Positions 1 through 64,000 of a stretch of DNA of 64,000 bases are shown one piece after another. Where the stretch lies: the NCBI GenBank assembly GCA_016213555.1, contig JACRAC010000011.1, positions 8,841 through 72,840 on the forward strand, read 5' to 3'. A program made the position numbers and the translations under genes. Within the stretch, counting starts at the first letter, position 1; every line of letters begins with the position of its first letter. The notes beneath the pieces are model-generated. The model was not told the DNA's origin. It did no database searches and saw nothing but the letters and a program-made list of their open reading frames with translations. This DNA is from Candidatus Aenigmatarchaeota archaeon. Its GTDB lineage: Archaea; Aenigmatarchaeota; Aenigmatarchaeia; GW2011-AR5; JACRAC01.

Positions 1-3
1 TCT

Positions 4-357
4 TTGGAAAAACTATGTGCTATATTGGTTGTTGCTGGGCTTGTTGTACTATTCTTTTTGGTTGTTTTTATTGAGCCTGTTTCTATGAATATTTCTCAAA
101 TATCTGAAAAAGATATTGGAAAAATAGTAAGTATAAATGCTAGCGTAGAGAATAAAAATCTACGCAATGGAAATTTATTTTTAGAGCTTGGTGATGTTGA
201 TAGCAATAGTACTATAAAAGCTGTGATGTTTGAGAATGATATTAAGCAAGATCTATCAACATTTCAAAAAGGTAGCCATATAAATATTGTAGGAAGAATT
301 GATAGATATAATGGTGAGTTAGAAATAATCATAAATAAAATAACAGTAATAGAATAA
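4..357 (+). CDS. Membrane-anchored OB-fold (tRNA_anti-like nucleic-acid-binding fold) protein; 5' end may extend beyond the window
   Basis: N-terminal hydrophobic helix (CAILVVAGLVVLFFLVVF) followed by ~85 aa with OB-fold-like pattern (GKIVSINASVEN...GELEIIINKITVIE); TTG start at window edge. Confidence 0.45.
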   Translation: MEKLCAILVVAGLVVLFFLVVFIEPVSMNISQISEKDIGKIVSINASVENKNLRNGNLFLELGDVDSNSTIKAVMFENDIKQDLSTFQKGSHINIVGRIDRYNGELEIIINKITVIE

Positions 358-437
358 GGTGACTTTAAACTTACTTGCAATTTACTATAAATTGCTCGTA
401 ATTTTTAAAAACAACAAAAAATAATAAGGTTTTTAAA

Positions 438-1187
438 ATGAAATGTATTATACTTGCAGGAGGATATGCTAAGAGACTATGGCCTATAACACTTACACAG
501 TCAAAGGCTTTGTTAAGGGTTGGTCATAAACCTGTAATAGAATATATAATAGACAATATTGACAAGACTAATGTCAATGAAATAATAATTTCTACAAACC
601 AAAAATTTGAAAAAGACTTTAGCCAGTGGATTGATAAAAATTCAGGAAAATTTAAGAAGCCTATAAGATTATTTGTTGAACCTACTACCGCAGAAGAGAA
701 CAAATTCGGTGCTGTAAAAGGTATTTCTTATATCATGGATGAGATGAAAATTGAAGAAGATTGTATGGTAATTGCTGGAGATAACTTATTTGATTTTGAT
801 TTGAATAACTTTCTGAAGTTTTTCCATGAAAAAAGAGGGTTTGTTGTAGCAGTTTATAATGTTGAAAGTAAAGATAAGGCAAAACTTTATGGTGTTATAA
901 ATGTTGATGATAAGGAAAGAGTTACTCAGTTTATAGAAAAGCCTTCTGTTCCTGCATCCACATTAATCAGTACTGCCTGTTATGTTTTTCCTAAAGAGAC
1001 TTTTTATCTTGTTTCAGAATTTCTAAAACAAGAGAACATGGCAGATGCTCTTGGACAATTTTTACAATGGGTTCATAAGAGGATTCCTGTATATGCTTAC
1101 AGCTTTGATGGATATTGGTTTGATATTGGCGACAAAGAAGTTCTAAAGAAAGCAGAAGAATGGGTTAGAAAAGTTGGTGTTGAATAG
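438..1187 (+). CDS. Sugar-1-phosphate nucleotidyltransferase (NTP_transferase family)
   Basis: N-terminal LAGGYAKRLWPIT (G-x-G-x-R-L nucleotidyltransferase signature), ~250 aa, typical of glucose/mannose-1-P nucleotidylyltransferases. Confidence 0.85.
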   Translation: MKCIILAGGYAKRLWPITLTQSKALLRVGHKPVIEYIIDNIDKTNVNEIIISTNQKFEKDFSQWIDKNSGKFKKPIRLFVEPTTAEENKFGAVKGISYIMDEMKIEEDCMVIAGDNLFDFDLNNFLKFFHEKRGFVVAVYNVESKDKAKLYGVINVDDKERVTQFIEKPSVPASTLISTACYVFPKETFYLVSEFLKQENMADALGQFLQWVHKRIPVYAYSFDGYWFDIGDKEVLKKAEEWVRKVGVE

Positions 1188-1449
1188 CCTATTTCTCAGT
1201 TTATATATAAACAGTGTTAATTATTGAATATGAACAATTTTATTAAAAGATTTTTTGATAACATCTTGCTCATAATTATTTTATTCATAGCTTTTTGTTA
1301 TGCTATAAATAACATATAATACAGTATCTCTTACTTGAATTCTATCATACCAGCATCTGAGGATAGTCAAGTTGTATGGCAAGCTACAAAATCGTTAACA
1401 ATTTCTTATCTTGTTTTAATAGGAATAATAGTAAGTTTAGTGGGGATCA

Positions 1450-3498
1450 TTGTTTTTAAGAAAACTGAAAAATCTCAATAATAAAACATACGCTCATAAA
1501 GATTTGCCGCTAATTCTAATTATGAATGTTGATAAGAAACCTAATAGGTTGGCAAAAGAGAAGAGTCCTTACTTACTTCAGCATGCGTACAATCCTGTGG
1601 ATTGGTATCCTTGGACTCAAGAAGCGTTTGATTTAGCGTCTAAGCTTGATAAGCCGATATTTCTTTCGATTGGATACTCTACTTGCCATTGGTGCCATGT
1701 AATGGAAAAGGAGAGTTTTGAAGATGCTGAGGTTGCTAAGCTGCTTAATGATAATTTTATTTGTATTAAGGTTGACCGTGAGGAAAGACCAGACATAGAT
1801 TCTGTTTATATGAAATTTTGTCAAAGCATGACAGGAAGCGGTGGATGGCCTCTTACTATTATTATGACTCCTGACAAAAAGCCTTTTTTTGCTTCAACAT
1901 ATGTTCCTAAACAGACAATGTATGGAAGAGTTGGTATGGTTGATTTAATTCCTAGAATTAGAGAAGCTTGGAATAATGAGAGACAAGATATTCTTGGTTC
2001 TGCTGAATATCTTACAAATGCTTTGTCTGAATATGATGAAAGTGGTAAGCTTGAGAAAGGTTTGGTGGATAAAACTTATTTGCAGCTAGAAACAAGGTTT
2101 GATGAAAAAAATGGTGGGTTTAGTCATAGTCCTAAATTTCCTACTCCACATAATATTGTATTTCTAATAAGATACTGGAAACTTAGTGGAAATAAGAGAG
2201 CTTTAGAGATGGCTGAAACGACACTGGAAAAAATGAGACTTGGAGGAATTTTTGATCAAGTAGGTGGTGGTTTTCATAGGTATTCTACAGATCCTTTATG
2301 GAAACTTCCACATTTTGAGAAAATGTTATATGATCAAGCTTTGTTAGCCTTAGCATATATAGAAGCTTATGAAGCTACTGGAAAAGAATTTTATAAGGAT
2401 GTTGTTGAAGAGATCTTTGAGTATGTCATTAGAGATATGAGTTCTGAAAAAGGGTTTTGTTCTGCTGAAGATGCTGATTCAGAAGGTGTTGAAGGTAAGT
2501 TTTATGTATGGAAAAGCGATGAAATAAAAAAGATCCTTGGCAAAGATGCTGATGAATTTTGTAAAATATTCAATGTAAATAATGATGGAAACTATAGAGA
2601 AGAGGCTAACGGAGAGATAACTGGAAATAATATATTATTTCTTAACGAATATGTGGAGAATGACTTTATAGTTGGTTGTAGGAGAAAGCTGCTGGCTGAA
2701 AGAAGCAAAAGAATAAGGCCGCATAAGGACACCAAAATTTTAACAGATTGGAATGCTCTAATGATATTAAGCTTAGCAAAGGCTGGAAGAGTTTTTAGTA
2801 GGGAAGATTATCTAAAGATTGCTAAAGAAGCTATGCAGAATATTTTAGATAATAGATATAAATATTTTTTGCTTCACACTGAAACTATCAGCGGATTTTT
2901 AGATGATTATGCTTTTGTAATATGGGCTTTGATTGAACTTTATCAAAGTACTTTTGATAAAAAATATATAGATTTATCTCAAGAGCTGATTAAAGAGTTA
3001 GAAGGTTTTGCAGATAAAAATAATGAAAATATAGAATCTTTTGGTGGATTTTTCTTATCTAGAGAAGATATTGTGATAAGGACTAAAGAACTTTATGATG
3101 GTGCTTTGCCTTCTGGTAATTCTGTTATGGTTTATGATTTGTTTTTATTATCTAGGCTTACTGGAAACTTGGAGCTTGAACAAAAAGCTTGGAAAATACT
3201 TGAGAGTTTTTCAGCTAGCTTAAATCAAATGCCTGCTGGATATACGCAGGCTATGATTGGTTTGGCTCTTTTAGAAAATAATTTTTATGAAATTGTTTTA
3301 ACTAAGAATGATAAGGAAATATTGGCCAGGATTTTCCATGATTATAGACCTAATAAAGTTGTCCTACTTAATGATGTTAATTCTACTGTAGAAAAAATGA
3401 AAGATGTTGAAGGTAATACTGGAATATATGTTTGTGAGAGTGGAAAATGTAATTTGCCTACAAATGACATTGATAAGGCTTTGAAGAAAATGAATTAA
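1450..3498 (+). CDS. Thioredoxin-domain protein of DUF255/YyaL family (N-terminal Trx-like CxxC + six-hairpin glycosidase-like domain); true start probably Met at ~1522
   Basis: [17 protein letters not shown]...[10 protein letters not shown] (CxxC) hallmark of DUF255; 682 aa length typical. Confidence 0.8.
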
Positions 3499-3534
3499 TA
3501 AAGGCTTTTCTAAATATAGACTAATTGGTGTTTG

Positions 3535-3562
3535 TTTCAAATCATACTATAATGATTTGAAA
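3535..3562. terminator. Inverted repeat TTTCAAATCAT-(ACTATA)-ATGATTTGAAA downstream of the DUF255 gene; possible terminator/RNA hairpin
   Basis: 11-bp stem, 6-nt loop, 37 bp after the stop at 3498; not followed by a clear T-tract. Confidence 0.3.
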
Positions 3563-3598
3563 ATACAGAGTCGTATTTTAAACAAAAATACTCCTGTT

Positions 3599-3621
3599 TT
3601 ATAACACCTAAGGTGTTATAA
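3599..3621. repeat. Palindrome TTATAACACC-TAA-GGTGTTATAA immediately abutting the GT4 start codon (overlaps SD-like GGTG)
   Basis: Read directly; 10-bp arms, 3-nt centre, ends 1 nt before ATG at 3622. Confidence 0.55.
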
Positions 3622-4719
3622 ATGAGAATTGCTATGCTAATAGATTTGTTTTATCCTTACCAGCTTGGTGGAGCTGAGAAGCAGTTTTATGAACTTGCTG
3701 TCAGGCTTGCTAAGAAACATGAGGTTCATGTTTACACTCTTAATATAGAAGGTTGTCCATCAGAGGAAAAAATAAATGGTATTTATGTCCATAGAATTGG
3801 ATATAGAAACTCTATTAAAAAAAGGTCTTTGTCTGCTTTAGCTACATATTTTTTGAAAACTCCTTATTTGATAAGACAGATAAGAAAATATGACATAGTA
3901 CATGCAAATCAAATATCTGCCATGTTCTGTTTTTTCAAGCCGTTTATAAAAAAGCCGTTTGTTGTAACTATACATGATCTATACTGGGATCTTTGGAAAA
4001 ACTACTATAGATTTCCTTTATACTATATTGGAAAAGCTGTAGAACTATTTTGGTCTATTCTTAGATATGACAAAATAATTACTGTATCAAAATCTTCAAA
4101 AGCCAAGTTAGAGAGGCTAGATTTTGTGAAAAAAATATCAGTATTGCCTAATGGTATAGACTTTTCCAAGATAAATAAGGTATCTGCAAAGAAAGGAAAC
4201 CATATAATATATGTTGGACGTTTGGTAAATTATAAGAATGTTGACCTGGTAATCAAGTCTATGAAAGAATTAAATAAAAAATATCCTATATTAGAGCTTA
4301 GAATAATAGGATCAGGTGAGCAGGAGACTTACTTGAAAAAACTTGTTAAAGAGTTAAAAGTAAATGTAAAATTCCTTGGATATGTTACAGAAGAAGAGAA
4401 ATTTAGGCAAATAAAATCTGCTAAAGCATTTGTCTCTATGTCTGATGTTGAAGGGTTTGGAATCTCTATGCTTGAAGCAATGGCTTGTGGTACTCCTGTT
4501 ATTGGGAAAAAACTTAAGGCATATGAAGAGTTTTGTAATACTAAAAACTCTTTACTAATAGATGGAGATGATATTGAAAAGACTCTAATAAGAGTTTTGA
4601 AAGATGAATCTTTAATGAAAAGACTTTCAATAGAAGGAATAAAAACTGCAAAGAAATTTGACTGGGATAATATTGTAATAGATCTTGAAAAAATATACAA
4701 AACTAGCTTGTTTCATTAA
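3622..4719 (+). CDS. Glycosyltransferase family 4 (GT-B, retaining)
   Basis: C-terminal EGFGISMLEAMACGTPVI (E-x7-E motif region of GT4), ~365 aa. Confidence 0.85.
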   Translation: MRIAMLIDLFYPYQLGGAEKQFYELAVRLAKKHEVHVYTLNIEGCPSEEKINGIYVHRIGYRNSIKKRSLSALATYFLKTPYLIRQIRKYDIVHANQISAMFCFFKPFIKKPFVVTIHDLYWDLWKNYYRFPLYYIGKAVELFWSILRYDKIITVSKSSKAKLERLDFVKKISVLPNGIDFSKINKVSAKKGNHIIYVGRLVNYKNVDLVIKSMKELNKKYPILELRIIGSGEQETYLKKLVKELKVNVKFLGYVTEEEKFRQIKSAKAFVSMSDVEGFGISMLEAMACGTPVIGKKLKAYEEFCNTKNSLLIDGDDIEKTLIRVLKDESLMKRLSIEGIKTAKKFDWDNIVIDLEKIYKTSLFH

Positions 4720-5812
4720 TCTTTAATTTGAAGAGTTTTACTTCTCCTCCCCATTGGTCTACAAATTCAAAATGTTCTAATCCTGCTCCGTTATAGAAAA
4801 ACATTCTTGTAAACATTGAATTCTCTAATTCTTTAGGGAAAAAGAATATTACACTAAGACTTGAATCTGGCACATATATTGTACCTTTTATTTCAGCTGA
4901 TGGGTCTTCTGATGTAACGTAACCAAATTTTGTAGGATACACAACTTTACTTATTTTTACAAACTGATTATTTTGTTGCAATAAAGCATGTAAAGTATTG
5001 TTCTCGTCATATAGTATAAACGATTGACCTTCAGATAATTGATATTCATAACCTACTGTTGATTGAGAAAATAATGGTTTTCTTCTTGTCAATTGAGCAG
5101 GGAAATAATTATATGTAGTTCCTTTTGGATCATTTTTCAAAGGATCCCATGTAGAGAAATAAGTCCACCATTGACTTTTGTACACAAGATCTGCACTTGC
5201 TATATAGTATACATCATTACATCCTTTTTTCTTATACTCCTTTAATATGTTATACGCTAATGTCTCGTTATCAGTAAAGAGGGTTATTGCAATATCTTTT
5301 ATTCTTGCTGTAGTAACTGTGTTATTATTAAAAACTCTAACTTGAACAATTCCTTTGTCATAGTTATCTAAAACTAGTCCTTCTGATGTTTCATTCGTAG
5401 GTCTAGTAAATACATCGTTCTGTCCAGCACCGTCAAAAACAACTGCTCTTTCTGCGATTCCTGTTATAAAATGTCCTGGATCCCAATAAGTAGCCACAAC
5501 TGAACATTCAGCTGTATTATTTTTAATCCAGTTAAGAGATTGCCACCAGTTATCAGTCAGGACTGTTCCTTGACTGCTAGAAATTGCATAGCTAGGTACT
5601 AGATAGAATAAAAGAATTATTACTACTGTAAAAAATCCTAATAATCCTGCAAAGAAATCATATTTATTTATTTTCTTCATTGCAAATAAGGCACCTAAAA
5701 CAACTATTGTTAAAAGAAGTCCTATTGAAAACAATACTATTTTTTCAAACTGTATTAGTATAGCTAAGCCTAACAATACTCCTATTGCAATTGATATTGT
5801 CTTATTTTTCAT
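4703..5812 (-). CDS. aglB: Oligosaccharyltransferase AglB/STT3, C-terminal part (3 TM helices + periplasmic domain with WWDYG-like motif)
   Basis: After three TM helices: NWWQSLNWIKNNT...VVATYWDPGHFITG...DGAG, a degenerate WWDYG motif; start ATG overlaps stop of the upstream ORF (ATGA). Confidence 0.6.
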   Translation of the reverse strand: MKNKTISIAIGVLLGLAILIQFEKIVLFSIGLLLTIVVLGALFAMKKINKYDFFAGLLGFFTVVIILLFYLVPSYAISSSQGTVLTDNWWQSLNWIKNNTAECSVVATYWDPGHFITGIAERAVVFDGAGQNDVFTRPTNETSEGLVLDNYDKGIVQVRVFNNNTVTTARIKDIAITLFTDNETLAYNILKEYKKKGCNDVYYIASADLVYKSQWWTYFSTWDPLKNDPKGTTYNYFPAQLTRRKPLFSQSTVGYEYQLSEGQSFILYDENNTLHALLQQNNQFVKISKVVYPTKFGYVTSEDPSAEIKGTIYVPDSSLSVIFFFPKELENSMFTRMFFYNGAGLEHFEFVDQWGGEVKLFKLKINETS

Positions 5813-7095
5813 TCTTTATCCTCTTTTTCATAAAGTGCTATATCCCAAAACTTTGCAAGTATTATACCAGAACATATACTATAAACAGCTGTTAAAAATA
5901 TATCAAATCTTACAGCTACTGCACTAGCTACTAAAAATCCTATAAACCATATTAACATAAAAAGTAATGTATCGAAGTGATGTCTTTTCTTTACGTATGA
6001 GTAAAGTAGATAGATAAAACATACTATCGTCAAAATAAATGGAGAAATAAGAAGTAATAATGCTAGCGGTATCCCGCTTATCTGTGATGCTATATCTACG
6101 CTACTCACTCTTATGGCTACGTCTTTTATACCTCCACTTTGCAACTCTGCAACTGATACATAAACATTAGGAAATTGGCTTGTTTCTGCCTTTAAACTAC
6201 CACTAGATGCTACAGAACCGACTACAGACTGGACAGGATTTGATAAAAATCCTACTCCGTAATATGGTATTGTTATTATGTAGAACACTGCTATTATCAT
6301 AATAAACGATACTACCATTACTTTGTTTTTTGAAAATACTTGTTTAATATGATTTGTATCATGTTTTTTTGTAAGTAATATATCAAATATTATTTTTAGG
6401 ACAACAAATGATGCAATTATCCACAATGCAAACCAATAACCTGTCCATGTTAGTGCAAAAAGTCCTAAGAATAGTCCTGCAATAGCTGAATATATGATGT
6501 TTTTTCTTGCAAATATCTTTTCCTTATCTAATTTCTTATACGCTACTACAAAAGATGCAATAGAAGCCATCATCATTAACATAACAATTGCATCTGAATC
6601 TGGATCTCCTCCTAAAGTTCTTGTTAGGAAAGGAATTGCAAATAATACAAATATTGCAATGAATGCACCAGCCTTTCTATTGAATAAATATTTTCCTATG
6701 AAATATGAAGGTATTGCGAGTAAAGATGTTAATAATACAGGAAACCATACCATAAACTGCCAGAGTTGCATATCTGGCATAAAGAGATGGAAGAACATGT
6801 AGGAATAGGCTCCTAAATACTCATAGAATAAAGGCCCAGAACCTATAGGTATACCGTTTGGAGCAAATCTAAGATAATCATACGATGGAAGAACGCCGTT
6901 ATTATTTATTATACTACCTACTTCTCTAGTGAAGTAAAAAGAATCTATATTCCTAAGATATGGCCAACCATGTTCATAAAACCCAAACAATCTTATGTAC
7001 ATCGACAAAGCTATAATTAATATTATTATAGCTGCGTATTTGTACTTGAAAAGCGGTTTTATAGATAATTTGAAGCTTACTTTGTCTTCTTCCAT
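5809..7095 (-). CDS. aglB: Oligosaccharyltransferase AglB/STT3, N-terminal transmembrane part
   Basis: Polytopic; EL1-like motif IDSFYFTRE (cf. eukaryotic STT3 DPYFNYR), GGDPDSDAIVML (D-x-D/NEAIAI-like), and SVAELQSGG (cf. SVSEHQ / TIXE motif). Confidence 0.7.
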   Translation of the reverse strand: MEEDKVSFKLSIKPLFKYKYAAIIILIIALSMYIRLFGFYEHGWPYLRNIDSFYFTREVGSIINNNGVLPSYDYLRFAPNGIPIGSGPLFYEYLGAYSYMFFHLFMPDMQLWQFMVWFPVLLTSLLAIPSYFIGKYLFNRKAGAFIAIFVLFAIPFLTRTLGGDPDSDAIVMLMMMASIASFVVAYKKLDKEKIFARKNIIYSAIAGLFLGLFALTWTGYWFALWIIASFVVLKIIFDILLTKKHDTNHIKQVFSKNKVMVVSFIMIIAVFYIITIPYYGVGFLSNPVQSVVGSVASSGSLKAETSQFPNVYVSVAELQSGGIKDVAIRVSSVDIASQISGIPLALLLLISPFILTIVCFIYLLYSYVKKRHHFDTLLFMLIWFIGFLVASAVAVRFDIFLTAVYSICSGIILAKFWDIALYEKEDKE

Positions 7096-7142
7096 ATACT
7101 ACCCACTTATCTTAAGAATATTCTCTGAAAGACTTTAATACG

Positions 7143-7805
7143 TTAATTAAATAACGTCTTTAGTCTAAGTTTTAAAAGAAACCATCCTACGTTTGCACCA
7201 TCTTTGATTGTGTTTATTTTTGCCTCTCCTAATCTAGGATAGTAGTCTACTGGAAACTCTACAAACTTAGTTCCTGATTTTATTACCTTTATTTTTATCT
7301 CTTCTGATAAAGGCATGCCATCATCTTCTAAAACTATCTTTTTTAATATAGATTGGTCAAAAATCCACATTCCTGTCTGAGAATCTTTTAAATCTATCCA
7401 GAATAAAATGTTTGCTAATTTTGTAAGCATCTTATTTCCTATCTCATGTGTAAAACTCATGCTGTTTTTCTTTGGTATTCTGTTGCAGGATATAAATTGC
7501 TCTTTATTTTCTTTAACTAATTTAATATAGTATCCTAATTTTTTTGTTGAATAGCTGCCATCAGCATCTATTGTAACTATGATATCTGCTTTTACTTTAT
7601 TAAATCCTGTTTTATATGCACGTCCATAACCTTTTCTTGACTCTAGTATTATTTTTGCACCTTTTTTTTTGGCTATTTCTTGAGTTTTATCTGTAGAACT
7701 ACAATCAATTATGTAAATATCATCTACATATTTTTTAACATCATCTATTACTTTTCCTATTCCTTCTTCTTCGTTTTTTGTAGGTATCAAAGCTGCTATT
7801 GTCAT
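7143..7805 (-). CDS. Dolichyl-phosphate hexose synthase-like glycosyltransferase (GT2, DPM1/AglD-like)
   Basis: AALIPTKNEEEGIGKVI...IIDCSSTDKT...TIDADGS: classic GT2 N-terminal DXD architecture; 220 aa. Confidence 0.85.
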   Translation of the reverse strand: MTIAALIPTKNEEEGIGKVIDDVKKYVDDIYIIDCSSTDKTQEIAKKKGAKIILESRKGYGRAYKTGFNKVKADIIVTIDADGSYSTKKLGYYIKLVKENKEQFISCNRIPKKNSMSFTHEIGNKMLTKLANILFWIDLKDSQTGMWIFDQSILKKIVLEDDGMPLSEEIKIKVIKSGTKFVEFPVDYYPRLGEAKINTIKDGANVGWFLLKLRLKTLFN

Positions 7806-9637
7806 TGTTTTACCTTATAGATTTTTACATATGTTTTACCATTGTTTGTATAGTTCCAGGCTTCTTCTAAATAACTGTCTAGTCCTTGATTCCATGGTTT
7901 ATTGAAGTCTCTATAATTTTCTGGACCTACTACCAGCAGATTGTATTTTTTGATTTCAGGACCTTTTATTGCAGGATCTATCCAAGTATTTAGGACAGTA
8001 AATGTTATGTTATATTTATTAAGATAATTTCTATAATCTTTAACATCTTTTACTATTATTGGATCAAAAGATCCTACAAGTTCACCGTTTTCATTAATTT
8101 GGTACTCGCTTTGTATCCAATAATAACTCCAGTAAAGATACTTTACATCGTATTTATCTAACAATTCTTTTCTTTTTGAAGAATCATTTCCGTATAGTAT
8201 TATTGCTGAGTCTGCTTCTAGTTGATCGATGTCTATAAATGGGCTATTTTGGCTACGTCTTGATACCATTACTTTTCGTCCAGTTAATCCATTAAGTGCA
8301 AAGGATAATTCTTTTGTAGACAAAAATATATCGTCAACAGATGTGTTGTTAAGAACCCATTCTCTTGTTTGTATCAAATCTTCTGATAACGGATTCTTAC
8401 CTACATTTATCCACTGATCCTTCTGGACCCTTTGATTGAAATCCATATAGTAAAATCCTGTAGTGATTAAAAGAACTATTATGACTAGAGGGAAGAAATA
8501 TTTAGTAATTTTCTTTTCTAGAAACTCTAATGATATAGTTGTTAACAGTATTGTTGAGAAAGGTATTAGAAATTCAAACGCTTTTCCTGAAGAGAAGTTT
8601 GTTTTAATCAATGGTTGTGTGATCAGATAGTGGAGTGTAATTATTACTGATATCGTTATGAACATCAAAATAAATATTTTGTTGTTGAGTTCTTGCGTTG
8701 CTATCAGGTAAATTCCTATTATGGCTAGTATAGAAATTATTATTAGATTTATAGACCCAAAATTTAACAGTGCTGCTGATAAAAATCTGTATATAGTAAC
8801 TAACTGTATATCAAATCTAGACAAATCTTCGAAAGCCCAGTTTTGGTTATCATTTAGTGTAACTCCTTTATGCACAAATATTGGATTATACCACCATAAG
8901 AGTGCTATAGAGAACGCTATTACAAGTGCTATTATCATCATTGGTAGGTATTTTTTAATGTTGGTTCTTTTTGGATAGAATTCTATTATCTTTTCTCTTA
9001 TATCTATTTTTAAAACTCTATGAAACATGAAAGCAAGAAACATAAGTGTTATAAAAGATAATGAGACAAAAAATGCTGCTCCATGGGATATTGATAAAAT
9101 TCCTGCTACTATTCCAAGTATTGTTGATGATAGTATGTTTTGCTTCTTGTAGAAGTAGTATATAGAGAAAAACATTATAGGAAATAAGAAAAGTGATGTA
9201 AATTCTGTATATTTTAAAATCGGGAATGCTGATAGAGGTAAAAAGAGTATTGTTGATAACAACGCTATATTTTTGTTATTTGTTATATAACTTAATATTA
9301 GATATAAGGAAACTATGAAAAGAATTATGCATATTTGAGAAAATAAGAATATTGCTATCATTGGTTCTAGTCCAAATGTTGATCCAAAAGACGCTACTAA
9401 ATATGAGTATACAATAAAATATCCTGGCTCAGAATTTGGTATGTTAGGTGCTACTAGTGGATTGCCTCCCTCCATTATATGGGTTACTGAGCCTAACTGA
9501 AAGTAGTAATCTCCTCCGTACAGAGGTGAAGGAAGCTGGTTTAGCTGGGATATTAAATAGCTTTGTTGGAACAAGTAAAATGCTATTATCAATACAAGTA
9601 CAATTTCTTGTTTAAATTTAAAATCCATTAAGTCCAC
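7802..9637 (-). CDS. Large polytopic membrane protein with C-terminal soluble domain; putative GT-C-fold glycosyltransferase
   Basis: ~12 predicted TM helices then ~230 aa hydrophilic domain; first loop has GGDYYFQLG resembling the STT3 EL1 D-x-YF-N motif; 4-bp overlap with the GT2 gene (operon with aglB). Confidence 0.35.
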   Translation of the reverse strand: MDLMDFKFKQEIVLVLIIAFYLFQQSYLISQLNQLPSPLYGGDYYFQLGSVTHIMEGGNPLVAPNIPNSEPGYFIVYSYLVASFGSTFGLEPMIAIFLFSQICIILFIVSLYLILSYITNNKNIALLSTILFLPLSAFPILKYTEFTSLFLFPIMFFSIYYFYKKQNILSSTILGIVAGILSISHGAAFFVSLSFITLMFLAFMFHRVLKIDIREKIIEFYPKRTNIKKYLPMMIIALVIAFSIALLWWYNPIFVHKGVTLNDNQNWAFEDLSRFDIQLVTIYRFLSAALLNFGSINLIIISILAIIGIYLIATQELNNKIFILMFITISVIITLHYLITQPLIKTNFSSGKAFEFLIPFSTILLTTISLEFLEKKITKYFFPLVIIVLLITTGFYYMDFNQRVQKDQWINVGKNPLSEDLIQTREWVLNNTSVDDIFLSTKELSFALNGLTGRKVMVSRRSQNSPFIDIDQLEADSAIILYGNDSSKRKELLDKYDVKYLYWSYYWIQSEYQINENGELVGSFDPIIVKDVKDYRNYLNKYNITFTVLNTWIDPAIKGPEIKKYNLLVVGPENYRDFNKPWNQGLDSYLEEAWNYTNNGKTYVKIYKVKQ

Positions 9638-9712
9638 ATTTTCATATGTAAGTTAATGGATTAAAATGAGTTTTTTGACGAAGATTTAAATGTTTTTACC
9701 TTTAAGATTAAA

Positions 9713-10660
9713 ATGAAGTATACTCATGTAAGAAATATCTTTATAGTTCTTTCACTTGTTATATTGGTTGCTTTTATAGTATTGATAGATCCTGTAAAAA
9801 TAGCTGGCGTTATTGTTACAGCTAACTTGTATATACTACTATTGGCTTTAGTTCTTGCAACTGTATCTCATACGTTTCTAAAGGTTTTTAAGTGGAAAGT
9901 ACTTTTAGATAATGTACCCTATAAAGACCTTCTTCCTATACAAATGGTTGGAATGACTATTAGTAACTTCACGCCTGGAAGAATTGCAGAACCTGTTAAA
10001 AATATACTGCTTAAAATAAAAAAGAATATTCCTGTATCTGAATCCCTACAGTCTGTTATATTTGAGAGAATAATAGATATAGTTGTCTTAGTTCTTATAT
10101 CATTTATAGGTATACTAGTATTTTCTGTAGGCAGTATACAAATTCTCGCATATCTAAGCATTGGAGTATTTCTAACAATTGTTTTGCTTCTTGTGTTTAT
10201 GATTTACAAAAGATCTTTCGGTATAATTATTTTTAACTTTTTTAGAAAGTTTCCAATTGCAAATCGTCTTTCAAAAGATTTTATTGAAACTTTCTATAAA
10301 AAAAGATTTTCTAAAAAGCCTTTGATAAAATGTTTTTTGATTTCTCTGATAGTTTGGTTGTTAGAAGGTGTGGTTTTTTACTTATGCATACTGTCTTTTG
10401 GTATCACCGTATCTCCTTTGATTGCAATTGGAATTGTATCTTTGGCTATATTGATAGGTAACATAAGTTTTCTACCTGGAGGTATTGGCTCTAGTGAAAT
10501 TGTGATGATATTACTTCTAACTTTAGTAGGAGTTCCTTCTGTTACTGCTGCTGCATCCACTATTTTATTTAGAATACTTACTTTTTGGTATATGGCTTTT
10601 CTTGGATTAGGGTTTTTTGTAAAAGATTTTTCTGGAGAAAAGATAGATTTATTTAAATGA
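9713..10660 (+). CDS. Flippase-like integral membrane protein (UPF0104 / lysylphosphatidylglycerol-synthase TM-region family)
   Basis: 315 aa, ~8 TM helices, family commonly adjacent to GT2 dolichyl-phosphate glycosyltransferases. Confidence 0.45.
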   Translation: MKYTHVRNIFIVLSLVILVAFIVLIDPVKIAGVIVTANLYILLLALVLATVSHTFLKVFKWKVLLDNVPYKDLLPIQMVGMTISNFTPGRIAEPVKNILLKIKKNIPVSESLQSVIFERIIDIVVLVLISFIGILVFSVGSIQILAYLSIGVFLTIVLLLVFMIYKRSFGIIIFNFFRKFPIANRLSKDFIETFYKKRFSKKPLIKCFLISLIVWLLEGVVFYLCILSFGITVSPLIAIGIVSLAILIGNISFLPGGIGSSEIVMILLLTLVGVPSVTAAASTILFRILTFWYMAFLGLGFFVKDFSGEKIDLFK

Positions 10661-10691
10661 TTTCTATTATAGCTTTGAATATAAACTTTAT

Positions 10692-13265
10692 TTGACATTA
10701 AAATTTATGCTAATACAACTTTTAGATGTAGACTATTTTCTAAATGGAAATAAACCTGTTTTAAGAATCTTTGGGAAAACAGAAAATAATAAAACTATAT
10801 GCTGTCTTTATGATAAATTTCTTCCGTATTTTTTTGTCAGAAAAACAGAAGAGAATCTTAGAAAAATCGAGGAACTTAATTTAAACTATGCGTTAGAGAA
10901 AAAATTCCTAGCTATCGGATATTCTGAAGAACCTACAAACGTTATAAAAATTGTTTTGAATGATCCTAAATCTGTTCCGAATCTTAGAGAGATGTTTAAC
11001 GAGAGTTTTGATTCTGACATACTATTCAAATATAGATTTATGGTTGATATGGATCTCAAAGGTATGTGTTGGTATGAGTTTGAAGGGTCTCCTATAAAAA
11101 CTCATCTGTCAAAAGTTCCTACATTTGATATGAAATCTATAAAACCTGTTGATAAAAATGGGAACGCTGAGCTAAAATTTATGTGCATTGATATAGAATG
11201 TCTTCAAACAGATTTTAGCAGACAAATTGATTCTAAGAAAGATTCTATAATAATGATTTCTTTATCTTTTTTTCCTAACTATAAGAATTATGAAAAACTA
11301 GTTCTTGTAGCAAAGCCATTTTCAGGGAAAAATTCTATAGGACATGTTGATGAAAAGGAGATGCTTGAAGCTTTTTTGAAAATTATAGAAGACTACGACC
11401 CTGACGTTGTTACTGGATATAACATTATGAGTTTTGATTTGCCTCATATACTAGACAGACTTAAAAAATATGATTTATCACCTGCAATAGGAAGATCTGA
11501 CAAGATTGTTTTTTCTAGGCCTGCTCAGATTACTGGAAAATCTGATAACAAGCTTCAAGTGCAAGACATAACAATACCTGGAAGGATTGTTTTTGATTCT
11601 TATCAAATATTGAAAAGAGACGTAAATATAAGACTTCATAGATATGATCTTGGTACTGTTGTAAGGGAGTTGATAGGTGAAAAAAAGGGTGACGTAAAAT
11701 TTCAAGAGATACCTAGTCTTTGGAAAGGTGACGTTCAGAAATTAATAGACTATGCAGAAAGAGATGCTGTTATATCTCTAAAACTTGTTCTTGAGAGAAG
11801 ACTTTTAGATAAATTTATTGAAATATCAAAAATCTCAGGCGTTTTGCTACAAGATAGTTTTGGTGGTCAAACCGTGAGAATTGAGACGCTTGTTATGCAC
11901 GAATTTAAAAGACGTAACATGATTATGCCTTTGAAACCTAGTAAACAAATGTTAGACAAAAGAGCTGAAGAAAAAATAAAAGGTGCTACTGTTCTAGATC
12001 CTAAAAAAGGTCTTCACAAAACATGTACACTAGTATTAGATTTTCAGAGTCTGTATCCGTCTATAATAAAAGTTTACAATGTATCTCCTGACTCTCTTGT
12101 ATTTGGAGAAACTAGTGTAAAATGTAATACCTCACCTACAGGAGCAAAGTTTGTATCTGGCGATATCTATAACGGTGTGTTTCCTACTATAATCAGGGAG
12201 TTGGTTGATACCAGACAAAGAGTTAAAAAACTTATGAAGTTGTCTGAAGGAGAGGATAAAAGAGTTTTGGATGCAAAACAACATGCAATAAAAATTCTTG
12301 CAAACTCTATGTATGGATATTGCGGTTATATAAGGGCTAGACTTTATACACATGAAATTGCAAACAGTATAACAGCTTACGGAAGATCTAATATAGAAAA
12401 GACAAAAAATGTTGTAGAGAAGAATTTTCCTGCGGAAGTTATATATGGTGATACTGATTCACTTTTTTTAAAAACTGATATAACTGATATGGAAGTTGCT
12501 AAAGATCTTGGAGAAAGTATATCTAAATTTGCTTCTCAAGGAGAACTTGTTTTTGAGTTTGAAAAAATATATAAGTCTTTTCTGATTCTTGCAAAAAAAA
12601 GATATGCTGGTTGGAAGTTTGTAAAATCTGATAAAGGATGGGAAGAGAAAATAGAGATGAGGGGTATTGAAACTGTCAGAAGGGATTGGTGCAAGCTTGT
12701 TACAGAGACTATGAATAGTGTTATAAATATCATGCTTAAGGAAGGAGATACAAAAAAAGCTACTGACTTAGTTAAGACTATTCTTCAAGACATTTTAGAT
12801 GGTAAGGCTCCTATTGAAAAACTGATTATCATAAAAGGTATAACAAAAAGTATAGATTCTTATGATGGAACAATGCCTCATATAGAACTTGCTAAGAAAA
12901 TGAGAAATAGGAATCCTAGAGATCCGCCAAAAGTAGGCGAGAGGATGGAATACATCATAACTAGAGGAAAAGATCTTATATCTAAGAGAGCTGAGCATCC
13001 TGAGTATGTTGCAAAATATAATATTCCTATAGACTCTGAATATTATATATATAACCAGCTATTACCTCCTATTGAAAGAATTTTATCATCAGTAGGAATA
13101 GAGAGAAGTGAATTGTTTGGTGGTGGCAAGCAGGCTAATCTGATGAGTATGTTTACTAATAAAGTTTCTCCTGTTACCATATGTAGCTCTTGTGGAAAAA
13201 TACATAGAAGACCTCCACTAAGTATGGTTTGTGACTGTGGTACTTCTGTAGCTTTAAGAACCTAA
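10692..13265 (+). CDS. polB: Family B DNA polymerase (no inteins), with C-terminal Cys4 cluster
   Basis: Exo I MCIDIECL, Exo II GYNIMSFDLPHI, motif KILANSMYGY, motif C IYGDTDSLFL; C-terminus CSSCGKIHRRPPLSMVCDCG. Confidence 0.95.
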   Translation: MTLKFMLIQLLDVDYFLNGNKPVLRIFGKTENNKTICCLYDKFLPYFFVRKTEENLRKIEELNLNYALEKKFLAIGYSEEPTNVIKIVLNDPKSVPNLREMFNESFDSDILFKYRFMVDMDLKGMCWYEFEGSPIKTHLSKVPTFDMKSIKPVDKNGNAELKFMCIDIECLQTDFSRQIDSKKDSIIMISLSFFPNYKNYEKLVLVAKPFSGKNSIGHVDEKEMLEAFLKIIEDYDPDVVTGYNIMSFDLPHILDRLKKYDLSPAIGRSDKIVFSRPAQITGKSDNKLQVQDITIPGRIVFDSYQILKRDVNIRLHRYDLGTVVRELIGEKKGDVKFQEIPSLWKGDVQKLIDYAERDAVISLKLVLERRLLDKFIEISKISGVLLQDSFGGQTVRIETLVMHEFKRRNMIMPLKPSKQMLDKRAEEKIKGATVLDPKKGLHKTCTLVLDFQSLYPSIIKVYNVSPDSLVFGETSVKCNTSPTGAKFVSGDIYNGVFPTIIRELVDTRQRVKKLMKLSEGEDKRVLDAKQHAIKILANSMYGYCGYIRARLYTHEIANSITAYGRSNIEKTKNVVEKNFPAEVIYGDTDSLFLKTDITDMEVAKDLGESISKFASQGELVFEFEKIYKSFLILAKKRYAGWKFVKSDKGWEEKIEMRGIETVRRDWCKLVTETMNSVINIMLKEGDTKKATDLVKTILQDILDGKAPIEKLIIIKGITKSIDSYDGTMPHIELAKKMRNRNPRDPPKVGERMEYIITRGKDLISKRAEHPEYVAKYNIPIDSEYYIYNQLLPPIERILSSVGIERSELFGGGKQANLMSMFTNKVSPVTICSSCGKIHRRPPLSMVCDCGTSVALRT

Positions 13266-13420
13266 CTACTGGATTATCGTAATCTTTATATATCGGATAA
13301 ATCCACTTGTTTTTAAGATATTATTAAAATGGTGACTGTTATTTCAAGAGTAACTAAGATGTTAGATGAAGAAGAGTCTGTAGAATTTACAGATCTTTCT
13401 GATGAAAATTTCTATATAGG

Positions 13421-14605
13421 TTAAAATCCTAAAAAGAAAATAATTGTTGGTAATATAAGAACTGCCATCAACAACCCTCTTTTAACATGCTTTTCTATTA
13501 CAACAATACCTAAGCATGTACATATAGATACTATGAAAAGTCCGTATAATCCTGTAAATAAGTATATTAGGACTATAAGAAAAACCAATATTATTTTATT
13601 CATTAGATTGTAATTTACTTCTGATATCTTGTTTAACATTTTCTTTGATAAATATAGAACTATAGCTGCAGACACTGCAATAGATATTACAGAAATAGAT
13701 ATTATTAATAGAATCTCGTTAAACCCTATTGTCATTAATTCTGATGTAGCAATTGCAACACCTGATCTTGCCTTATTTATCAAAAATATTGTAGCGAAAG
13801 ATAAAATTAAGTTAGCAGTTACTATAGATCCTAAAGTTATAAGATATGATTTGTTTTTCTCTATTGTTGCTATTCCTGCTATTTCACCTGATCCTATTCC
13901 TGGTAAAACCCCTGAGAAAATTCCTCCTATAGTTCCCATGAATACTGCTTTTATTTTTATTGAAAACGGTACTTCATCTTTATAATTAATTATCTGCATC
14001 GGTATTTTTGTGTCGTTTCTTATTTTTATCAACATTGATGGAAATGCAAAAAATCCTGCAAATATTGGAAATAGAATTAATGCACTATCAATAGGTAAAC
14101 TGAATGTCAGTATTCCTATTGCACCAGCTGCTATAAAACATAATATACTTGCAATTATGTTCTCTTCTTTGTAGAACATTATACCTAGCAGAAGAATAAG
14201 AATGTATGCTATAAAGGGTCTTATAAATTCGTATACTGATGGCAGTGCAATGATTATCAGCGGTAAAAAAGCTATTAAAAATAAAATAGATCCTATACAA
14301 CCTATAATTGAAAGTTTTATTGCCTCGTATCCTCTTCCTTCCATGAGAAGCATTTGGGCTGGATGTATTCCTACAGATGATTCTGAATCAGATGCTCCAA
14401 ATATTAAAGACGGTATAATGTCTGCAATAATATTTGATACAGCCATAGAAACTACAAATGTTAGTATTAAAATTGGTTCAGTAGTCAAAACTACCAATAA
14501 TGGGATAAACAATATTATTGTATTTGGATGTATTCCAGGAATAAACCCTACTAACAATCCTATTGATAGACCGAATAGAAGAAATATTAATATCTCCAAA
14601 AACAT
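13421..14605 (-). CDS. TctA-family (DUF112) membrane transporter subunit
   Basis: N-terminal GLLVGFIPGIHPNT and C-terminal GVLPGIGSGEIAGIATIE repeats typical of TctA/DUF112; ~12 TM. Confidence 0.5.
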   Translation of the reverse strand: MFLEILIFLLFGLSIGLLVGFIPGIHPNTIILFIPLLVVLTTEPILILTFVVSMAVSNIIADIIPSLIFGASDSESSVGIHPAQMLLMEGRGYEAIKLSIIGCIGSILFLIAFLPLIIIALPSVYEFIRPFIAYILILLLGIMFYKEENIIASILCFIAAGAIGILTFSLPIDSALILFPIFAGFFAFPSMLIKIRNDTKIPMQIINYKDEVPFSIKIKAVFMGTIGGIFSGVLPGIGSGEIAGIATIEKNKSYLITLGSIVTANLILSFATIFLINKARSGVAIATSELMTIGFNEILLIISISVISIAVSAAIVLYLSKKMLNKISEVNYNLMNKIILVFLIVLIYLFTGLYGLFIVSICTCLGIVVIEKHVKRGLLMAVLILPTIIFFLGF

Positions 14606-14642
14606 AATTAATTATTAATTTTATAGAATTTATGGTGATATT

Positions 14643-14852
14643 ATGTTCTTTGGTAGCAAGTATGATCCTGATAAAATTAAGGAGATGTTGGAGAAATTTG
14701 GAATAAAATCTGAAAAACTAAAAGTAACAGAAGTTACTATGAAGGTGGGTAAAAGGGTTTTAGTAATTAAAAATCCTGACGTTCTGTTAACACATGTAAT
14801 GGATAGAGATGTCTATCAAATTTCTGAAAGACCTAAAAAAGGTAAGAAATGA
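14643..14852 (+). CDS. NAC (nascent polypeptide-associated complex alpha) domain protein lacking the UBA domain
   Basis: IKEMLEKFGIKSEKLKVTEVTMKVGKRVLVIKNPDVLLTHVMDRDVYQISERP aligns with archaeal NAC domain; only 69 aa, ends in KKGKK. Confidence 0.65.
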   Translation: MFFGSKYDPDKIKEMLEKFGIKSEKLKVTEVTMKVGKRVLVIKNPDVLLTHVMDRDVYQISERPKKGKK

Positions 14853-15283
14853 TGGACCATGTAGCTATTATGAATAAAAAATGGAAGCTTATTGACAAAA
14901 TTCTTTCTGGAAAAAAGACTATTGAATCTAGATGGTATATTTCTAAAAGAGCTCCTTGGAACAGAATAAAGAGAGGGGATATTGTCTATTTCAAAGATTC
15001 TAGTTGTCCTGTTACAGCTATGGCATATGTTGAGGATGTTAAACAAGTTTCAGATTTAGATAGTGATAAAATAAAACTTATAGTTGGAGAGTACGGTGGA
15101 GAGGGAAAAATATGCTTAACCAATATTGAAAACTCTATAAAATGGGTTAGTGGAAAGCGTTATTGCGTGCTTATTTTTCTGAAAGATCCTAGAAAAGTAA
15201 AACCATTTAACATAGATAAGAAAGGGTTTGGAAATGCGTGTGCATGGATTTGTGTTAACGACGTAAGAACCTTGATTTCTTGA
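14849..15283 (+). CDS. ASCH-domain (PUA-like) protein
   Basis: WKLIDKILSGKKTIESRWY...IKRGDIVYF matches ASCH fold signature; ATGA overlap with preceding NAC gene. Confidence 0.55.
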   Translation: MMDHVAIMNKKWKLIDKILSGKKTIESRWYISKRAPWNRIKRGDIVYFKDSSCPVTAMAYVEDVKQVSDLDSDKIKLIVGEYGGEGKICLTNIENSIKWVSGKRYCVLIFLKDPRKVKPFNIDKKGFGNACAWICVNDVRTLIS

Positions 15284-16061
15284 CTTTGTATTCGTATGGC
15301 TTTTTCTTTGTTAACTTCAGATATACTGGGCCTATTATGAGGTATGCTAGAATTATTCCTAGCATCAAGTAAACTAGGCCTGTTAGCATCAGATACCAAG
15401 ATGAGTTTCCTATTGAGTATAGATAATACATTATTCCACAATATATGGAAGACACAAATGCTATTGAGAATATATATCGCATTCGTAAACGCATTTTTGG
15501 AAACTCTATATTAACCAACATCATGAATGAAATAAATATTATTAGCGGTAGTGCTATCAATGGTTGGAAAGAAATTACAGGTAAATTATACCCATTAAGA
15601 ACTTGCGCCTTGCCGAACAATAAAGATATTACTATAGAAAAAAACGCTGTTGCAGGAGTTGGTACACCTGAGAAATTCTTTAACAAATATCCTTTTCTTG
15701 AGAAACGGACTAAACGCATTAAACCGAATGTAAATATTAAAACAGATGATACTGTAACCAACAAACTGTATAAAGGTCCTAATTGAGGATTAAAAAAACT
15801 GTTATATATCAAAAGAGCTGGTGCAAAACAAAAAGAAACAGTGTCTGATATAGAATCTAAATAGCGGCCTTTTGTATGTTTTGATAGGTATCTTCTTGCT
15901 ATAAATCCATCTAATCTATCCATTAGAATTGATACAAATATCAGGAAAGATGCAAATAGAAAATTTCCATCAATTATATATGTAATTGCTATAAATCCTA
16001 TTATTCCATTTAGAAGAGTAAGTATATCAGCAGGCGAAATAAGTTTTATCCATTTTAGCAT
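15255..16061 (-). CDS. CDP-alcohol phosphatidyltransferase (probable archaetidylserine synthase)
   Basis: DRLDGFIARRYLSKHTKGRYLDSISD = D-G-x2-A-R-x8-G-x3-D-x3-D motif; polytopic; adjacent to PSD. Confidence 0.8.
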   Translation of the reverse strand: MLKWIKLISPADILTLLNGIIGFIAITYIIDGNFLFASFLIFVSILMDRLDGFIARRYLSKHTKGRYLDSISDTVSFCFAPALLIYNSFFNPQLGPLYSLLVTVSSVLIFTFGLMRLVRFSRKGYLLKNFSGVPTPATAFFSIVISLLFGKAQVLNGYNLPVISFQPLIALPLIIFISFMMLVNIEFPKMRLRMRYIFSIAFVSSIYCGIMYYLYSIGNSSWYLMLTGLVYLMLGIILAYLIIGPVYLKLTKKKPYEYKVKKSRFLRR

Positions 16062-16172
16062 TCTTTATAATCACCAAAATACTTTTGTTCAAAACGTAGA
16101 CTCAAAAATATTCAACAAGTTAAATACAATAGCATAATTAGACTATGTAGGTTTTTAAATCACATATAGAGA

Positions 16173-16796
16173 TTATTTTATAAAGGCTACAATAGACTCT
16201 CCTGCTGTTACGTTATCTCCTACCTTTGCTACTATCCTTATTTTATTTCTTGGAAGATATATATCACATCTGGAACCAAGTTTTATGATACCTATTCTCT
16301 GGCCTTTTTCCAAATACTGATTCTTATTTACATAGCTTTCTATTCTTCTGGCTACAAAGCCGGTTATTTGAACCACATTTACAGGACCTATCTTTGTACT
16401 TAGTTTTGTCAATAAGCGTTCATTATTTTCGGCATAATCTTTGTATGCAGGTTCTTTTGAACCTGAGAAACGTTTTGTTTCAAGAACCTTACCTTTTATT
16501 GGTGAACGGTTTACGTGAACATTTTGTGGTTTCATGAAAACTGCTATTCTTGAAAAGTTTCCTATAGAATCTACTTTTATCACAGTTCCATCAGCTGCAG
16601 AAACTATAGCTTTTGGGTTTTTTGGTATAATTCTTTGAGGATCTCTAAAAAATATCATGAAGAAACATGTTATAAGTGCAAGCAAAAATGACGTTATATA
16701 TAATAAAGGGTTTTTATTGTAAAATGTTATCACTGTCGATATCAATAATAATATAAATGGTGTTGTTATCCACTTGCTGCAACCACGTGCTATCAT
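16173..16796 (-). CDS. psd: Phosphatidylserine decarboxylase proenzyme (archaeal type)
   Basis: N-terminal TM, C-terminal IGIIKLGSRCDIYLP resembling the PSD self-cleavage LGST region; 207 aa. Confidence 0.7.
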   Translation of the reverse strand: MIARGCSKWITTPFILLLISTVITFYNKNPLLYITSFLLALITCFFMIFFRDPQRIIPKNPKAIVSAADGTVIKVDSIGNFSRIAVFMKPQNVHVNRSPIKGKVLETKRFSGSKEPAYKDYAENNERLLTKLSTKIGPVNVVQITGFVARRIESYVNKNQYLEKGQRIGIIKLGSRCDIYLPRNKIRIVAKVGDNVTAGESIVAFIK

Positions 16797-16855
16797 AATT
16801 CTATTTCTGATTAAGCGTTTTAAAAGGCTTTAACATAATTTAGATTAAGATAATT

Positions 16856-17749
16856 ATGGATTCAGAAGCTAGAGAAAAGTTTATACAAGCTGGAAAAATC
16901 GCAAGCGAGGTTAGGGAATTTAGTAAAGATTGGATAAAAGATGGGATGTTACTTGTTGAGATAGCTGAAAAGCTTGAGGGTCTTATAAGAGAAAAGGGTG
17001 GTCATCCAGGGTTTCCTGTAAATCTTTCTCTAAATTCTCAGGCAGCTCATTACACACCTTCTAGAAATGATAAATCTATTTTTAATTCTAAGGATGTGTT
17101 GAAAGTTGATTTAGGTGTTCATATAGATGGTTATGTTGCAGATACTGCATATACTCTTTCGTTTGATAATAGCCATAAAAAATTATTAGATGCTAGCAAA
17201 GAAGCTTTGAGAGCTGCTATAGAGCTTTGCAAACCTGGTCAAAAACTTTCTAACATCTCTGCTACAATAGAAGATACTATAAAACATTATGGCTACAAAC
17301 CTGTTGCTAATCTTTCTGGTCACGGTGTTGGTAGATATGTTCTTCATTCAGATCCTCAAATTCCTAATGTAAGATTTAGAAGCAATTACAAACTTGAAGA
17401 AGACGAAATTATAGCCATAGAGCCTTTTGCTACAGATGGCAATGGCGCTATAAAAGACGCTGAAGAGTGTTTAATATTTAGGTTTAAGGATTTGAGAACG
17501 ACAAGAAATCCAGAAGGGCGAAAAATAATAGACTTTGTTCAAAGTTATGGAGGGTTGCCTTTTGCTCAAAGATGGATTGAAACTGGTCTTAATATATCTG
17601 AGTTTAAAATAAGATTTGCAATAAGAGATCTTGTTATGAATGATATTATAAAACCTTACCCTGTTCTTATTGAAAAACCTGGGTCTTTTGTATCTCAACA
17701 TGAACATACTGTTATTGTAAAGGACGATCCTATTGTTACAACACTATAA
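16856..17749 (+). CDS. map: Methionine aminopeptidase, type 2 (archaeal)
   Basis: 297 aa, pita-bread fold motifs (DLGVHIDGYVAD, SGHGVGRY.LH, EPFAT), winged-helix insert characteristic of type 2. Confidence 0.88.
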   Translation: MDSEAREKFIQAGKIASEVREFSKDWIKDGMLLVEIAEKLEGLIREKGGHPGFPVNLSLNSQAAHYTPSRNDKSIFNSKDVLKVDLGVHIDGYVADTAYTLSFDNSHKKLLDASKEALRAAIELCKPGQKLSNISATIEDTIKHYGYKPVANLSGHGVGRYVLHSDPQIPNVRFRSNYKLEEDEIIAIEPFATDGNGAIKDAEECLIFRFKDLRTTRNPEGRKIIDFVQSYGGLPFAQRWIETGLNISEFKIRFAIRDLVMNDIIKPYPVLIEKPGSFVSQHEHTVIVKDDPIVTTL

Positions 17750-17824
17750 TAAGTCGTTACTCTTTGTGAAATAGAAGAAGTATTTATATTTTATTTAATA
17801 AATTAACATAATCTGGGGAAATTA

Positions 17825-18376
17825 ATGATAGCAATTATAAACAACGGAAGAGGAGCTGATAAGATAGCTGCTGTTTTAAGGGGTTCTAAAATATTTTCTA
17901 CAAAAGATAAGATACCACAAGCAGATGCTTATATTCTCTCAGATGGAGATATGGATGCTAAAGCTGAGAAAGCTAATATTGATTTGATACAGAAACTGGA
18001 AGTTCCGTTGCTGTCTATAGGAATAGGCTCGATATATTTAGCAAAAGCTTATGGAGGAAAATCTAAGGAACTAAAATTAAAAGTAAATAACTTAACTGTG
18101 AAACAAAAATCTCCTTTGTTATTAGATCTTAAGAAAATGTTTTCTGTTGTGGATAGCCAAAAATATTTTATATCAGAATGTCCTGAATGTTTTGGTTCTC
18201 TTGCTTCAGCTCCTGGTTATGATTATGCAATGATGCAATTTGGAGTAAATCCTGAAATAGATGAAGAACCTCTGCCAATATTCGGTCTTCATTTCAATCC
18301 AGAAGCTGGTCTAGATGGAATAAAAATCCTAAAAAACTTCCAAAGCTTTGTAGAAGTGTGGGCAAAGTATCATTAA
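17825..18376 (+). CDS. GMP-synthase GATase-subunit (GuaAA)-like protein with lost catalytic Cys/His (probable pseudoenzyme)
   Basis: Collinear with archaeal GuaAA (183 aa); catalytic region PLLSIGIGSIYLAKAYGG instead of P-I-L-G-I-C-L-G-H-Q...AYGG; FNPE instead of FHPE. Confidence 0.5.
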   Translation: MIAIINNGRGADKIAAVLRGSKIFSTKDKIPQADAYILSDGDMDAKAEKANIDLIQKLEVPLLSIGIGSIYLAKAYGGKSKELKLKVNNLTVKQKSPLLLDLKKMFSVVDSQKYFISECPECFGSLASAPGYDYAMMQFGVNPEIDEEPLPIFGLHFNPEAGLDGIKILKNFQSFVEVWAKYH

Positions 18377-18392
18377 ATTTAGAATAATAACT

Positions 18393-18875
18393 CTATCCTA
18401 TATAGTCTTGATGTTCTACTTCTATAACATCTAGGGTTGTTGGGTTTCCTTGGTATCCTTCTGGATATGTTATGTATGGTAAAAACTTATTCAAGTCTTG
18501 TGCTATTTGTATTGATGGATGTTCTTCTTCAAAAACTGCTGAACATATTTGGTAAGCTAATTGTCTAACAGATTGCTCATCTAGATAACCTAAACTGTGT
18601 AGGTATTCATGTAGCAAAACTGTAAACAAGTATGGTTTTATTAATTGATTGTTAGTTTCTGTCAATCTTCTTATAGGAGTTTTATTTAGAATTATTATAT
18701 TTGATTCTACTGGATAAAATGCTTCTGTTACATCTGTCTGAGTGTTTCCTAATTCCATAAATCCTATGTCCAATCCTGCTCTACTTTCATGTAATGTAGA
18801 CGATACTGCTTCCTTTACTAGATCGAACACTTGTTTGATGTTTTTTGTTTTTTCTAATCTTTTTGAAAATTTCAT
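18393..18875 (-). CDS. Small putative zinc metallopeptidase (HExxH)
   Basis: TVLLHEYLHSLGYLDE contains HExxH...G..D; 160 aa, no other recognisable domain. Confidence 0.3.
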   Translation of the reverse strand: MKFSKRLEKTKNIKQVFDLVKEAVSSTLHESRAGLDIGFMELGNTQTDVTEAFYPVESNIIILNKTPIRRLTETNNQLIKPYLFTVLLHEYLHSLGYLDEQSVRQLAYQICSAVFEEEHPSIQIAQDLNKFLPYITYPEGYQGNPTTLDVIEVEHQDYIG

Positions 18876-18914
18876 AATTAATTACCTATTTTTTATAGTA
18901 TCTTTCGCACTTAT

Positions 18915-21188
18915 CTAGCCAGTATAATCTACTTGTTCCATGTGTTCTGCTTTCTTTTTTTGAAGTAAGCTTTCATAGAATTTATTCATGTCTTCACTTA
19001 CAGAAGCTCTTATTTCTTCTAATGCCTTTTTGAAATCTAATTTTGTTACCTTATCTGCATCAATATTCTTTCTTAGCGAATGTAAAGCAGCTTCTCTACA
19101 AAGAGCTTCTAAGTCTGCTCCTGAATATCCATCTGTAGAATCTGCTAAATCATTTACATTTACTTCTCCTAATGGCATTTTTCCTGTAAGTATTTTCAAT
19201 ATAGATATTCTTGCCTCTCTGTCTGGTGTTGGAACTAATATTTGTCTGTCAAATCTTCCTGGTCTTAATAAAGCAGTATCTATTATATCTGGTCTGTTTG
19301 TTGCTGCAATAACAACTACGTCGTTTAATTCTTCTAAACCACTCATTTCTGCAAGCAGCTGTGATACTACTCTTTCAGTAACCTGGCTTCCTACGTCACT
19401 TCCTCTCTTAGGTGCTAGAGAGTCTATTTCATCAAAAAATACTATACATGGTGATACTTGTTTTGCTCTTCTAAAAACATCTCTTATATGTTTTTCAGAT
19501 TCTCCTACCCACATTGAAATAAGCTCTCCTGCTTTTATGTAGATAAAGTTTGCTCCTGATTCATTTGCAACTGCTTTTGCCATCAGTGTTTTTCCACATC
19601 CTGGTGGCCCGAAAAGTAATATTCCTTTTGGTGGCTTTATTCCAAGTCTTGAAAATGCTTCTGGATGGTTTAATGGCCATTCTACGGTTTCTTTTAGATG
19701 TTGTTTTACATTTTCTAGGCCTCCTATATCATTCCATTTTACATTTGGAACTTCCATAAGTACTTCACGCATAGCAGATGGCTGAACCATTTTCATAGCA
19801 TTTTGGAAATCTGATGCTGTTACTATTAACTTCTTAAGAATCTCTGGAGGCAGTGGTTTGTCTTCTTTTATAGAACCTATTTCTGGAAGAATTCTTCTTA
19901 GAGCGTACATTGCCCCTTCTTTACAAAGAGCTGCTAGATCTGCTCCAACATATCCGTAAGTTATTTCTGATATTTTTGTAAGATCTACGTCTTTTGCTAG
20001 AGGCATGCCTCTTGTATGTATTTGAAGGACTTCTTTTCTTCCATCTTTTGTTGGCACTCCTATTTCAATTTCTCTATCTAATCTTCCAGGCCTTCTAAGA
20101 GCAGGGTCTAATGAATTCGGTATATTTGTTGCTCCTATGACTATAATTCTTCCACGAGATTTCAATCCATCTAATAATGTAAGTAATTGTGATACTACTC
20201 TTTTTTCAACCTCTCCTTTTACTTCTTCTCTTTTAGGTGCTATAGAATCTATTTCATCTATGAATATTATTGATGGTGCGTTTTTCTCTGCTTCATCAAA
20301 TATCTTTCTTAAATTTTCTTCTGAGCCTCCATACCAACGACTCATTATTTCTGGTCCATTAATAACATAGAACTTTGCCCCGCTCTCATTAGCTACTGCT
20401 TTTGCTAAAAGAGTTTTTCCACATCCTGGAGTTCCATGTAGTAGTATTCCTTTTGGAGGATCTATTCCAAGTCTTTCAAAAAGCTCTGGATGCTTTAAAG
20501 GAAGTTCTATCATTTCTCTTACAAGCTGAATTTCATTATGCAATCCTCCAAGGTCTTCATACGTAACTTCTGGTATTTTTTCTTCCATTACGTCTTTTGC
20601 CTGTGGTAGTACTTCTACTTCTGTAGATTTTGTTATCCTTACAGGACCTTTTGGATCTGTTGATGTGACTACAAACTTTTCTTCTCCAAAAGGTGTTAAG
20701 ACAAAATCTATTCCAAAGAATTCTTCAAACATACTCTCAAAACTATTGTCTCTTCTAGATCTTAGAATTGGATTAGGAACTATGATATCTCCTGTCATTG
20801 CAGGTCTCATCAAGATGTTTCTTTTTAAGAGTTCTCCTGATATATGTATAACTATTCCCTTTCTTGCAGGAGCTATTACAACTGTTTTTGCTTCTTTGAC
20901 ATCAGACTTTCTTACTTTTACCTCGTCGCTTATTCCTGCTCCACAGTTTTTTCTTACAAGACCATCCATTCTTATAATATCAAGTCCTACATCTGCTGGA
21001 TAAGCTCTAAGAACTATTGCTGCAGTTTTTCTTTTTCCTTCTATTTCTATTATATCTCCTTCTGTTACTGCTATTTTTTTCATGTCTTTTGCAGATATTC
21101 TAACAATTCCTCTACCATAATCACTTCTTTCTGTAAGTTCTCCTACTTTTAATTTTATCTCTGGATCTTGTTTTATATCTCCTGTCAT
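18915..21188 (-). CDS. Cdc48/VCP-like AAA+ ATPase (N-domain + D1 + D2)
   Basis: Two Walker A ([16 protein letters not shown]), two Walker B ([16 protein letters not shown]), N-terminal double-psi barrel-like region; 757 aa. Confidence 0.93.
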
Positions 21189-21222
21189 AGTATCACTTTT
21201 TAGATTTTTCTATATATAATTA

Positions 21223-21636
21223 CTATAATTCTTCTCTTCTCCTTCTTAAATCTTTTAGTATTCTCTCTCTTTCTAAAATAACCTCTATCATATCGTATTC
21301 TACCTTTTGGCTCCATTGATCAAAAAAATCTTCCATTCTTTTCATATGCTCAAGAGCTATCATGAATACTGAGCTGCTGATTTTTTTATGAGGTATCTCA
21401 TCTAACAGCCCTGGTCTTCTATAACTATAATTTTTTCTTTCTCCTGGTATAACTTGTTGCCATCCGTATAGTTCTCTAAAGAACTTATTTCTTTCGTAAT
21501 TTGAATCGAAATTCTCACTTACTGTGTCAAAAGACACTATAACAACTTTTTCGTTTTTTCTAAAAATTATCTTCATATCAAAACCTACGGTTTCGATGCA
21601 TTCCTTTAATAGCACCTCTTTAGTGTATATGCACAC
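21223..21636 (-). CDS. Hypothetical protein (divergent from radB)
   Basis: ORF only; no recognised motifs; likely start at internal Met (MKIIF). Confidence 0.3.
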   Translation of the reverse strand: MCIYTKEVLLKECIETVGFDMKIIFRKNEKVVIVSFDTVSENFDSNYERNKFFRELYGWQQVIPGERKNYSYRRPGLLDEIPHKKISSSVFMIALEHMKRMEDFFDQWSQKVEYDMIEVILERERILKDLRRRREEL

Positions 21637-21736
21637 ACTAATTTAGTATTCTCTTAAACACTAAAGTATTTAAAGATTTCTTGTTTTATTTTTATTAATT
21701 TAACTGTTTATTTATCCTTTCTAGATATTTTAGATT

Positions 21737-22417
21737 ATGAATGTAAGAAAATTTCTAACAAACTCTCCTTTGGATAAGTTATTGGATGGTGGTATAGAAT
21801 GTGGAGTTATAACAAATGTTTATGGTCCTGCAGGTTCTGGAAAAAGTAACATATGTCTAACTTCTCTTCTTCAGGCTAAGAATAAAACATTGTACATAGA
21901 TAGTGAGGGTTCTTTTTCGTTAGATAGATTTAGGCAAATAGGCGGTGACGAAAAAAAACTTAAAAATATAATTTTTATCGATGTTCATACATGGAAAGAT
22001 CAATATGAGCAGATGATTAGGCTTGATAAAATAATACAAAAAGACAAAATAGATATTGTTATAGTTGATTCTATTGTATCTCTCTATAGATTAGAGTTGG
22101 ACAATACAGATAAGGAAAAGGTAAGCAGAACAAATATGCAGCTTGGAGCAGTATATTCTGTGTTGTCTAGAATAGCCAGAGAAAGAAATATACCTATATT
22201 GGTTACGAATCAGGTTTATGGTAGTGGTGAAGATATAGAACCTACATCTAAAACAATTGCCAGATACTGGTCAAAGTGTTTAATAGAATTTAAAAAACTC
22301 GATAAAGACAATTGTAGAAAAGCCATAATAAGAAAACATAGAAGTTTGCCTGAAGGTAAGCAAATAGATTTTGAAATATATCAAAAAGGTATTAAAGAAT
22401 ACAGGAAACTTTTTTAA
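21737..22417 (+). CDS. radB: RadB-like RecA-superfamily ATPase (Rad51 paralog)
   Basis: Walker A GPAGSGKSNICL, Walker B IDIVIVDSI, 226 aa (RadB size, lacks RadA N-terminal HhH domain). Confidence 0.75.
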   Translation: MNVRKFLTNSPLDKLLDGGIECGVITNVYGPAGSGKSNICLTSLLQAKNKTLYIDSEGSFSLDRFRQIGGDEKKLKNIIFIDVHTWKDQYEQMIRLDKIIQKDKIDIVIVDSIVSLYRLELDNTDKEKVSRTNMQLGAVYSVLSRIARERNIPILVTNQVYGSGEDIEPTSKTIARYWSKCLIEFKKLDKDNCRKAIIRKHRSLPEGKQIDFEIYQKGIKEYRKLF

Positions 22418-22433
22418 AATATCTTTGTCTTAA

Positions 22434-23159
22434 TTATTTAGATAGTTCTGAATCTATTGCTTTTTGGAATATAGTGAAAGGTTGTGCACCTTCTATTAAT
22501 TTTCCGCTGACAAAAAATGCTGGGGTTCCAGATACTCCTAGTTTTTTTCCTTCCTTAAGATCTGCAGCAACTCTATCTGCCATTGCTCCACTATCCAAGC
22601 AACTATCAAAGTTTGTTGTATTCAGATTTAATTCAGAAGCAAATTTCTTTAAATTACTTATAGATAAAAATTCATTGTTTTCGAACATCTTATCATGTAT
22701 TTTCCAAAAAGCTTCTTCACCTCCCAAGTCTTTTGCACATTCTGATGCTTCAGCTGCCTTTTGTGCATTACTATGTATATCTAAAGGGAACTGCTTATAT
22801 ACAAATTTTATTTTTTCTGGTATTATGTATTTTTCTTTAATTTCCTGTTCTGTTGTTTTATAAAATCTTGCGCAGAAAGGACATTGAAAATCTGAGAATT
22901 CAACTACTGTTACTGTTGCGCTGCTGTTTCCTTCATAGTTGTCAGTGTCAACAGTTTTTACACTATATGGTTTAGGCACAGAATACAATGCTGCAGTAGA
23001 TGCTAAAATAATTATTAGAATGAGTGCTCCAACTATAACGTAGTTTTTGTTTATTTTAGTTTCTCTTGATCTTACTTCTTCATGTTTAGATTTTTTATGC
23101 TGTGTTAAGGCTTCGTTAGTGTCAAATGATCTTTTACATTCAGAACATTCAATTGCCAT
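22434..23159 (-). CDS. DsbA-like thiol-disulfide oxidoreductase with N-terminal cytoplasmic C2H2 zinc finger and single TM
   Basis: CSECKRSFDTNEALTQHKKSKH (C-x2-C-x12-H-x4-H), TM (VIVGALILIIILASTAAL), Trx-fold FSDFQCPFC (CxxC) and DsbA-like C-terminal helical insert. Confidence 0.75.
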   Translation of the reverse strand: MAIECSECKRSFDTNEALTQHKKSKHEEVRSRETKINKNYVIVGALILIIILASTAALYSVPKPYSVKTVDTDNYEGNSSATVTVVEFSDFQCPFCARFYKTTEQEIKEKYIIPEKIKFVYKQFPLDIHSNAQKAAEASECAKDLGGEEAFWKIHDKMFENNEFLSISNLKKFASELNLNTTNFDSCLDSGAMADRVAADLKEGKKLGVSGTPAFFVSGKLIEGAQPFTIFQKAIDSELSK

Positions 23160-23207
23160 AAAATCACAAAATTACTTCTTGTCTAATCCTTTAATATCTT
23201 ATATTAA

Positions 23208-23828
23208 TTAACAACTTAAGCTACCTTCTATTTTGCATGCTGTGCTATTAGTATTTAATTTAGGTATTCCAGGGTCTTTTCCTGACGATATGTAATCTAA
23301 CACATTTGTCTGATTCCACTCATGTTCGTGATTCCATGAATCCCAGAAATATCTCCATTCATTCCATCCTATTCCTAAGCTTTTTACATATATATCATGT
23401 TCTGCTAACATTTTTCCTATTTTTCTTCCTGTCATACATGGTATGCTATAGCAATAAACAACTATATCTTTTCTTGGATTTTTTTCATTTAGTTCTTTGA
23501 ATGAGCTTACTATTCTATCTACTGCTCCATAATCAGATGTATCTTTATCTTTGTAAGCCGGTATATTTACTGCTCCTATTATGTGTTCTTTTTCATATTC
23601 TTCCTGGCTTCTTAGATCTACAAGTATAAAATTTTGATCCCCTTTATCCATAGACTTTCTAATACTATGAGGACTGACATGAACAGCATTTTCTGTTAGA
23701 TAAAAGTCTTCTATTAATTCATTTTGTGTTTTATTGTCTATACTTTTCATAACTGCTATTGCTGATATGCTTGATGTTATGCTTAGTGCTATAATTATAG
23801 CGGCTATTTTGTATGTGCTTAATTGCAT
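23208..23828 (-). CDS. Secreted/membrane-anchored rhodanese-domain sulfurtransferase
   Basis: N-terminal signal/TM, rhodanese fold (FILVDLRSQEEYEKEHIIGAVNIP ... VVYCYSIPCMTGRK with active-site Cys loop). Confidence 0.65.
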   Translation of the reverse strand: MQLSTYKIAAIIIALSITSSISAIAVMKSIDNKTQNELIEDFYLTENAVHVSPHSIRKSMDKGDQNFILVDLRSQEEYEKEHIIGAVNIPAYKDKDTSDYGAVDRIVSSFKELNEKNPRKDIVVYCYSIPCMTGRKIGKMLAEHDIYVKSLGIGWNEWRYFWDSWNHEHEWNQTNVLDYISSGKDPGIPKLNTNSTACKIEGSLSC

Positions 23829-24012
23829 TAAACCACCTTATAGTTAAATTAATGAAACAACATATAACTTTTTGTTGTATACTAGTTTCAGTATACTTTT
23901 GGAAAGCTTTTCAGGCTGTTTTTAAGCTTTTCAGTTTATTTATTCACAAGGTGTTTTTATCAATATACTACTGAAAATTTTAGCTTTTGTAGATCTTATT
24001 GCAGCTTATGCT

Positions 24013-24234
24013 TTGATAACGAAAGATTTTCATATACTTGGGATATCTATAGCTATTGTGATTATTCTTTTTTGTAAAGGGATTCCTAGTTTGTTCTCAG
24101 ACCTATTATCAAAAATTTATGGAGCTGTAGATATTTCTGTTGCTTTGATAATACTATTTGGATTTGCACCCTTTCCTATTGATGTAATGCTGTTTTTCAT
24201 AATGCTTTACAAGGGCATAATTAGCCTTGTTTAG
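24013..24234 (+). CDS. Possible small membrane protein (2 TM) - weak
   Basis: 73-aa hydrophobic ORF in otherwise non-coding 390-bp gap; no homology signal. Confidence 0.2.
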   Translation: MITKDFHILGISIAIVIILFCKGIPSLFSDLLSKIYGAVDISVALIILFGFAPFPIDVMLFFIMLYKGIISLV

Positions 24235-26437
24235 AAGTAGCTCTCTTCTTTTTTACTAGTTTTTTTGTATCAGGTGTCTTTAGTGTTATAGATTTTTTAT
24301 CTGATGGTTTTATTGTGTTCGTCTCTGTAGATTCTTTTTCCTTATTTGCTGGGCTTACTTGTCCTATTTTTGACTTATCAAACCATTCTTTTTTTGTTGG
24401 ACATCTAATGTCGACGCATGTTCTAAATGGCCTCTTACCTTCTCTGCCTATTTGTATTATAGGTGATTTACACTCTTCACAAACTTTTTCAGTAGGGGTG
24501 ATCATTCCGATTCTTGGTAGAGGAGCACTAAATTTGCATCCTTTTTTGAATCCTGTACATCCTACAAATCTATTTCCTGTTGACCATAATTTATGTATAC
24601 TTAACACGCCTTGGCATTGAGGACATGTTCCTAGTCTATTCTGCTTTTCCTGGGATTCTATTATAGCATCTGTCAAAAGTTTTCCTACTTTTGATTCTCT
24701 TTTCTTAAACTCATTACATATTTTAACCAAAGTCTTTTTTGCTTCTTCTATTACCTGATCTCTTTTTATTTTACCTCCATTAACATCTTCACATTCTTGT
24801 TCAAAATGTCTTGTTAATTTTTCTGATATAATGTCTGATGCGTTTTTCTCTAAAGTTTCTGATAATTTTTCTCCTAGTTCTGTAACTTCTATACTTCTAC
24901 CAATAATATATCCTCTGTTATAAAGAGTCTGTAGTATTTGGGCTCTGGTTGCTTTTGTACCAAGACCACGTTCTTCCATTTCCTTAATCACAGATCCTTG
25001 AGAAAATCTTGCAGGTGGTTGTGTCTTTTTAGATAATATTTTTACATCAAAAAATTGATAAACATCGCCTATCTTTATGTTTGGTAGTATTGTTTCTTCA
25101 CGGCTTGCATATTTGCCATAAAGTTCTGTCCAACCAGCTTCTAGGGTTCTTGTTCCTCTTATAAAAAATATATTTCCATTTACATCCAAAGAAACTCTTT
25201 GTGATTCTCGTTTGGCCTTCTCTCCAAAACATGCTAAAAAGCGTCTACATACTAAATCATAAACTCTTCTCTGCAAATCTCCTATTTTTTTTGGAATCTC
25301 TCCAGTAGGATAAATTGCTGGATGTGCTGCGTCTACTCTTTTCCCTTCTTCTGGCACAAGCTCTTTTTTGCTTAATAATGAAGATGATTCTTTCTCAAAC
25401 TGTTTTTGTTTTCCAAGGTTTATTATAATTTTCTTATAGTTTATATCCTTAGGTAATTTTTCTGATGCTGTTCTTGGGTAAGATATAAGACCTGCTTGAT
25501 AAAGGGCTTCTGCTATACTCATTGCTTGTTGTGGCGAATATCCGAAATATCTATAAACATCTGATAAGAAACTTGTAGTGTTGTAAGGTTTTGGGGCGCT
25601 CTGAATTATTATCTTTGTTTTTATATCTGACACTTTTGCTTTTTTACCTTTTGCTTTTTTAATAATATCTTCTGCTGTTTTTTTATCCCATAATTTATCT
25701 TTTTCGTATTCTGCTTCTATATCTTTTTTACCTATAGTTACACTTCCTGAAACCTCCCAAAAAGGTTTTGGATCAAAGGCTTTTATCTTTTTTTCATGCT
25801 TGTAAAGCATATGTAATGTAGGGCCTTGAACACGGCCTGTTGATATTATCTGGAATCTACGGCCTGTTGTCTTTATTGCAGATATTAGTGCTCTAGATAT
25901 AGAAACTCCCCACATATGATCTAAGTAATGTCTTGTTAATCCTGCTTCAACTTGACCAAAATCTATGTGCTTACTCATGTTTTCATAACTATCTAACAAC
26001 TCTTCTTTTGTCATTGTACTAAATTTCATACGTTTAGCATCTTCTTTTTTGCAAAGAAATCTCAATACATTATACCCTATTACAGATCCTTCTGTATCGT
26101 AATCAGTTGCTACGATAAAATCATCACCCTGTACAACAACTTTTTCAACTGTTTCAAAATATCTTTTGCTGAAAGAACCAAATTTAGAAGCTAGATGTGT
26201 AGGAACCCAGTCAAGATCAAATATAGGGTATGTTTGTCCCTTTTTTGTGTTCTTTAATGTGAATAAATGTCCTACAGCTGCTACTACTAAATGTTTTTTG
26301 TTGTTTTTTGTGAATTCATACCACTTTACTCCTTCTTCTGTAATATTTTCCTTCAATCCTTTTTCTGCTAATGCTTTTGCTATAGTACGCGCTGCAGTAG
26401 GTTTCTCCGCAATTATAACTGTTACCATAATTATCAC
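24221..26437 (-). CDS. topA: DNA topoisomerase type IA (Topo III/TopA) with C-terminal zinc ribbons and Lys-rich tail
   Basis: Toprim VIIAEKP...DYDTEGS, active-site LISYPRTAS, C-terminal CPQC...C..C and CEEC...C..C ribbons; no helicase domain (not reverse gyrase). Confidence 0.9.
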   Translation of the reverse strand: MIIMVTVIIAEKPTAARTIAKALAEKGLKENITEEGVKWYEFTKNNKKHLVVAAVGHLFTLKNTKKGQTYPIFDLDWVPTHLASKFGSFSKRYFETVEKVVVQGDDFIVATDYDTEGSVIGYNVLRFLCKKEDAKRMKFSTMTKEELLDSYENMSKHIDFGQVEAGLTRHYLDHMWGVSISRALISAIKTTGRRFQIISTGRVQGPTLHMLYKHEKKIKAFDPKPFWEVSGSVTIGKKDIEAEYEKDKLWDKKTAEDIIKKAKGKKAKVSDIKTKIIIQSAPKPYNTTSFLSDVYRYFGYSPQQAMSIAEALYQAGLISYPRTASEKLPKDINYKKIIINLGKQKQFEKESSSLLSKKELVPEEGKRVDAAHPAIYPTGEIPKKIGDLQRRVYDLVCRRFLACFGEKAKRESQRVSLDVNGNIFFIRGTRTLEAGWTELYGKYASREETILPNIKIGDVYQFFDVKILSKKTQPPARFSQGSVIKEMEERGLGTKATRAQILQTLYNRGYIIGRSIEVTELGEKLSETLEKNASDIISEKLTRHFEQECEDVNGGKIKRDQVIEEAKKTLVKICNEFKKRESKVGKLLTDAIIESQEKQNRLGTCPQCQGVLSIHKLWSTGNRFVGCTGFKKGCKFSAPLPRIGMITPTEKVCEECKSPIIQIGREGKRPFRTCVDIRCPTKKEWFDKSKIGQVSPANKEKESTETNTIKPSDKKSITLKTPDTKKLVKKKRATSKQG

Positions 26438-26473
26438 ATATATAATAGTATTTTAGAATTATCATAGTAAAGC

Positions 26474-27037
26474 TTAAATAGAGTTTTTTGTTATTTTTAG
26501 AATTGATTCCAAGGCTACTGGTAGCTTTGTAATATTATCTTCTCCACTAAAATGTTTCATGTTATTTTCTATTATTATCTCTGCTCCTAACTTTTCTTTA
26601 AAAAATGTTGAGTAATGCAATGACACATAAGGATCATTGTCTGAGTGTATAGCTATAAAATTCTTGCATTTTGTTTCTATCTGTTCCCAGGCTATTGGTC
26701 TTTTGAAAAAACTTTCGAGTTGATCAAATCCTAGGTTAGACGTAAATCCTGCTACAAGAATTACTCCTCCTACATTCTCGTTTTGTTTTAATGATTCCAA
26801 GTATCTCAAAATTGTAATACAGCCCAGACTATGTCCTACAAAATAACTATCTTCATCTGGATTACCTACTACATTAATCAAATGAGTTAACCATTTATCA
26901 ATTGTCGGGTTTTTTGGATCTGGCATTGAAGGAACTACTACATGAAATTTTCTTTTTTCCAATTCTTTTTTTAGCCAAGGTCTCCAACCTTCTTCTGGAT
27001 ATCCTTCCCATCCATGAATAAGAAATACTCTTTTCAT
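26474..27037 (-). CDS. Alpha/beta serine hydrolase of RBBP9/YdeN family
   Basis: VFLIHGWEG...GHSLGC nucleophile elbow, 187 aa. Confidence 0.65.
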   Translation of the reverse strand: MKRVFLIHGWEGYPEEGWRPWLKKELEKRKFHVVVPSMPDPKNPTIDKWLTHLINVVGNPDEDSYFVGHSLGCITILRYLESLKQNENVGGVILVAGFTSNLGFDQLESFFKRPIAWEQIETKCKNFIAIHSDNDPYVSLHYSTFFKEKLGAEIIIENNMKHFSGEDNITKLPVALESILKITKNSI

Positions 27038-27050
27038 TTAATCATCTTTA

Positions 27051-28667
27051 TCAAATTGCATGCGCTTGTTTTTTTATTATTTCTCCAAATGCGGGTCTTG
27101 TTATAAATATCCCTATCAAAACTCCTAATATTGTTGTGATTGCAAATCCTCTAAGAACTCCTAATCCTAGTACTGTAAGAGGTAACATAGCTCCTATTAC
27201 TGTTCCTCCTGCCCCAAGTATTATAAATAATGCACGCTTGATCCGCTCTTTTGCTGTTATTGTTTTGTCGCCTTCTCTCAAAGACTGATCTATCATTATT
27301 ATCTGCGCGTCTATACCTGTTCCTATTATTGCTATTATCGCAGCTATTGAGGCTATATCAATTGTCCATCCAATAACTACAGAAGCTCCAAAAATTATCA
27401 TGACTTCGCTCATTGATGTTACTAACATTGGTATTACAATTCCTTTCTTTCTATATCTAATTGCAACTATTATGGATACTGCAACTACAGCAGCTGTTAT
27501 TGCTAGTAATATGTTTGTTAGAAATGATGCTCCTAGATTTGGAGATATTACTTCTAGCTGAACTATCTCTATTTTTGATGGTAAGGATCCGCTCTTAAGT
27601 ATTGTTTGTAATGTTCGTTGGGTTTTTGTAGCTGTTTGTGCATCTGCACCATATCCTGTTATTGATGGTGTTTGTATTGACTGGCCTTTAAGCGATGCTG
27701 ATATACCCAAAGAATCTATAAGATCTCCGTCTAAATATAAATCTATTTTTGATGAAAGGGATCCTTCATCACTAGTTGAGAAGACTCTGTCTAAATTTTT
27801 TGTAACATATGCAAATCTCTGTGCACCTTCTTGACTTAGCTGCACTTGGAACGACCATCTATAACCTCCTTGTATTTGTTCTATTCCTGATCTCTGAGGA
27901 TCAGAATATACAAGTATTATATCTTTTCCAGTGAAAACAAGTGTTGATAAATTTGCAGTGTTATTTAATATGCTATTTACTTTTATTTTTACAGTGTCTA
28001 ACTCTACTGTATCATTTACTCTTAGAAATGTTCCGTTTATATTTATAGTGTTGTTTGAAACTTCTATAGGATATTTATTTTGAAATTCGAGTGTTTTTCC
28101 ATCTTTAGCTAATATATCAATTTTTGCCTCAAAATTGCCTTGTCTTTCCAAAAGTTCTCTAAGCTCTTCACGATTTCCACCTGCCATGATTATTTCTACA
28201 AATCCTTGTCCATCGCTTTTTATTGAACGGAAATTTGCTTCTCTCAACCCGTATATGTTTATTCTTGTCTGCAATGTTGATATTATCTGTTCTAAAGATA
28301 CGTTATCAGATTGGGGTTTTATAACAGCTCTTACACCACCTTCAATATCTAAACCAAAAGATATTTTTGTAGAAGGAGTATTCTTTACTTCTAGTCCTAG
28401 AGTGCCGTTGATTTTAAGGAGTTTATCTCCTTTGTTTGTAGATAATTTTACAACCCCTTCATAGTCTTTTTGTAAATCCTCTATTGTGGCTGATTTGTCG
28501 TTTATTTTATAAATTATGTCTCCAGCTACCAGAGGAATTGTAGAATTTTTGGCTTTGAATGTAACAGTAACCCCTTGCGGTGAAAAATTCGGCGCTATGA
28601 GTATTACTGATATAACTACAAGAAATATTAGTAATAATACTTTCCAATTTTTAAAAATATCTTTCAT
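27051..28667 (-). CDS. secD: Protein-export membrane protein SecD
   Basis: 538 aa; N-terminal TM, large periplasmic domain, C-terminal 5-TM bundle with SecD/F signature; immediately downstream of secF (archaeal F-D order). Confidence 0.8.
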   Translation of the reverse strand: MKDIFKNWKVLLLIFLVVISVILIAPNFSPQGVTVTFKAKNSTIPLVAGDIIYKINDKSATIEDLQKDYEGVVKLSTNKGDKLLKINGTLGLEVKNTPSTKISFGLDIEGGVRAVIKPQSDNVSLEQIISTLQTRINIYGLREANFRSIKSDGQGFVEIIMAGGNREELRELLERQGNFEAKIDILAKDGKTLEFQNKYPIEVSNNTININGTFLRVNDTVELDTVKIKVNSILNNTANLSTLVFTGKDIILVYSDPQRSGIEQIQGGYRWSFQVQLSQEGAQRFAYVTKNLDRVFSTSDEGSLSSKIDLYLDGDLIDSLGISASLKGQSIQTPSITGYGADAQTATKTQRTLQTILKSGSLPSKIEIVQLEVISPNLGASFLTNILLAITAAVVAVSIIVAIRYRKKGIVIPMLVTSMSEVMIIFGASVVIGWTIDIASIAAIIAIIGTGIDAQIIMIDQSLREGDKTITAKERIKRALFIILGAGGTVIGAMLPLTVLGLGVLRGFAITTILGVLIGIFITRPAFGEIIKKQAHAI

Positions 28668-28685
28668 CTAAATCACATTTTATTT

Positions 28686-29552
28686 CTAGTTTGTTTGTTT
28701 TTTCTTGTCTTGTCTTTCCAAATACCATCTAAGTATTCCTGTGTTTGTTAACCATGTTGCAGGGAGATCTATAAGCAACCCTACTATTAATACAAGGGCC
28801 ATTTGTTGCAATACATGAGATCCTGATACAAAATACATTGCAACTAAGGCTGCTATAGCGCATGCTGTCATCGTTACGCCTGTTTTCATTGCTGTTTTTA
28901 TTCTCTTTTCTACTGTCTCTTCCTTACGCTTTAACATTTCTGTTGTAAGAACTATATCTGTATCTACAGAATATCCTATTAACATCAAAATAGCTGCTAA
29001 TGTTGGTAATGACAACGATATTCCTAATAACTCCATTCCAAACATTGATATTACTATATCTGTAATAGCTGCAAGAATTACTGCCATTGATGGTGCAAAT
29101 GCCCTGAACAATAAAAATACTACAATAGCCATTATTATGAAGGCTGCTATCAATGCTATTTGTGCTTGTTTCCAGAAAACTTCTCCTAAAGATGGGCCTA
29201 CTTGTTTAATATCATAGTCTCCTGAAACACCTAGACTATCTAATTTATTTATTATTTCTGTTGTGTTTTTTGAGGAATCTGTTTCTATCAATAATGTTGT
29301 TTTTATACCTGTTACTGTTTTAAAAGTAGCATCTGGTATTTCAGCTGAAAGTTTGTTTATATCAGGTTGTTTATCTAGGGTCATTGATATAAGTGTTCCT
29401 CCTGTTAACTCTATGTCTCTTTTTACAGGAGATCCTGTAGTCACTGTATTATAAATCAAGAAGGATGATGCTACAATTAACACTACTATTGTTATAAACA
29501 TCAAAAATTTCCATTTTTTATGATAAAAATCCTCTAAAGACTGTAATGACAT
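28686..29552 (-). CDS. secF: Protein-export membrane protein SecF
   Basis: 288 aa; TM1, small periplasmic domain, C-terminal TM bundle homologous to SecD C-terminus. Confidence 0.8.
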   Translation of the reverse strand: MSLQSLEDFYHKKWKFLMFITIVVLIVASSFLIYNTVTTGSPVKRDIELTGGTLISMTLDKQPDINKLSAEIPDATFKTVTGIKTTLLIETDSSKNTTEIINKLDSLGVSGDYDIKQVGPSLGEVFWKQAQIALIAAFIIMAIVVFLLFRAFAPSMAVILAAITDIVISMFGMELLGISLSLPTLAAILMLIGYSVDTDIVLTTEMLKRKEETVEKRIKTAMKTGVTMTACAIAALVAMYFVSGSHVLQQMALVLIVGLLIDLPATWLTNTGILRWYLERQDKKKQTN

Positions 29553-30727
29553 TAAACCACATTGTGGGAGAAAATTTAAAAGGTTATAATTTGAGCTTTT
29601 TTATCCATTATCTTTACAATAAACAGATGTACGATGTTATTATTGTTGGTGGGGGTATAGCTGGATCTGTTCTTGCAGAAAAATTGATTAAGAATGATTT
29701 TAATATACTTGTAATAGAGAGGACTAAACGATTAAAGAAAGATAGTGGAATTGTAGCTAATAGAAATATTGGAAAGGTTATTCCTAGGGGTTTTATAGAA
29801 CATCGAATAAATGAGATGACTTTAGTTTCACCTTTTGGATTGTCTGCGAAAATTAGAACAAAAAATCCTTTTGCTTATATAATTGATAGGCAAAAACTCA
29901 ACAAATATTTTCTTAGTAAAATAGCTGGATTGATTGTATATGACCATATAAAGGATGTTGTTTGGGAAGATGGTTTTGTATCTGTTATAGGCGATAACAA
30001 AACATACTATGGTAAAATGATTATTGGTTGTGATGGTGCCAACTCTATTGTAAGAAAGAAGATGAATAAACATGATGGTTTTTATGCGGATAGTGATATT
30101 GTTTTTGGAGCTTTGGCTTTTGATAAAATAAAAACAGACTCTATACACGTATATTTTAACAAGCTTTTTTCTACTGATTTTTTTGCTTGGAAAATACCCC
30201 AAAACAACGAGTATGGTCTGATGGTTGGGAAGAGGCCAATGGATTTTTTAAATCATTTTAAGAAAAAATTTGGGTATGGTCTTAATGATGTTTTGGTTTA
30301 CCCAATGATAATAGGGTGTAAAAAATCTTATAGTGATAGATGTTTATTGGTTGGAGAAAGTGCAGGGCAGAACAAACCTATAACAGGTGGGGGTATAGAT
30401 CTTGCTATTGTTTCTGCTTACTATGCTTTCACTACAGTACTGGCTGCTTTTAAAAATAATAATTTTAGCTCTAAATTTTTAGAATCTTACCATAATATGT
30501 GGTATAAAGATTTTGGATCTGAAATAAATAGACAGATGTTTTTGAGGAAAGTTTATATGAAACTTAATAATGAGCAGATTGATGACTTGTTTAAAATTGT
30601 TAAAGATGATTTAGAAAAAACAGATTATATAGAAGACTATATAGAACTTAGCAATCTTACAAGAAAACTATCTTATAGTAGATTATTTTTATGGTCTTTG
30701 AGAAATTTTGGAACAATTATCAAATAA
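29546..30727 (+). CDS. Geranylgeranyl reductase family FAD-dependent oxidoreductase (start probably at 29627, MYDVIIVGGG)
   Basis: Dinucleotide-binding YDVIIVGGGIAGS, GCDGANS motif, ~365 aa core typical of digeranylgeranylglycerophospholipid reductase. Confidence 0.8.
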   Translation: MTLNHIVGENLKGYNLSFFIHYLYNKQMYDVIIVGGGIAGSVLAEKLIKNDFNILVIERTKRLKKDSGIVANRNIGKVIPRGFIEHRINEMTLVSPFGLSAKIRTKNPFAYIIDRQKLNKYFLSKIAGLIVYDHIKDVVWEDGFVSVIGDNKTYYGKMIIGCDGANSIVRKKMNKHDGFYADSDIVFGALAFDKIKTDSIHVYFNKLFSTDFFAWKIPQNNEYGLMVGKRPMDFLNHFKKKFGYGLNDVLVYPMIIGCKKSYSDRCLLVGESAGQNKPITGGGIDLAIVSAYYAFTTVLAAFKNNNFSSKFLESYHNMWYKDFGSEINRQMFLRKVYMKLNNEQIDDLFKIVKDDLEKTDYIEDYIELSNLTRKLSYSRLFLWSLRNFGTIIK

Positions 30728-31792
30728 CTATATGTTTACTTGCTTCCATTCTCTTGTTGAGAAGTCTACTACAACTGGTTTGAACTCATTTAGCAAAGAT
30801 CCTGAGTTTACAACAGTAATTGATTTGTAATTGTTTACAAATGGTTTATGGTCATGACCATAATGAACTATATCTGGGACTATATCTAATGCTAGAAAAT
30901 CTTCTTTTAACAAACAATCTCCCAAATGTCTTTTTTTCAACATAGACAAATCAAAATCATGTATCATTAAAATATTGATACCTCCTATGTTAATTATTGA
31001 TGGGTTGCTTAACGATATTATATTTTCTTTTTTTGGATTAAGTGGTAATTGTGGATAGTCATCTTCTACATCCTTTTCTCCTGGTATAATAAAAACTAGT
31101 TTATTATCACAATACTTTTCTAACTTTTCCAGATCTACAACATCTCCTGCAATGAAAAGATAGTTTATATTTTCTTGGTTAAACCATTGAAAGAATTTTT
31201 CTATATCTGATTCTGGTGATTCGTTCAAATGTAAATCTGATATAAAACATCCTTTACCGTTTCCTCTTACTGGTTCTCTTAGAGGAACATCTGGATATAT
31301 TATTTTTTTGCCGTATAGAATCTTTCCAGATGGGATTGTTTGAACCAGAACTACATCATCTAAATCACATTTTACAGGATCATCAAAAGATATTGTTACT
31401 GATCCTGTTTGATCTTCTACTTCTACAAGTGTTTTTTCTCCTTCTTTAATATCTTTAACCATACCTATTATGTAGATGTCTTCTCTTGTTTGTGTTATTT
31501 TGTTTATAGATATGAATTTTTTGTCTATTCTACTTGCTAAAATATCTTTCATTTTATTGAATTTTGAGTTAAGATACTCTATCTGATTACAGGTTTCTTT
31601 TTTTGTTAAGTTTTTCACTATTTCATATCTTTTAAGAAATGTTATGTGGTTTTTCAATACAATTAGGTCTAAATCTCTTTCTAATATATTTGTTACTTCT
31701 TTATCTGAAAACCCTTCTAGATAAGACAGTGCTTCTGGTGATATTAACTTTTGTCTGGTAAAAAATAGTCTAACTAATTCTTCTTTTTTCAT
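30728..31792 (-). CDS. DNA polymerase II small subunit (DP1)-like / B-subunit-like protein: OB-fold + calcineurin-like phosphoesterase with degenerate motif III
   Basis: N-terminal region + OB-like segment (IYIIGMVKDIKEGEKTLVEVEDQTGSV) then PDE motifs I SDLHLN, II AGDVVD, III IIPGEKD (GNHD degenerate), V HYGHDH; directly downstream of orc1/cdc6 as in cdc6-dp1 arrangements. Confidence 0.55.
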   Translation of the reverse strand: MKKEELVRLFFTRQKLISPEALSYLEGFSDKEVTNILERDLDLIVLKNHITFLKRYEIVKNLTKKETCNQIEYLNSKFNKMKDILASRIDKKFISINKITQTREDIYIIGMVKDIKEGEKTLVEVEDQTGSVTISFDDPVKCDLDDVVLVQTIPSGKILYGKKIIYPDVPLREPVRGNGKGCFISDLHLNESPESDIEKFFQWFNQENINYLFIAGDVVDLEKLEKYCDNKLVFIIPGEKDVEDDYPQLPLNPKKENIISLSNPSIINIGGINILMIHDFDLSMLKKRHLGDCLLKEDFLALDIVPDIVHYGHDHKPFVNNYKSITVVNSGSLLNEFKPVVVDFSTREWKQVNI

Positions 31793-31833
31793 AAAATCAC
31801 TTAAACCTTGAAAAATTTAAAATTAGGATAAAA

Positions 31834-33087
31834 TCAATAAGAATTGATTTTTAACAAAATACCTTCTATTTTTGCTATCATCTCCTCGTTTACTGCAAAC
31901 ACAACTTCTCTAAGTTTACCATATCTGCCTCTAGAAGATATTTTTGTGTTTATTATTCCCAATGTTTCATACTCGTTGACAAGGTCGCATACTCTTCTCT
32001 GTGTTAGTGGATTGAGACCATTATTTTCACAAAGCTTGTTGTATGATTTGTAAATATCGCTTGTTAATATTCTTGAATCTATCCACTGTCCTTTGCTTGT
32101 TTTTCTAAGAGACATCATACTCTCTAACACAATTTGTGAATGTCTTGGTTGTGACCTTACTATTTCAGTAAGTTTGTCTGTATTTATTCTCTCTTTAGCC
32201 ACATCTAACTGAATCTCTGTTATTGTGGTTTGGCCTGATCTTTCGCTTATTTCTGCGGCGACTCTTATAAGGTCCAAAGCTCGGCGAGCATCACCATGCT
32301 CTTGGGCAGCTAGAGCAGCGCACTTGTTTAGTACACTATCATCTATTGTGTTTTCATAAAAAGCATCTGATATTCTCAATGATATAATGTCTTTTAACTG
32401 CTCGGCATTGTATGGTTTGAATATTATTTCTTCTTCTGCTAGAGATGAACGGACCCTAGGGTCTATTTTTTCTGCAAAATATATGTTGTTTGTTATTCCT
32501 ACAACTGAGATGTTTGAATCTGATCTTGATATGTTGTATAGGAACTCGTCTCCTATTTTATTTACCAAACAATCTATCTCATCAAAAACCAATATTATGT
32601 TTTGTTTTGATGCTTCTTCAAAAAATTTCTTATATAAAACATTGGTTGCTATTCCTGTTTCTGGAACTAACACATCAAACTCTTTTAATATCTGAGAAAG
32701 TATCCTATACTCTGTATCAGATACTTTTTTCATCTTACAGTTTATGTATATTGTTTTATACGTATTATTGGAAATTTTTGAGAGCTGTTCTAATATATAT
32801 TTTATAGTAACTGTTTTGCCGCAACCAATACCTCCATAAATAAAAACATTGCTAGGTTTGTAGCCTTTTAATATAGGAGCTAGAATAGATGATATTATTT
32901 CTATCTCAGTGTCTCTATGCACTATAGTGTTTGGTAGGAAGTTTGTTGAAAGAACTTCCCTGTTTTTAAATAAAGACTCTTTATACAAATAGTTATTAAA
33001 AATGTTTTGTACTTTATTATCCATCATTTCATTGACCGTTATTTCTGATGGAAGTTTAAAGGAAATAGACCCTACCAAACTACTCAC
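31834..33087 (-). CDS. cdc6: Orc1/Cdc6 replication initiator
   Basis: AAA+ Walker A GGIGCGKT, Walker B ILVFDEID, sensor motifs, C-terminal winged helix; 417 aa. Confidence 0.9.
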   Translation of the reverse strand: MSSLVGSISFKLPSEITVNEMMDNKVQNIFNNYLYKESLFKNREVLSTNFLPNTIVHRDTEIEIISSILAPILKGYKPSNVFIYGGIGCGKTVTIKYILEQLSKISNNTYKTIYINCKMKKVSDTEYRILSQILKEFDVLVPETGIATNVLYKKFFEEASKQNIILVFDEIDCLVNKIGDEFLYNISRSDSNISVVGITNNIYFAEKIDPRVRSSLAEEEIIFKPYNAEQLKDIISLRISDAFYENTIDDSVLNKCAALAAQEHGDARRALDLIRVAAEISERSGQTTITEIQLDVAKERINTDKLTEIVRSQPRHSQIVLESMMSLRKTSKGQWIDSRILTSDIYKSYNKLCENNGLNPLTQRRVCDLVNEYETLGIINTKISSRGRYGKLREVVFAVNEEMIAKIEGILLKINSY

Positions 33088-33413
33088 CCCAAATTAAATA
33101 TTTTAATTGTCTAAATAGAAGATTTTTAGATCTTATAAGAGACAAAAACAAACAATTTTATAAACCACTATAAAATTGCTTAACCTTTTTTGTATTAATT
33201 GGTATATAAAGTGTGTATATTTTAGAACAAATATATTTGAAAATGGTTATGACCCCTATATTTCTTTTGGAAACTACTATATAACAATATATTTAACAAT
33301 GTTATAGGAAATAGAGGTAGTTGTAAGAGAAATTTTAATTAAAATAGGTATTTTAAAAGAAATATAGGTTGTTTGTTAGTAGTTTGAAAATATTTTCTAA
33401 AAATTAAAAACAA
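33088..33413. promoter_or_regulatory. Candidate replication origin (oriC) / orc1 upstream region with ORB-like repeats and inverted 11-mer pair flanking an AT-rich stretch
   Basis: 326-bp AT-rich non-coding region immediately upstream of orc1/cdc6. CCTATATTTCT at 33254-33264 and its reverse complement AGAAATATAGG at 33359-33369. ATAGG cores at ~33256, 33306, 33345, 33364. A TGGAAAC half-ORB at 33270. Confidence 0.5.
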
Positions 33414-33815
33414 TTATTCCAAAAGAAATTTTAAACCATATACCCTCAGACCGTTTTCATTTAACATAATTTTTCTAAATGTAATTGAGACTTCTTTATC
33501 TACTAATCCTTGTGGGTTTTTTTCAACATCTTCTATATCTACACCAGTTATTTCACCAACTATCATAGGACCTTCTTCCAGTTTTATTAATGCTGTGATA
33601 TATGGTGCTTCAAATCCATCTGGTGCTACTCTAATTATAGTATCTGAATATATTTTACCCTTTCCAGATAAACCAAATTCCTCTAGTTTTTGACTATCAC
33701 AGGAAGGACAGTTTTTCCTATTTGGAAATATAACCAATCCACAATCTAGACATTTTTTACCTATCATTTTATATTTTTCTTTATTCATTCTCCAAAATAC
33801 GGGAACTGATAACAT
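33414..33815 (-). CDS. DUF35 OB-fold/zinc-ribbon scaffold protein of the archaeal thiolase/HMG-CoA synthase complex
   Basis: CLDCG...CPSC rubredoxin-like ribbon followed by OB fold; downstream of thiolase and HMGCS. Confidence 0.75.
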   Translation of the reverse strand: MLSVPVFWRMNKEKYKMIGKKCLDCGLVIFPNRKNCPSCDSQKLEEFGLSGKGKIYSDTIIRVAPDGFEAPYITALIKLEEGPMIVGEITGVDIEDVEKNPQGLVDKEVSITFRKIMLNENGLRVYGLKFLLE

Positions 33816-33826
33816 TTTAACACCGT

Positions 33827-35014
33827 TTAATCTTTACCTAATACATGGATTACTGAGGTAGTTCCTATACCACCGATGTTTAAGGCTAAGCCTTGATTGA
33901 CATTTTTTAACTGGTTTAGGGAATCTCCTCTAATTTGTTTAGTAATATCTATTAATTGACGTACACCAGTAGCTCCTACTGGATGACCTATTGATTTTAA
34001 TCCACCAGTTGTATTTGTAGGTATTTGACCGTCTAATTTTATTTCGCCTTGTTCTATAAACTTACCTCCTTTACCTTTTTCACAAAACCCTAGATCTTCT
34101 AAGGCCACCAACTCATTTATAGAGAAACAATCATGAACTTCTGTTACCCCAATGTTTTTCATATTTACTCTATCTTTTTCAATTACTCTCTTAACTGCTA
34201 GTTTTGTAGCATCTAATTCTACTATAGATCTTCTGTTAAAAAATCCTATTCTATCTGTTGCCGCAGAGCTGCTTAGTATCCAAGCTACATTATCTAACTT
34301 ATTTTTCTTAATAAATTCTTCTGAAGCTATTATTACAGAAGCAGCACCATCTGTTATTGGTGAACAATCTAAGGTTCTTAAAGGATCTGCTATAAGTGTG
34401 GATTTTTCTACATCTTCTATAGTAATCTCTCCTCTAAACTGTGCATAAGGATTTTTAACACCGTTTTTGTGGTTATTTACTGAGATTAAGGAAAGTTGGT
34501 TTCTTGTTGTTCCAAATTCTTTCATATGTCTTCTAGCCATTAAGGCATATAATCCTGTAAATGTAAGGCCTGCTAAAGATTCCCATTCAAAATCACCTGC
34601 TTCCATTAAAGCGTTTAAAACATGATTAGAATCAATATCAGTCATTTTTTCTATTCCTAATACCATTGCAACATCCATTTCACCAGATTTTATTGTGTGA
34701 AACGCATGTCTGAATGCAAGAGCTCCTGAAGAACAAGCACCTTCACAACGAACAGCTGGTACACCTGTAATACCTACATAGTCTGATACTAAAGATCCTA
34801 AATGGCTTTGTTTTGCCATTGATCCTGCACCCATGTTCCCAACAAAAAGACCCTCTATATTTTTCTTGGTTATATTTCCTTTTGTCTGAGTATCAAGATC
34901 TTTGAAAACTGCGTTACCCGCATCTACAGCTAAATCTCTTAAAGAATGTTCCCAAAGCTCACCAAATTTACTTTGTCCAACTGCAACTATTCCTACACGT
35001 GTCATAACAATCAA
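33827..35014 (-). CDS. Acetyl-CoA C-acetyltransferase (archaeal thiolase)
   Basis: 395 aa thiolase fold with catalytic Cys region (VRCEGACSSGALA), C-terminal GHPVGATG and catalytic His/Cys region. Confidence 0.88.
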   Translation of the reverse strand: MIVMTRVGIVAVGQSKFGELWEHSLRDLAVDAGNAVFKDLDTQTKGNITKKNIEGLFVGNMGAGSMAKQSHLGSLVSDYVGITGVPAVRCEGACSSGALAFRHAFHTIKSGEMDVAMVLGIEKMTDIDSNHVLNALMEAGDFEWESLAGLTFTGLYALMARRHMKEFGTTRNQLSLISVNNHKNGVKNPYAQFRGEITIEDVEKSTLIADPLRTLDCSPITDGAASVIIASEEFIKKNKLDNVAWILSSSAATDRIGFFNRRSIVELDATKLAVKRVIEKDRVNMKNIGVTEVHDCFSINELVALEDLGFCEKGKGGKFIEQGEIKLDGQIPTNTTGGLKSIGHPVGATGVRQLIDITKQIRGDSLNQLKNVNQGLALNIGGIGTTSVIHVLGKD

Positions 35015-35096
35015 CCAATCTCTAGTTCTTCTGTAGAGAGTCTTTTAATAAAAAGGTCAATATCAACACCATATTCTTGAAACACATCTACCATAA

Positions 35097-36167
35097 TTAT
35101 TCCCTCAATAATTTTCCTCTTAGTTTTACGTATGTACCGTAGTCAACGTATTTTTTGTTATTAATATAATCTATGGTCTTTTTTCCTAATTTTTGAGCTT
35201 GTAGTATTTTGTTTGTTATCATAAATGAAAATGAATCTGATCCAGAACCAGAACCGTAAGATGTTACTAAAATTCTTTCACCTGGCTTTGCACTGTCTAA
35301 AACAGATGCAAGTCCAATAAGAGAAGCACCTGAATATGTATTTCCTATCTTTGGAACAACTAAACCTTCTTTTAATTTTGAAGCATCAAATCCTAAAATT
35401 TTTGCAGCTCTTAAAGGAAATTTAGCGTTTGGTGTATGAAAAACAACTTTATCAAAATCATCAATTCCAAGAGAAAGCTTTTCCATCAACCCTTTTGTTG
35501 CGTTTGTAACGTGTTTAAAATATGCAGGCTCTCCTGTAAACCGAGCTCCATGATTTGGGTATTTTTTCCCTTCATTTCTCCAAAAATCAGAAGTATCTGT
35601 GCCAAAAGAATATGTACCTTCTAACTCAGCTACAGGATCTTTACCAAGTATAAACGCAGCAGCTCCAGAACCAGCAGTATATTCTAAAGCGTCTCCAGGT
35701 TTTCCTTGTGCTGTGTCTGCACCAATAGCCATACCATATTCTATTTCATTTGATTTAACAAAAGCATGACAAATTTGCATTCCTGCTGATCCAGCTTTAC
35801 ATGCAAATTCTAAATCTCCCATAAATATTGTTTTTTCTTTAAAAGTGTTTCCAAAAGCGCTGCTAAAGCCTAATGCCTCTGAAACTACAGTGCTTGATGG
35901 ATTTACTGCGTATGGATGACTTTCTGACCCTATGAATAAAGCTGATATTTTAACAGGATTTATTCCTGCCCTTAAAATTGCTGTTCTACCTGCTTCAACA
36001 GACATTGTTATTGTATCCTCATCAGAACCAGCAATAGCTTTTTCATCTACTCCCAATCCTTCTAAAATTGGTAAGGCATCTCTTCCCCAAATTCTAGCTA
36101 TTTCTTCTATCTTTATTCTAAATCTAGGTACATATGATCCCCAACCTACTATTCCTGTTTTATCCAT
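35097..36167 (-). CDS. Hydroxymethylglutaryl-CoA synthase
   Basis: 356 aa, initial GIVGWGSYVP, catalytic region FDMEFACKAGSAG-like, HTPN...; gene order HMGCS-thiolase-DUF35. Confidence 0.85.
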   Translation of the reverse strand: MDKTGIVGWGSYVPRFRIKIEEIARIWGRDALPILEGLGVDEKAIAGSDEDTITMSVEAGRTAILRAGINPVKISALFIGSESHPYAVNPSSTVVSEALGFSSAFGNTFKEKTIFMGDLEFACKAGSAGMQICHAFVKSNEIEYGMAIGADTAQGKPGDALEYTAGSGAAAFILGKDPVAELEGTYSFGTDTSDFWRNEGKKYPNHGARFTGEPAYFKHVTNATKGLMEKLSLGIDDFDKVVFHTPNAKFPLRAAKILGFDASKLKEGLVVPKIGNTYSGASLIGLASVLDSAKPGERILVTSYGSGSGSDSFSFMITNKILQAQKLGKKTIDYINNKKYVDYGTYVKLRGKLLRE

Positions 36168-36351
36168 GTTTAATTCACCAATAGCTTGGTTTAGAACATT
36201 TTTGTAAATCCCAGCTACAATAGAATAAGAACCTCAGAAAAGTATATAAATTTGATAACCGGCTTGTAATACATGTATTACATACTATATTTATAATCAA
36301 TCTCAGCAACAAAAAAAGATATATACAACTTGATATAAAAGTTAGTATGGT

Positions 36352-36372
36352 CAAATGAACTAAGTTCATTTG
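36352..36372. repeat. Perfect 21-bp palindrome CAAATGAACT-A-AGTTCATTTG in divergent promoter region (HMG-CoA synthase / DUF95 gene)
   Basis: Read directly from sequence; 10-bp arms, 1-nt centre, ~35 bp upstream of the 36407 ATG. Confidence 0.6.
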
Positions 36373-36406
36373 TATTTTCAAAAAAATCTTATATAAGGTT
36401 TTAGAA

Positions 36407-37225
36407 ATGGTATTGGAAGCTATATTGAATCCTAAAAAAGCTGAAGACAAGCCATGGCTTGTATTTTTTATAGCTGTCATACTATCTTTTCTTGCTATAT
36501 ATATTTCATGGGTTTTGTTTCCTTCACAAGCTTCTATACTTTCTGTAGCTTTTGTTACTATATTTTTTGTGCCTTTTTTTCAAAGACTTTTCAGGTTTGA
36601 AGAAAAAAAAGATGAGCTAGCAGTAAGAAAACATATGAAGCATGATAGTATATTTAAAAGACATCAAAAAGCCTTGTATGTTTATGGAGCATTTTTTATT
36701 GGAGTTATCCTTGTCTACAGTGCTGTATTTACTTTTATACCTTCTATGAGAGATGTTTTTTCACTGCAGTTAGAATGGTTTAAAGGGTCTTTTACTGGAC
36801 AGGCTGTTGAGGCAGGTAATTTTGCAAGATATTTTGTTAATAATACACAGGTCATGCTGATATTTTTTATATTATCAATAGTTTTTGGGGCTGGAGCAGT
36901 TTTTATTCTAAGTTGGAACGCGTCTGTAATAGCTGTTTACTTGGGAATTGTAGTAAATAAATTTATACCTGCTTTAGGAGTATCTACAGCTTATGTGTAT
37001 GGATTTACTATTGGTGCTGGCTCGATAATTTTCCACGCCATACCAGAGATAGGAGGATATTTCTTTGCCGGCATAGCAGGTGGAGTCCTCTCTATTGCCC
37101 TGCTTAGAGAGAAATTTATGTCAAAAGAGTTTAAAGAGGCTGGTAAAGATGCTATGGTGTGGTTTGTTCTTGCAGAAGTATTAATAATAATAGGAGCTCT
37201 TATAGAATCCAGATTTATAATTTAA
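36407..37225 (+). CDS. Integral membrane protein, DUF95/SpoIIM-like
   Basis: 272 aa, ~6 TM helices; weak family resemblance only. Confidence 0.35.
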   Translation: MVLEAILNPKKAEDKPWLVFFIAVILSFLAIYISWVLFPSQASILSVAFVTIFFVPFFQRLFRFEEKKDELAVRKHMKHDSIFKRHQKALYVYGAFFIGVILVYSAVFTFIPSMRDVFSLQLEWFKGSFTGQAVEAGNFARYFVNNTQVMLIFFILSIVFGAGAVFILSWNASVIAVYLGIVVNKFIPALGVSTAYVYGFTIGAGSIIFHAIPEIGGYFFAGIAGGVLSIALLREKFMSKEFKEAGKDAMVWFVLAEVLIIIGALIESRFII

Positions 37226-37770
37226 TTTAGACAGTTTTCTAAGTTTTGATGTACTTCTTCTAGAAAATATTTATATTGACTAGGAATATCTTTTTCTATT
37301 ATTTTTATTTCATCTTTCTTTTTATCTATCCATCTTATAGGATCTTTTAGATGTTTTGCATCAAAAGAATTATCATACATATCTGCAAGTCTTATTATTT
37401 TTACTTGCCAAGGCTGGGTTTTTAATCTGGATAAATATTCCGCATGTCTTTGATCTTTTGATAATCTACTGTCTATGCTTAACCCAGAGACATAGTTTGC
37501 TACATTTTCTCCAAATCTACCTGATATTTCATCATAATCTGTTTGAGTGTCCTCTATAGTATCGTGTAAAAGAGCAGCAGCTAGAATTTCTGGATCATCT
37601 ATTTTTAATTTTGTTGCTAGTATTGCGAATATTCTTAATGGATGTACTACAGATGGTGTTATACCATCTTTTCTTGTCTGGCCATCATGACAGATAAGGG
37701 CAAATCTCATAGAATCTCTAACTTTTTTGATATTGTATATTTGATCGTTTACAACAGACATAAATATCAT
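37222..37770 (-). CDS. Small alarmone hydrolase-like HD-domain protein (Mesh1/SpoT-hydrolase family)
   Basis: FALICHDGQTRKDGITPSVVHPLRIFAILA...AAALLHDTIEDT...IIRLADMYDNSFDA is collinear with the RelA/SpoT HD hydrolase domain and metazoan MESH1 (H..GQ.R.., HP, AALLHDxxEDT, KLAD..N); 182 aa single domain. Confidence 0.75.
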   Translation of the reverse strand: MIFMSVVNDQIYNIKKVRDSMRFALICHDGQTRKDGITPSVVHPLRIFAILATKLKIDDPEILAAALLHDTIEDTQTDYDEISGRFGENVANYVSGLSIDSRLSKDQRHAEYLSRLKTQPWQVKIIRLADMYDNSFDAKHLKDPIRWIDKKKDEIKIIEKDIPSQYKYFLEEVHQNLENCLN

Positions 37771-37779
37771 CTAATTCTT

Positions 37780-39096
37780 TCACTCTCCTCTGGCCAACCT
37801 AATATGAGATTCTGCAAGTTCGTATGTGTTGGCTTGTGCACATAACAAATTTAGATCTTGTGCAGTAACAGCTGCTGCGATAATTTCAGCAAGCTTTCGT
37901 GCATTATCTCCTGGTGATATTCCTGCTCCTGCGCATCCAATAATATCCAGACATTCTTTGGCAGTTCCAAATTCAGTACCTCCGCCTAGTGTGGCAACCT
38001 CTAAACACGGGAGAGATGCACCAAAAGCAAGATATTTTTCACCGTCTTTTTCTATTATTTCAGCATCAATGAAGCAGCTAGAACTTTCTGTAAGCTGTGC
38101 ACAATCTTGTCCTGTTGCTACAAAGAAGGCTGCTATTGTATTTGCTGCATTTGCATTGAATCCAGAGGTCGTTCCTGCAAGCGCAGATCCTCTGTAGTTT
38201 TTCAGATAATTAAGTTTAGCAACAGTTTCAGCGTCTATACCAAAATGTTTTTTAATTAAACTAGCTTTTATAAAAATCTCAGTTTCAATAGATTTACCAC
38301 GACCAAATATTATATTAGTATGTGTTGCTTTTTTGTCTGAGCACATGTTTGCAGTAAGACTTCTTATTTTAACATCTGGATGACGCTCTATAAGGGCCTT
38401 TATGGCATTTGCAGAATATTTTGTAGCAGAATTCATTCCCATTGAGTCGCCGGTTTCAAAACCAAATCTTATATGTAAGAAACGACCTTGTTGAAAAGGT
38501 ATCATTTCTTTTACAACAGATACTTTAGATTCTTCTTCTGCAGCTTGTTTTAGAAGCTTATACAAGTATCCTTTGTTTTTTATTTCATCATAAAGCATCT
38601 TGGCTTCTTTTATATCAGAACATTCTACTAACGGAGCTCTAGTCATACAATCTTTGACAACAACGGTATTTACTCCACCAGCTTCATTTAGTATTTTTAT
38701 ACCTCTGTTTATTCCAGCAATTAATGCTGCTTCATTGGTTGCTAAAGGTAGAACAAAGTTACCTTTAGCATATTCACCATTTATTTTTAATGGAGTTGAG
38801 ATACCTAAAGGAGTTATACAACCACCTATTTGTTGTTCAATGCCAGTTGTCTTTGTTGAACTATGATTTTTACAAACTTTTACGTAAGCATTTTTAATAG
38901 AAGGAAATGTCTTACCTGTATTATTTTCTATAGTTTCTAATCTCCATTCTGTTGCTAATTTGTTTGACAGCTCCCAGTTATTACAGGATTCGAATATTTT
39001 TTCTTCTAGTAAATAAGGTTTTATTTTTCCTAGTTGAAAGTCTTTTTTAATAGATTCTAAAACTTTTTCAAGAGCCGGCTCTTTTAGATCAGTCAT
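37780..39096 (-). CDS. hmgA: HMG-CoA reductase (class I type)
   Basis: 438 aa, DSMGMN motif, GTEFGTAKE... region, C-terminal His catalytic region; mevalonate pathway context. Confidence 0.9.
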   Translation of the reverse strand: MTDLKEPALEKVLESIKKDFQLGKIKPYLLEEKIFESCNNWELSNKLATEWRLETIENNTGKTFPSIKNAYVKVCKNHSSTKTTGIEQQIGGCITPLGISTPLKINGEYAKGNFVLPLATNEAALIAGINRGIKILNEAGGVNTVVVKDCMTRAPLVECSDIKEAKMLYDEIKNKGYLYKLLKQAAEEESKVSVVKEMIPFQQGRFLHIRFGFETGDSMGMNSATKYSANAIKALIERHPDVKIRSLTANMCSDKKATHTNIIFGRGKSIETEIFIKASLIKKHFGIDAETVAKLNYLKNYRGSALAGTTSGFNANAANTIAAFFVATGQDCAQLTESSSCFIDAEIIEKDGEKYLAFGASLPCLEVATLGGGTEFGTAKECLDIIGCAGAGISPGDNARKLAEIIAAAVTAQDLNLLCAQANTYELAESHIRLARGE

Positions 39097-39125
39097 TATA
39101 AAATACTAGGAGGAAGACATTTAAG

Positions 39126-39647
39126 CTATATTTGGTCTAAGAATTCTATAGAAAATCCCTTTTCTTGGGCAAATTTTTTCCCAATATTACCCTTATTGTC
39201 AATAACATCTTTTAGATGTAAAAAAGTCCATCCTTTTCTTGCAATCTTCCAAGCTATATATGCTGACGCACCTGCTTTTTCTTGCCAGTCAAGAAGTTCC
39301 TGGAGCTGTTCTTTTTCTACTGTAAAGGCAGCAGCTCTTGATTTACATTCAATTACTATCAGTTTTCCTACTTTCGCAGCTACTATATCTGGTGATGGAA
39401 GACCAATTCTTCCAGAACGAGGGGCTCTGATAGCCATATATCCCATACTAGCTAGTTTGTGTGTTAAACTCAGTTCTGCAATATAACCTTTTCTATAACT
39501 TGCTGTCATGAGAATATTTTGAATTAATCGCTTATATTGATTTAGACCAATTTGTAAAAAATTTTTGTGATCTTGTTTACTAAACTCTTTATTTAAGCCT
39601 TGAAGCCTTAATAGTTTTATAACAGGTGAATTAGAAATGAAATTCAA
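39126..39647 (-). CDS. hjc: Holliday junction resolvase Hjc (probable true start at 39509, giving ~127 aa)
   Basis: GYMAIRAPRSGRIGLPSPDIVAAKVGKLIVIECKSRA matches Hjc catalytic core (S-G...D...E-x-K); the annotated N-terminal 46 aa overlap the divergent CBS gene. Confidence 0.7.
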   Translation of the reverse strand: MNFISNSPVIKLLRLQGLNKEFSKQDHKNFLQIGLNQYKRLIQNILMTASYRKGYIAELSLTHKLASMGYMAIRAPRSGRIGLPSPDIVAAKVGKLIVIECKSRAAAFTVEKEQLQELLDWQEKAGASAYIAWKIARKGWTFLHLKDVIDNKGNIGKKFAQEKGFSIEFLDQI

Positions 39648-40179
39648 AGCTCTTGTAAAAGAGGTAATGAAGCCTGATGTAATTACTATAGATATAGAAG
39701 ATTCTATTAAAAACGCTGCAAGATTGATGAAAAAAAATAGAATAGGATCTTTGGTTGTGATAGGGTCAAAAAAGATAAAAGGGATTCTTACAGCAGAAGA
39801 TATTGTTTACAAACATATTTCAGAAGGTACTGGAACTAAAGTAAATGAAATAATGTCACATAAGCTTGTTGTGATAGATCCAGAAAAGTCTATAGAAGAA
39901 GCATCAATGATTATGGTTGAAAATCATGTAAAAAAGCTCCCTGTCATGGAAGGCGATAAAATAGTAGGAATTATAACAGCTTCTGATATTATTAAAATAG
40001 AACCTGTTTTATATGACACTTTATTAGAAAGGCTTAGAATAGGCAACAAATCGCTTAAATCAGCTCCAAGAGGAGGACCTATAGAAGAATGTGAAAGTTG
40101 TGGTAATGCTGGTGATGATATACATCAGGTTAATGGAGAGTGGGTATGTTCTGAATGTGAAGAAGCTGGGACTCTGTAG
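39637..40179 (+). CDS. CBS-pair protein with C-terminal zinc ribbon
   Basis: Two CBS motifs (VMKPDVITID..., KLVVIDPEKSIEEA...) and CESCGNAGDD...CSECEE C4 ribbon. Confidence 0.7.
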   Translation: MKFKALVKEVMKPDVITIDIEDSIKNAARLMKKNRIGSLVVIGSKKIKGILTAEDIVYKHISEGTGTKVNEIMSHKLVVIDPEKSIEEASMIMVENHVKKLPVMEGDKIVGIITASDIIKIEPVLYDTLLERLRIGNKSLKSAPRGGPIEECESCGNAGDDIHQVNGEWVCSECEEAGTL

Positions 40180-40247
40180 TTGATAAATAATCGAGTTAAT
40201 GTTTTCTAGCCTAGAAGAGCACAAATTATATATAGGATTCTTGTCAA

Positions 40248-40712
40248 ATGCGTATTAAGGTCATTATTATGGAAAGAATTAAGAACCAGTTTTATGAACA
40301 ACAGTATAATATAGAATCAGAAGATCCTTATGCAATAGCTTTAGAATTTATTAATTTCATGGCTAATTTTGGAGAAATTAACGTCACTAAAAATATTATC
40401 TCTAATACAGGAGCTGAGAAAAGCGCAGAAATACATTTTTACTTGGAAAGAAGATTTGATAGATATTCAAAACTTTTTTTCTTGTTTAAAATAGATGTTG
40501 ACATATCATCAAAAAAATTGAATATATCAGCTCTTGGTATGAATCAACTTCAAATACCTGTTGGAGGCCAGGTTGGTGATGTATTTCAGGAATGGTATAT
40601 GAAAGAAATTCAACCAGAAATACATAAAAAATCTATAAAAATTATAAAAGAAATAACAAAAACTGTTGAAAAATATATATATGAGATAGCGGAAAATACA
40701 CCTAAGCAATAA
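40248..40712 (+). CDS. Hypothetical protein
   Basis: ORF only, 154 aa, no recognised motif. Confidence 0.3.
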   Translation: MRIKVIIMERIKNQFYEQQYNIESEDPYAIALEFINFMANFGEINVTKNIISNTGAEKSAEIHFYLERRFDRYSKLFFLFKIDVDISSKKLNISALGMNQLQIPVGGQVGDVFQEWYMKEIQPEIHKKSIKIIKEITKTVEKYIYEIAENTPKQ

Positions 40713-41028
40713 ACTTCTTTTCATCTATATCGAAAACTGCTATAGCTCTTGGTGTGCATGTTTTTGCAGCGTTCATTACTAAATGTGGGGAGTCTGTTTC
40801 TATTTCCTTTACAAAAAGTTCGCCTTGAAACTTTCCTTCCATAGGCTTACCATCAACTAGAAGTGCTTTCCAGTCAATTTTCTCATCCCACGCAAAGTTA
40901 TATGGATCTGAAAGCATACAATGTCCAGATCCTATACAACCTTTTCTATTAAATATTATTCTAAGTCTATGAACTTTTCTCTCTTTTTTATCATGTTCAT
41001 ATGTCTTGTCTAAATTTACATCTGTCAT
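40702..41028 (-). CDS. Ferredoxin-like protein (divergent mono-cluster, 3 Cys + Ser)
   Basis: KGCIGSGHC...AAKTCTPRAIAV resembles single-cluster ferredoxins (C-x2-X-x2-C ... C-P) with Ser at the second ligand position. Confidence 0.4.
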   Translation of the reverse strand: MTDVNLDKTYEHDKKERKVHRLRIIFNRKGCIGSGHCMLSDPYNFAWDEKIDWKALLVDGKPMEGKFQGELFVKEIETDSPHLVMNAAKTCTPRAIAVFDIDEKKFIA

Positions 41029-41124
41029 ACTATCATCTATGTTTTATAACTTTCAAAAATTAGTGAAAGTATGCTAATAGTATCAAGTATAAACTTAAAT
41101 AGTTTTTATTTAACCATATATAGA

Positions 41125-41143
41125 ACAATTGATTATCAATTGT
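41125..41143. repeat. Perfect 19-bp palindrome ACAATTGAT-T-ATCAATTGT in divergent region upstream of dnaG
   Basis: Read directly from sequence; between ferredoxin-like gene start (41028) and dnaG start (41251). Confidence 0.6.
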
Positions 41144-41250
41144 ATAAGAAACAGTTTCATATTTATTGGGGTAAAATGTTTACTTTTATTAATAAATTTA
41201 TCTAATTACGTTAGTATCTCGATTACTAGGCTGTTTCTATTTTAAAAAAG

Positions 41251-42465
41251 GTGATAAACATGGCTAAATTAGCTCAAAATTTTGCAAAATATATGGTAAA
41301 TGCTCAATTAAACGCAACAGGTATAGTTGAAAAACCTGATGTTATAGGTGCTGTTTTCGGACAGACAGAAGGTCTTATAGGTCAGGACCTAGATCTTAGG
41401 GAATTGCAGAGAACAGGTAGAATAGGTAGAATAGAAGTAAATATAAAAAATAATAAAGGTAGATCTGTTGCAGAAATTACAATACCATCTAGCCTAGACG
41501 CTAGTGAGACTTCTCTTATTGCAGCTTCTTTAGAAACTATTGAAAAAGTTGGTCCTTGTGATGCAAAAATAGATGTAATGAAGGTAGAAGATGTCAGAAC
41601 ACAAAAAAGAAGATATGTTATTGATAGAGCTAGAGATATACTTAAGGCACTTATGGATGAAGGAGTCCCAGATTCTCAAAAATTGTCTGATATGGTCAGA
41701 GAGGCTGTAAGAACTTTTGAGGTATCTAACTACCAAGGACTGTCATGTGGTCCTGGTCTTTTAGACTCGGATGAGATCGTAGTTGTTGAAGGAAGGGCAG
41801 ACGTAATATGCATGTTGAAAAATGGAATAAGGAATTGTATTGCTATAGAAGGATCTAAGATCCCTGATACAATAGTTGCATTAACAAAACAAAAAATAAC
41901 TACAGCTCTTCTTGACGGAGATAGAGGAGGAGATCTGATTTTGAGAAAGCTTTTTGAGGTAAATGCAAATCTAGATTTTGTTGCTAGAGCAGAAGATGGT
42001 AAAGAAGTCGAAGATTTGACAAAAAAAGAAATCTTCAAAGCTCTAAGAGAGAGAGTTTCTATAGATCAAATACCAAAACATGGTGTTGCTAAAGATTATA
42101 AAGATATCAGGGAGAAATCTTTCAAACCTGAAAGAGAAGAAGAAGTACATCAAAAATTGTCTCAGGTTGATGAAAAGACTAAAAATACCTTGCTTTCTTT
42201 GCTAGAAGACTTAACAGGAACTAGAGCAGCCTATGTGTTGGACAAAGACAATAATATATTGTCAAAGGTTCCGTTAGCAGAGATGACAACTATTCTTGAT
42301 GAATTTAGAAATGCACAAGCATTGGTTTTGGACAGTAAGATAAATCAAGCATTGGTTGATCTAGCACTACAGAGGAAGGTATCTACAGTTGTTGGAACAG
42401 GTTATTCAGAGCAAGTAAAATCACCTCCATCTATGCATATATTAACTATTGAGGATATGAGGTAA
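41251..42465 (+). CDS. dnaG: Archaeal DnaG-like primase/exosome-associated Toprim protein
   Basis: Toprim motifs VVVEGRADV, AIEGSKIPD, LLDGDRGGDLI; 404 aa. Confidence 0.85.
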   Translation: MINMAKLAQNFAKYMVNAQLNATGIVEKPDVIGAVFGQTEGLIGQDLDLRELQRTGRIGRIEVNIKNNKGRSVAEITIPSSLDASETSLIAASLETIEKVGPCDAKIDVMKVEDVRTQKRRYVIDRARDILKALMDEGVPDSQKLSDMVREAVRTFEVSNYQGLSCGPGLLDSDEIVVVEGRADVICMLKNGIRNCIAIEGSKIPDTIVALTKQKITTALLDGDRGGDLILRKLFEVNANLDFVARAEDGKEVEDLTKKEIFKALRERVSIDQIPKHGVAKDYKDIREKSFKPEREEEVHQKLSQVDEKTKNTLLSLLEDLTGTRAAYVLDKDNNILSKVPLAEMTTILDEFRNAQALVLDSKINQALVDLALQRKVSTVVGTGYSEQVKSPPSMHILTIEDMR

Positions 42466-42494
42466 ATCAATTTATCCTATAGAAACCAATTAAC

Positions 42495-43487
42495 ATGATG
42501 AAAAAAGAAGCAGATGCAAGATTGGGTAATCTAGAATATTTGACAAATAGCAAAAAGCTTGATGGAGTCATATTTTTTAATCATGATCATTTACCAAATC
42601 CTAATTTTACTTATATGACAGACATTTCTGAGTTAGGACTATTTTTATTTTATAAGAACGATCCCCAAGTCTTTACAGTTGGATGGAAGAATAAATATAA
42701 ATCAAGTGTAAGATCAAAACATTTACAAAGCTTACAAGAGTTACCTAAAATAAAAGGAAAGATAGGAATAGATTTCAATAATATCCAAGCAAATATGTTG
42801 AAAAGACTTAAAAGACTTACAGGTGTAAAATTTGTAGACATTTCTACTGAAATGGAGAATGTTCGTAAGATAAAATCCTCCAACGAAATTAATATCATTA
42901 AAGATGCTTGTAAACTAGCTGGGAAGGCTTATAATAATTTTTCTAAGTTTATGGATGAGCATAATTCTGAAATTGTTCTAAAATATAAAATCGAGACGGA
43001 ATTTGCAAAATTAGGATTGTATCCAAGCTTTCCTACTATTGTTGCTACAAAAGAAAATATTATGGAGCCACATCATATCGCAGGAGACAAAATTGTTGAA
43101 AAGCCTATTCTGGTTGATTTTGGAATAAAATATAAAAATTATTCTACTGATAATACAAGAACTATTGGAAGTAAATACGAAAAGCTTATTACAGAAATAC
43201 TGCTGGATTTAGAGATTATGTTAAAACCAGGAGCTAAATGCGCTGATATTGATAAGTTTGTAAGAAAAAAGATGGGTAAACTTCAGAAGAGTTTTATTAC
43301 AGCATTAGGACATGGAATAGGTATTGCTGTTCATGAATTACCTGTAATATCTTCTTTTAGTAAAGATTGTTTAGAAGAAAATATGGTTATTGCAATTGAA
43401 CCAGGAATATATTTGAAAAATGGAATAAGAGTAGAAAATATGTATCTTATCACAAAGGATGGTTGTGAGAATTTGACTAGCTTCTAA
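42495..43487 (+). CDS. M24-family Xaa-Pro aminopeptidase/creatinase-like peptidase
   Basis: Pita-bread fold with HGIGIAVHE, IEPGIY motifs; 330 aa. Confidence 0.7.
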   Translation: MMKKEADARLGNLEYLTNSKKLDGVIFFNHDHLPNPNFTYMTDISELGLFLFYKNDPQVFTVGWKNKYKSSVRSKHLQSLQELPKIKGKIGIDFNNIQANMLKRLKRLTGVKFVDISTEMENVRKIKSSNEINIIKDACKLAGKAYNNFSKFMDEHNSEIVLKYKIETEFAKLGLYPSFPTIVATKENIMEPHHIAGDKIVEKPILVDFGIKYKNYSTDNTRTIGSKYEKLITEILLDLEIMLKPGAKCADIDKFVRKKMGKLQKSFITALGHGIGIAVHELPVISSFSKDCLEENMVIAIEPGIYLKNGIRVENMYLITKDGCENLTSF

Positions 43488-44848
43488 ATAATATGTTTTT
43501 CTATAAGTTGTATAAACTGGTCTTTTAGTGTTGTAAGATCTTCTTGTTTCTTGGCTTCTATTGTTAATCTTATCAGAGGTTCTGTATTAGACTGGCGTAT
43601 TAATATCCAAGAGTTTTCAAAATCTACTCTTATGCCATCAAGAGTGGTTGTATTTTCTGACCCGTATTTTTTAAATATCTGTTTTCTTATTTTTTCCATT
43701 ATCATTGTTTTTACATCATCTGAGCAAGGAAAATTTACCCGATCAAAATGATATTGAGGAACCTGTTTTAATATTTCTGATATAGACATTTTTCCATCTA
43801 AGGTGCATGAAAGATAATATGCAATAGCTATTGCATCATCACAAGGTACTAGACTTGGAACACATGCATGACCTGACTTTTCTATTCCTAATACTGCCTT
43901 AAATTCATGAACACCTTCCATAAGATACGTGTCTCCTACTGGTACACGAATAACTTTTTGGCTGTGTTGTTTAGCTACATCATCTACTACATATGAACAT
44001 TCTACGTTTGCTATTACAGGACCACTTTGAGTTTTGTATATTTCTTTTAGAAGTAGGAAAGCTAAATGATCTGCTGGAATTTTCTTACCTTTTTCGTTTA
44101 ATACTACTACTCTGTCCGCATCTCCATCAAAGGCTATTCCCATGTCAGCATTTTTGGCTGATATTGTTTCACGAAGTTCTTTTAAAGAATCTTCATTAGG
44201 ATCTACTTTTCTATTTGGAAAATTTCCGTCAGGCTTGCTATTTAATGATATTATTGTATGACCTGCTTTTTTGAAAAGATCTTTTACTACAAAGTCTGCC
44301 ACACCATTTCCAGCATCTGTAACAATAGTAAGCTTCTTTTTTGGTGTAAGCTTGAACAGCAGTAAATTTTTATACTGTTCTATAGCCTTTTCGTTTCCTA
44401 AGAAAGAGTAATCTCCGAATCTCTTACTATCTGGAACACCTAATACGTAGAGTTTCTTTATTTCATTGTTCGCAGGTTCTGAAAAACCAATTCCTTCTGG
44501 AGTAAAGAATTTTATACCATTCCATTCTTTCGACATATGAGAAGCTGTTATATAAACTAAATATTTTTGGCTTTTCCAAGCGTAAAATGCAGCAACTGTT
44601 AGTGGAAGAGTTCCAAGGTCTATAATATTTTTGCCCTGTGATAACACACCTTCTACAAAGCTTTTTTGTAAACTCTCACTGGATAATCTTACGTCGCGGG
44701 CTACATATATTATAGATGTGTCGTGTTTTGTATCATTGTTTATAAAATGTCCTAAAACAGCACCTATTTTTTTGCATATAGTTTCGTTTATTGTGCTTCC
44801 ATAGATACCTCTAACGTCGTATGCCCTGAATATGGAAAGTTCTGACAT
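43484..44848 (-). CDS. Phosphohexomutase (phosphoglucomutase/phosphomannomutase/phosphoglucosamine mutase family)
   Basis: Active-site Ser loop TASHMSKEWNG, metal loop FDGDADR, 454 aa four-domain architecture. Confidence 0.8.
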   Translation of the reverse strand: MSELSIFRAYDVRGIYGSTINETICKKIGAVLGHFINNDTKHDTSIIYVARDVRLSSESLQKSFVEGVLSQGKNIIDLGTLPLTVAAFYAWKSQKYLVYITASHMSKEWNGIKFFTPEGIGFSEPANNEIKKLYVLGVPDSKRFGDYSFLGNEKAIEQYKNLLLFKLTPKKKLTIVTDAGNGVADFVVKDLFKKAGHTIISLNSKPDGNFPNRKVDPNEDSLKELRETISAKNADMGIAFDGDADRVVVLNEKGKKIPADHLAFLLLKEIYKTQSGPVIANVECSYVVDDVAKQHSQKVIRVPVGDTYLMEGVHEFKAVLGIEKSGHACVPSLVPCDDAIAIAYYLSCTLDGKMSISEILKQVPQYHFDRVNFPCSDDVKTMIMEKIRKQIFKKYGSENTTTLDGIRVDFENSWILIRQSNTEPLIRLTIEAKKQEDLTTLKDQFIQLIEKHII

Positions 44849-44917
44849 GATAATCTAGAATCTAGAAGACTAAGAATTATTTAAATTGATGTAATTAGAA
44901 AATATAGGGTTAAAAGA

Positions 44918-45832
44918 TCATTTTAAGCTTTTGTAGTATTCAACAGTCTTTTGTATACCATCTTCTAAACTGGTTTTTGGAACCCAGTTTAATATTTTCT
45001 GAGCTGCTTTATTGCTAAGCACACTGCGTCTAACCTCTCCTGGTTTTTGAGGTCTTGTTATTTCAGAAATCTTAGAATTTGTACTCTTTCTTACTAAATC
45101 TAAAACTCTTTTTATTGTGGTTTCTTTTCCTGTAGATATGTTTACAGTATGATTTTCGGTTTTTGTAGCCAACATTACAGCATCTGCAACATCTTTTACA
45201 AATATAAAGTCTCTTGTTTGAAGACCATCTCCAAATATTACTGGATTGGTTTTCTGCATTATATTGTTGATGAATAATGCAATAACTCCTCCTTCTGAAC
45301 TTGCTTTTTGCCTAGGACCATAAACGTTTGATAATCTTAATGACATGTATTTCAAGTCGTACAGGTTATTGTAAACTTTTAGATATTGTTCAGCTATGTA
45401 TTTACTAACTCCGTAAGGAGATAACGGATTTATCAAAGCTTTCTCATCAGTGGGTAGTTTTTCTGCATTTCCTACAACAGCACCTCCAGAATTCAGGTAT
45501 ATTATTTTTTTAACACCATATTTTCTACAATTTTCTATTATATTTAATGAACCAAAAATATTCACTTCTGCGTCTTTTACAGGAAAATCTATAGATTTCT
45601 GAACCATAACCTGTGCAGCTGTATGGATAACTATATCTATTCTGTTATCTTCGAATATTTTGGCTAAATTATTGCATATGTTTGTTTTGTGTACAATACA
45701 TCCCATGTTTATATTTTTTCCACTCGACAGATCGTCTAAAATATGTATCTGAGAATTTTTGTTGTTTTCCAGAAGTTTATCTACTATATGACTACCTATA
45801 AACCCTGCTCCACCTGTAATCAAATATCTCAT
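44918..45832 (-). CDS. NAD-dependent nucleotide-sugar epimerase (UDP-glucose 4-epimerase family)
   Basis: ITGGAGFIGSH Rossmann, catalytic YGVSK (YxxxK), 304 aa. Confidence 0.8.
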   Translation of the reverse strand: MRYLITGGAGFIGSHIVDKLLENNKNSQIHILDDLSSGKNINMGCIVHKTNICNNLAKIFEDNRIDIVIHTAAQVMVQKSIDFPVKDAEVNIFGSLNIIENCRKYGVKKIIYLNSGGAVVGNAEKLPTDEKALINPLSPYGVSKYIAEQYLKVYNNLYDLKYMSLRLSNVYGPRQKASSEGGVIALFINNIMQKTNPVIFGDGLQTRDFIFVKDVADAVMLATKTENHTVNISTGKETTIKRVLDLVRKSTNSKISEITRPQKPGEVRRSVLSNKAAQKILNWVPKTSLEDGIQKTVEYYKSLK

Positions 45833-45898
45833 TAAATCAACTTATAATAAATCTTTAAAAATAACGTTATAGTTAAGATTAATGAGATCTGTGATAAT

Positions 45899-47287
45899 AT
45901 GGCTACAAACTACTGCATATTTCTTAGCGATTTGAAGGGGAATCCAACTTATTTAATGGAATCTTTGCATAAACATCTTCCTAAAGACTGGAAATTTCAT
46001 CTTGTGTTTAGGTTCAAATTAAACTACTTGTCTGAAGATAAATACTCTCATATAAAACCTTTTTATCTCTATGATAATTTTAAACAGCTTTCTGAAAAGG
46101 ATGTTCAAGACGAGGAAAAATTTCTTGGAAAAACTTTCGCTTTGATACGTCTAATGAGTAAGGTAGGTCAGTATAGGTACCCTAATATAAAAAAACTTCC
46201 TGATGACTACTATTTTGCTAATTTAGTAAGATCTTGGAGAAAATTTTATTTGTCTAATAAAATAAATCTTTTTTTGGCAGGTGTTAGTGATGATTATCCT
46301 AGTCTTATAGGATTTGAAGTTGCTAGAAAACTAGGGATAAAAATAATTATACTTAACTCTAGCAGATTTACAAATGCCTATTTGTTAACAGATGAAGATT
46401 ATCAACCTATTTTCTATAAAAAAATAACTGAAAAAGAGAAAAAATTATCATACCACCAGGCCGAAAAAATAATAATGGGAGAGAAAATAAATAATCCAGA
46501 ACTTTCAAAAATAGTCAAGAAAAACTTTAACTTTATAAATCCTCTAAATCTTTTGTCTGTTGCAAAATCATTTTTTCCAAATTTTAAAATTTATTATCTA
46601 GAGGTTCCAAAATATGATAGACTTTCTTGGTACTCTACATTTGAATTTGTCGTAAAGTATATAAAATCTTTTATACGCTCTGCCATCTCAAAACAAATAT
46701 TTAAATACAAACCAAAAAAAGGAGAAAAATATATTTTTTATCCATTACATTTTACTGATGACGCTACTATAACAGCTAAAACGCCTTTTATAGATCAATT
46801 TCAGCTTATAAAAGAAATATCAAAAATAATACCTCATGGGGTATTATTGTATGTTAAACCTCATCCACATTTTCAGTGTTCTGACATTCCAATATCAAAA
46901 ATGAGAGAACTATCTAAGTTACCAAATATCAGACTATTGTCTTATAATGAAGATACTAAGCAATTAGTTAAAAATGCCTTATATGTAGCTGTTATAAATT
47001 CTAGCACTGCTTTTGAGGCTATGATAATTGGTACTCCAGCAGTAACTTTTGGAAAGGATTATCCAAATGAAATAGTAAAACATATTAAAAGTCCAGAAGA
47101 GCTTTTGAATATAAAACCAACCCTTGATAAGAAAAAAGCATACGATTACGTATCTAAATGCTATGCAAATTCAATATTTTTGAGGGTTCCATACTATCTA
47201 AAGTTTGATTTTACAGGAAATTCTGACATTAAAGATTTAGCAAAAGGTATTGTCCAATCATATAATATGTTATGTAAAGGGGGTTGA
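45899..47287 (+). CDS. Capsule-polysaccharide-biosynthesis (KpsC/KpsS, PF05159-like) family glycosyltransferase, paralog 1; putative CMP-ulosonic-acid transferase
   Basis: IFYPLHFTDDATI and LYVKPHPHFQCSDI motifs resembling KpsS/KpsC (LQVxxDSQI / KxHP), C-terminal INSSTAFEAMIIGTPAVTFG; tandem paralog follows. Confidence 0.5.
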   Translation: MATNYCIFLSDLKGNPTYLMESLHKHLPKDWKFHLVFRFKLNYLSEDKYSHIKPFYLYDNFKQLSEKDVQDEEKFLGKTFALIRLMSKVGQYRYPNIKKLPDDYYFANLVRSWRKFYLSNKINLFLAGVSDDYPSLIGFEVARKLGIKIIILNSSRFTNAYLLTDEDYQPIFYKKITEKEKKLSYHQAEKIIMGEKINNPELSKIVKKNFNFINPLNLLSVAKSFFPNFKIYYLEVPKYDRLSWYSTFEFVVKYIKSFIRSAISKQIFKYKPKKGEKYIFYPLHFTDDATITAKTPFIDQFQLIKEISKIIPHGVLLYVKPHPHFQCSDIPISKMRELSKLPNIRLLSYNEDTKQLVKNALYVAVINSSTAFEAMIIGTPAVTFGKDYPNEIVKHIKSPEELLNIKPTLDKKKAYDYVSKCYANSIFLRVPYYLKFDFTGNSDIKDLAKGIVQSYNMLCKGG

Positions 47288-48697
47288 ATGAGAGTATCTA
47301 TATATTACGGAACTTGTTTTGATAGGGATTTTCATAAAGTAACTATAGCTAATGGATTTAGTAAGAATACGGACGTTATAGTTGTAAAAAGATTTGATCA
47401 CAAGCTTGATATTACACATCCAAAATTAAAAGAAATATATATGCATAACGATTTAATATTTACAAAAAAACTATCCGATAAAGTAATACATGACACAGAA
47501 CAGTGGCTAGAAGTACCATTCGTACTATTACTAAAATATTGGTATAATTGGGATAATTCTTTAGAAAAAAACAATAAAGAAATGAGAAAAAGATACGAGG
47601 CTATTTCGAAGTATGTGGTATTTTGGAAAAGCTTCTTCAAAAAATATAGACCAAACGTATTTGTTACTACAATGGAAAGTACGTTCCCTGAAATAGTAAG
47701 CATAGAAGTTGCAAAAAAGCTTGGGATAAAAGTTATCATAGTAAATAGTGGAAGAATAGGAAATACCTTCTTACTTTATAACGATAAATTTTTACCTATA
47801 TATTGGAGAAAAATATCTCAGCACGAGAAGAAGACATATTATGAATCTATAAGAAAAAGATACAGAACAAAGGCAGAACCAGAATCTATGAATCTTAGCA
47901 ATGATGTAAATAATTACGTAGACTTCACTCCTTTTGGAATTAAAAACAAATTGATTGATTTTTTAAGATATAGAAAAAACTACAAAAAAATGCATACTAT
48001 AGATAAATTAAGGACATTAAGTCCATTTCAGCTTTTCAAGAAAGTATCTACTGGGATTTTTAGGAGGACTTATGCGTCTTTCTTTTATGAAAATTTTGAT
48101 TATCAGAAAGAAAAATTCATATTTTTCCCTTTGCATTACACAGATGAGGCTGCCTTGTCTTATCAGGAAGCTTTTTTGGATCAGTTTGAGTTGATAACAA
48201 AAATATCTAAATGCCTTCCTTTAGATGTATTTTTAGTTGTAAAACCTCATCCACATTGGAGATGTATGGATATTCCTATATCAAAAATAAAAGAATTAAA
48301 GTCAAATCCAAGAATTAAATTCATATCACCTGATGTTAATGTTTATAAACTAATTAATTTCAGCAAAGGTGTAGTTACAATAAATTCCACAACTGGTTTT
48401 GAAGCATTGGCTTTGGATAAACCCATAATAACTTTTGGACATGATTTTTATGCTGATCCTAATATAGCTAAAACAATATACGACCTTAATTATCTTCCAG
48501 AAGCAATACGTGATATGATAGACGGGAAGCTAAAAATAAATAATAAGAAACTTTCAGAATTCTTTTCTATTTACTATAAACATCTAATTTTCATAAAAGG
48601 TAGAATGGGTTTGTACGTAGATATAACTGAAGAAGATGGGAGAGCTGTAGCAAAAAACATTGAGGAATATATAACTTCTTCTAAAAAAAGTTTTTAA
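47288..48697 (+). CDS. Capsule-polysaccharide-biosynthesis (KpsC/KpsS-like) family glycosyltransferase, paralog 2
   Basis: IFFPLHYTDEAAL, VVKPHPHWRCMDI, INSTTGFEALALDKPIITFG; collinear with preceding ORF. Confidence 0.5.
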   Translation: MRVSIYYGTCFDRDFHKVTIANGFSKNTDVIVVKRFDHKLDITHPKLKEIYMHNDLIFTKKLSDKVIHDTEQWLEVPFVLLLKYWYNWDNSLEKNNKEMRKRYEAISKYVVFWKSFFKKYRPNVFVTTMESTFPEIVSIEVAKKLGIKVIIVNSGRIGNTFLLYNDKFLPIYWRKISQHEKKTYYESIRKRYRTKAEPESMNLSNDVNNYVDFTPFGIKNKLIDFLRYRKNYKKMHTIDKLRTLSPFQLFKKVSTGIFRRTYASFFYENFDYQKEKFIFFPLHYTDEAALSYQEAFLDQFELITKISKCLPLDVFLVVKPHPHWRCMDIPISKIKELKSNPRIKFISPDVNVYKLINFSKGVVTINSTTGFEALALDKPIITFGHDFYADPNIAKTIYDLNYLPEAIRDMIDGKLKINNKKLSEFFSIYYKHLIFIKGRMGLYVDITEEDGRAVAKNIEEYITSSKKSF

Positions 48698-48728
48698 TAC
48701 ATTCACGCTTATTAAATTATGTGACACA

Positions 48729-49694
48729 ATGGATCTAACTATAGATATGGAAAAAATGAGGCCTTCTGGATTTCATAATTATGTTAAGAAAAGAAGAGAC
48801 GATTTGATAGATAGGGTTAACAAAGGTTCTGATTGGACTCCTGTCAAAGAATGTCCTGTTTGTAAAAATATGTCAAACAACCAAAAATATTTTGATTATA
48901 GAGGTATTGTTTCTTTTGTATGTGATAAATGCGATTGTTTATATGATGATAAGGTACCTGTTTCTGTAGAAGATGTATATGATAATGTAGATTATTTAGA
49001 GCATACGAAAAAAACATCTTATATAAAAGAATATGAATATAGAAAAAATCGTTTTGGATTTGAGAGGGCTAATATAATTGAAAGTTCTCTAGGTAGTCTA
49101 AAAGGTAAAAGAATTCTTGATATTGGGTGTGGAACAGGTCTTTTTCTGGATGTTATGACTAAATTTGGTGCTGTTCCTGATGGATTAGAAATATCAAAGC
49201 CGCTTGCTGAATATACAGCAAAAAGACTTGGTATAAAAGTATTTACTGAAGATTTTATGGGTTTTAGCTCTGATTATAGATATGATGTTATAACAATGTT
49301 TGATCTTATAGAGCATATAAAAAATCCATTGGATATGCTACAACGTGCTAAAGAATTATTGAATAAAGGAGGAATTATTCTTGTATTTACACCAAATTAT
49401 AGATCAATAGCTTTTGAAATCTTAAAAAATAATTCTAATCTCTATATACCTACAGATCATTTATTATTTTTTTCTAAAAAGACCGTAGACTTTTTGGCAA
49501 AGACACTAGGCATGGAACTCTCGATGTATTCAACCAACGGAATGGATGCGTTTGATCTGTTGTCTTTCGATAGGGATATAAATAATATTGATATAAGTAA
49601 CTCTATACTTTTGAATAACATAAATAAAGTCCAAGATACTATTAACATCTCTGGTTATGCAAACCACATGAGATTTATATTAAAAAAGGTGTGA
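48729..49694 (+). CDS. Class I SAM-dependent methyltransferase with N-terminal Cys4 zinc ribbon
   Basis: CPVCKN...CDKCDC ribbon, motif I ILDIGCGTGLF, 321 aa. Confidence 0.75.
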   Translation: MDLTIDMEKMRPSGFHNYVKKRRDDLIDRVNKGSDWTPVKECPVCKNMSNNQKYFDYRGIVSFVCDKCDCLYDDKVPVSVEDVYDNVDYLEHTKKTSYIKEYEYRKNRFGFERANIIESSLGSLKGKRILDIGCGTGLFLDVMTKFGAVPDGLEISKPLAEYTAKRLGIKVFTEDFMGFSSDYRYDVITMFDLIEHIKNPLDMLQRAKELLNKGGIILVFTPNYRSIAFEILKNNSNLYIPTDHLLFFSKKTVDFLAKTLGMELSMYSTNGMDAFDLLSFDRDINNIDISNSILLNNINKVQDTINISGYANHMRFILKKV

Positions 49695-50860
49695 TAATGA
49701 AATCAGACAACTATTCTTATAAAGTTCGTTTAAATGTTAGATTTGGATTTGGTATTTGTAGAAATATAGGAGAATATTTGAAAAAATCTGGTTTAAACAA
49801 CGTAGGATTTATAATAGATAGAGGTGTTTTTTCTTCTGAACCTGTAAAAGCTATGATAAAATCTGCGCAAGACCATTGCTCTGTAAATAAAGTATACGAA
49901 TGTAGCTTAGTCGAACCTACATATGATGAACTAGATGCTATTACAGAAGAATTTAGAAACCAAAAATTCGATGTAATAATAGGAGTAGGAGGAGGAAGTA
50001 TTATGGATACAGCAAAAGGAGTTTGCGCTCTTATTACAAATCCTGGAAAGGGGATTCAATATAGAGGGTTTGATTTATTGAAAAATAATCCAATACATAT
50101 GATAGCTGTTCCTACAACTGCAGGTACTGGAAGTGAAGTTACTCCAAACGCAGTTTTCACAGATAGTAATGAACAGAGAAAATTAGGTATTAATGGAGAT
50201 AAAATGTTTGCTTACATGTCTTTTCTAGATCCAGAACTTACTATGACATGTCCAAAAAGACCTACTGTATCATCTGGCATGGATGCAATTGTACATACTT
50301 TGGAAAGCTTTGGATCTATTGCAGCAACACCATTTTCTAGAATGTATTCTAGAGAAGCTTTTAGGCTACTTTTTAATTCACTACCTAAGTTAGTGGATAA
50401 CATGAATGATAAAGATCTTAGATCAAAAATGCTTTTAGGAAGCCATTATGCTGGAATAGCTTTGTTTAATGCTAGTGCGGGGCCTTCTGGAGCACTATCA
50501 TATCCGTTAGGAGTTTTATTTAAGGTTCCTCACGGAATTGCAGGAGCGGTCTTTTTGCCAAAGGTTCTAAGAAAAAACGTGGAGATGGGGTATTATGGAT
50601 ATTCAGAGTTGTACGATCTTATTGATGGTGCAAACATGTCTCTTTCTGAAAAAGAAAAAGCATTTGCATTTTGTGATGCTTTAGATACTTTATGTAATAA
50701 AGTTGAGATTCCTGACAAGCTTACTGTTTTTGGTGTTACAGAAAATGATATAGATATACTTCATAAACAAACGGTCACTGGGTTGAAGGCTGCAATAGAT
50801 CATAATCCAGTGAAATTTGAAGATAAACATATTAGAGAAATACTAGAAAATATGATCTAA
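49691..50860 (+). CDS. Iron-containing alcohol dehydrogenase family oxidoreductase
   Basis: GGGSIMDTAKG dinucleotide/metal motif, His-rich C-terminal helical domain (HTLESF..., HYAGIAL), 389 aa. Confidence 0.75.
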   Translation: MIMKSDNYSYKVRLNVRFGFGICRNIGEYLKKSGLNNVGFIIDRGVFSSEPVKAMIKSAQDHCSVNKVYECSLVEPTYDELDAITEEFRNQKFDVIIGVGGGSIMDTAKGVCALITNPGKGIQYRGFDLLKNNPIHMIAVPTTAGTGSEVTPNAVFTDSNEQRKLGINGDKMFAYMSFLDPELTMTCPKRPTVSSGMDAIVHTLESFGSIAATPFSRMYSREAFRLLFNSLPKLVDNMNDKDLRSKMLLGSHYAGIALFNASAGPSGALSYPLGVLFKVPHGIAGAVFLPKVLRKNVEMGYYGYSELYDLIDGANMSLSEKEKAFAFCDALDTLCNKVEIPDKLTVFGVTENDIDILHKQTVTGLKAAIDHNPVKFEDKHIREILENMI

Positions 50861-50876
50861 ATTTAGTTGTATACAT

Positions 50877-51977
50877 ATGTTAATCAAAATAGACAATATA
50901 TCTATAGGTAATTCTAATAAATGTTTTGTTATAGCAGAAGCTGGTGTAAATCATAATGGAGATATAGAAAAAGCATACGAATTGATAGATGCTGCAGTGG
51001 ATGCTAATGCAGATGCTGTTAAATTTCAGACATTTAAGACCGAAGAAATAGCAACAATAGATGCAAAACAAGCAACTTATCAAAAAATTAACATGGGAAA
51101 AGAAGAATCCCAATATGAAATGTTAAAACGTCTTGAATTAAGTTATCAGGATTTTAAAAACTTAAAAAAGTACTGTGACAAAAAAAATATACTTTTTATG
51201 TCAGCTCCTCATTCTTGTAAAGAAGATGTAGATTTGGTTGCAGCTCTTTGCCCAGTTATAAAAGTGCCAAGTGGAGATCTGACAAACTTACCTATCTTAA
51301 AATATATGGCTGAAAAAAGAATTCCTATAATTTTGTCAACAGGAATGTCTAACATGGAGGAGATAAAAGAGGCTTTAGACATTATTACACCAATTAATAA
51401 ACAACTTATAATTCTTCATTGTACATCAAACTATCCAACTCCTTTGAATGAAGTTAATTTGAAAGCTATGAAAACAATTGAAAAAGCGTTTGGATTTCCA
51501 GTAGGTTATTCTGACCATACAATGGGTACAGAAATAACAGTTGCCTCTGTTGCAATGGGTGCATGTGTTGTAGAAAAACATTTTACATTAGATAGGAATC
51601 TTCCAGGACCTGATCATAAGGCATCTCTAGAACCAAATGAGCTAAAAAAAATGGTTAATGAAATACGTAATGTAGAAAAGAGACTAACTCAAGGCATCTC
51701 TCCAGAAAAAATATTAAAAGAACTCAATCTTTTAGATTCTATGGGAGATGGTGTCAAAAAACCCCAACTCTCTGAAATTGAGGTTATGAGAGTTGCAAGA
51801 AAGAGTTTAGTAGCTGCCGTAAATATACCTGAATACACAATAATAACAGAAAAAATGCTTGCAATAAAAAGACCTGGTACTGGATTACATCCAAGAAATT
51901 ACTGGAGTCTTATAGGTAAAAAAGCTAAAACAAACATTAAAAAGGATGAAATGCTTGATATTAAAATGATAGCATGA
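50877..51977 (+). CDS. Nonulosonic acid synthase (NeuB/LegI/PseI family) with C-terminal SAF domain
   Basis: CFVIAEAGVNHNGDIEKA...DAVKFQTF TIM-barrel NeuB signature; SAF antifreeze-like C-terminal domain; 366 aa. Confidence 0.85.
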   Translation: MLIKIDNISIGNSNKCFVIAEAGVNHNGDIEKAYELIDAAVDANADAVKFQTFKTEEIATIDAKQATYQKINMGKEESQYEMLKRLELSYQDFKNLKKYCDKKNILFMSAPHSCKEDVDLVAALCPVIKVPSGDLTNLPILKYMAEKRIPIILSTGMSNMEEIKEALDIITPINKQLIILHCTSNYPTPLNEVNLKAMKTIEKAFGFPVGYSDHTMGTEITVASVAMGACVVEKHFTLDRNLPGPDHKASLEPNELKKMVNEIRNVEKRLTQGISPEKILKELNLLDSMGDGVKKPQLSEIEVMRVARKSLVAAVNIPEYTIITEKMLAIKRPGTGLHPRNYWSLIGKKAKTNIKKDEMLDIKMIA

Positions 51978-52927
51978 AGAAAAATATAAAAATAATTAGA
52001 AGTGCTGTAGGCAGTATGCCTTCATGGGGTCTTATAAAAGAACTCACCAAAAACAATGTAGATATTGTTGGAATTGATAGCAGTCCAATTTCTTTTGGGT
52101 TATATTTGTTGAAAAAAAGTTATGTCGTGCCAAAAGGTAATGACCCAAATTTTATAAATTCTCTCATAAATATAGTTAAAAAAGAAACCCCGGATGCAAT
52201 TATTTCAGGACCAGAAGAAGAAATACTTAATATTTCTAAAAATAAAAGTTTACTGGAAAATAGTGGTATGCTTGTTTTATGTCCAGATTTTGAATCAGTT
52301 GAGATATGTGCAAATAAAAGAAAAACTTACAAATTCTTTAAAAATAATAATATTCCTACACCAGAAATATTTGATGAAGAAAAAAGAGTTAAATTTCCAT
52401 GCGTAGTAAAACCAATTTTTGGAAGAGGGGGTGCAGGTGTATATGTAGCTAATAACCAGGAAGAACTAAGATATTATTTGTCTAAATCAAAAGATTTTAT
52501 TATACAAGAATATGTTGCTGGCACTGAATATACTGTTGATGTTCTTGCAGATAGAGATGGTAATTCATTATCAATTGTTCCTAGAATAAGACTTGGTATA
52601 GAGTCTGGAGTTTCTGTAAAAGGTAAAACCGTATACGACAAAAAAATAATAAATTATGTACAACTTATAGTAAAAAAATTGAAATTATTTGGACCTTCTT
52701 GTATACAGTGCATAAAAAGTTCTGACAGTCTTAAGTTCATAGAAATTAATACACGATTTGGAGGGGGGTCAATACTTTCAATGAAAGCAGATCCTACCAT
52801 AGTACAAAATTTAATAAGAATAATAAGAGGAGAGACTCCTAGAAAAAATAGAACATTCAAAAGAAATCTTATCATGTTACGATATTATTCTGAGATGTTT
52901 TTACAGGAAAAAGATATTAAGAAGTGA
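51974..52927 (+). CDS. ATP-grasp domain ligase
   Basis: 317 aa with ATP-grasp segments (KPIFGRGGAGVYV, IIQEYVAGTEYTVDV, IEINTRFGGG). Confidence 0.7.
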   Translation: MKKNIKIIRSAVGSMPSWGLIKELTKNNVDIVGIDSSPISFGLYLLKKSYVVPKGNDPNFINSLINIVKKETPDAIISGPEEEILNISKNKSLLENSGMLVLCPDFESVEICANKRKTYKFFKNNNIPTPEIFDEEKRVKFPCVVKPIFGRGGAGVYVANNQEELRYYLSKSKDFIIQEYVAGTEYTVDVLADRDGNSLSIVPRIRLGIESGVSVKGKTVYDKKIINYVQLIVKKLKLFGPSCIQCIKSSDSLKFIEINTRFGGGSILSMKADPTIVQNLIRIIRGETPRKNRTFKRNLIMLRYYSEMFLQEKDIKK

Positions 52928-52931
52928 TTTT

Positions 52932-53585
52932 ATGAAAGCTGTTATATTTGATCTAGATAATACTTTATACGATCACTCAAAATATCTTTTAGGGGCTTTT
53001 AGAGATGTTTCCAAGTATCTAAGTCATAAACATTCTTTAAATCAAAGACATGTTTATAAAGTTCTAGTGAGCATATGGAAAAAAAATACTAGTATGTATC
53101 CTAGAGTCTTTAATGATCTTTTAGATCAGCTGTCAATAAAAGAAGATGTAATAAATCTTGTCAATATTTTTAATGCACATGTGTGTAATATTGCTCCTTA
53201 TAAAGATGTAAGATTATTAATAAAAAAATTAAAGAAACAAAAATTCCTTTTAGGGCTTATTACAGATGGTACGGTTGATAGACAAAAAAGAAAGCTAAGC
53301 GCCTTAAAATTACAAAATTCTTTTGATGTAATTATTTTCACGAAAGAAATTGGACATCCAAAGCCTTCTCACAAACCTTTTCTACAAGCTCTATATAAGC
53401 TTGGTGTGAAACCTGAAAATACCTTTTATATTGGAGATAATCCAATAGTAGATTTTGAAGGTTCTAAAAAAGTAGGTATGCATACAATAAGACTCCTTAA
53501 AGGTGAGTTTAGGAAACTTAAAAAAAATAAATATATAGATTATGAAGTAAAGGAGATTATAGATATAATGAAAGTAATCATGTGA
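52932..53585 (+). CDS. HAD-superfamily hydrolase
   Basis: Motif I VIFDLDNTLYD, motif III/IV K...GDNPIVD; 217 aa. Confidence 0.7.
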   Translation: MKAVIFDLDNTLYDHSKYLLGAFRDVSKYLSHKHSLNQRHVYKVLVSIWKKNTSMYPRVFNDLLDQLSIKEDVINLVNIFNAHVCNIAPYKDVRLLIKKLKKQKFLLGLITDGTVDRQKRKLSALKLQNSFDVIIFTKEIGHPKPSHKPFLQALYKLGVKPENTFYIGDNPIVDFEGSKKVGMHTIRLLKGEFRKLKKNKYIDYEVKEIIDIMKVIM

Positions 53586-54595
53586 TTTTTGTGGATTTGA
53601 AAGACAAAAAAATACTAGTTACTGGTGGAGCAGGGTTTATAGGTAGTCATATATGTGAAAAACTTGTATCTTTAGGATCTTCTGTAACTATATTAGATGA
53701 TCTTTCAACTGGAAAAGAAAAAAATATTGCTTCAATAAAAGATAAAATAAAATTTATTAAAGGTAGCGTAGAAGATTATAGAACAGTTCTAAATTCTACA
53801 AAGAAAATTGATTACGTCATTCATCAGGCTTTTCCATACGGAAGGTCTGGAATGGGTCTAGATGAACAATATACTGAGGCAGGAGTTATAGGTACTTTTA
53901 ATGTCCTAAAAGCTTCTGTGATAAATGGTGTGAAAAAGGTTGTTAATGCTTCATCTGTAGCTGCTTATGGTATTCCAAAATATACTCCTTTAGATGAAAA
54001 ACACCCTACAAACCCTTTTCTTCCATATGGTGCAACAAAGATCGTAGGAGAATTGTATTGTAAAACATTTTCAAATCTTTATACTATAGATACAATCAGT
54101 CTTAGGTATTTTTATGTTTATGGTGCAAGATACGCGCAGTTTGATCATAGTGCTATGGTAAATTTTCTTATAAGATCTGTTAGAGGAGAAGATCTTATTA
54201 TATATGGTAATGGTTCTCAAATAAGAGACTATACATATATAGATGATATAGTAAATGGCACACTTCTGGCACTTTTAAAGGAGAATTCCTTAGGAACTGT
54301 ATACAATATAAGCGGTGGTGACGGAATAACTATTCTTGATTTGGCCAAAAAAATAAAAAAGTTGGTAAATAAAAAATCTTCTATAAAATTCGCTGGAAAT
54401 GCAGAATATAGGTTCAGTGATAAGTACAATAAAATTCCTATAGGACTTACCACTAAAGTTGGGGGTAAATGGATAGATGAGAGAAATTATATAGGTAACA
54501 TATCTTTGGCTAAGAAAGAACTTGGTTACAAACCCAAGATTAAAATAGATGATGGTATACAAAGAACTGCGAACTGGTTAAAGTCTATTATGTGA
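53582..54595 (+). CDS. NAD-dependent nucleotide-sugar epimerase/dehydratase (SDR)
   Basis: VTGGAGFIGSH, catalytic YGATK, 337 aa. Confidence 0.8.
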   Translation: MIFVDLKDKKILVTGGAGFIGSHICEKLVSLGSSVTILDDLSTGKEKNIASIKDKIKFIKGSVEDYRTVLNSTKKIDYVIHQAFPYGRSGMGLDEQYTEAGVIGTFNVLKASVINGVKKVVNASSVAAYGIPKYTPLDEKHPTNPFLPYGATKIVGELYCKTFSNLYTIDTISLRYFYVYGARYAQFDHSAMVNFLIRSVRGEDLIIYGNGSQIRDYTYIDDIVNGTLLALLKENSLGTVYNISGGDGITILDLAKKIKKLVNKKSSIKFAGNAEYRFSDKYNKIPIGLTTKVGGKWIDERNYIGNISLAKKELGYKPKIKIDDGIQRTANWLKSIM

Positions 54596-54599
54596 TTAA

Positions 54600-55766
54600 A
54601 TGAACAAAAAAATAGCTGTTGTAACAGGAACAAGGGCTGAATATGGATATCTCAAGCCATTGATAGAGAAAATACTTGGAAGAAAAGGACTAACTCTTCT
54701 TCTATATGTTACAGGAATGCATATTGTTAAAGAATACGGAAATACTGTAAATGAAATAGTTAAGGATGGCTTTGAAATAAGGAAGATTATAGATATGGAT
54801 GTTAAAGAAAATAATACAGTATTTGATACTGCCATATCCATATCAAATGGTGTTAAAGGATTTACAAAAGCTTTTCAAGAAGATTCTCCGGATATGGTAG
54901 TTGTCTTTGGAGACAGAACAGAACCATTTTCAGCTGCTGTAGCAGCAACTACTGTAAATATACCTGTTGCGCATATAAACGGTGGTGATGTAGGGTTTGG
55001 AGATTTAGATAATAATTTAAGACATGCTATTACTAAACTTTCGCATCTACACTTTACTGCAAGTCATCAAAGTATGTGTAGGGTTTTAAAATTAGGAGAA
55101 GAAAAATGGAGGGTTTTTAATGCAGGAGCATTGTCTTTAGACTCTATATTGAATAAAAAATTGTCTAGCAGAAAAGATATATTAGATAAATACTCTATAC
55201 CTGATAGAAAAATAATTCTTGTTGTCTTTCATCCTGTGACTACAGAATATCAGGATTCATCAAATCAAATGAACATAGTTATGCAATCTGTAAAAGAGAT
55301 TGCAGAAAAACATAATAGTGAAATAGTCACAATATATCCTAATGCTTATCCAGGAGGTTATGAAATAATAAAGGTAATTAAAAACTTCTCAAAAAAATCG
55401 AATAAAATACATGTTTTTGAAAATATATCACATCTGGACTATTTATCAATGTTATCTATTTCTTCGGTTTTTCTAGGTAATTCAAGTAGTGGAATAATAG
55501 AGGCGCCATCTTTAGGAATACCTTATGTTTGTATAGCTAACAGACAGTATGGGAGAGAGAGAGGTTATAATGTTATAGATGTTGAATGTAAAAAAAGTTA
55601 CATAAATAAAGCTGTAGAAAAGGCTATGTTTAATAAAAAATTTATCAAAATAGTTGAAAAGAGAAAAAGCCCTTATGGTAACGGAAAAGCTAGCGAATTT
55701 ATTGTTGATATACTATCAAGAATAAATATTGATAAGAGGCTTTTGCAGAAGAAAATTACATATTAG
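54600..55766 (+). CDS. UDP-N-acetylglucosamine 2-epimerase (hydrolysing), NeuC/LegG-like
   Basis: KIAVVTGTRAEYG N-terminus, GDRTEPF, HINGGD motifs of the hydrolysing 2-epimerase family; 388 aa. Confidence 0.85.
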   Translation: MNKKIAVVTGTRAEYGYLKPLIEKILGRKGLTLLLYVTGMHIVKEYGNTVNEIVKDGFEIRKIIDMDVKENNTVFDTAISISNGVKGFTKAFQEDSPDMVVVFGDRTEPFSAAVAATTVNIPVAHINGGDVGFGDLDNNLRHAITKLSHLHFTASHQSMCRVLKLGEEKWRVFNAGALSLDSILNKKLSSRKDILDKYSIPDRKIILVVFHPVTTEYQDSSNQMNIVMQSVKEIAEKHNSEIVTIYPNAYPGGYEIIKVIKNFSKKSNKIHVFENISHLDYLSMLSISSVFLGNSSSGIIEAPSLGIPYVCIANRQYGRERGYNVIDVECKKSYINKAVEKAMFNKKFIKIVEKRKSPYGNGKASEFIVDILSRINIDKRLLQKKITY

Positions 55767-55806
55767 ATTTATACAAAATTTCTATATTTAAGATTATATT
55801 GTAAAT

Positions 55807-56472
55807 ATGATATTTATGAAAATACTTATTATAGCCCCTCATCCAGATGATGAAGTATTAGGATGTGGAGCTACTATTGCAAAATATACAAAACTAGGAC
55901 ACGACGTGTACACATGTATTGTTACAAAAGCATACACACCTGATTGGTCTGAGGAATTTATTAAAAATAGACCAAAAGAAGTTGAAAAATCAAATAAGAT
56001 TTTGGGTATAAAAAAGACTTATTTTTTAGACTTCCCAACTGCAAAGTTAGATACAGTACCACAAAGAGATATAAACAAGGCTATTTCAGATGTTGTTTCT
56101 GAAGTGTCTCCTAACACAGTTTTTATACCACATAAGGGGGACTTGAATAGAGATCATAGACTAGTTTTTGAATGTGCCTTGGTAGCCTTAAGACCTAATA
56201 ATTCAAAAGTCGAAAAAATACTATCCTTCGAAGTTTTATCAGAAACAGATTGGGGACATCCTATAGAAGGATTTAATCCAAATTTATATGTTGATGTATC
56301 AAAATCATTTAAGAAAAAAATAGACGCCATGAAAGTATATGGAACAGAATTAAAAGAATATCCACACCCTAGATCTATAGAAGCTATAGAATCTTTAGCT
56401 AAAAAAAGAGGATCTGAAGCATGTCTTAATCTTGCAGAATCCTTTTTTATTATAAGAGAAGTCTCAAAGTGA
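55807..56472 (+). CDS. PIG-L/LmbE-family N-deacetylase
   Basis: ILIIAPHPDDEVLGCG zinc-binding motif; 221 aa. Confidence 0.75.
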   Translation: MIFMKILIIAPHPDDEVLGCGATIAKYTKLGHDVYTCIVTKAYTPDWSEEFIKNRPKEVEKSNKILGIKKTYFLDFPTAKLDTVPQRDINKAISDVVSEVSPNTVFIPHKGDLNRDHRLVFECALVALRPNNSKVEKILSFEVLSETDWGHPIEGFNPNLYVDVSKSFKKKIDAMKVYGTELKEYPHPRSIEAIESLAKKRGSEACLNLAESFFIIREVSK

Positions 56473-56876
56473 TTATTATGGAAAGATTTGATAAATGGAA
56501 AGAGCCTACTATAAAAGATGGAAAACTGACCAAATGGAATTGGATGGTCCAAAACAAAAAAAACTTGAAACTTGGTAAAAAAACAGATATAGGAGCTTTT
56601 ACCTATATTAATGCAAAATACGGGGTTTATATAGAGGACTTCGTTGAGTTAGGTTCTCATTGTTCTATTTACTCTGAATCTACAATAGACGGAAAAAGAG
56701 GACCTGTCAAAATTAAGAAAAATGCTAAAATAGGATCACACTCTGTTATTATGCCAGGTGTAACAATAGGAGAAAATTCTGTTGTGGGGGCGATGAGTTT
56801 TGTAAATAAAAGCATCCCTGATAATTCTATTGCATTTGGGATACCTGCTAAGGTGGTAAAAATTGTTAAACAATAA
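56469..56876 (+). CDS. Hexapeptide-repeat (left-handed beta-helix) acetyltransferase, LegH/PglD-like
   Basis: Tandem [LIV]-G-x4 hexads (IGSHSVIMPGVTIGENSVVGAMSFV); 135 aa. Confidence 0.7.
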   Translation: MIIMERFDKWKEPTIKDGKLTKWNWMVQNKKNLKLGKKTDIGAFTYINAKYGVYIEDFVELGSHCSIYSESTIDGKRGPVKIKKNAKIGSHSVIMPGVTIGENSVVGAMSFVNKSIPDNSIAFGIPAKVVKIVKQ

Positions 56877-58269
56877 TTATAAAAATCTTTTAGTTGATAA
56901 GGACAAAACCATAAGAGAAGTTATGAGAACTATAGATCTAAACGGTCTTTCCACAGCATTTCTTGTAGATAAAGAAAATAAATTATTTGCTATAATAACA
57001 GACGGTGATATACGTTCTGCTATTCTACACGGTGAAAAACTTGATACACCAGCAATGAAAATAGCAAATAAAACACCAGTAACAATAAATGAAAAAGAAA
57101 ATAGCAAAGAGGGAATTAAAAATTTCTTGAGAGATTCTAAAGTATCTGAAAAAATCCCTAAAAACAGCTCTTTGAAAGTACCAGTCCTTGATGATGATCG
57201 AAAGGTTATAGATCTTTTGTTTATATATTCAGGAGAAAAAATCCCTACTATAACAAAAAAACATAACAAAAAAGAAAATATTAAAAAAGTCCTTGTTGTT
57301 GGTGGAGCTGGTTATCTAGGGTCTTGTGTTTGTAAGAAACTTTTAGAAAGAGGATACAGTGTAAAAGTACTTGATAATTTAATGTTTGGAGATCATGGGA
57401 TAAAAAAAGTGTATGGCAATGAAAACTTTGAGTTTCTTAATGGAGATGTTAGAAATATATCTACAATAGTAGATGCTATAAAAGACGTCCAGGCTGTAAT
57501 TGATCTTGCAGCTATTGTTGGAGATCCTGCATGTGCACATAATCCTAAAAAAACTATAGAAATAAACAATTTTTCTACTAAGGTGTTGGCTGATATATGT
57601 AAATATAGCCAGATAAATCGTTTCATATTTGCTTCAACATGTAGCGTTTATGGAGCTTCAACAGACGAGAGATTGTTGAATGAAGACTCTGAATTAAATC
57701 CAGTTTCTTTGTACGCCGATATGAAACTTGCTACAGAAAAAATTCTGATGGATATATCTGATGAAAATTTCTCACCTACAATATTTAGGATGCCTACTCT
57801 CTTTGGTGCGTCTGATAGAATGAGATTTGATCTAGTTATTAATAGATTAACTGCTCAAGCTGCTAATAAAGAGAATATTACAGTCTTTGGAGGAGATCAG
57901 TGGAGACCTTTTATTCATGTAGAGGATGCTGCAGAGTTTTACGTGAAAGCCTTAGAATTACCTATAGAAACTATAGGCAATAAAATACTTAATGTTGGCA
58001 GTAGTGTTATGAATTATAAGATAATTGAAATTGCAAACATAATTAAAAAAATAACTTCAGCAAATATAGATATAAACCAAGCTGCTATAGATAAAAGAAA
58101 TTATAAAGTTGATTTTTCGTTATCAGAACGACTTTTCGGTATTAAACCTAGATTTGATATTGAAAAAGGAGTTAAGCAAATGCTCAATATAGATAAAAAA
58201 GTAATTGCTGATTATAAATCTGAGCTTTATAATAATGTTGATATGCAGAAGAAAGAGAGCCCAGAATAG
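56863..58269 (+). CDS. CBS-pair fused to SDR nucleotide-sugar 4,6-dehydratase/epimerase (LegB/CapD-like)
   Basis: N-terminal two CBS motifs (~120 aa) then VVGGAGYLGS Rossmann and YADMK (YxxxK); 468 aa. Confidence 0.75.
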   Translation: MLNNNYKNLLVDKDKTIREVMRTIDLNGLSTAFLVDKENKLFAIITDGDIRSAILHGEKLDTPAMKIANKTPVTINEKENSKEGIKNFLRDSKVSEKIPKNSSLKVPVLDDDRKVIDLLFIYSGEKIPTITKKHNKKENIKKVLVVGGAGYLGSCVCKKLLERGYSVKVLDNLMFGDHGIKKVYGNENFEFLNGDVRNISTIVDAIKDVQAVIDLAAIVGDPACAHNPKKTIEINNFSTKVLADICKYSQINRFIFASTCSVYGASTDERLLNEDSELNPVSLYADMKLATEKILMDISDENFSPTIFRMPTLFGASDRMRFDLVINRLTAQAANKENITVFGGDQWRPFIHVEDAAEFYVKALELPIETIGNKILNVGSSVMNYKIIEIANIIKKITSANIDINQAAIDKRNYKVDFSLSERLFGIKPRFDIEKGVKQMLNIDKKVIADYKSELYNNVDMQKKESPE

Positions 58270-59391
58270 TTATATAGACTCGTTAACTTTTTCTACTACA
58301 AATTCTTTTTCCTCATCTGTCATTGTTGGGTATATAGGTAAAGTTAAAACTCTTTTAGAAATATCTTCTGTGAGTTTCAATTTATCTTTATATTTTAGTA
58401 CATTTTTATAAAAATGTGAAAGATGAACTGGAGGGAAGTATACTTTACTCATGATACCATTTTTGTCTAAATTTTGTTGTAGTTTATCTCTTTGTTCTTC
58501 TGACTGTAATCTTATTGTATACATTTGATAAACATTTCTTCCGCCGCTTATTTCTACAGGAACACTGATCTCTTTTTGTAACTTTTTGTTATAAAATTTT
58601 GCAATTTCTCTTCTTTTTTCTATTATCTTCTCTAATTTTCTCATTTGACTTATTCCCAAAGCAGCAACTATTGTAGGTATACGGAAGTTATATCCTAGTG
58701 TTATATAGTCCATAGGAACGTTTGTATCAAAATAATTCTTTGTTTCAAGTCTTCCATGAGATCTAATAAGTTTAAGTTTTTCATAAATAGATCTATTTTT
58801 TGTTATTACAGCACCGCCTTCGCCTGTTGTTATTATTTTGTTTCCACAGAAACTCAGTACTGCAGAATCTCCAAAACTTCCAGCAAATTTACTATCTAAC
58901 TTTGATCCAAGAGCCTCTGCAGCGTCTTCTATTAATATGATATTTTTTTCTTCTGCTATTTTTTTAATTTCTTTTATCTTTGATGCAGTAGACCCGCCAT
59001 AATGTATAGGCATTATAGCCTTTGTGTTTTTAGTTATCTTTTCAGATATTGAGTCTGGATCGAGTGCATAAGTGTCTTCCTCTATATCTGCAAAAACAGG
59101 ATTTGCACCTACAAATTTAACAGCATTTGCGGTTGCTATAAATGTGAATGAAGGAACTATAACATCATCACCATGTTTTATTTCATGAGCTACTAATGAT
59201 GCGTGCAATGCACTTGTACCAGAATTAAATGTTAATACATAAGGGATGCCTAAATAGTCTGATATCATTTTTTCAAATTGTTGTATTTCAGGACCTAATG
59301 TCCAATACATATCTCTTTCTACGATCTTTCTGACTTCTTCCACGTCTTCATTATCTTTACAAACTTTGAATAACGGTATTTTCCAGTTCAT
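58270..59391 (-). CDS. DegT/DnrJ/EryC1-family PLP-dependent sugar aminotransferase (LegC/PseC-like)
   Basis: SGTSALH, PLP-Lys region LSFCGNKIITTGEGG; 373 aa. Confidence 0.85.
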   Translation of the reverse strand: MNWKIPLFKVCKDNEDVEEVRKIVERDMYWTLGPEIQQFEKMISDYLGIPYVLTFNSGTSALHASLVAHEIKHGDDVIVPSFTFIATANAVKFVGANPVFADIEEDTYALDPDSISEKITKNTKAIMPIHYGGSTASKIKEIKKIAEEKNIILIEDAAEALGSKLDSKFAGSFGDSAVLSFCGNKIITTGEGGAVITKNRSIYEKLKLIRSHGRLETKNYFDTNVPMDYITLGYNFRIPTIVAALGISQMRKLEKIIEKRREIAKFYNKKLQKEISVPVEISGGRNVYQMYTIRLQSEEQRDKLQQNLDKNGIMSKVYFPPVHLSHFYKNVLKYKDKLKLTEDISKRVLTLPIYPTMTDEEKEFVVEKVNESI

Positions 59392-59395
59392 ATAA

Positions 59396-60025
59396 TCACT
59401 TTATTAATCCCATTCTCTTCTTTAAAATTTGCTCAACTAGGAAGAAATCAGTAGGATCATCTATCTCTATATTCTGCTCTTTATCAATAATAACTTCTCC
59501 TAATTTATCTCCAAATAATGTACCTTTTCTTATTAAATCAGCGTTTATGACATAAACATTACCATCGTCATAGAAAAATCCTTTTATTTCTTGCCTAGGT
59601 TTTGTACATGTTCCGTATTTATTAAATTTACAATAAAATCCTGTAGCTAAAGAACCAACTTTTGTTTTCTTGAACTCTTCTACACATTTATCTATTAAAT
59701 TATCATCCCTTATGGGTGATGTAGGTTGTAAAAGTACTACCACGGCTGCATTTACTTTTGTAAGAACATGCTGTATTGCTGGAAGTGTTGGAGAATTATC
59801 TTCGGCTAGCTCTTTAGGTCTTTTCACAACTTCTGCTCCTGCGTTTTTTGCAACTTCTGATATTTCTTCATCTTCTGTAGAAACAATTATTCTTTTTATG
59901 TATTTTGATTTTTTGGCTGCTTCTATAGACCATACTAACAAAGGTTTACCAGCTATCATTTTTATATTCTTTCTTGGAATACCTTTGCTACCTCCTCTAG
60001 CTGGTATAACTGCAATTATTTCCAT
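59396..60025 (-). CDS. CMP-nonulosonic acid synthetase (acylneuraminate cytidylyltransferase, NeuA/LegF-like)
   Basis: IAVIPARGGSKGIPRKN P-loop-like cytidylyltransferase signature; 209 aa single-domain form. Confidence 0.8.
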   Translation of the reverse strand: MEIIAVIPARGGSKGIPRKNIKMIAGKPLLVWSIEAAKKSKYIKRIIVSTEDEEISEVAKNAGAEVVKRPKELAEDNSPTLPAIQHVLTKVNAAVVVLLQPTSPIRDDNLIDKCVEEFKKTKVGSLATGFYCKFNKYGTCTKPRQEIKGFFYDDGNVYVINADLIRKGTLFGDKLGEVIIDKEQNIEIDDPTDFFLVEQILKKRMGLIK

Positions 60026-60029
60026 TTTA

Positions 60030-61241
60030 TCATTCCTTCAATCCAGTAGAAATAGCATTTGAAATCTTATTTATATGTTCGTCAGTCATATTCAAGCTTA
60101 TACCTATAGCTAATGCTCTGTTTAGTATTTCTTGTGATCTAGTCCATAACTTTTCTGGATTTTTATAATCTTCAGATATTTTAGGTAGCATATGATCCCA
60201 TGTTCCTGCAAAATGCCACTTAAATGCACTAGGTAAATTCTTAGTCTCAATCCCAACCTTTAATAATTCCTTTACAACATCTTTTGCAATTTTTGAATCT
60301 TTGACAAAGAAAATTAAACTATCTCCGGCTTCTTCTGTATCATTATGTTTTCTATATTCTATACCAGATATTTTATCTAATTCTTTCTTTAACCTTTTCT
60401 TATTTTCTCTTTGCTTATTTACTATCACATCCAATTTTTTTAGTTGTGCTACACCTATAGCTCCTTGAAGTTCACACATTCTGTAGTTAAATCCTGCTAT
60501 GGATCTCGTATCGTCAGCTCTACTAAATTTAGTATTATGCTCATGACCATGATCAGCAAACCAGTCTGCTTTATCTGCAAACTCCTTTTTGTCTGATACA
60601 ACCATCCCACCTTCCCCTGTTGTCAATACTTTTCCATAATCAAAACTAAATACTCCCATGTCGGCTATTGTGCCCAGCATCTTTCCTCTGTATTTAGCTC
60701 CAAGTGCTTGGCAAGAATCTTCAAGTACTAATATGCTATGTTTTTTTGCTATTTCAGTTATTTTTTTCATATCTGCAGCAGATCCATGCATATGAACAGG
60801 TACTATTATTTTTGTTTTTTTAGTTATCCTATTTTCTATATCATTTGGATCCATGTTAATAGAAAAATCAATATCAGTGAATACAGGCTTTGCTCCACAT
60901 GCAATTATCGCTTCAGCAGTTGCAACAAATGTATATGAAGACGTTATTACTTCATCTCCAGGTTTAATTCCCATTGCCATTAAAGCTGTGTGCAATGCTG
61001 CAGTACCTGATGTTACTGCATGTGAATATTTTACAGATAGTTTGTTAGAAAAGTTGGTTTCAAATTCTTTAACTTTCCATGAATTTCCTCTAAGTTTGTC
61101 AAATCCGTATCTGTAAAGAATACCTTTATTGTCAAAAATAGAATTTATTTCTTTTCTTTCTTCATCTCCTATAAGTTCAAACCCAGGCATACTCATTAAT
61201 ATGCAGAAAGAGATTAAAACCCTTTCAAGTGTATCTATCAT
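60030..61241 (-). CDS. Second DegT-family PLP-dependent sugar aminotransferase (probably serving the CDP-sugar branch)
   Basis: PLP-Lys retained (VFSFDYGKVLTTGEGG), so an aminotransferase rather than an RfbH/E1-type dehydrase; 403 aa. Confidence 0.8.
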   Translation of the reverse strand: MIDTLERVLISFCILMSMPGFELIGDEERKEINSIFDNKGILYRYGFDKLRGNSWKVKEFETNFSNKLSVKYSHAVTSGTAALHTALMAMGIKPGDEVITSSYTFVATAEAIIACGAKPVFTDIDFSINMDPNDIENRITKKTKIIVPVHMHGSAADMKKITEIAKKHSILVLEDSCQALGAKYRGKMLGTIADMGVFSFDYGKVLTTGEGGMVVSDKKEFADKADWFADHGHEHNTKFSRADDTRSIAGFNYRMCELQGAIGVAQLKKLDVIVNKQRENKKRLKKELDKISGIEYRKHNDTEEAGDSLIFFVKDSKIAKDVVKELLKVGIETKNLPSAFKWHFAGTWDHMLPKISEDYKNPEKLWTRSQEILNRALAIGISLNMTDEHINKISNAISTGLKE

Positions 61242-62097
61242 CTATAGATTTTCTATTTTTCATATCTTCAAAGGCTTGATCCATAGATTTAATTGAAATT
61301 CCTAATTTTCTTATTTTATCTGATCTTAACCCAGCTTTTAGTGGCCTTGGTGCAATATTTTTGAAATATTTTGTAGGCTTTCCTATTATTAAAGTATCGT
61401 TTAATCCAAATGACTTTGCTATATTTCTTGCAAAGTTGTCTCTAGCTATCCACTCTTCACCAACAACGTTGTAGATACCCTCACAGTCTTGATTCAACAT
61501 CTTTTCTATAGTTGACACAAGATCTTTTACATATGTAGGATTTCCAAACTGATCATTAGGTACAAAAAGCTCCTTTCCTGACGATAGTGTATCAAAAACT
61601 CTGTAAAAAAAGTTTTTTCTTGCCATTTCCCAACCAAAGATCCCTGTAGTCCTTATTATTAAGTGTTTTATACCAGAATTTATTATTTTTCTTTCACAAG
61701 ATACCTTTAGCTCGCCATAATAGTTTATAGGATTTGTTTTATCTTTTTCTGAATAAGGTCCTGAATTACCGTCAAATACGTAATCTGAAGAAAAGAACAC
61801 TATTTTAGACTTTTTTGACAAACATTTTATTATATTTTCTATAATACCGACATTTGTTTTAAATGCCAGCTCTTTTTCAATTTCACATTTATTTACATCT
61901 GGCATTGCAGCTGTAACAATAACTATTTCTGGAGATAGTTTATTTATTAGTTTTTTTGTTTCTTCAAAACATGTAGCATCAAGTTCTATAAAACTATTGA
62001 TTTTTTGACTCTTGTATGTAAATTTATAATTATCTTTTTTTTGTCTGTAGAATTCGTAACCAACTAATCCAGAACCACCTATAACTAGATTCGTCAT
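61225..62097 (-). CDS. dTDP-4-dehydrorhamnose reductase (RmlD)-family NDP-sugar 4-ketoreductase
   Basis: VIGGSGLVG Rossmann, YGELK (YxxxK), 290 aa RmlD-like length. Confidence 0.7.
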   Translation of the reverse strand: MTNLVIGGSGLVGYEFYRQKKDNYKFTYKSQKINSFIELDATCFEETKKLINKLSPEIVIVTAAMPDVNKCEIEKELAFKTNVGIIENIIKCLSKKSKIVFFSSDYVFDGNSGPYSEKDKTNPINYYGELKVSCERKIINSGIKHLIIRTTGIFGWEMARKNFFYRVFDTLSSGKELFVPNDQFGNPTYVKDLVSTIEKMLNQDCEGIYNVVGEEWIARDNFARNIAKSFGLNDTLIIGKPTKYFKNIAPRPLKAGLRSDKIRKLGISIKSMDQAFEDMKNRKSIDDRYT

Positions 62098-62103
62098 TAT
62101 AAT

Positions 62104-62538
62104 CTACCATTTATAGGGTATGTTATTTTTATAAGGATCTTGTTTGACAGATTCTGAAGGATCGTGTTCTATGTCTGCAATATTTAATAACATATTAGTA
62201 CTTTTGCTAAGTCCTGTGAATCCTACCCATATCATAGGAGGAATTGTAAGCCTTTGATAGTTCTCTATTGATAGAATAATTTCATTTGTTTCTTTATAGG
62301 TTTTTGAGCCCTTTCTATCGTCGTACAAAACAAACTTTACTTCACCACAAGGTACTATTAAGTTCAATGTCATTTTTTTATGCATTTTCCACGCTTTTAC
62401 ACAATCTTTTTTAACTATAGAGAAATAGGCTTCTCCAAATTTGGTAAATGTAGAATCACTTTTTTTAAATGCATGCATAACATCTCCTAGTTCTCCAGGT
62501 AATATTTTAAGAGGTGTTAAAACTACTCCTTCAATCAT
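62104..62538 (-). CDS. Cupin-fold NDP-hexulose isomerase/epimerase (FdtA/WxcM-like 3,4-ketoisomerase or RmlC-like)
   Basis: 144-aa cupin with GELGDVMHAF...FGEAYF...; size and context match FdtA-like ketoisomerases. Confidence 0.5.
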   Translation of the reverse strand: MIEGVVLTPLKILPGELGDVMHAFKKSDSTFTKFGEAYFSIVKKDCVKAWKMHKKMTLNLIVPCGEVKFVLYDDRKGSKTYKETNEIILSIENYQRLTIPPMIWVGFTGLSKSTNMLLNIADIEHDPSESVKQDPYKNNIPYKW

Positions 62539-63643
62539 TGTCTTTCACCCATTTTTGATTTCTTGAGAAAGCTATTCTTATGTATTCATCTATCTGCTCT
62601 TTAGACAACTTAAAAGGATCTTCAGTTTTTGAATAAAATTTCTTATACCAGTCTGTAGTTAGTTTTGCAGTTTCTTCAAATGTTAACGTTGATTGCCAGT
62701 TTAAAATATTAGCAGCTTTATCACAACATAATTTCAAGAGTTTTGCTTCTTTTCCATCATTTTTTACTGGTTTAACTTCTCTGTTTTTCCAATGTTTTCT
62801 CATTTCATTTACCAATGCTCTAACACTATAGCTTTGTATATCCTTAGGTCCAAAGTTAAATGCTTCTCCATTGAGTAAAGGATTTTCATGAAGAAGCTCT
62901 CCTAGTAGTAGATATCCGCTTAATGGTTCTAACACATGCTGCCAAGGTCTTGTTGCTTCCATATTTCTAATCTCAACGGCTTTATCTTCTGCCCATGCCT
63001 TTATACAATCCACGACAATTCTGTCTTGTGCCCAATCGCCGCCACCTATAACATTACCAGCTCTAGCAGAGCCAACCTTTACTTTACTTTCAGGATTGTT
63101 GAAGAATGAATTTGCATAGGTCTTTACCACAAGTTCAGCACATCCTTTAGATGCACTGTACGGATCTTTTCCACCTAGAGTATCTGTTTCTTTATACCCC
63201 CACACCCATTCTATGTTATCGTAACATTTATCACTTGTAATTATTATTGCACAGCATGTATTATTTGACTTTCTAAGAGCTTCTAAAATATTCATGGTGC
63301 CTATAACGTTAGTCTCTATTGTCTCTACAGGATCCTTAAAAGATTGTCTCACAAGAGGCTGTGCAGCTAGATGAAAAATAAAATCAGGCTTCACTTTGTT
63401 TATAACTTCTTGAACATCTTTCAAGGATCTTATATCTTTTTCAAAATTTTCTATCTTGTTTTCCAGTCCTATTTCTTTATAATGAGATAATTTTGTGGGG
63501 ATATCTATAGAAAATCCATACACTTTTGCACCTAATGTATGTAACCATAAACTTAACCAAGAACCTTTGAATCCTGTACTTCCTGTTACAAGTACCTTTT
63601 TATTTTTATATATGTCGTTGAAAAGAGCGTACATTTTAATCAT
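62531..63643 (-). CDS. rfbG: CDP-glucose 4,6-dehydratase (RfbG/DdhB)
   Basis: VLVTGSTGFKGSWLSLWL N-terminus and overall collinearity with RfbG; 370 aa. Confidence 0.85.
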   Translation of the reverse strand: MIKMYALFNDIYKNKKVLVTGSTGFKGSWLSLWLHTLGAKVYGFSIDIPTKLSHYKEIGLENKIENFEKDIRSLKDVQEVINKVKPDFIFHLAAQPLVRQSFKDPVETIETNVIGTMNILEALRKSNNTCCAIIITSDKCYDNIEWVWGYKETDTLGGKDPYSASKGCAELVVKTYANSFFNNPESKVKVGSARAGNVIGGGDWAQDRIVVDCIKAWAEDKAVEIRNMEATRPWQHVLEPLSGYLLLGELLHENPLLNGEAFNFGPKDIQSYSVRALVNEMRKHWKNREVKPVKNDGKEAKLLKLCCDKAANILNWQSTLTFEETAKLTTDWYKKFYSKTEDPFKLSKEQIDEYIRIAFSRNQKWVKDND

Positions 63644-64000
63644 CCCATTTTTTCCATATAGGATTTGTTTTCCATAAGCTCTCCAATAATTGGAGGTCTC
63701 TAAAAGTATCCATACATTGCCAAAATCCTAGATGTTTATATACCATTAGCTGCTTATCATTTGCTAAATTTATTAGAGGCTCCTTTTCTAGTACACAACT
63801 GTCTTTATCTGATAGATACTTAAAAAACTCCTTATTAAGTACAAAAAACCCACCGTTTATGAATCTCTGATCCTTAAAATTATCAGGTTTTTCAGTAAAA
63901 CTTGTTACTTGATTATTATCTATTATAAGCTCTCCAAATCTTGATGGTGGACGGACTCCTGTAACAGTTCCTATTTTTCCATGAGATTTATGAAATTTTA
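63636..64000 (-). CDS. rfbF: Glucose-1-phosphate cytidylyltransferase (RfbF/DdhA), C-terminal fragment; 5' end lies beyond the window
   Basis: Own translation of the minus strand: ...GVRPPSRFGELIIDNNQVTSFTEKPDNF...FWQCMDTFRDLQLLESLWKTNPIWKKWDD*, matching the RfbF C-terminus (WQPMDTLRD...APWK.W); stop overlaps rfbG start. Confidence 0.8.
   Translation of the reverse strand, partial: KFHKSHGKIGTVTGVRPPSRFGELIIDNNQVTSFTEKPDNFKDQRFINGGFFVLNKEFFKYLSDKDSCVLEKEPLINLANDKQLMVYKHLGFWQCMDTFRDLQLLESLWKTNPIWKKWDD

Follow-up and report, generated by a model that had tools for sequence, protein, structure and literature searches.

Which sugar does an archaeal gene island rich in nonulosonic acid enzymes produce, and by what route? 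The window (the whole stretch of 64,000 nucleotides analysed) is from a MAG of Candidatus Aenigmarchaeota, which belong to the tiny-celled DPANN archaea. It encodes Cdc6, PolB, the PolD small subunit and STT3, which indicate an archaeal host, and a 386-aa NCBI protein identical to one of its aminotransferases (DegT2, below) is from a Candidatus Aenigmarchaeota MAG. Judging from sequence, we consider it reasonably probable that the region from 45899 to 63643 is a surface-glycan island whose products make, activate and transfer a tailored legionaminic-like nonulosonic acid.

Extent of the island

The original prediction placed a set of 12 genes at 48729 to 60025. All of these ORFs and their domain assignments were confirmed by ORF calling and Pfam. 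The genes form two convergent operons with neighbours spaced by -14 to +40 nt, and sub-sets of the gene order were seen again in unrelated contigs and independent metagenomes. Given the recurring order and tight spacing, the genes are not grouped by chance. The predicted extent, however, was too narrow, as the island reaches from about 45899 to at least 63643. The co-oriented plus-strand operon begins at 45899 with two Capsule_synth genes, and the minus-strand operon runs on through 60030-63643 with genes for a KdnA-like aminotransferase, an RmlD-like protein, a cupin and a CDP-glucose 4,6-dehydratase. With a flat G+C content (0.28-0.33), the composition shows no sign of foreign origin. All ORFs of 43484-63643 were scanned with profile models.

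Class of sugar

The core of the locus comprises the following genes, along with an SDR treated in the next section:

50877 to 51977, plus strand: NeuB-family nonulosonate synthase with a SAF domain (TIGR03569)
54600 to 55766, plus strand: NeuC/LegG-type hydrolysing NDP-HexNAc 2-epimerase (Epimerase_2; TIGR03568)
59396 to 60025, minus strand: NeuA/LegF-like CMP-nonulosonate synthetase, 209 aa (CTP_transf_3, 104.5 bits)
58270 to 59391, minus strand: DegT-family sugar aminotransferase 1 (DegT1), partner of the CBS-fused SDR (PF01041, 376 bits)
56469 to 56876, plus strand: short left-handed beta-helix acyltransferase, 135 aa (Hexapep, 58 bits)

Both NeuB and NeuC pass curated NCBIfam models (TIGR03569, 447 bits, cut-off 399.65; TIGR03568, 405 bits, cut-off 235.9), and the non-hydrolysing WecB model is not passed by NeuC (123 bits, cut-off 210). 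PDB matches of NeuB are SpsE (203 bits), N. meningitidis NeuB (183) and PseI (168), and in an NJ tree it groups with NeuC- and DegT-linked synthases, apart from TDK-only (Pse-like) contexts. LegC, LegH, LegF and PseF models are all under cut-off for the island genes. DegT1, with its PLP lysine in a GNK motif, reaches 314 bits for PseC and 282 for LegC, each under cut-off; its orthologs (55-64% identical) adjoin the CBS-fused SDR in loci L056 and L057 and carry an N-terminal CBS domain in L003. The hexapeptide transferase corresponds to the C-terminal half of NeuD/PglD only (TIGR03570 positions 116-202, 68 bits, cut-off 161) and is the best conserved core gene (61-72% identical in L003-L006 and L010).

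A core of NeuB, NeuC, short hexapeptide transferase and DegT is kept in L003-L006, L010 and L059-L061. In at least six loci (L005, L010, L047, L059-L061) NeuB-NeuC-hexapeptide forms one contiguous stretch with DegT and a keto-sugar-capable SDR, and the corresponding genes are translationally coupled in the window. This arrangement is an accepted mark of the Leg, not the Neu, route (PMC6137143). Taken together, the curated NeuB and NeuC passes, the conserved DegT-SDR core and the grouping of NeuB point to a locus for a legionaminic-like 5,7-diamino nonulosonate.

Two other classes were weighed. We regard a Neu5Ac-type locus as improbable. There, NeuC, NeuB and NeuA would make Neu5Ac from UDP-GlcNAc, the hexapeptide protein would be a NeuD-like O-acetyltransferase, the CBS-fused SDR and DegT1 would make an unrelated 4-amino sugar, and an iron-type alcohol dehydrogenase (Fe-ADH) with the KdnA-like enzyme would give 9-amino-Neu5Ac. 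Consistent with this, TIGR03569 and TIGR03568 are both Neu5Ac-pathway equivalog models, the hexapeptide match covers only the NeuD/PglD C-terminal half, and the NeuB motif PSGD places Asp where the N. meningitidis enzyme has E134, a feature that has been reported in archaeal and eukaryotic synthases (PMC8208679); the contiguous DegT-SDR signature in other loci argues against it. A pseudaminic-acid or Kdo-type locus is very improbable. PseC and PseF are the best NCBIfam models for DegT1 and NeuA, though sub-threshold (PseF 124 bits, cut-off 205.7; KdsB models reach 50-74 bits for NeuA), whereas NeuB fails PseI (269 bits, cut-off 340) while passing the NeuB_NnaB cut-off and is not part of the TDK-only clades, the locus has a hydrolysing epimerase of NeuC type, and neither PseG (GT28-like) nor PseH (GNAT) was found among the scanned ORFs of 43484-63643. 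The original prediction had named a Kdo/KDO8P placement of NeuB/NeuA as the outcome that would count against it; for NeuB the DAHP/KDO8P-type model gives just 30 bits. Its assignment to the legionaminic rather than the pseudaminic type holds, and by its sequence matches the locus is of the NeuC/NeuB/NeuA nonulosonic-acid type.

The proposed first enzyme

56863 to 58269, plus strand: CBS pair fused to an extended SDR, CBS-SDR (CBS and Epimerase domains)

This protein had been predicted to be a LegB-like 4,6-dehydratase, an assignment that the data do not support. It scores 91 bits on the LegB model (cut-off 475), and its catalytic strand reads S-T-C-S, not TDE, TDK or TSE, with the dehydratase acid/base pair absent. 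Within the motif S-T-C-S-V-Y-G the Cys and Ser are invariant (120/120 homologs). Nearest in sequence and in structure is Cj1427 (37% identical), also the top Foldseek match of the predicted model (pLDDT 88.5; target-normalised TM-score, TMt, 0.92; rmsd 1.7 A); true dehydratases are just 19-22% identical in the fold search. Among characterised proteins CBS-SDR is closest to a non-dehydrating C4-dehydrogenase and to 4-epimerases. Cj1427 is a GDP-heptose C4-dehydrogenase that forms a 4-keto sugar without dehydration (PMC10680097). It has in common with CBS-SDR an RMRxDLxxN segment and a Ser at the position of the dehydratase Glu or Lys, but the latter adds a CBS pair at its N-terminus, carries the invariant Cys where Cj1427 has Asn, and is paired with an aminotransferase, its likely substrate being NDP-HexNAc.

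No PglF/PseB-type or TDK-type dehydratase was found in the window. CBS-SDR adjoins DegT, near NeuB/NeuA, in every case (L003 and L056-L061). It follows DegT in L059-L061, the exact operon slot that a TDK dehydratase fills in L005, L010 and L047; in L003 and L006 the CBS fusion partner is DegT instead. Within one clade of the NJ tree, close NeuB sequences alternate between CBS-SDR and TDK contexts (L059 and L004, for example, are sisters), which favours the two SDRs giving the same product. CBS-SDR would then be an unconventional dehydratase, and the invariant Cys, at the dehydratase Asp position, could be the missing base.

These contexts, and the Cys as a potential acid/base, lend support to a reading that we find possible but rather unlikely: a canonical 9-deoxy legionaminic pathway in which CBS-SDR is a true NDP-GlcNAc 4,6-dehydratase, the extra enzymes (Fe-ADH, HAD, ATP-grasp, PIG-L and methyltransferase) remodel N-acyl groups, and DegT2 serves CDP-deoxyhexose synthesis. 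The missing catalytic pair, the LegB score, the non-dehydrating relatives and the distance from true dehydratases speak against it. On the reading we prefer, a tailored legionaminic-like sugar with a non-standard first step, CBS-SDR belongs to an uncharacterised family. As Cj1427 is non-dehydrating, C6 of the precursor (C9 of the product) may or may not be deoxygenated.

A possible third amination

60030 to 61190, minus strand: KdnA-like aminotransferase, DegT2 (top PDB match 5K8B)
49691 to 50860, plus strand: iron-type alcohol dehydrogenase (Fe-ADH and ADH_Fe_C domains)
61225 to 62097, minus strand: RmlD-like 4-reductase of a neighbouring CDP-deoxyhexose branch (RmlD_sub_bind, 181 bits; TIGR01214, 177 bits, under the cut-off of 224)
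62104 to 62538, minus strand: cupin of the dTDP-sugar isomerase/3,5-epimerase family (PF00908, 37 bits)
62531 to 63643, minus strand: CDP-glucose 4,6-dehydratase (TIGR02622, 481 bits, above the cut-off of 278)

The KdnA-like aminotransferase, just beyond the interval first proposed and linked to Fe-ADH and NeuA, had not been part of the original prediction. Its translation probably starts at Met18 of the ORF beginning at 61241. The top PDB match is the Kdo8N transaminase 5K8B (295 bits; the next match has 197), and identity to KdnA is 43% in a 333-aa alignment that starts at KdnA residue 1 and covers almost the whole chain. KdnB and KdnA (Shewanella oneidensis, 5K8C and 5K8B) place an amino group at C8 of Kdo (PDB entry names and PMC5125639).

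DegT2 adjoins NeuA in all four loci carrying it, and KdnA-like, Fe-ADH and NeuA genes are found together in four loci (the window, L003, L056 and L057), the Fe-ADH orthologs being 40-50% identical and, in L056 and L057, beside the KdnA-like gene and NeuA. L056 and L057, which have no CDP genes, show an uninterrupted Fe-ADH-DegT2-NeuA-NeuB order. Fe-ADH is in none of the TDK-type loci, of which L004 alone has a weak (41%) DegT2-like match, and the Fe-ADH/KdnA-like pair is absent from the examined flanks of CBS-SDR loci L058-L061. The co-occurrence in four loci suggests a third amination, and the sugar may carry three amino groups owing to this extra oxidase/aminotransferase pair.

As with KdnA/KdnB, DegT2 has genes for an Fe-ADH-family enzyme and a CMP-ulosonate synthetase as neighbours in relatives, and a hydroxyl of the free ulosonic acid would be oxidised and then transaminated. 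The island differs in its archaeal host, the absence of LPS or Kdo genes from the window, a presumed nine-carbon nonulosonate substrate, and an Fe-ADH outside the KdnB subgroup (109 bits to KdnB, with methanol and lactaldehyde dehydrogenases scoring above it). As it is not closest to KdnB, Fe-ADH could make an acyl precursor instead.

DegT2 is also immediately next to the genes for the RmlD-like protein, the cupin and the CDP-glucose dehydratase, the last of which has a TSDK motif and is the window's sole canonical sugar dehydratase; in L003 the same four-gene block and a nucleotidyltransferase follow NeuA-DegT2. From this position DegT2 could aminate CDP-4-keto-6-deoxyglucose instead, as the canonical 9-deoxy pathway would have it. 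Against that, DegT2 is specifically KdnA-like and stays with Fe-ADH and NeuA in the CDP-free loci.

Putative tailoring enzymes

51974 to 52927, plus strand: ATP-grasp carboxylate-amine ligase, PRK12767 'CPS-like' group (ATP-grasp_3, 80 bits)
52932 to 53585, plus strand: HAD-IA phosphatase, TIGR02253/CTE7 type (HAD_2, 113 bits)
55807 to 56472, plus strand: PIG-L/LmbE-family N-deacetylase (PF02585, 93 bits)
48729 to 49694, plus strand: class I SAM methyltransferase (Methyltransf_23, 76 bits)
53582 to 54595, plus strand: 4-epimerase-like extended SDR, 337 aa (best PDB matches GalE 4ZRM, 144 bits, and WbgU)

The ATP-grasp ligase reaches 211 bits on NF009405 (cut-off 390), with weaker matches to PylC, MfnD and CofF ligases. 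The HAD protein has the motif DLDNT and matches PH1655 (85 bits) and N-acylneuraminate-9-phosphatase (48 bits) in the PDB; PIG-L has the motif HPDDE and matches diacetylchitobiose deacetylase and BshB. ATP-grasp and HAD genes stand side by side in the window and in L047, L048 and L061; NeuA lies between them in L019, and a non-homologous inositol-monophosphatase-family gene takes the HAD place in L028. PIG-L also stands beside NeuB/NeuC in L008, L019, L024, L028, L043, L047 and L056. ATP-grasp with HAD, in many cases joined by PIG-L, forms a cassette that recurs in Leg- and Pse-type clusters alike. De-N-acetylation followed by re-acylation, as originally predicted, is plausible, since ATP-grasp and HAD, mostly with PIG-L, recur beside NeuB in other lineages. 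In the C. jejuni capsule, the ATP-dependent amidoligase Cj1438C is followed by the HAD phosphatase Cj1435 (PMC11800397); the likeness, an amide-forming ligase and then a HAD clearing a phosphorylated amide partner, is one of functional analogy.

The methyltransferase has an N-terminal CxxC...CxxC Zn-ribbon-like segment (read from the translation) and a 58% identical ortholog in the same slot of L003. The 337-aa SDR (strand NASSVAAYG, acid/base pair absent) has no counterpart at its position in L003 or L047, and so is a variable addition.

Candidate transferases

45899 to 47287, plus strand: Capsule_synth (KpsS/KpsC-like) protein 1, candidate CMP-nonulosonate transferase (PF05159, 37 bits)
47288 to 48697, plus strand: Capsule_synth protein 2, second candidate transferase (PF05159, 57 bits)
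44918 to 45832, minus strand: GalE-like extended SDR of 304 aa, transcribed divergently to the main operon (Pfam Epimerase, 197 bits)

Upstream of 48729, and likewise additional to the original prediction, are two candidate nonulosonate transferases. They are paralogs (31% identical). Protein 1 has a KPHPH motif, a weak BFO_1060-family match and a 55% identical ortholog at the same position in L003; protein 2 scores 41 bits on NF046086 (cut-off 200) and matches KpsS weakly. The BFO_1060 family includes Tannerella forsythia transferases of Pse/Leg derivatives (PMC5420450). What links the pair to BFO_1060/Tanf_01245 and KpsS/KpsC is the Capsule_synth domain, an HP motif and a position directly beside nonulosonate genes; unlike BFO_1060/Tanf_01245 the window proteins are tandem paralogs, and they score just 25-41 bits on the BFO_1060 model (cut-off 200). 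The GalE-like SDR (GalE model 167 bits, cut-off 262; strand NSGGAVVG, dehydratase acid/base pair absent) may serve acceptor-glycan synthesis as a hexose/HexNAc 4-epimerase.

Proposed pathway

From homology, motifs and synteny we infer the substrates, the order of tailoring and the product as follows. CBS-SDR would oxidise C4 of NDP-GlcNAc, DegT1 would aminate C4, and the short hexapeptide transferase would N-acylate the amine. The NeuC-type enzyme would then remove the nucleotide and epimerise C2, NeuB would condense the hexose with phosphoenolpyruvate to a 5,7-diamino nonulosonate, NeuA would form the CMP-sugar, and the two KpsS/BFO_1060-like proteins would transfer it. By analogy with KdnB/KdnA, Fe-ADH and the KdnA-like transaminase would probably convert a nonulosonate hydroxyl to a third amino group. 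PIG-L would cut off an N-acetyl group and the ATP-grasp ligase would put on another acyl or aminoacyl group, its partner possibly phosphorylated and afterwards dephosphorylated by HAD. The methyltransferase would methylate the product.

The logic matches that of the legionaminic pathway (LegB/C/H/G/I/F of C. jejuni and L. pneumophila), with the same families in five of six steps (DegT, left-handed beta-helix acyltransferase, NeuC-type 2-epimerase, NeuB-type synthase and CTP_transf_3), and the cluster has tailoring genes set within it, as does the archaeal legionaminic locus of Halorubrum sp. PV6 (PMC6137143). The island differs in a first enzyme that lacks the dehydratase acid/base pair, in an acyltransferase without the PglD-type N-terminal domain, in the added KdnA-like/Fe-ADH pair, ATP-grasp/HAD/PIG-L cassette and methyltransferase, and in proteins that do not pass the LegB, LegC and PseF equivalog models.

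Nonulosonic acids had been described in the original prediction as rare in archaea. This is true of characterised cases (PMC6137143), but DPANN/CPR metagenomes contain the present NeuB clade and the CBS-SDR family in abundance. The type of sugar is already known; it is the first step and the oxidase/aminotransferase pair that are non-standard.

Gene content and genomic setting

We identified 12 ORFs in 48729-60025, and the ORF calls and Pfam matches bear out every domain named in the original prediction of a legionaminic acid (Leg)-type nonulosonate island.

Genes of the island (Pfam assignments)
within 48729-60025, +, methyltransferase (Methyltransf_23) with a CxxC...CxxC segment at the N-terminus
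within 48729-60025, +, Fe-ADH
50877-51977, +, NeuB with SAF domain
within 48729-60025, +, ATP-grasp
within 48729-60025, +, HAD, motif DLDNT
53582-54595, +, extended SDR, 337 aa
within 48729-60025, +, Epimerase_2 (NeuC-type)
within 48729-60025, +, PIG-L, motif HPDDE
within 48729-60025, +, hexapeptide transferase, 135 aa
56863-58269, +, CBS pair fused to an extended SDR (CBS-SDR)
58270-59391, -, DegT aminotransferase (DegT1)
59396-60025, -, CTP_transf_3 cytidylyltransferase (NeuA)

The genes lie in two convergent operons, with -14 to +40 nt between neighbors, and the G+C content is uniform across the region. Archaeal host markers in the window include Cdc6/Orc1, the PolD small subunit, PolB, CDC48, STT3/AglB and genes of the mevalonate pathway. 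The latter form a block at 33414-39096 (a 133-aa ORF, thiolase, an HMG-CoA synthase-like gene and HMG-CoA reductase) and, with a geranylgeranyl-reductase-like flavoprotein at 29546-30727, are ordinary archaeal lipid genes. Upstream of cdc6/orc1 (31834-33087), which adjoins the PolD small subunit gene, an AT-rich spacer of 326 nt (33088-33413) precedes the next gene. It contains perfect inverted repeats, 13-14 nt long (ATTTCTTTTGGAA / TTCCAAAAGAAAT and CCTATATTTCTTTT / AAAAGAAATATAGG), and resembles a replication origin that has ORB-like elements. A scan for sigma-70 promoters and terminators was dropped as uninformative in an archaeon, with counts at or below the shuffled expectation.

Class of nonulosonate

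Several contigs and loci (L numbers) were compared with the window. One of these, the Logan contig L002, is from the same organism and thus provides no independent comparison; the contig bearing P0002 stops at NeuB.

NeuB scores 447 bits on TIGR03569 (NeuB_NnaB; cut-off 399.65) and the NeuC-type hydrolysing 2-epimerase 405 on TIGR03568 (cut-off 235.9), passes that cannot tell Neu from Leg. With these scores, and because similarity of NeuB to the KDO8P/DAHP type is negligible, the outcome that would have overturned the original prediction, a Kdo-type synthase, is not what we find. A pseudaminic pathway was also rejected: NeuB falls below the PseI cut-off (269 against 340), there is no dehydratase with the Thr-Asp-Lys (TDK) acid/base motif of PseB, and a NeuC-type enzyme is encoded. 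Neither a GNAT (PseH) nor a GT28-like gene (PseG, UDP-sugar hydrolase) was identified among the ORFs of 43484-63643.

Aenigmarchaeota, Woesearchaeota and CPR bacteria supply the closest NeuB relatives (59-67% identical). L003, L004, L005, L006, L010, L059, L060 and L061 all keep the order NeuB-NeuC-short hexapeptide transferase-DegT, with the hexapeptide transferase 61-72% identical across the core of relatives. NeuB was typed on a neighbor-joining tree of 57 sequences labelled by gene context in place of named Neu, Leg and Pse references; the window sequence falls inside a clade linked to NeuC and DegT, apart from clades with a TDK dehydratase and no NeuC (the pseudaminic-like pattern). Taken with the Leg pathway as summarised for Halorubrum sp. 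PV6 (PMC6137143), the model scores, core synteny and tree support a legionaminic-like locus of the 5,7-diamino class.

DegT1 has the DegT fold (376 bits) and the PLP lysine, and adjoins an SDR in relatives as well, but reaches neither the LegC cut-off (TIGR04181, 282 against 420) nor that of PseC (314 against 423.5). The 135-aa hexapeptide transferase comprises the C-terminal beta-helix only and scores 68 on TIGR03570 (cut-off 161). The locus appears to work like the Leg pathway, yet its defining first enzyme does not pass as such and several other components pass at the family level only. That the island makes a nonulosonate we regard as nearly certain, and this sugar is likely to belong to the NeuC-dependent 5,7-diamino class; strict (9-deoxy) legionaminic acid, 5,7-diamino-3,5,7,9-tetradeoxy-D-glycero-D-galacto-nonulosonate, is a tentative identification, about which we are slightly more doubtful than confident.

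NeuB carries the motif PSGD, with Asp where the Neisseria meningitidis enzyme has Glu134, and is noteworthy for this beside the adjacent HAD phosphatase. The variant has been reported for archaeal and eukaryotic synthases, with a speculative link to phosphorylated substrates (PMC8208679). As the proposal is itself only speculation there, we dropped the residue as a marker of phosphosugar use.

The first step of the pathway

The original prediction assigned CBS-SDR as a LegB-like 4,6-dehydratase, a role that our comparisons do not support. On TIGR04180 (LegB, cut-off 475), CBS-SDR scores 91 bits and the 337-aa SDR 143. Aligned with relatives, the dehydratases of L004 and L005 have T-D-K and the CDP-glucose dehydratase of the window T-S-D-K, whereas CBS-SDR has S-T-C-S, which lacks the acid/base pair, and the 337-aa SDR S-S-V-A. 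The Cys and the following Ser of the CBS-SDR motif are invariant in 120 of 120 homologs. A Leg-pathway first enzyme with its Thr-Asp-Glu/Lys pair was not found in the window, nor was a PglF/PseB-type dehydratase anywhere in its 64 kb.

The nearest characterized relative is Cj1427, the top PDB sequence match (165 bits, 37% identity) and also the nearest Foldseek hit of the AlphaFold model (pLDDT 88.5; target-normalised TM-score 0.92, rmsd 1.7 A; entry 6VO6, identified as Cj1427 by its PDB title). In the fold search 4-epimerases rank after Cj1427, and true dehydratases are only 19-22% identical. Cj1427 has a T-N-S motif where CBS-SDR has T-C-S. It is a GDP-heptose C4-dehydrogenase that gives a 4-keto sugar with no dehydration (PMC10680097). 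Enzymes of this type hold a tightly bound NADH that is recycled by alpha-ketoglutarate; CBS-SDR resembles them in sequence and fold.

In L059-L061 the operon reads NeuA-NeuB-NeuC-hexapeptide-DegT-[CBS-SDR], and the slot directly after DegT, here taken by CBS-SDR, holds a TDK dehydratase in L005, L010 and L047. L003 (12696-14204) and L006 (13686-15128) carry the CBS pair on the DegT aminotransferase, in place of or in addition to the SDR fusion. Given these fusions, the CBS module seems to be mobile between enzymes one and two of the pathway, which would suit a regulatory, possibly feedback-sensing, domain. The shared operon slot and the CBS fusions to DegT indicate that CBS-SDR is very probably part of the pathway and supplies its 4-keto sugar. 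Whether the 6-hydroxyl is also removed, making CBS-SDR equivalent to the TDK dehydratase, is a separate matter: on the tree, CBS- and TDK-type contexts are intermixed for close NeuBs, which argues for such equivalence, while the S-T-C-S motif and the kinship to Cj1427 speak against it.

A KdnA-like aminotransferase and its putative partner

Directly outside 48729-60025, and missed by the original prediction, is a second aminotransferase gene (DegT2; 60030-61190, -). Its top PDB match is KdnA (5K8B; 295 bits against 197 for the next entry), with 43% identity over 333 residues from KdnA residue 1 and the PLP lysine aligned, as for the KdnA-type PLP transaminase of a Kdo8N module. Homologs 51-55% identical are named KdnA in JGI annotation. 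The longest ORF (60030-61241, -) begins 17 codons before the start that both the KdnA alignment and the 386-aa NCBI protein favor, so that the true start is probably at 61190.

KdnA is the transaminase for 8-amino-3,8-dideoxy-octulosonate (Kdo8N), and KdnB its oxidase partner of the Fe-ADH family (PDB names; PMC5125639). KdnB-type enzymes are metal-dependent and oxidise the terminal hydroxyl of the ulosonic acid. The window Fe-ADH belongs to that family and falls outside the KdnB subgroup, KdnB (109 bits) ranking under methanol and lactaldehyde dehydrogenases among PDB matches. L056 (Micrarchaeota) and L057 have Fe-ADH, KdnA-like, NeuA and NeuB genes in one contiguous run, in that order. L003 and the window keep the KdnA-like gene next to NeuA, with orthologous Fe-ADH genes just upstream of NeuB. 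CBS-SDR is present in all four of these loci, and Fe-ADH in none of those whose core slot is occupied by a TDK dehydratase; L004, of the TDK type, has only a weak DegT2-like match (41%). Three more contigs, matched by their identical lengths (44518, 29991 and 7764), are seemingly common to the CBS-SDR and KdnA-like match lists (soft evidence). The pair was not found in four CBS-SDR loci (L058-L061) within the flanks available. In both the window and L003, the KdnA-like gene has a further immediate neighbor, a CDP-deoxyhexose block consisting of RmlD-like and cupin genes and an equivalog-level CDP-glucose 4,6-dehydratase.

Given the KdnA likeness and the co-occurrence of Fe-ADH, KdnA-like and NeuA genes with CBS-SDR in four loci, we reassign Fe-ADH, originally taken for a generic tailoring enzyme, as the putative oxidase partner of the transaminase. 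That the two equip the nonulosonate with a third amino group is an evenly balanced proposition on this comparative evidence. Among CBS-SDR loci without the pair, L060 (1-2070) has Aminotran_3 and adh_short, and L061 (4357-6198) GFO_IDH_MocA and adh_short, beside NeuA/NeuB; these may be analogous tailoring pairs.

Proposed N-acyl tailoring

In the window, L047, L048 and L061 the ATP-grasp gene directly neighbors that for HAD, and in L019 NeuA separates the two.

Related loci with tailoring genes
L047, NeuB-ATP-grasp-HAD-NeuC-methyltransferase-PIG-L-unknown-DegT-TDK
L048, Pse-type context with a Maf-like and a PseG-like gene
L019 (Nanoarchaeota), radical SAM-FkbM methyltransferase-ATP-grasp-NeuA-HAD-NeuB-formyltransferase-PIG-L
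L028 (Tepidibacillus), NeuB-ATP-grasp-inositol-monophosphatase-family phosphatase-PIG-L

A non-homologous phosphatase takes the place of HAD in L028. Because a phosphatase of either family recurs beside the ligase, the gene pairing implies a phosphorylated intermediate in the predicted route. A precedent is Cj1438C/Cj1435, an ATP-dependent amide ligase followed by a HAD phosphatase (PMC11800397). The weak relatives of the ATP-grasp ligase (PylC, MfnD, CofF and archaeal Ddl-like) are all carboxylate-amine ligases, and the PIG-L family comprises N-deacetylases. In L056, PIG-L and a formyltransferase lie no more than one gene apart, consistent with deacetylation and subsequent re-acylation. This proximity, and the recurrent ligase/phosphatase/PIG-L loci, lend comparative support to the sequence of de-N-acetylation and re-acylation originally proposed. 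Literature searches for ATP-grasp and deacetylase in the context of nonulosonic acids found none, those for LmbE/neuB/ATP-grasp nothing relevant, and papers on Geobacillus and T. forsythia leave ATP-grasp/deacetylase genes unmentioned.

The 337-aa SDR is 4-epimerase-like, with no counterpart at its position in L003 or L047. A Neu5Ac-9-phosphate phosphatase role for HAD is a minor possibility: the two share a HAD-IA subgroup, but at 48 bits NANP scores below PH1655 (85 bits). P0082, a methyltransferase-NeuB fusion protein, was considered as a Rosetta-stone link to the window methyltransferase, with which its own methyltransferase domain shares only 24% identity (E 5e-4), and was therefore rejected as orthologous evidence. 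Related clusters (L004, L005, L057, L059, L060) very often contain B12-binding radical SAM genes, one of them fused to NeuB (L057 2839-5469, 876 aa). This is a hint that nonulosonates of CPR/DPANN organisms may be C-methylated or modified by other radical chemistry.

Proposed product

If the CBS-SDR family acts as a C4-dehydrogenase and the C6 hydroxyl is kept, NeuB would form a 9-hydroxy 5,7-diacylamido nonulosonate. The Fe-ADH/KdnA-like pair would oxidise and then transaminate the terminal carbon of this product, and the ATP-grasp/HAD system would acylate the third amine. The resulting 5,7,9-triamino-3,5,7,9-tetradeoxy-nonulosonic acid, a class of which we know no description, is an unlikely but specific prediction; amination at C8 of a 9-deoxy sugar is a weaker variant.

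Candidate transferases

Two tandem Capsule_synth paralogs (45899-47287 and 47288-48697, +), 31% identical to one another, head the plus-strand operon and are kept in L003; single copies lie beside CBS-SDR operons in L058 and L061. They pass the Pfam Capsule_synth domain alone, scoring 41 and 25 bits on the BFO_1060-family model NF046086 (cut-off 200) and 26 on KpsS (cut-off 600). Genetically proven T. forsythia transferases for Pse/Leg derivatives belong to the BFO_1060 family. We consider the pair candidate nonulosonate transferases and members of the island.

A further glycosylation cluster lies about 40 kb upstream of the island (438-1187 and 3622-9637).

Genes of the second glycosylation cluster
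438-1187, NTP_transferase
3622-4719, GT4
4703-5812, -, 369-aa ORF without Pfam match, its start overlapping the stop of the STT3/AglB ORF by 4 nt
5809-7095, -, ORF with STT3/AglB N-terminal domain
7143-7805, GT2

The 369-aa ORF may represent the C-terminal part of AglB, either split off or encoded separately. The cluster might represent N-glycosylation machinery and a possible user of the nonulosonate.

Implications

The nearest known systems are the Halorubrum and Campylobacter Leg pathways, Cj1427, the Shewanella Kdo8N module, Cj1438C/Cj1435 and the Tannerella transferases. To our knowledge, the Halorubrum pathway is the only nonulosonate pathway in Archaea with experimental support, and neither the CBS-SDR nor the KdnA-like family has been studied in this context. 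Neither is rare in sequence space, with at least 7,941 proteins (E <= 1e-20) and at least 5,802 (E <= 1e-40), respectively. The very large CBS-fused SDR family would stand in for the textbook first pathway enzyme in these lineages, and a Kdo8N-like oxidase/transaminase pair may have been recruited to nine-carbon sugars. The ATP-grasp/phosphatase/deacetylase cassette appears portable and may account for unusual N-acyl groups, the genetics of which still posed a major challenge in 2017 (PMC5378307). If amination occurs at either position, an archaeal or CPR 'sialic acid' would carry a third amino group.

As decorations of the cell surface, nonulosonic acids govern how hosts, phages and partner cells recognize an organism. 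The lifestyle of DPANN archaea and CPR bacteria is one of attachment to host cells; thus, their surface sugars probably matter for host contact.
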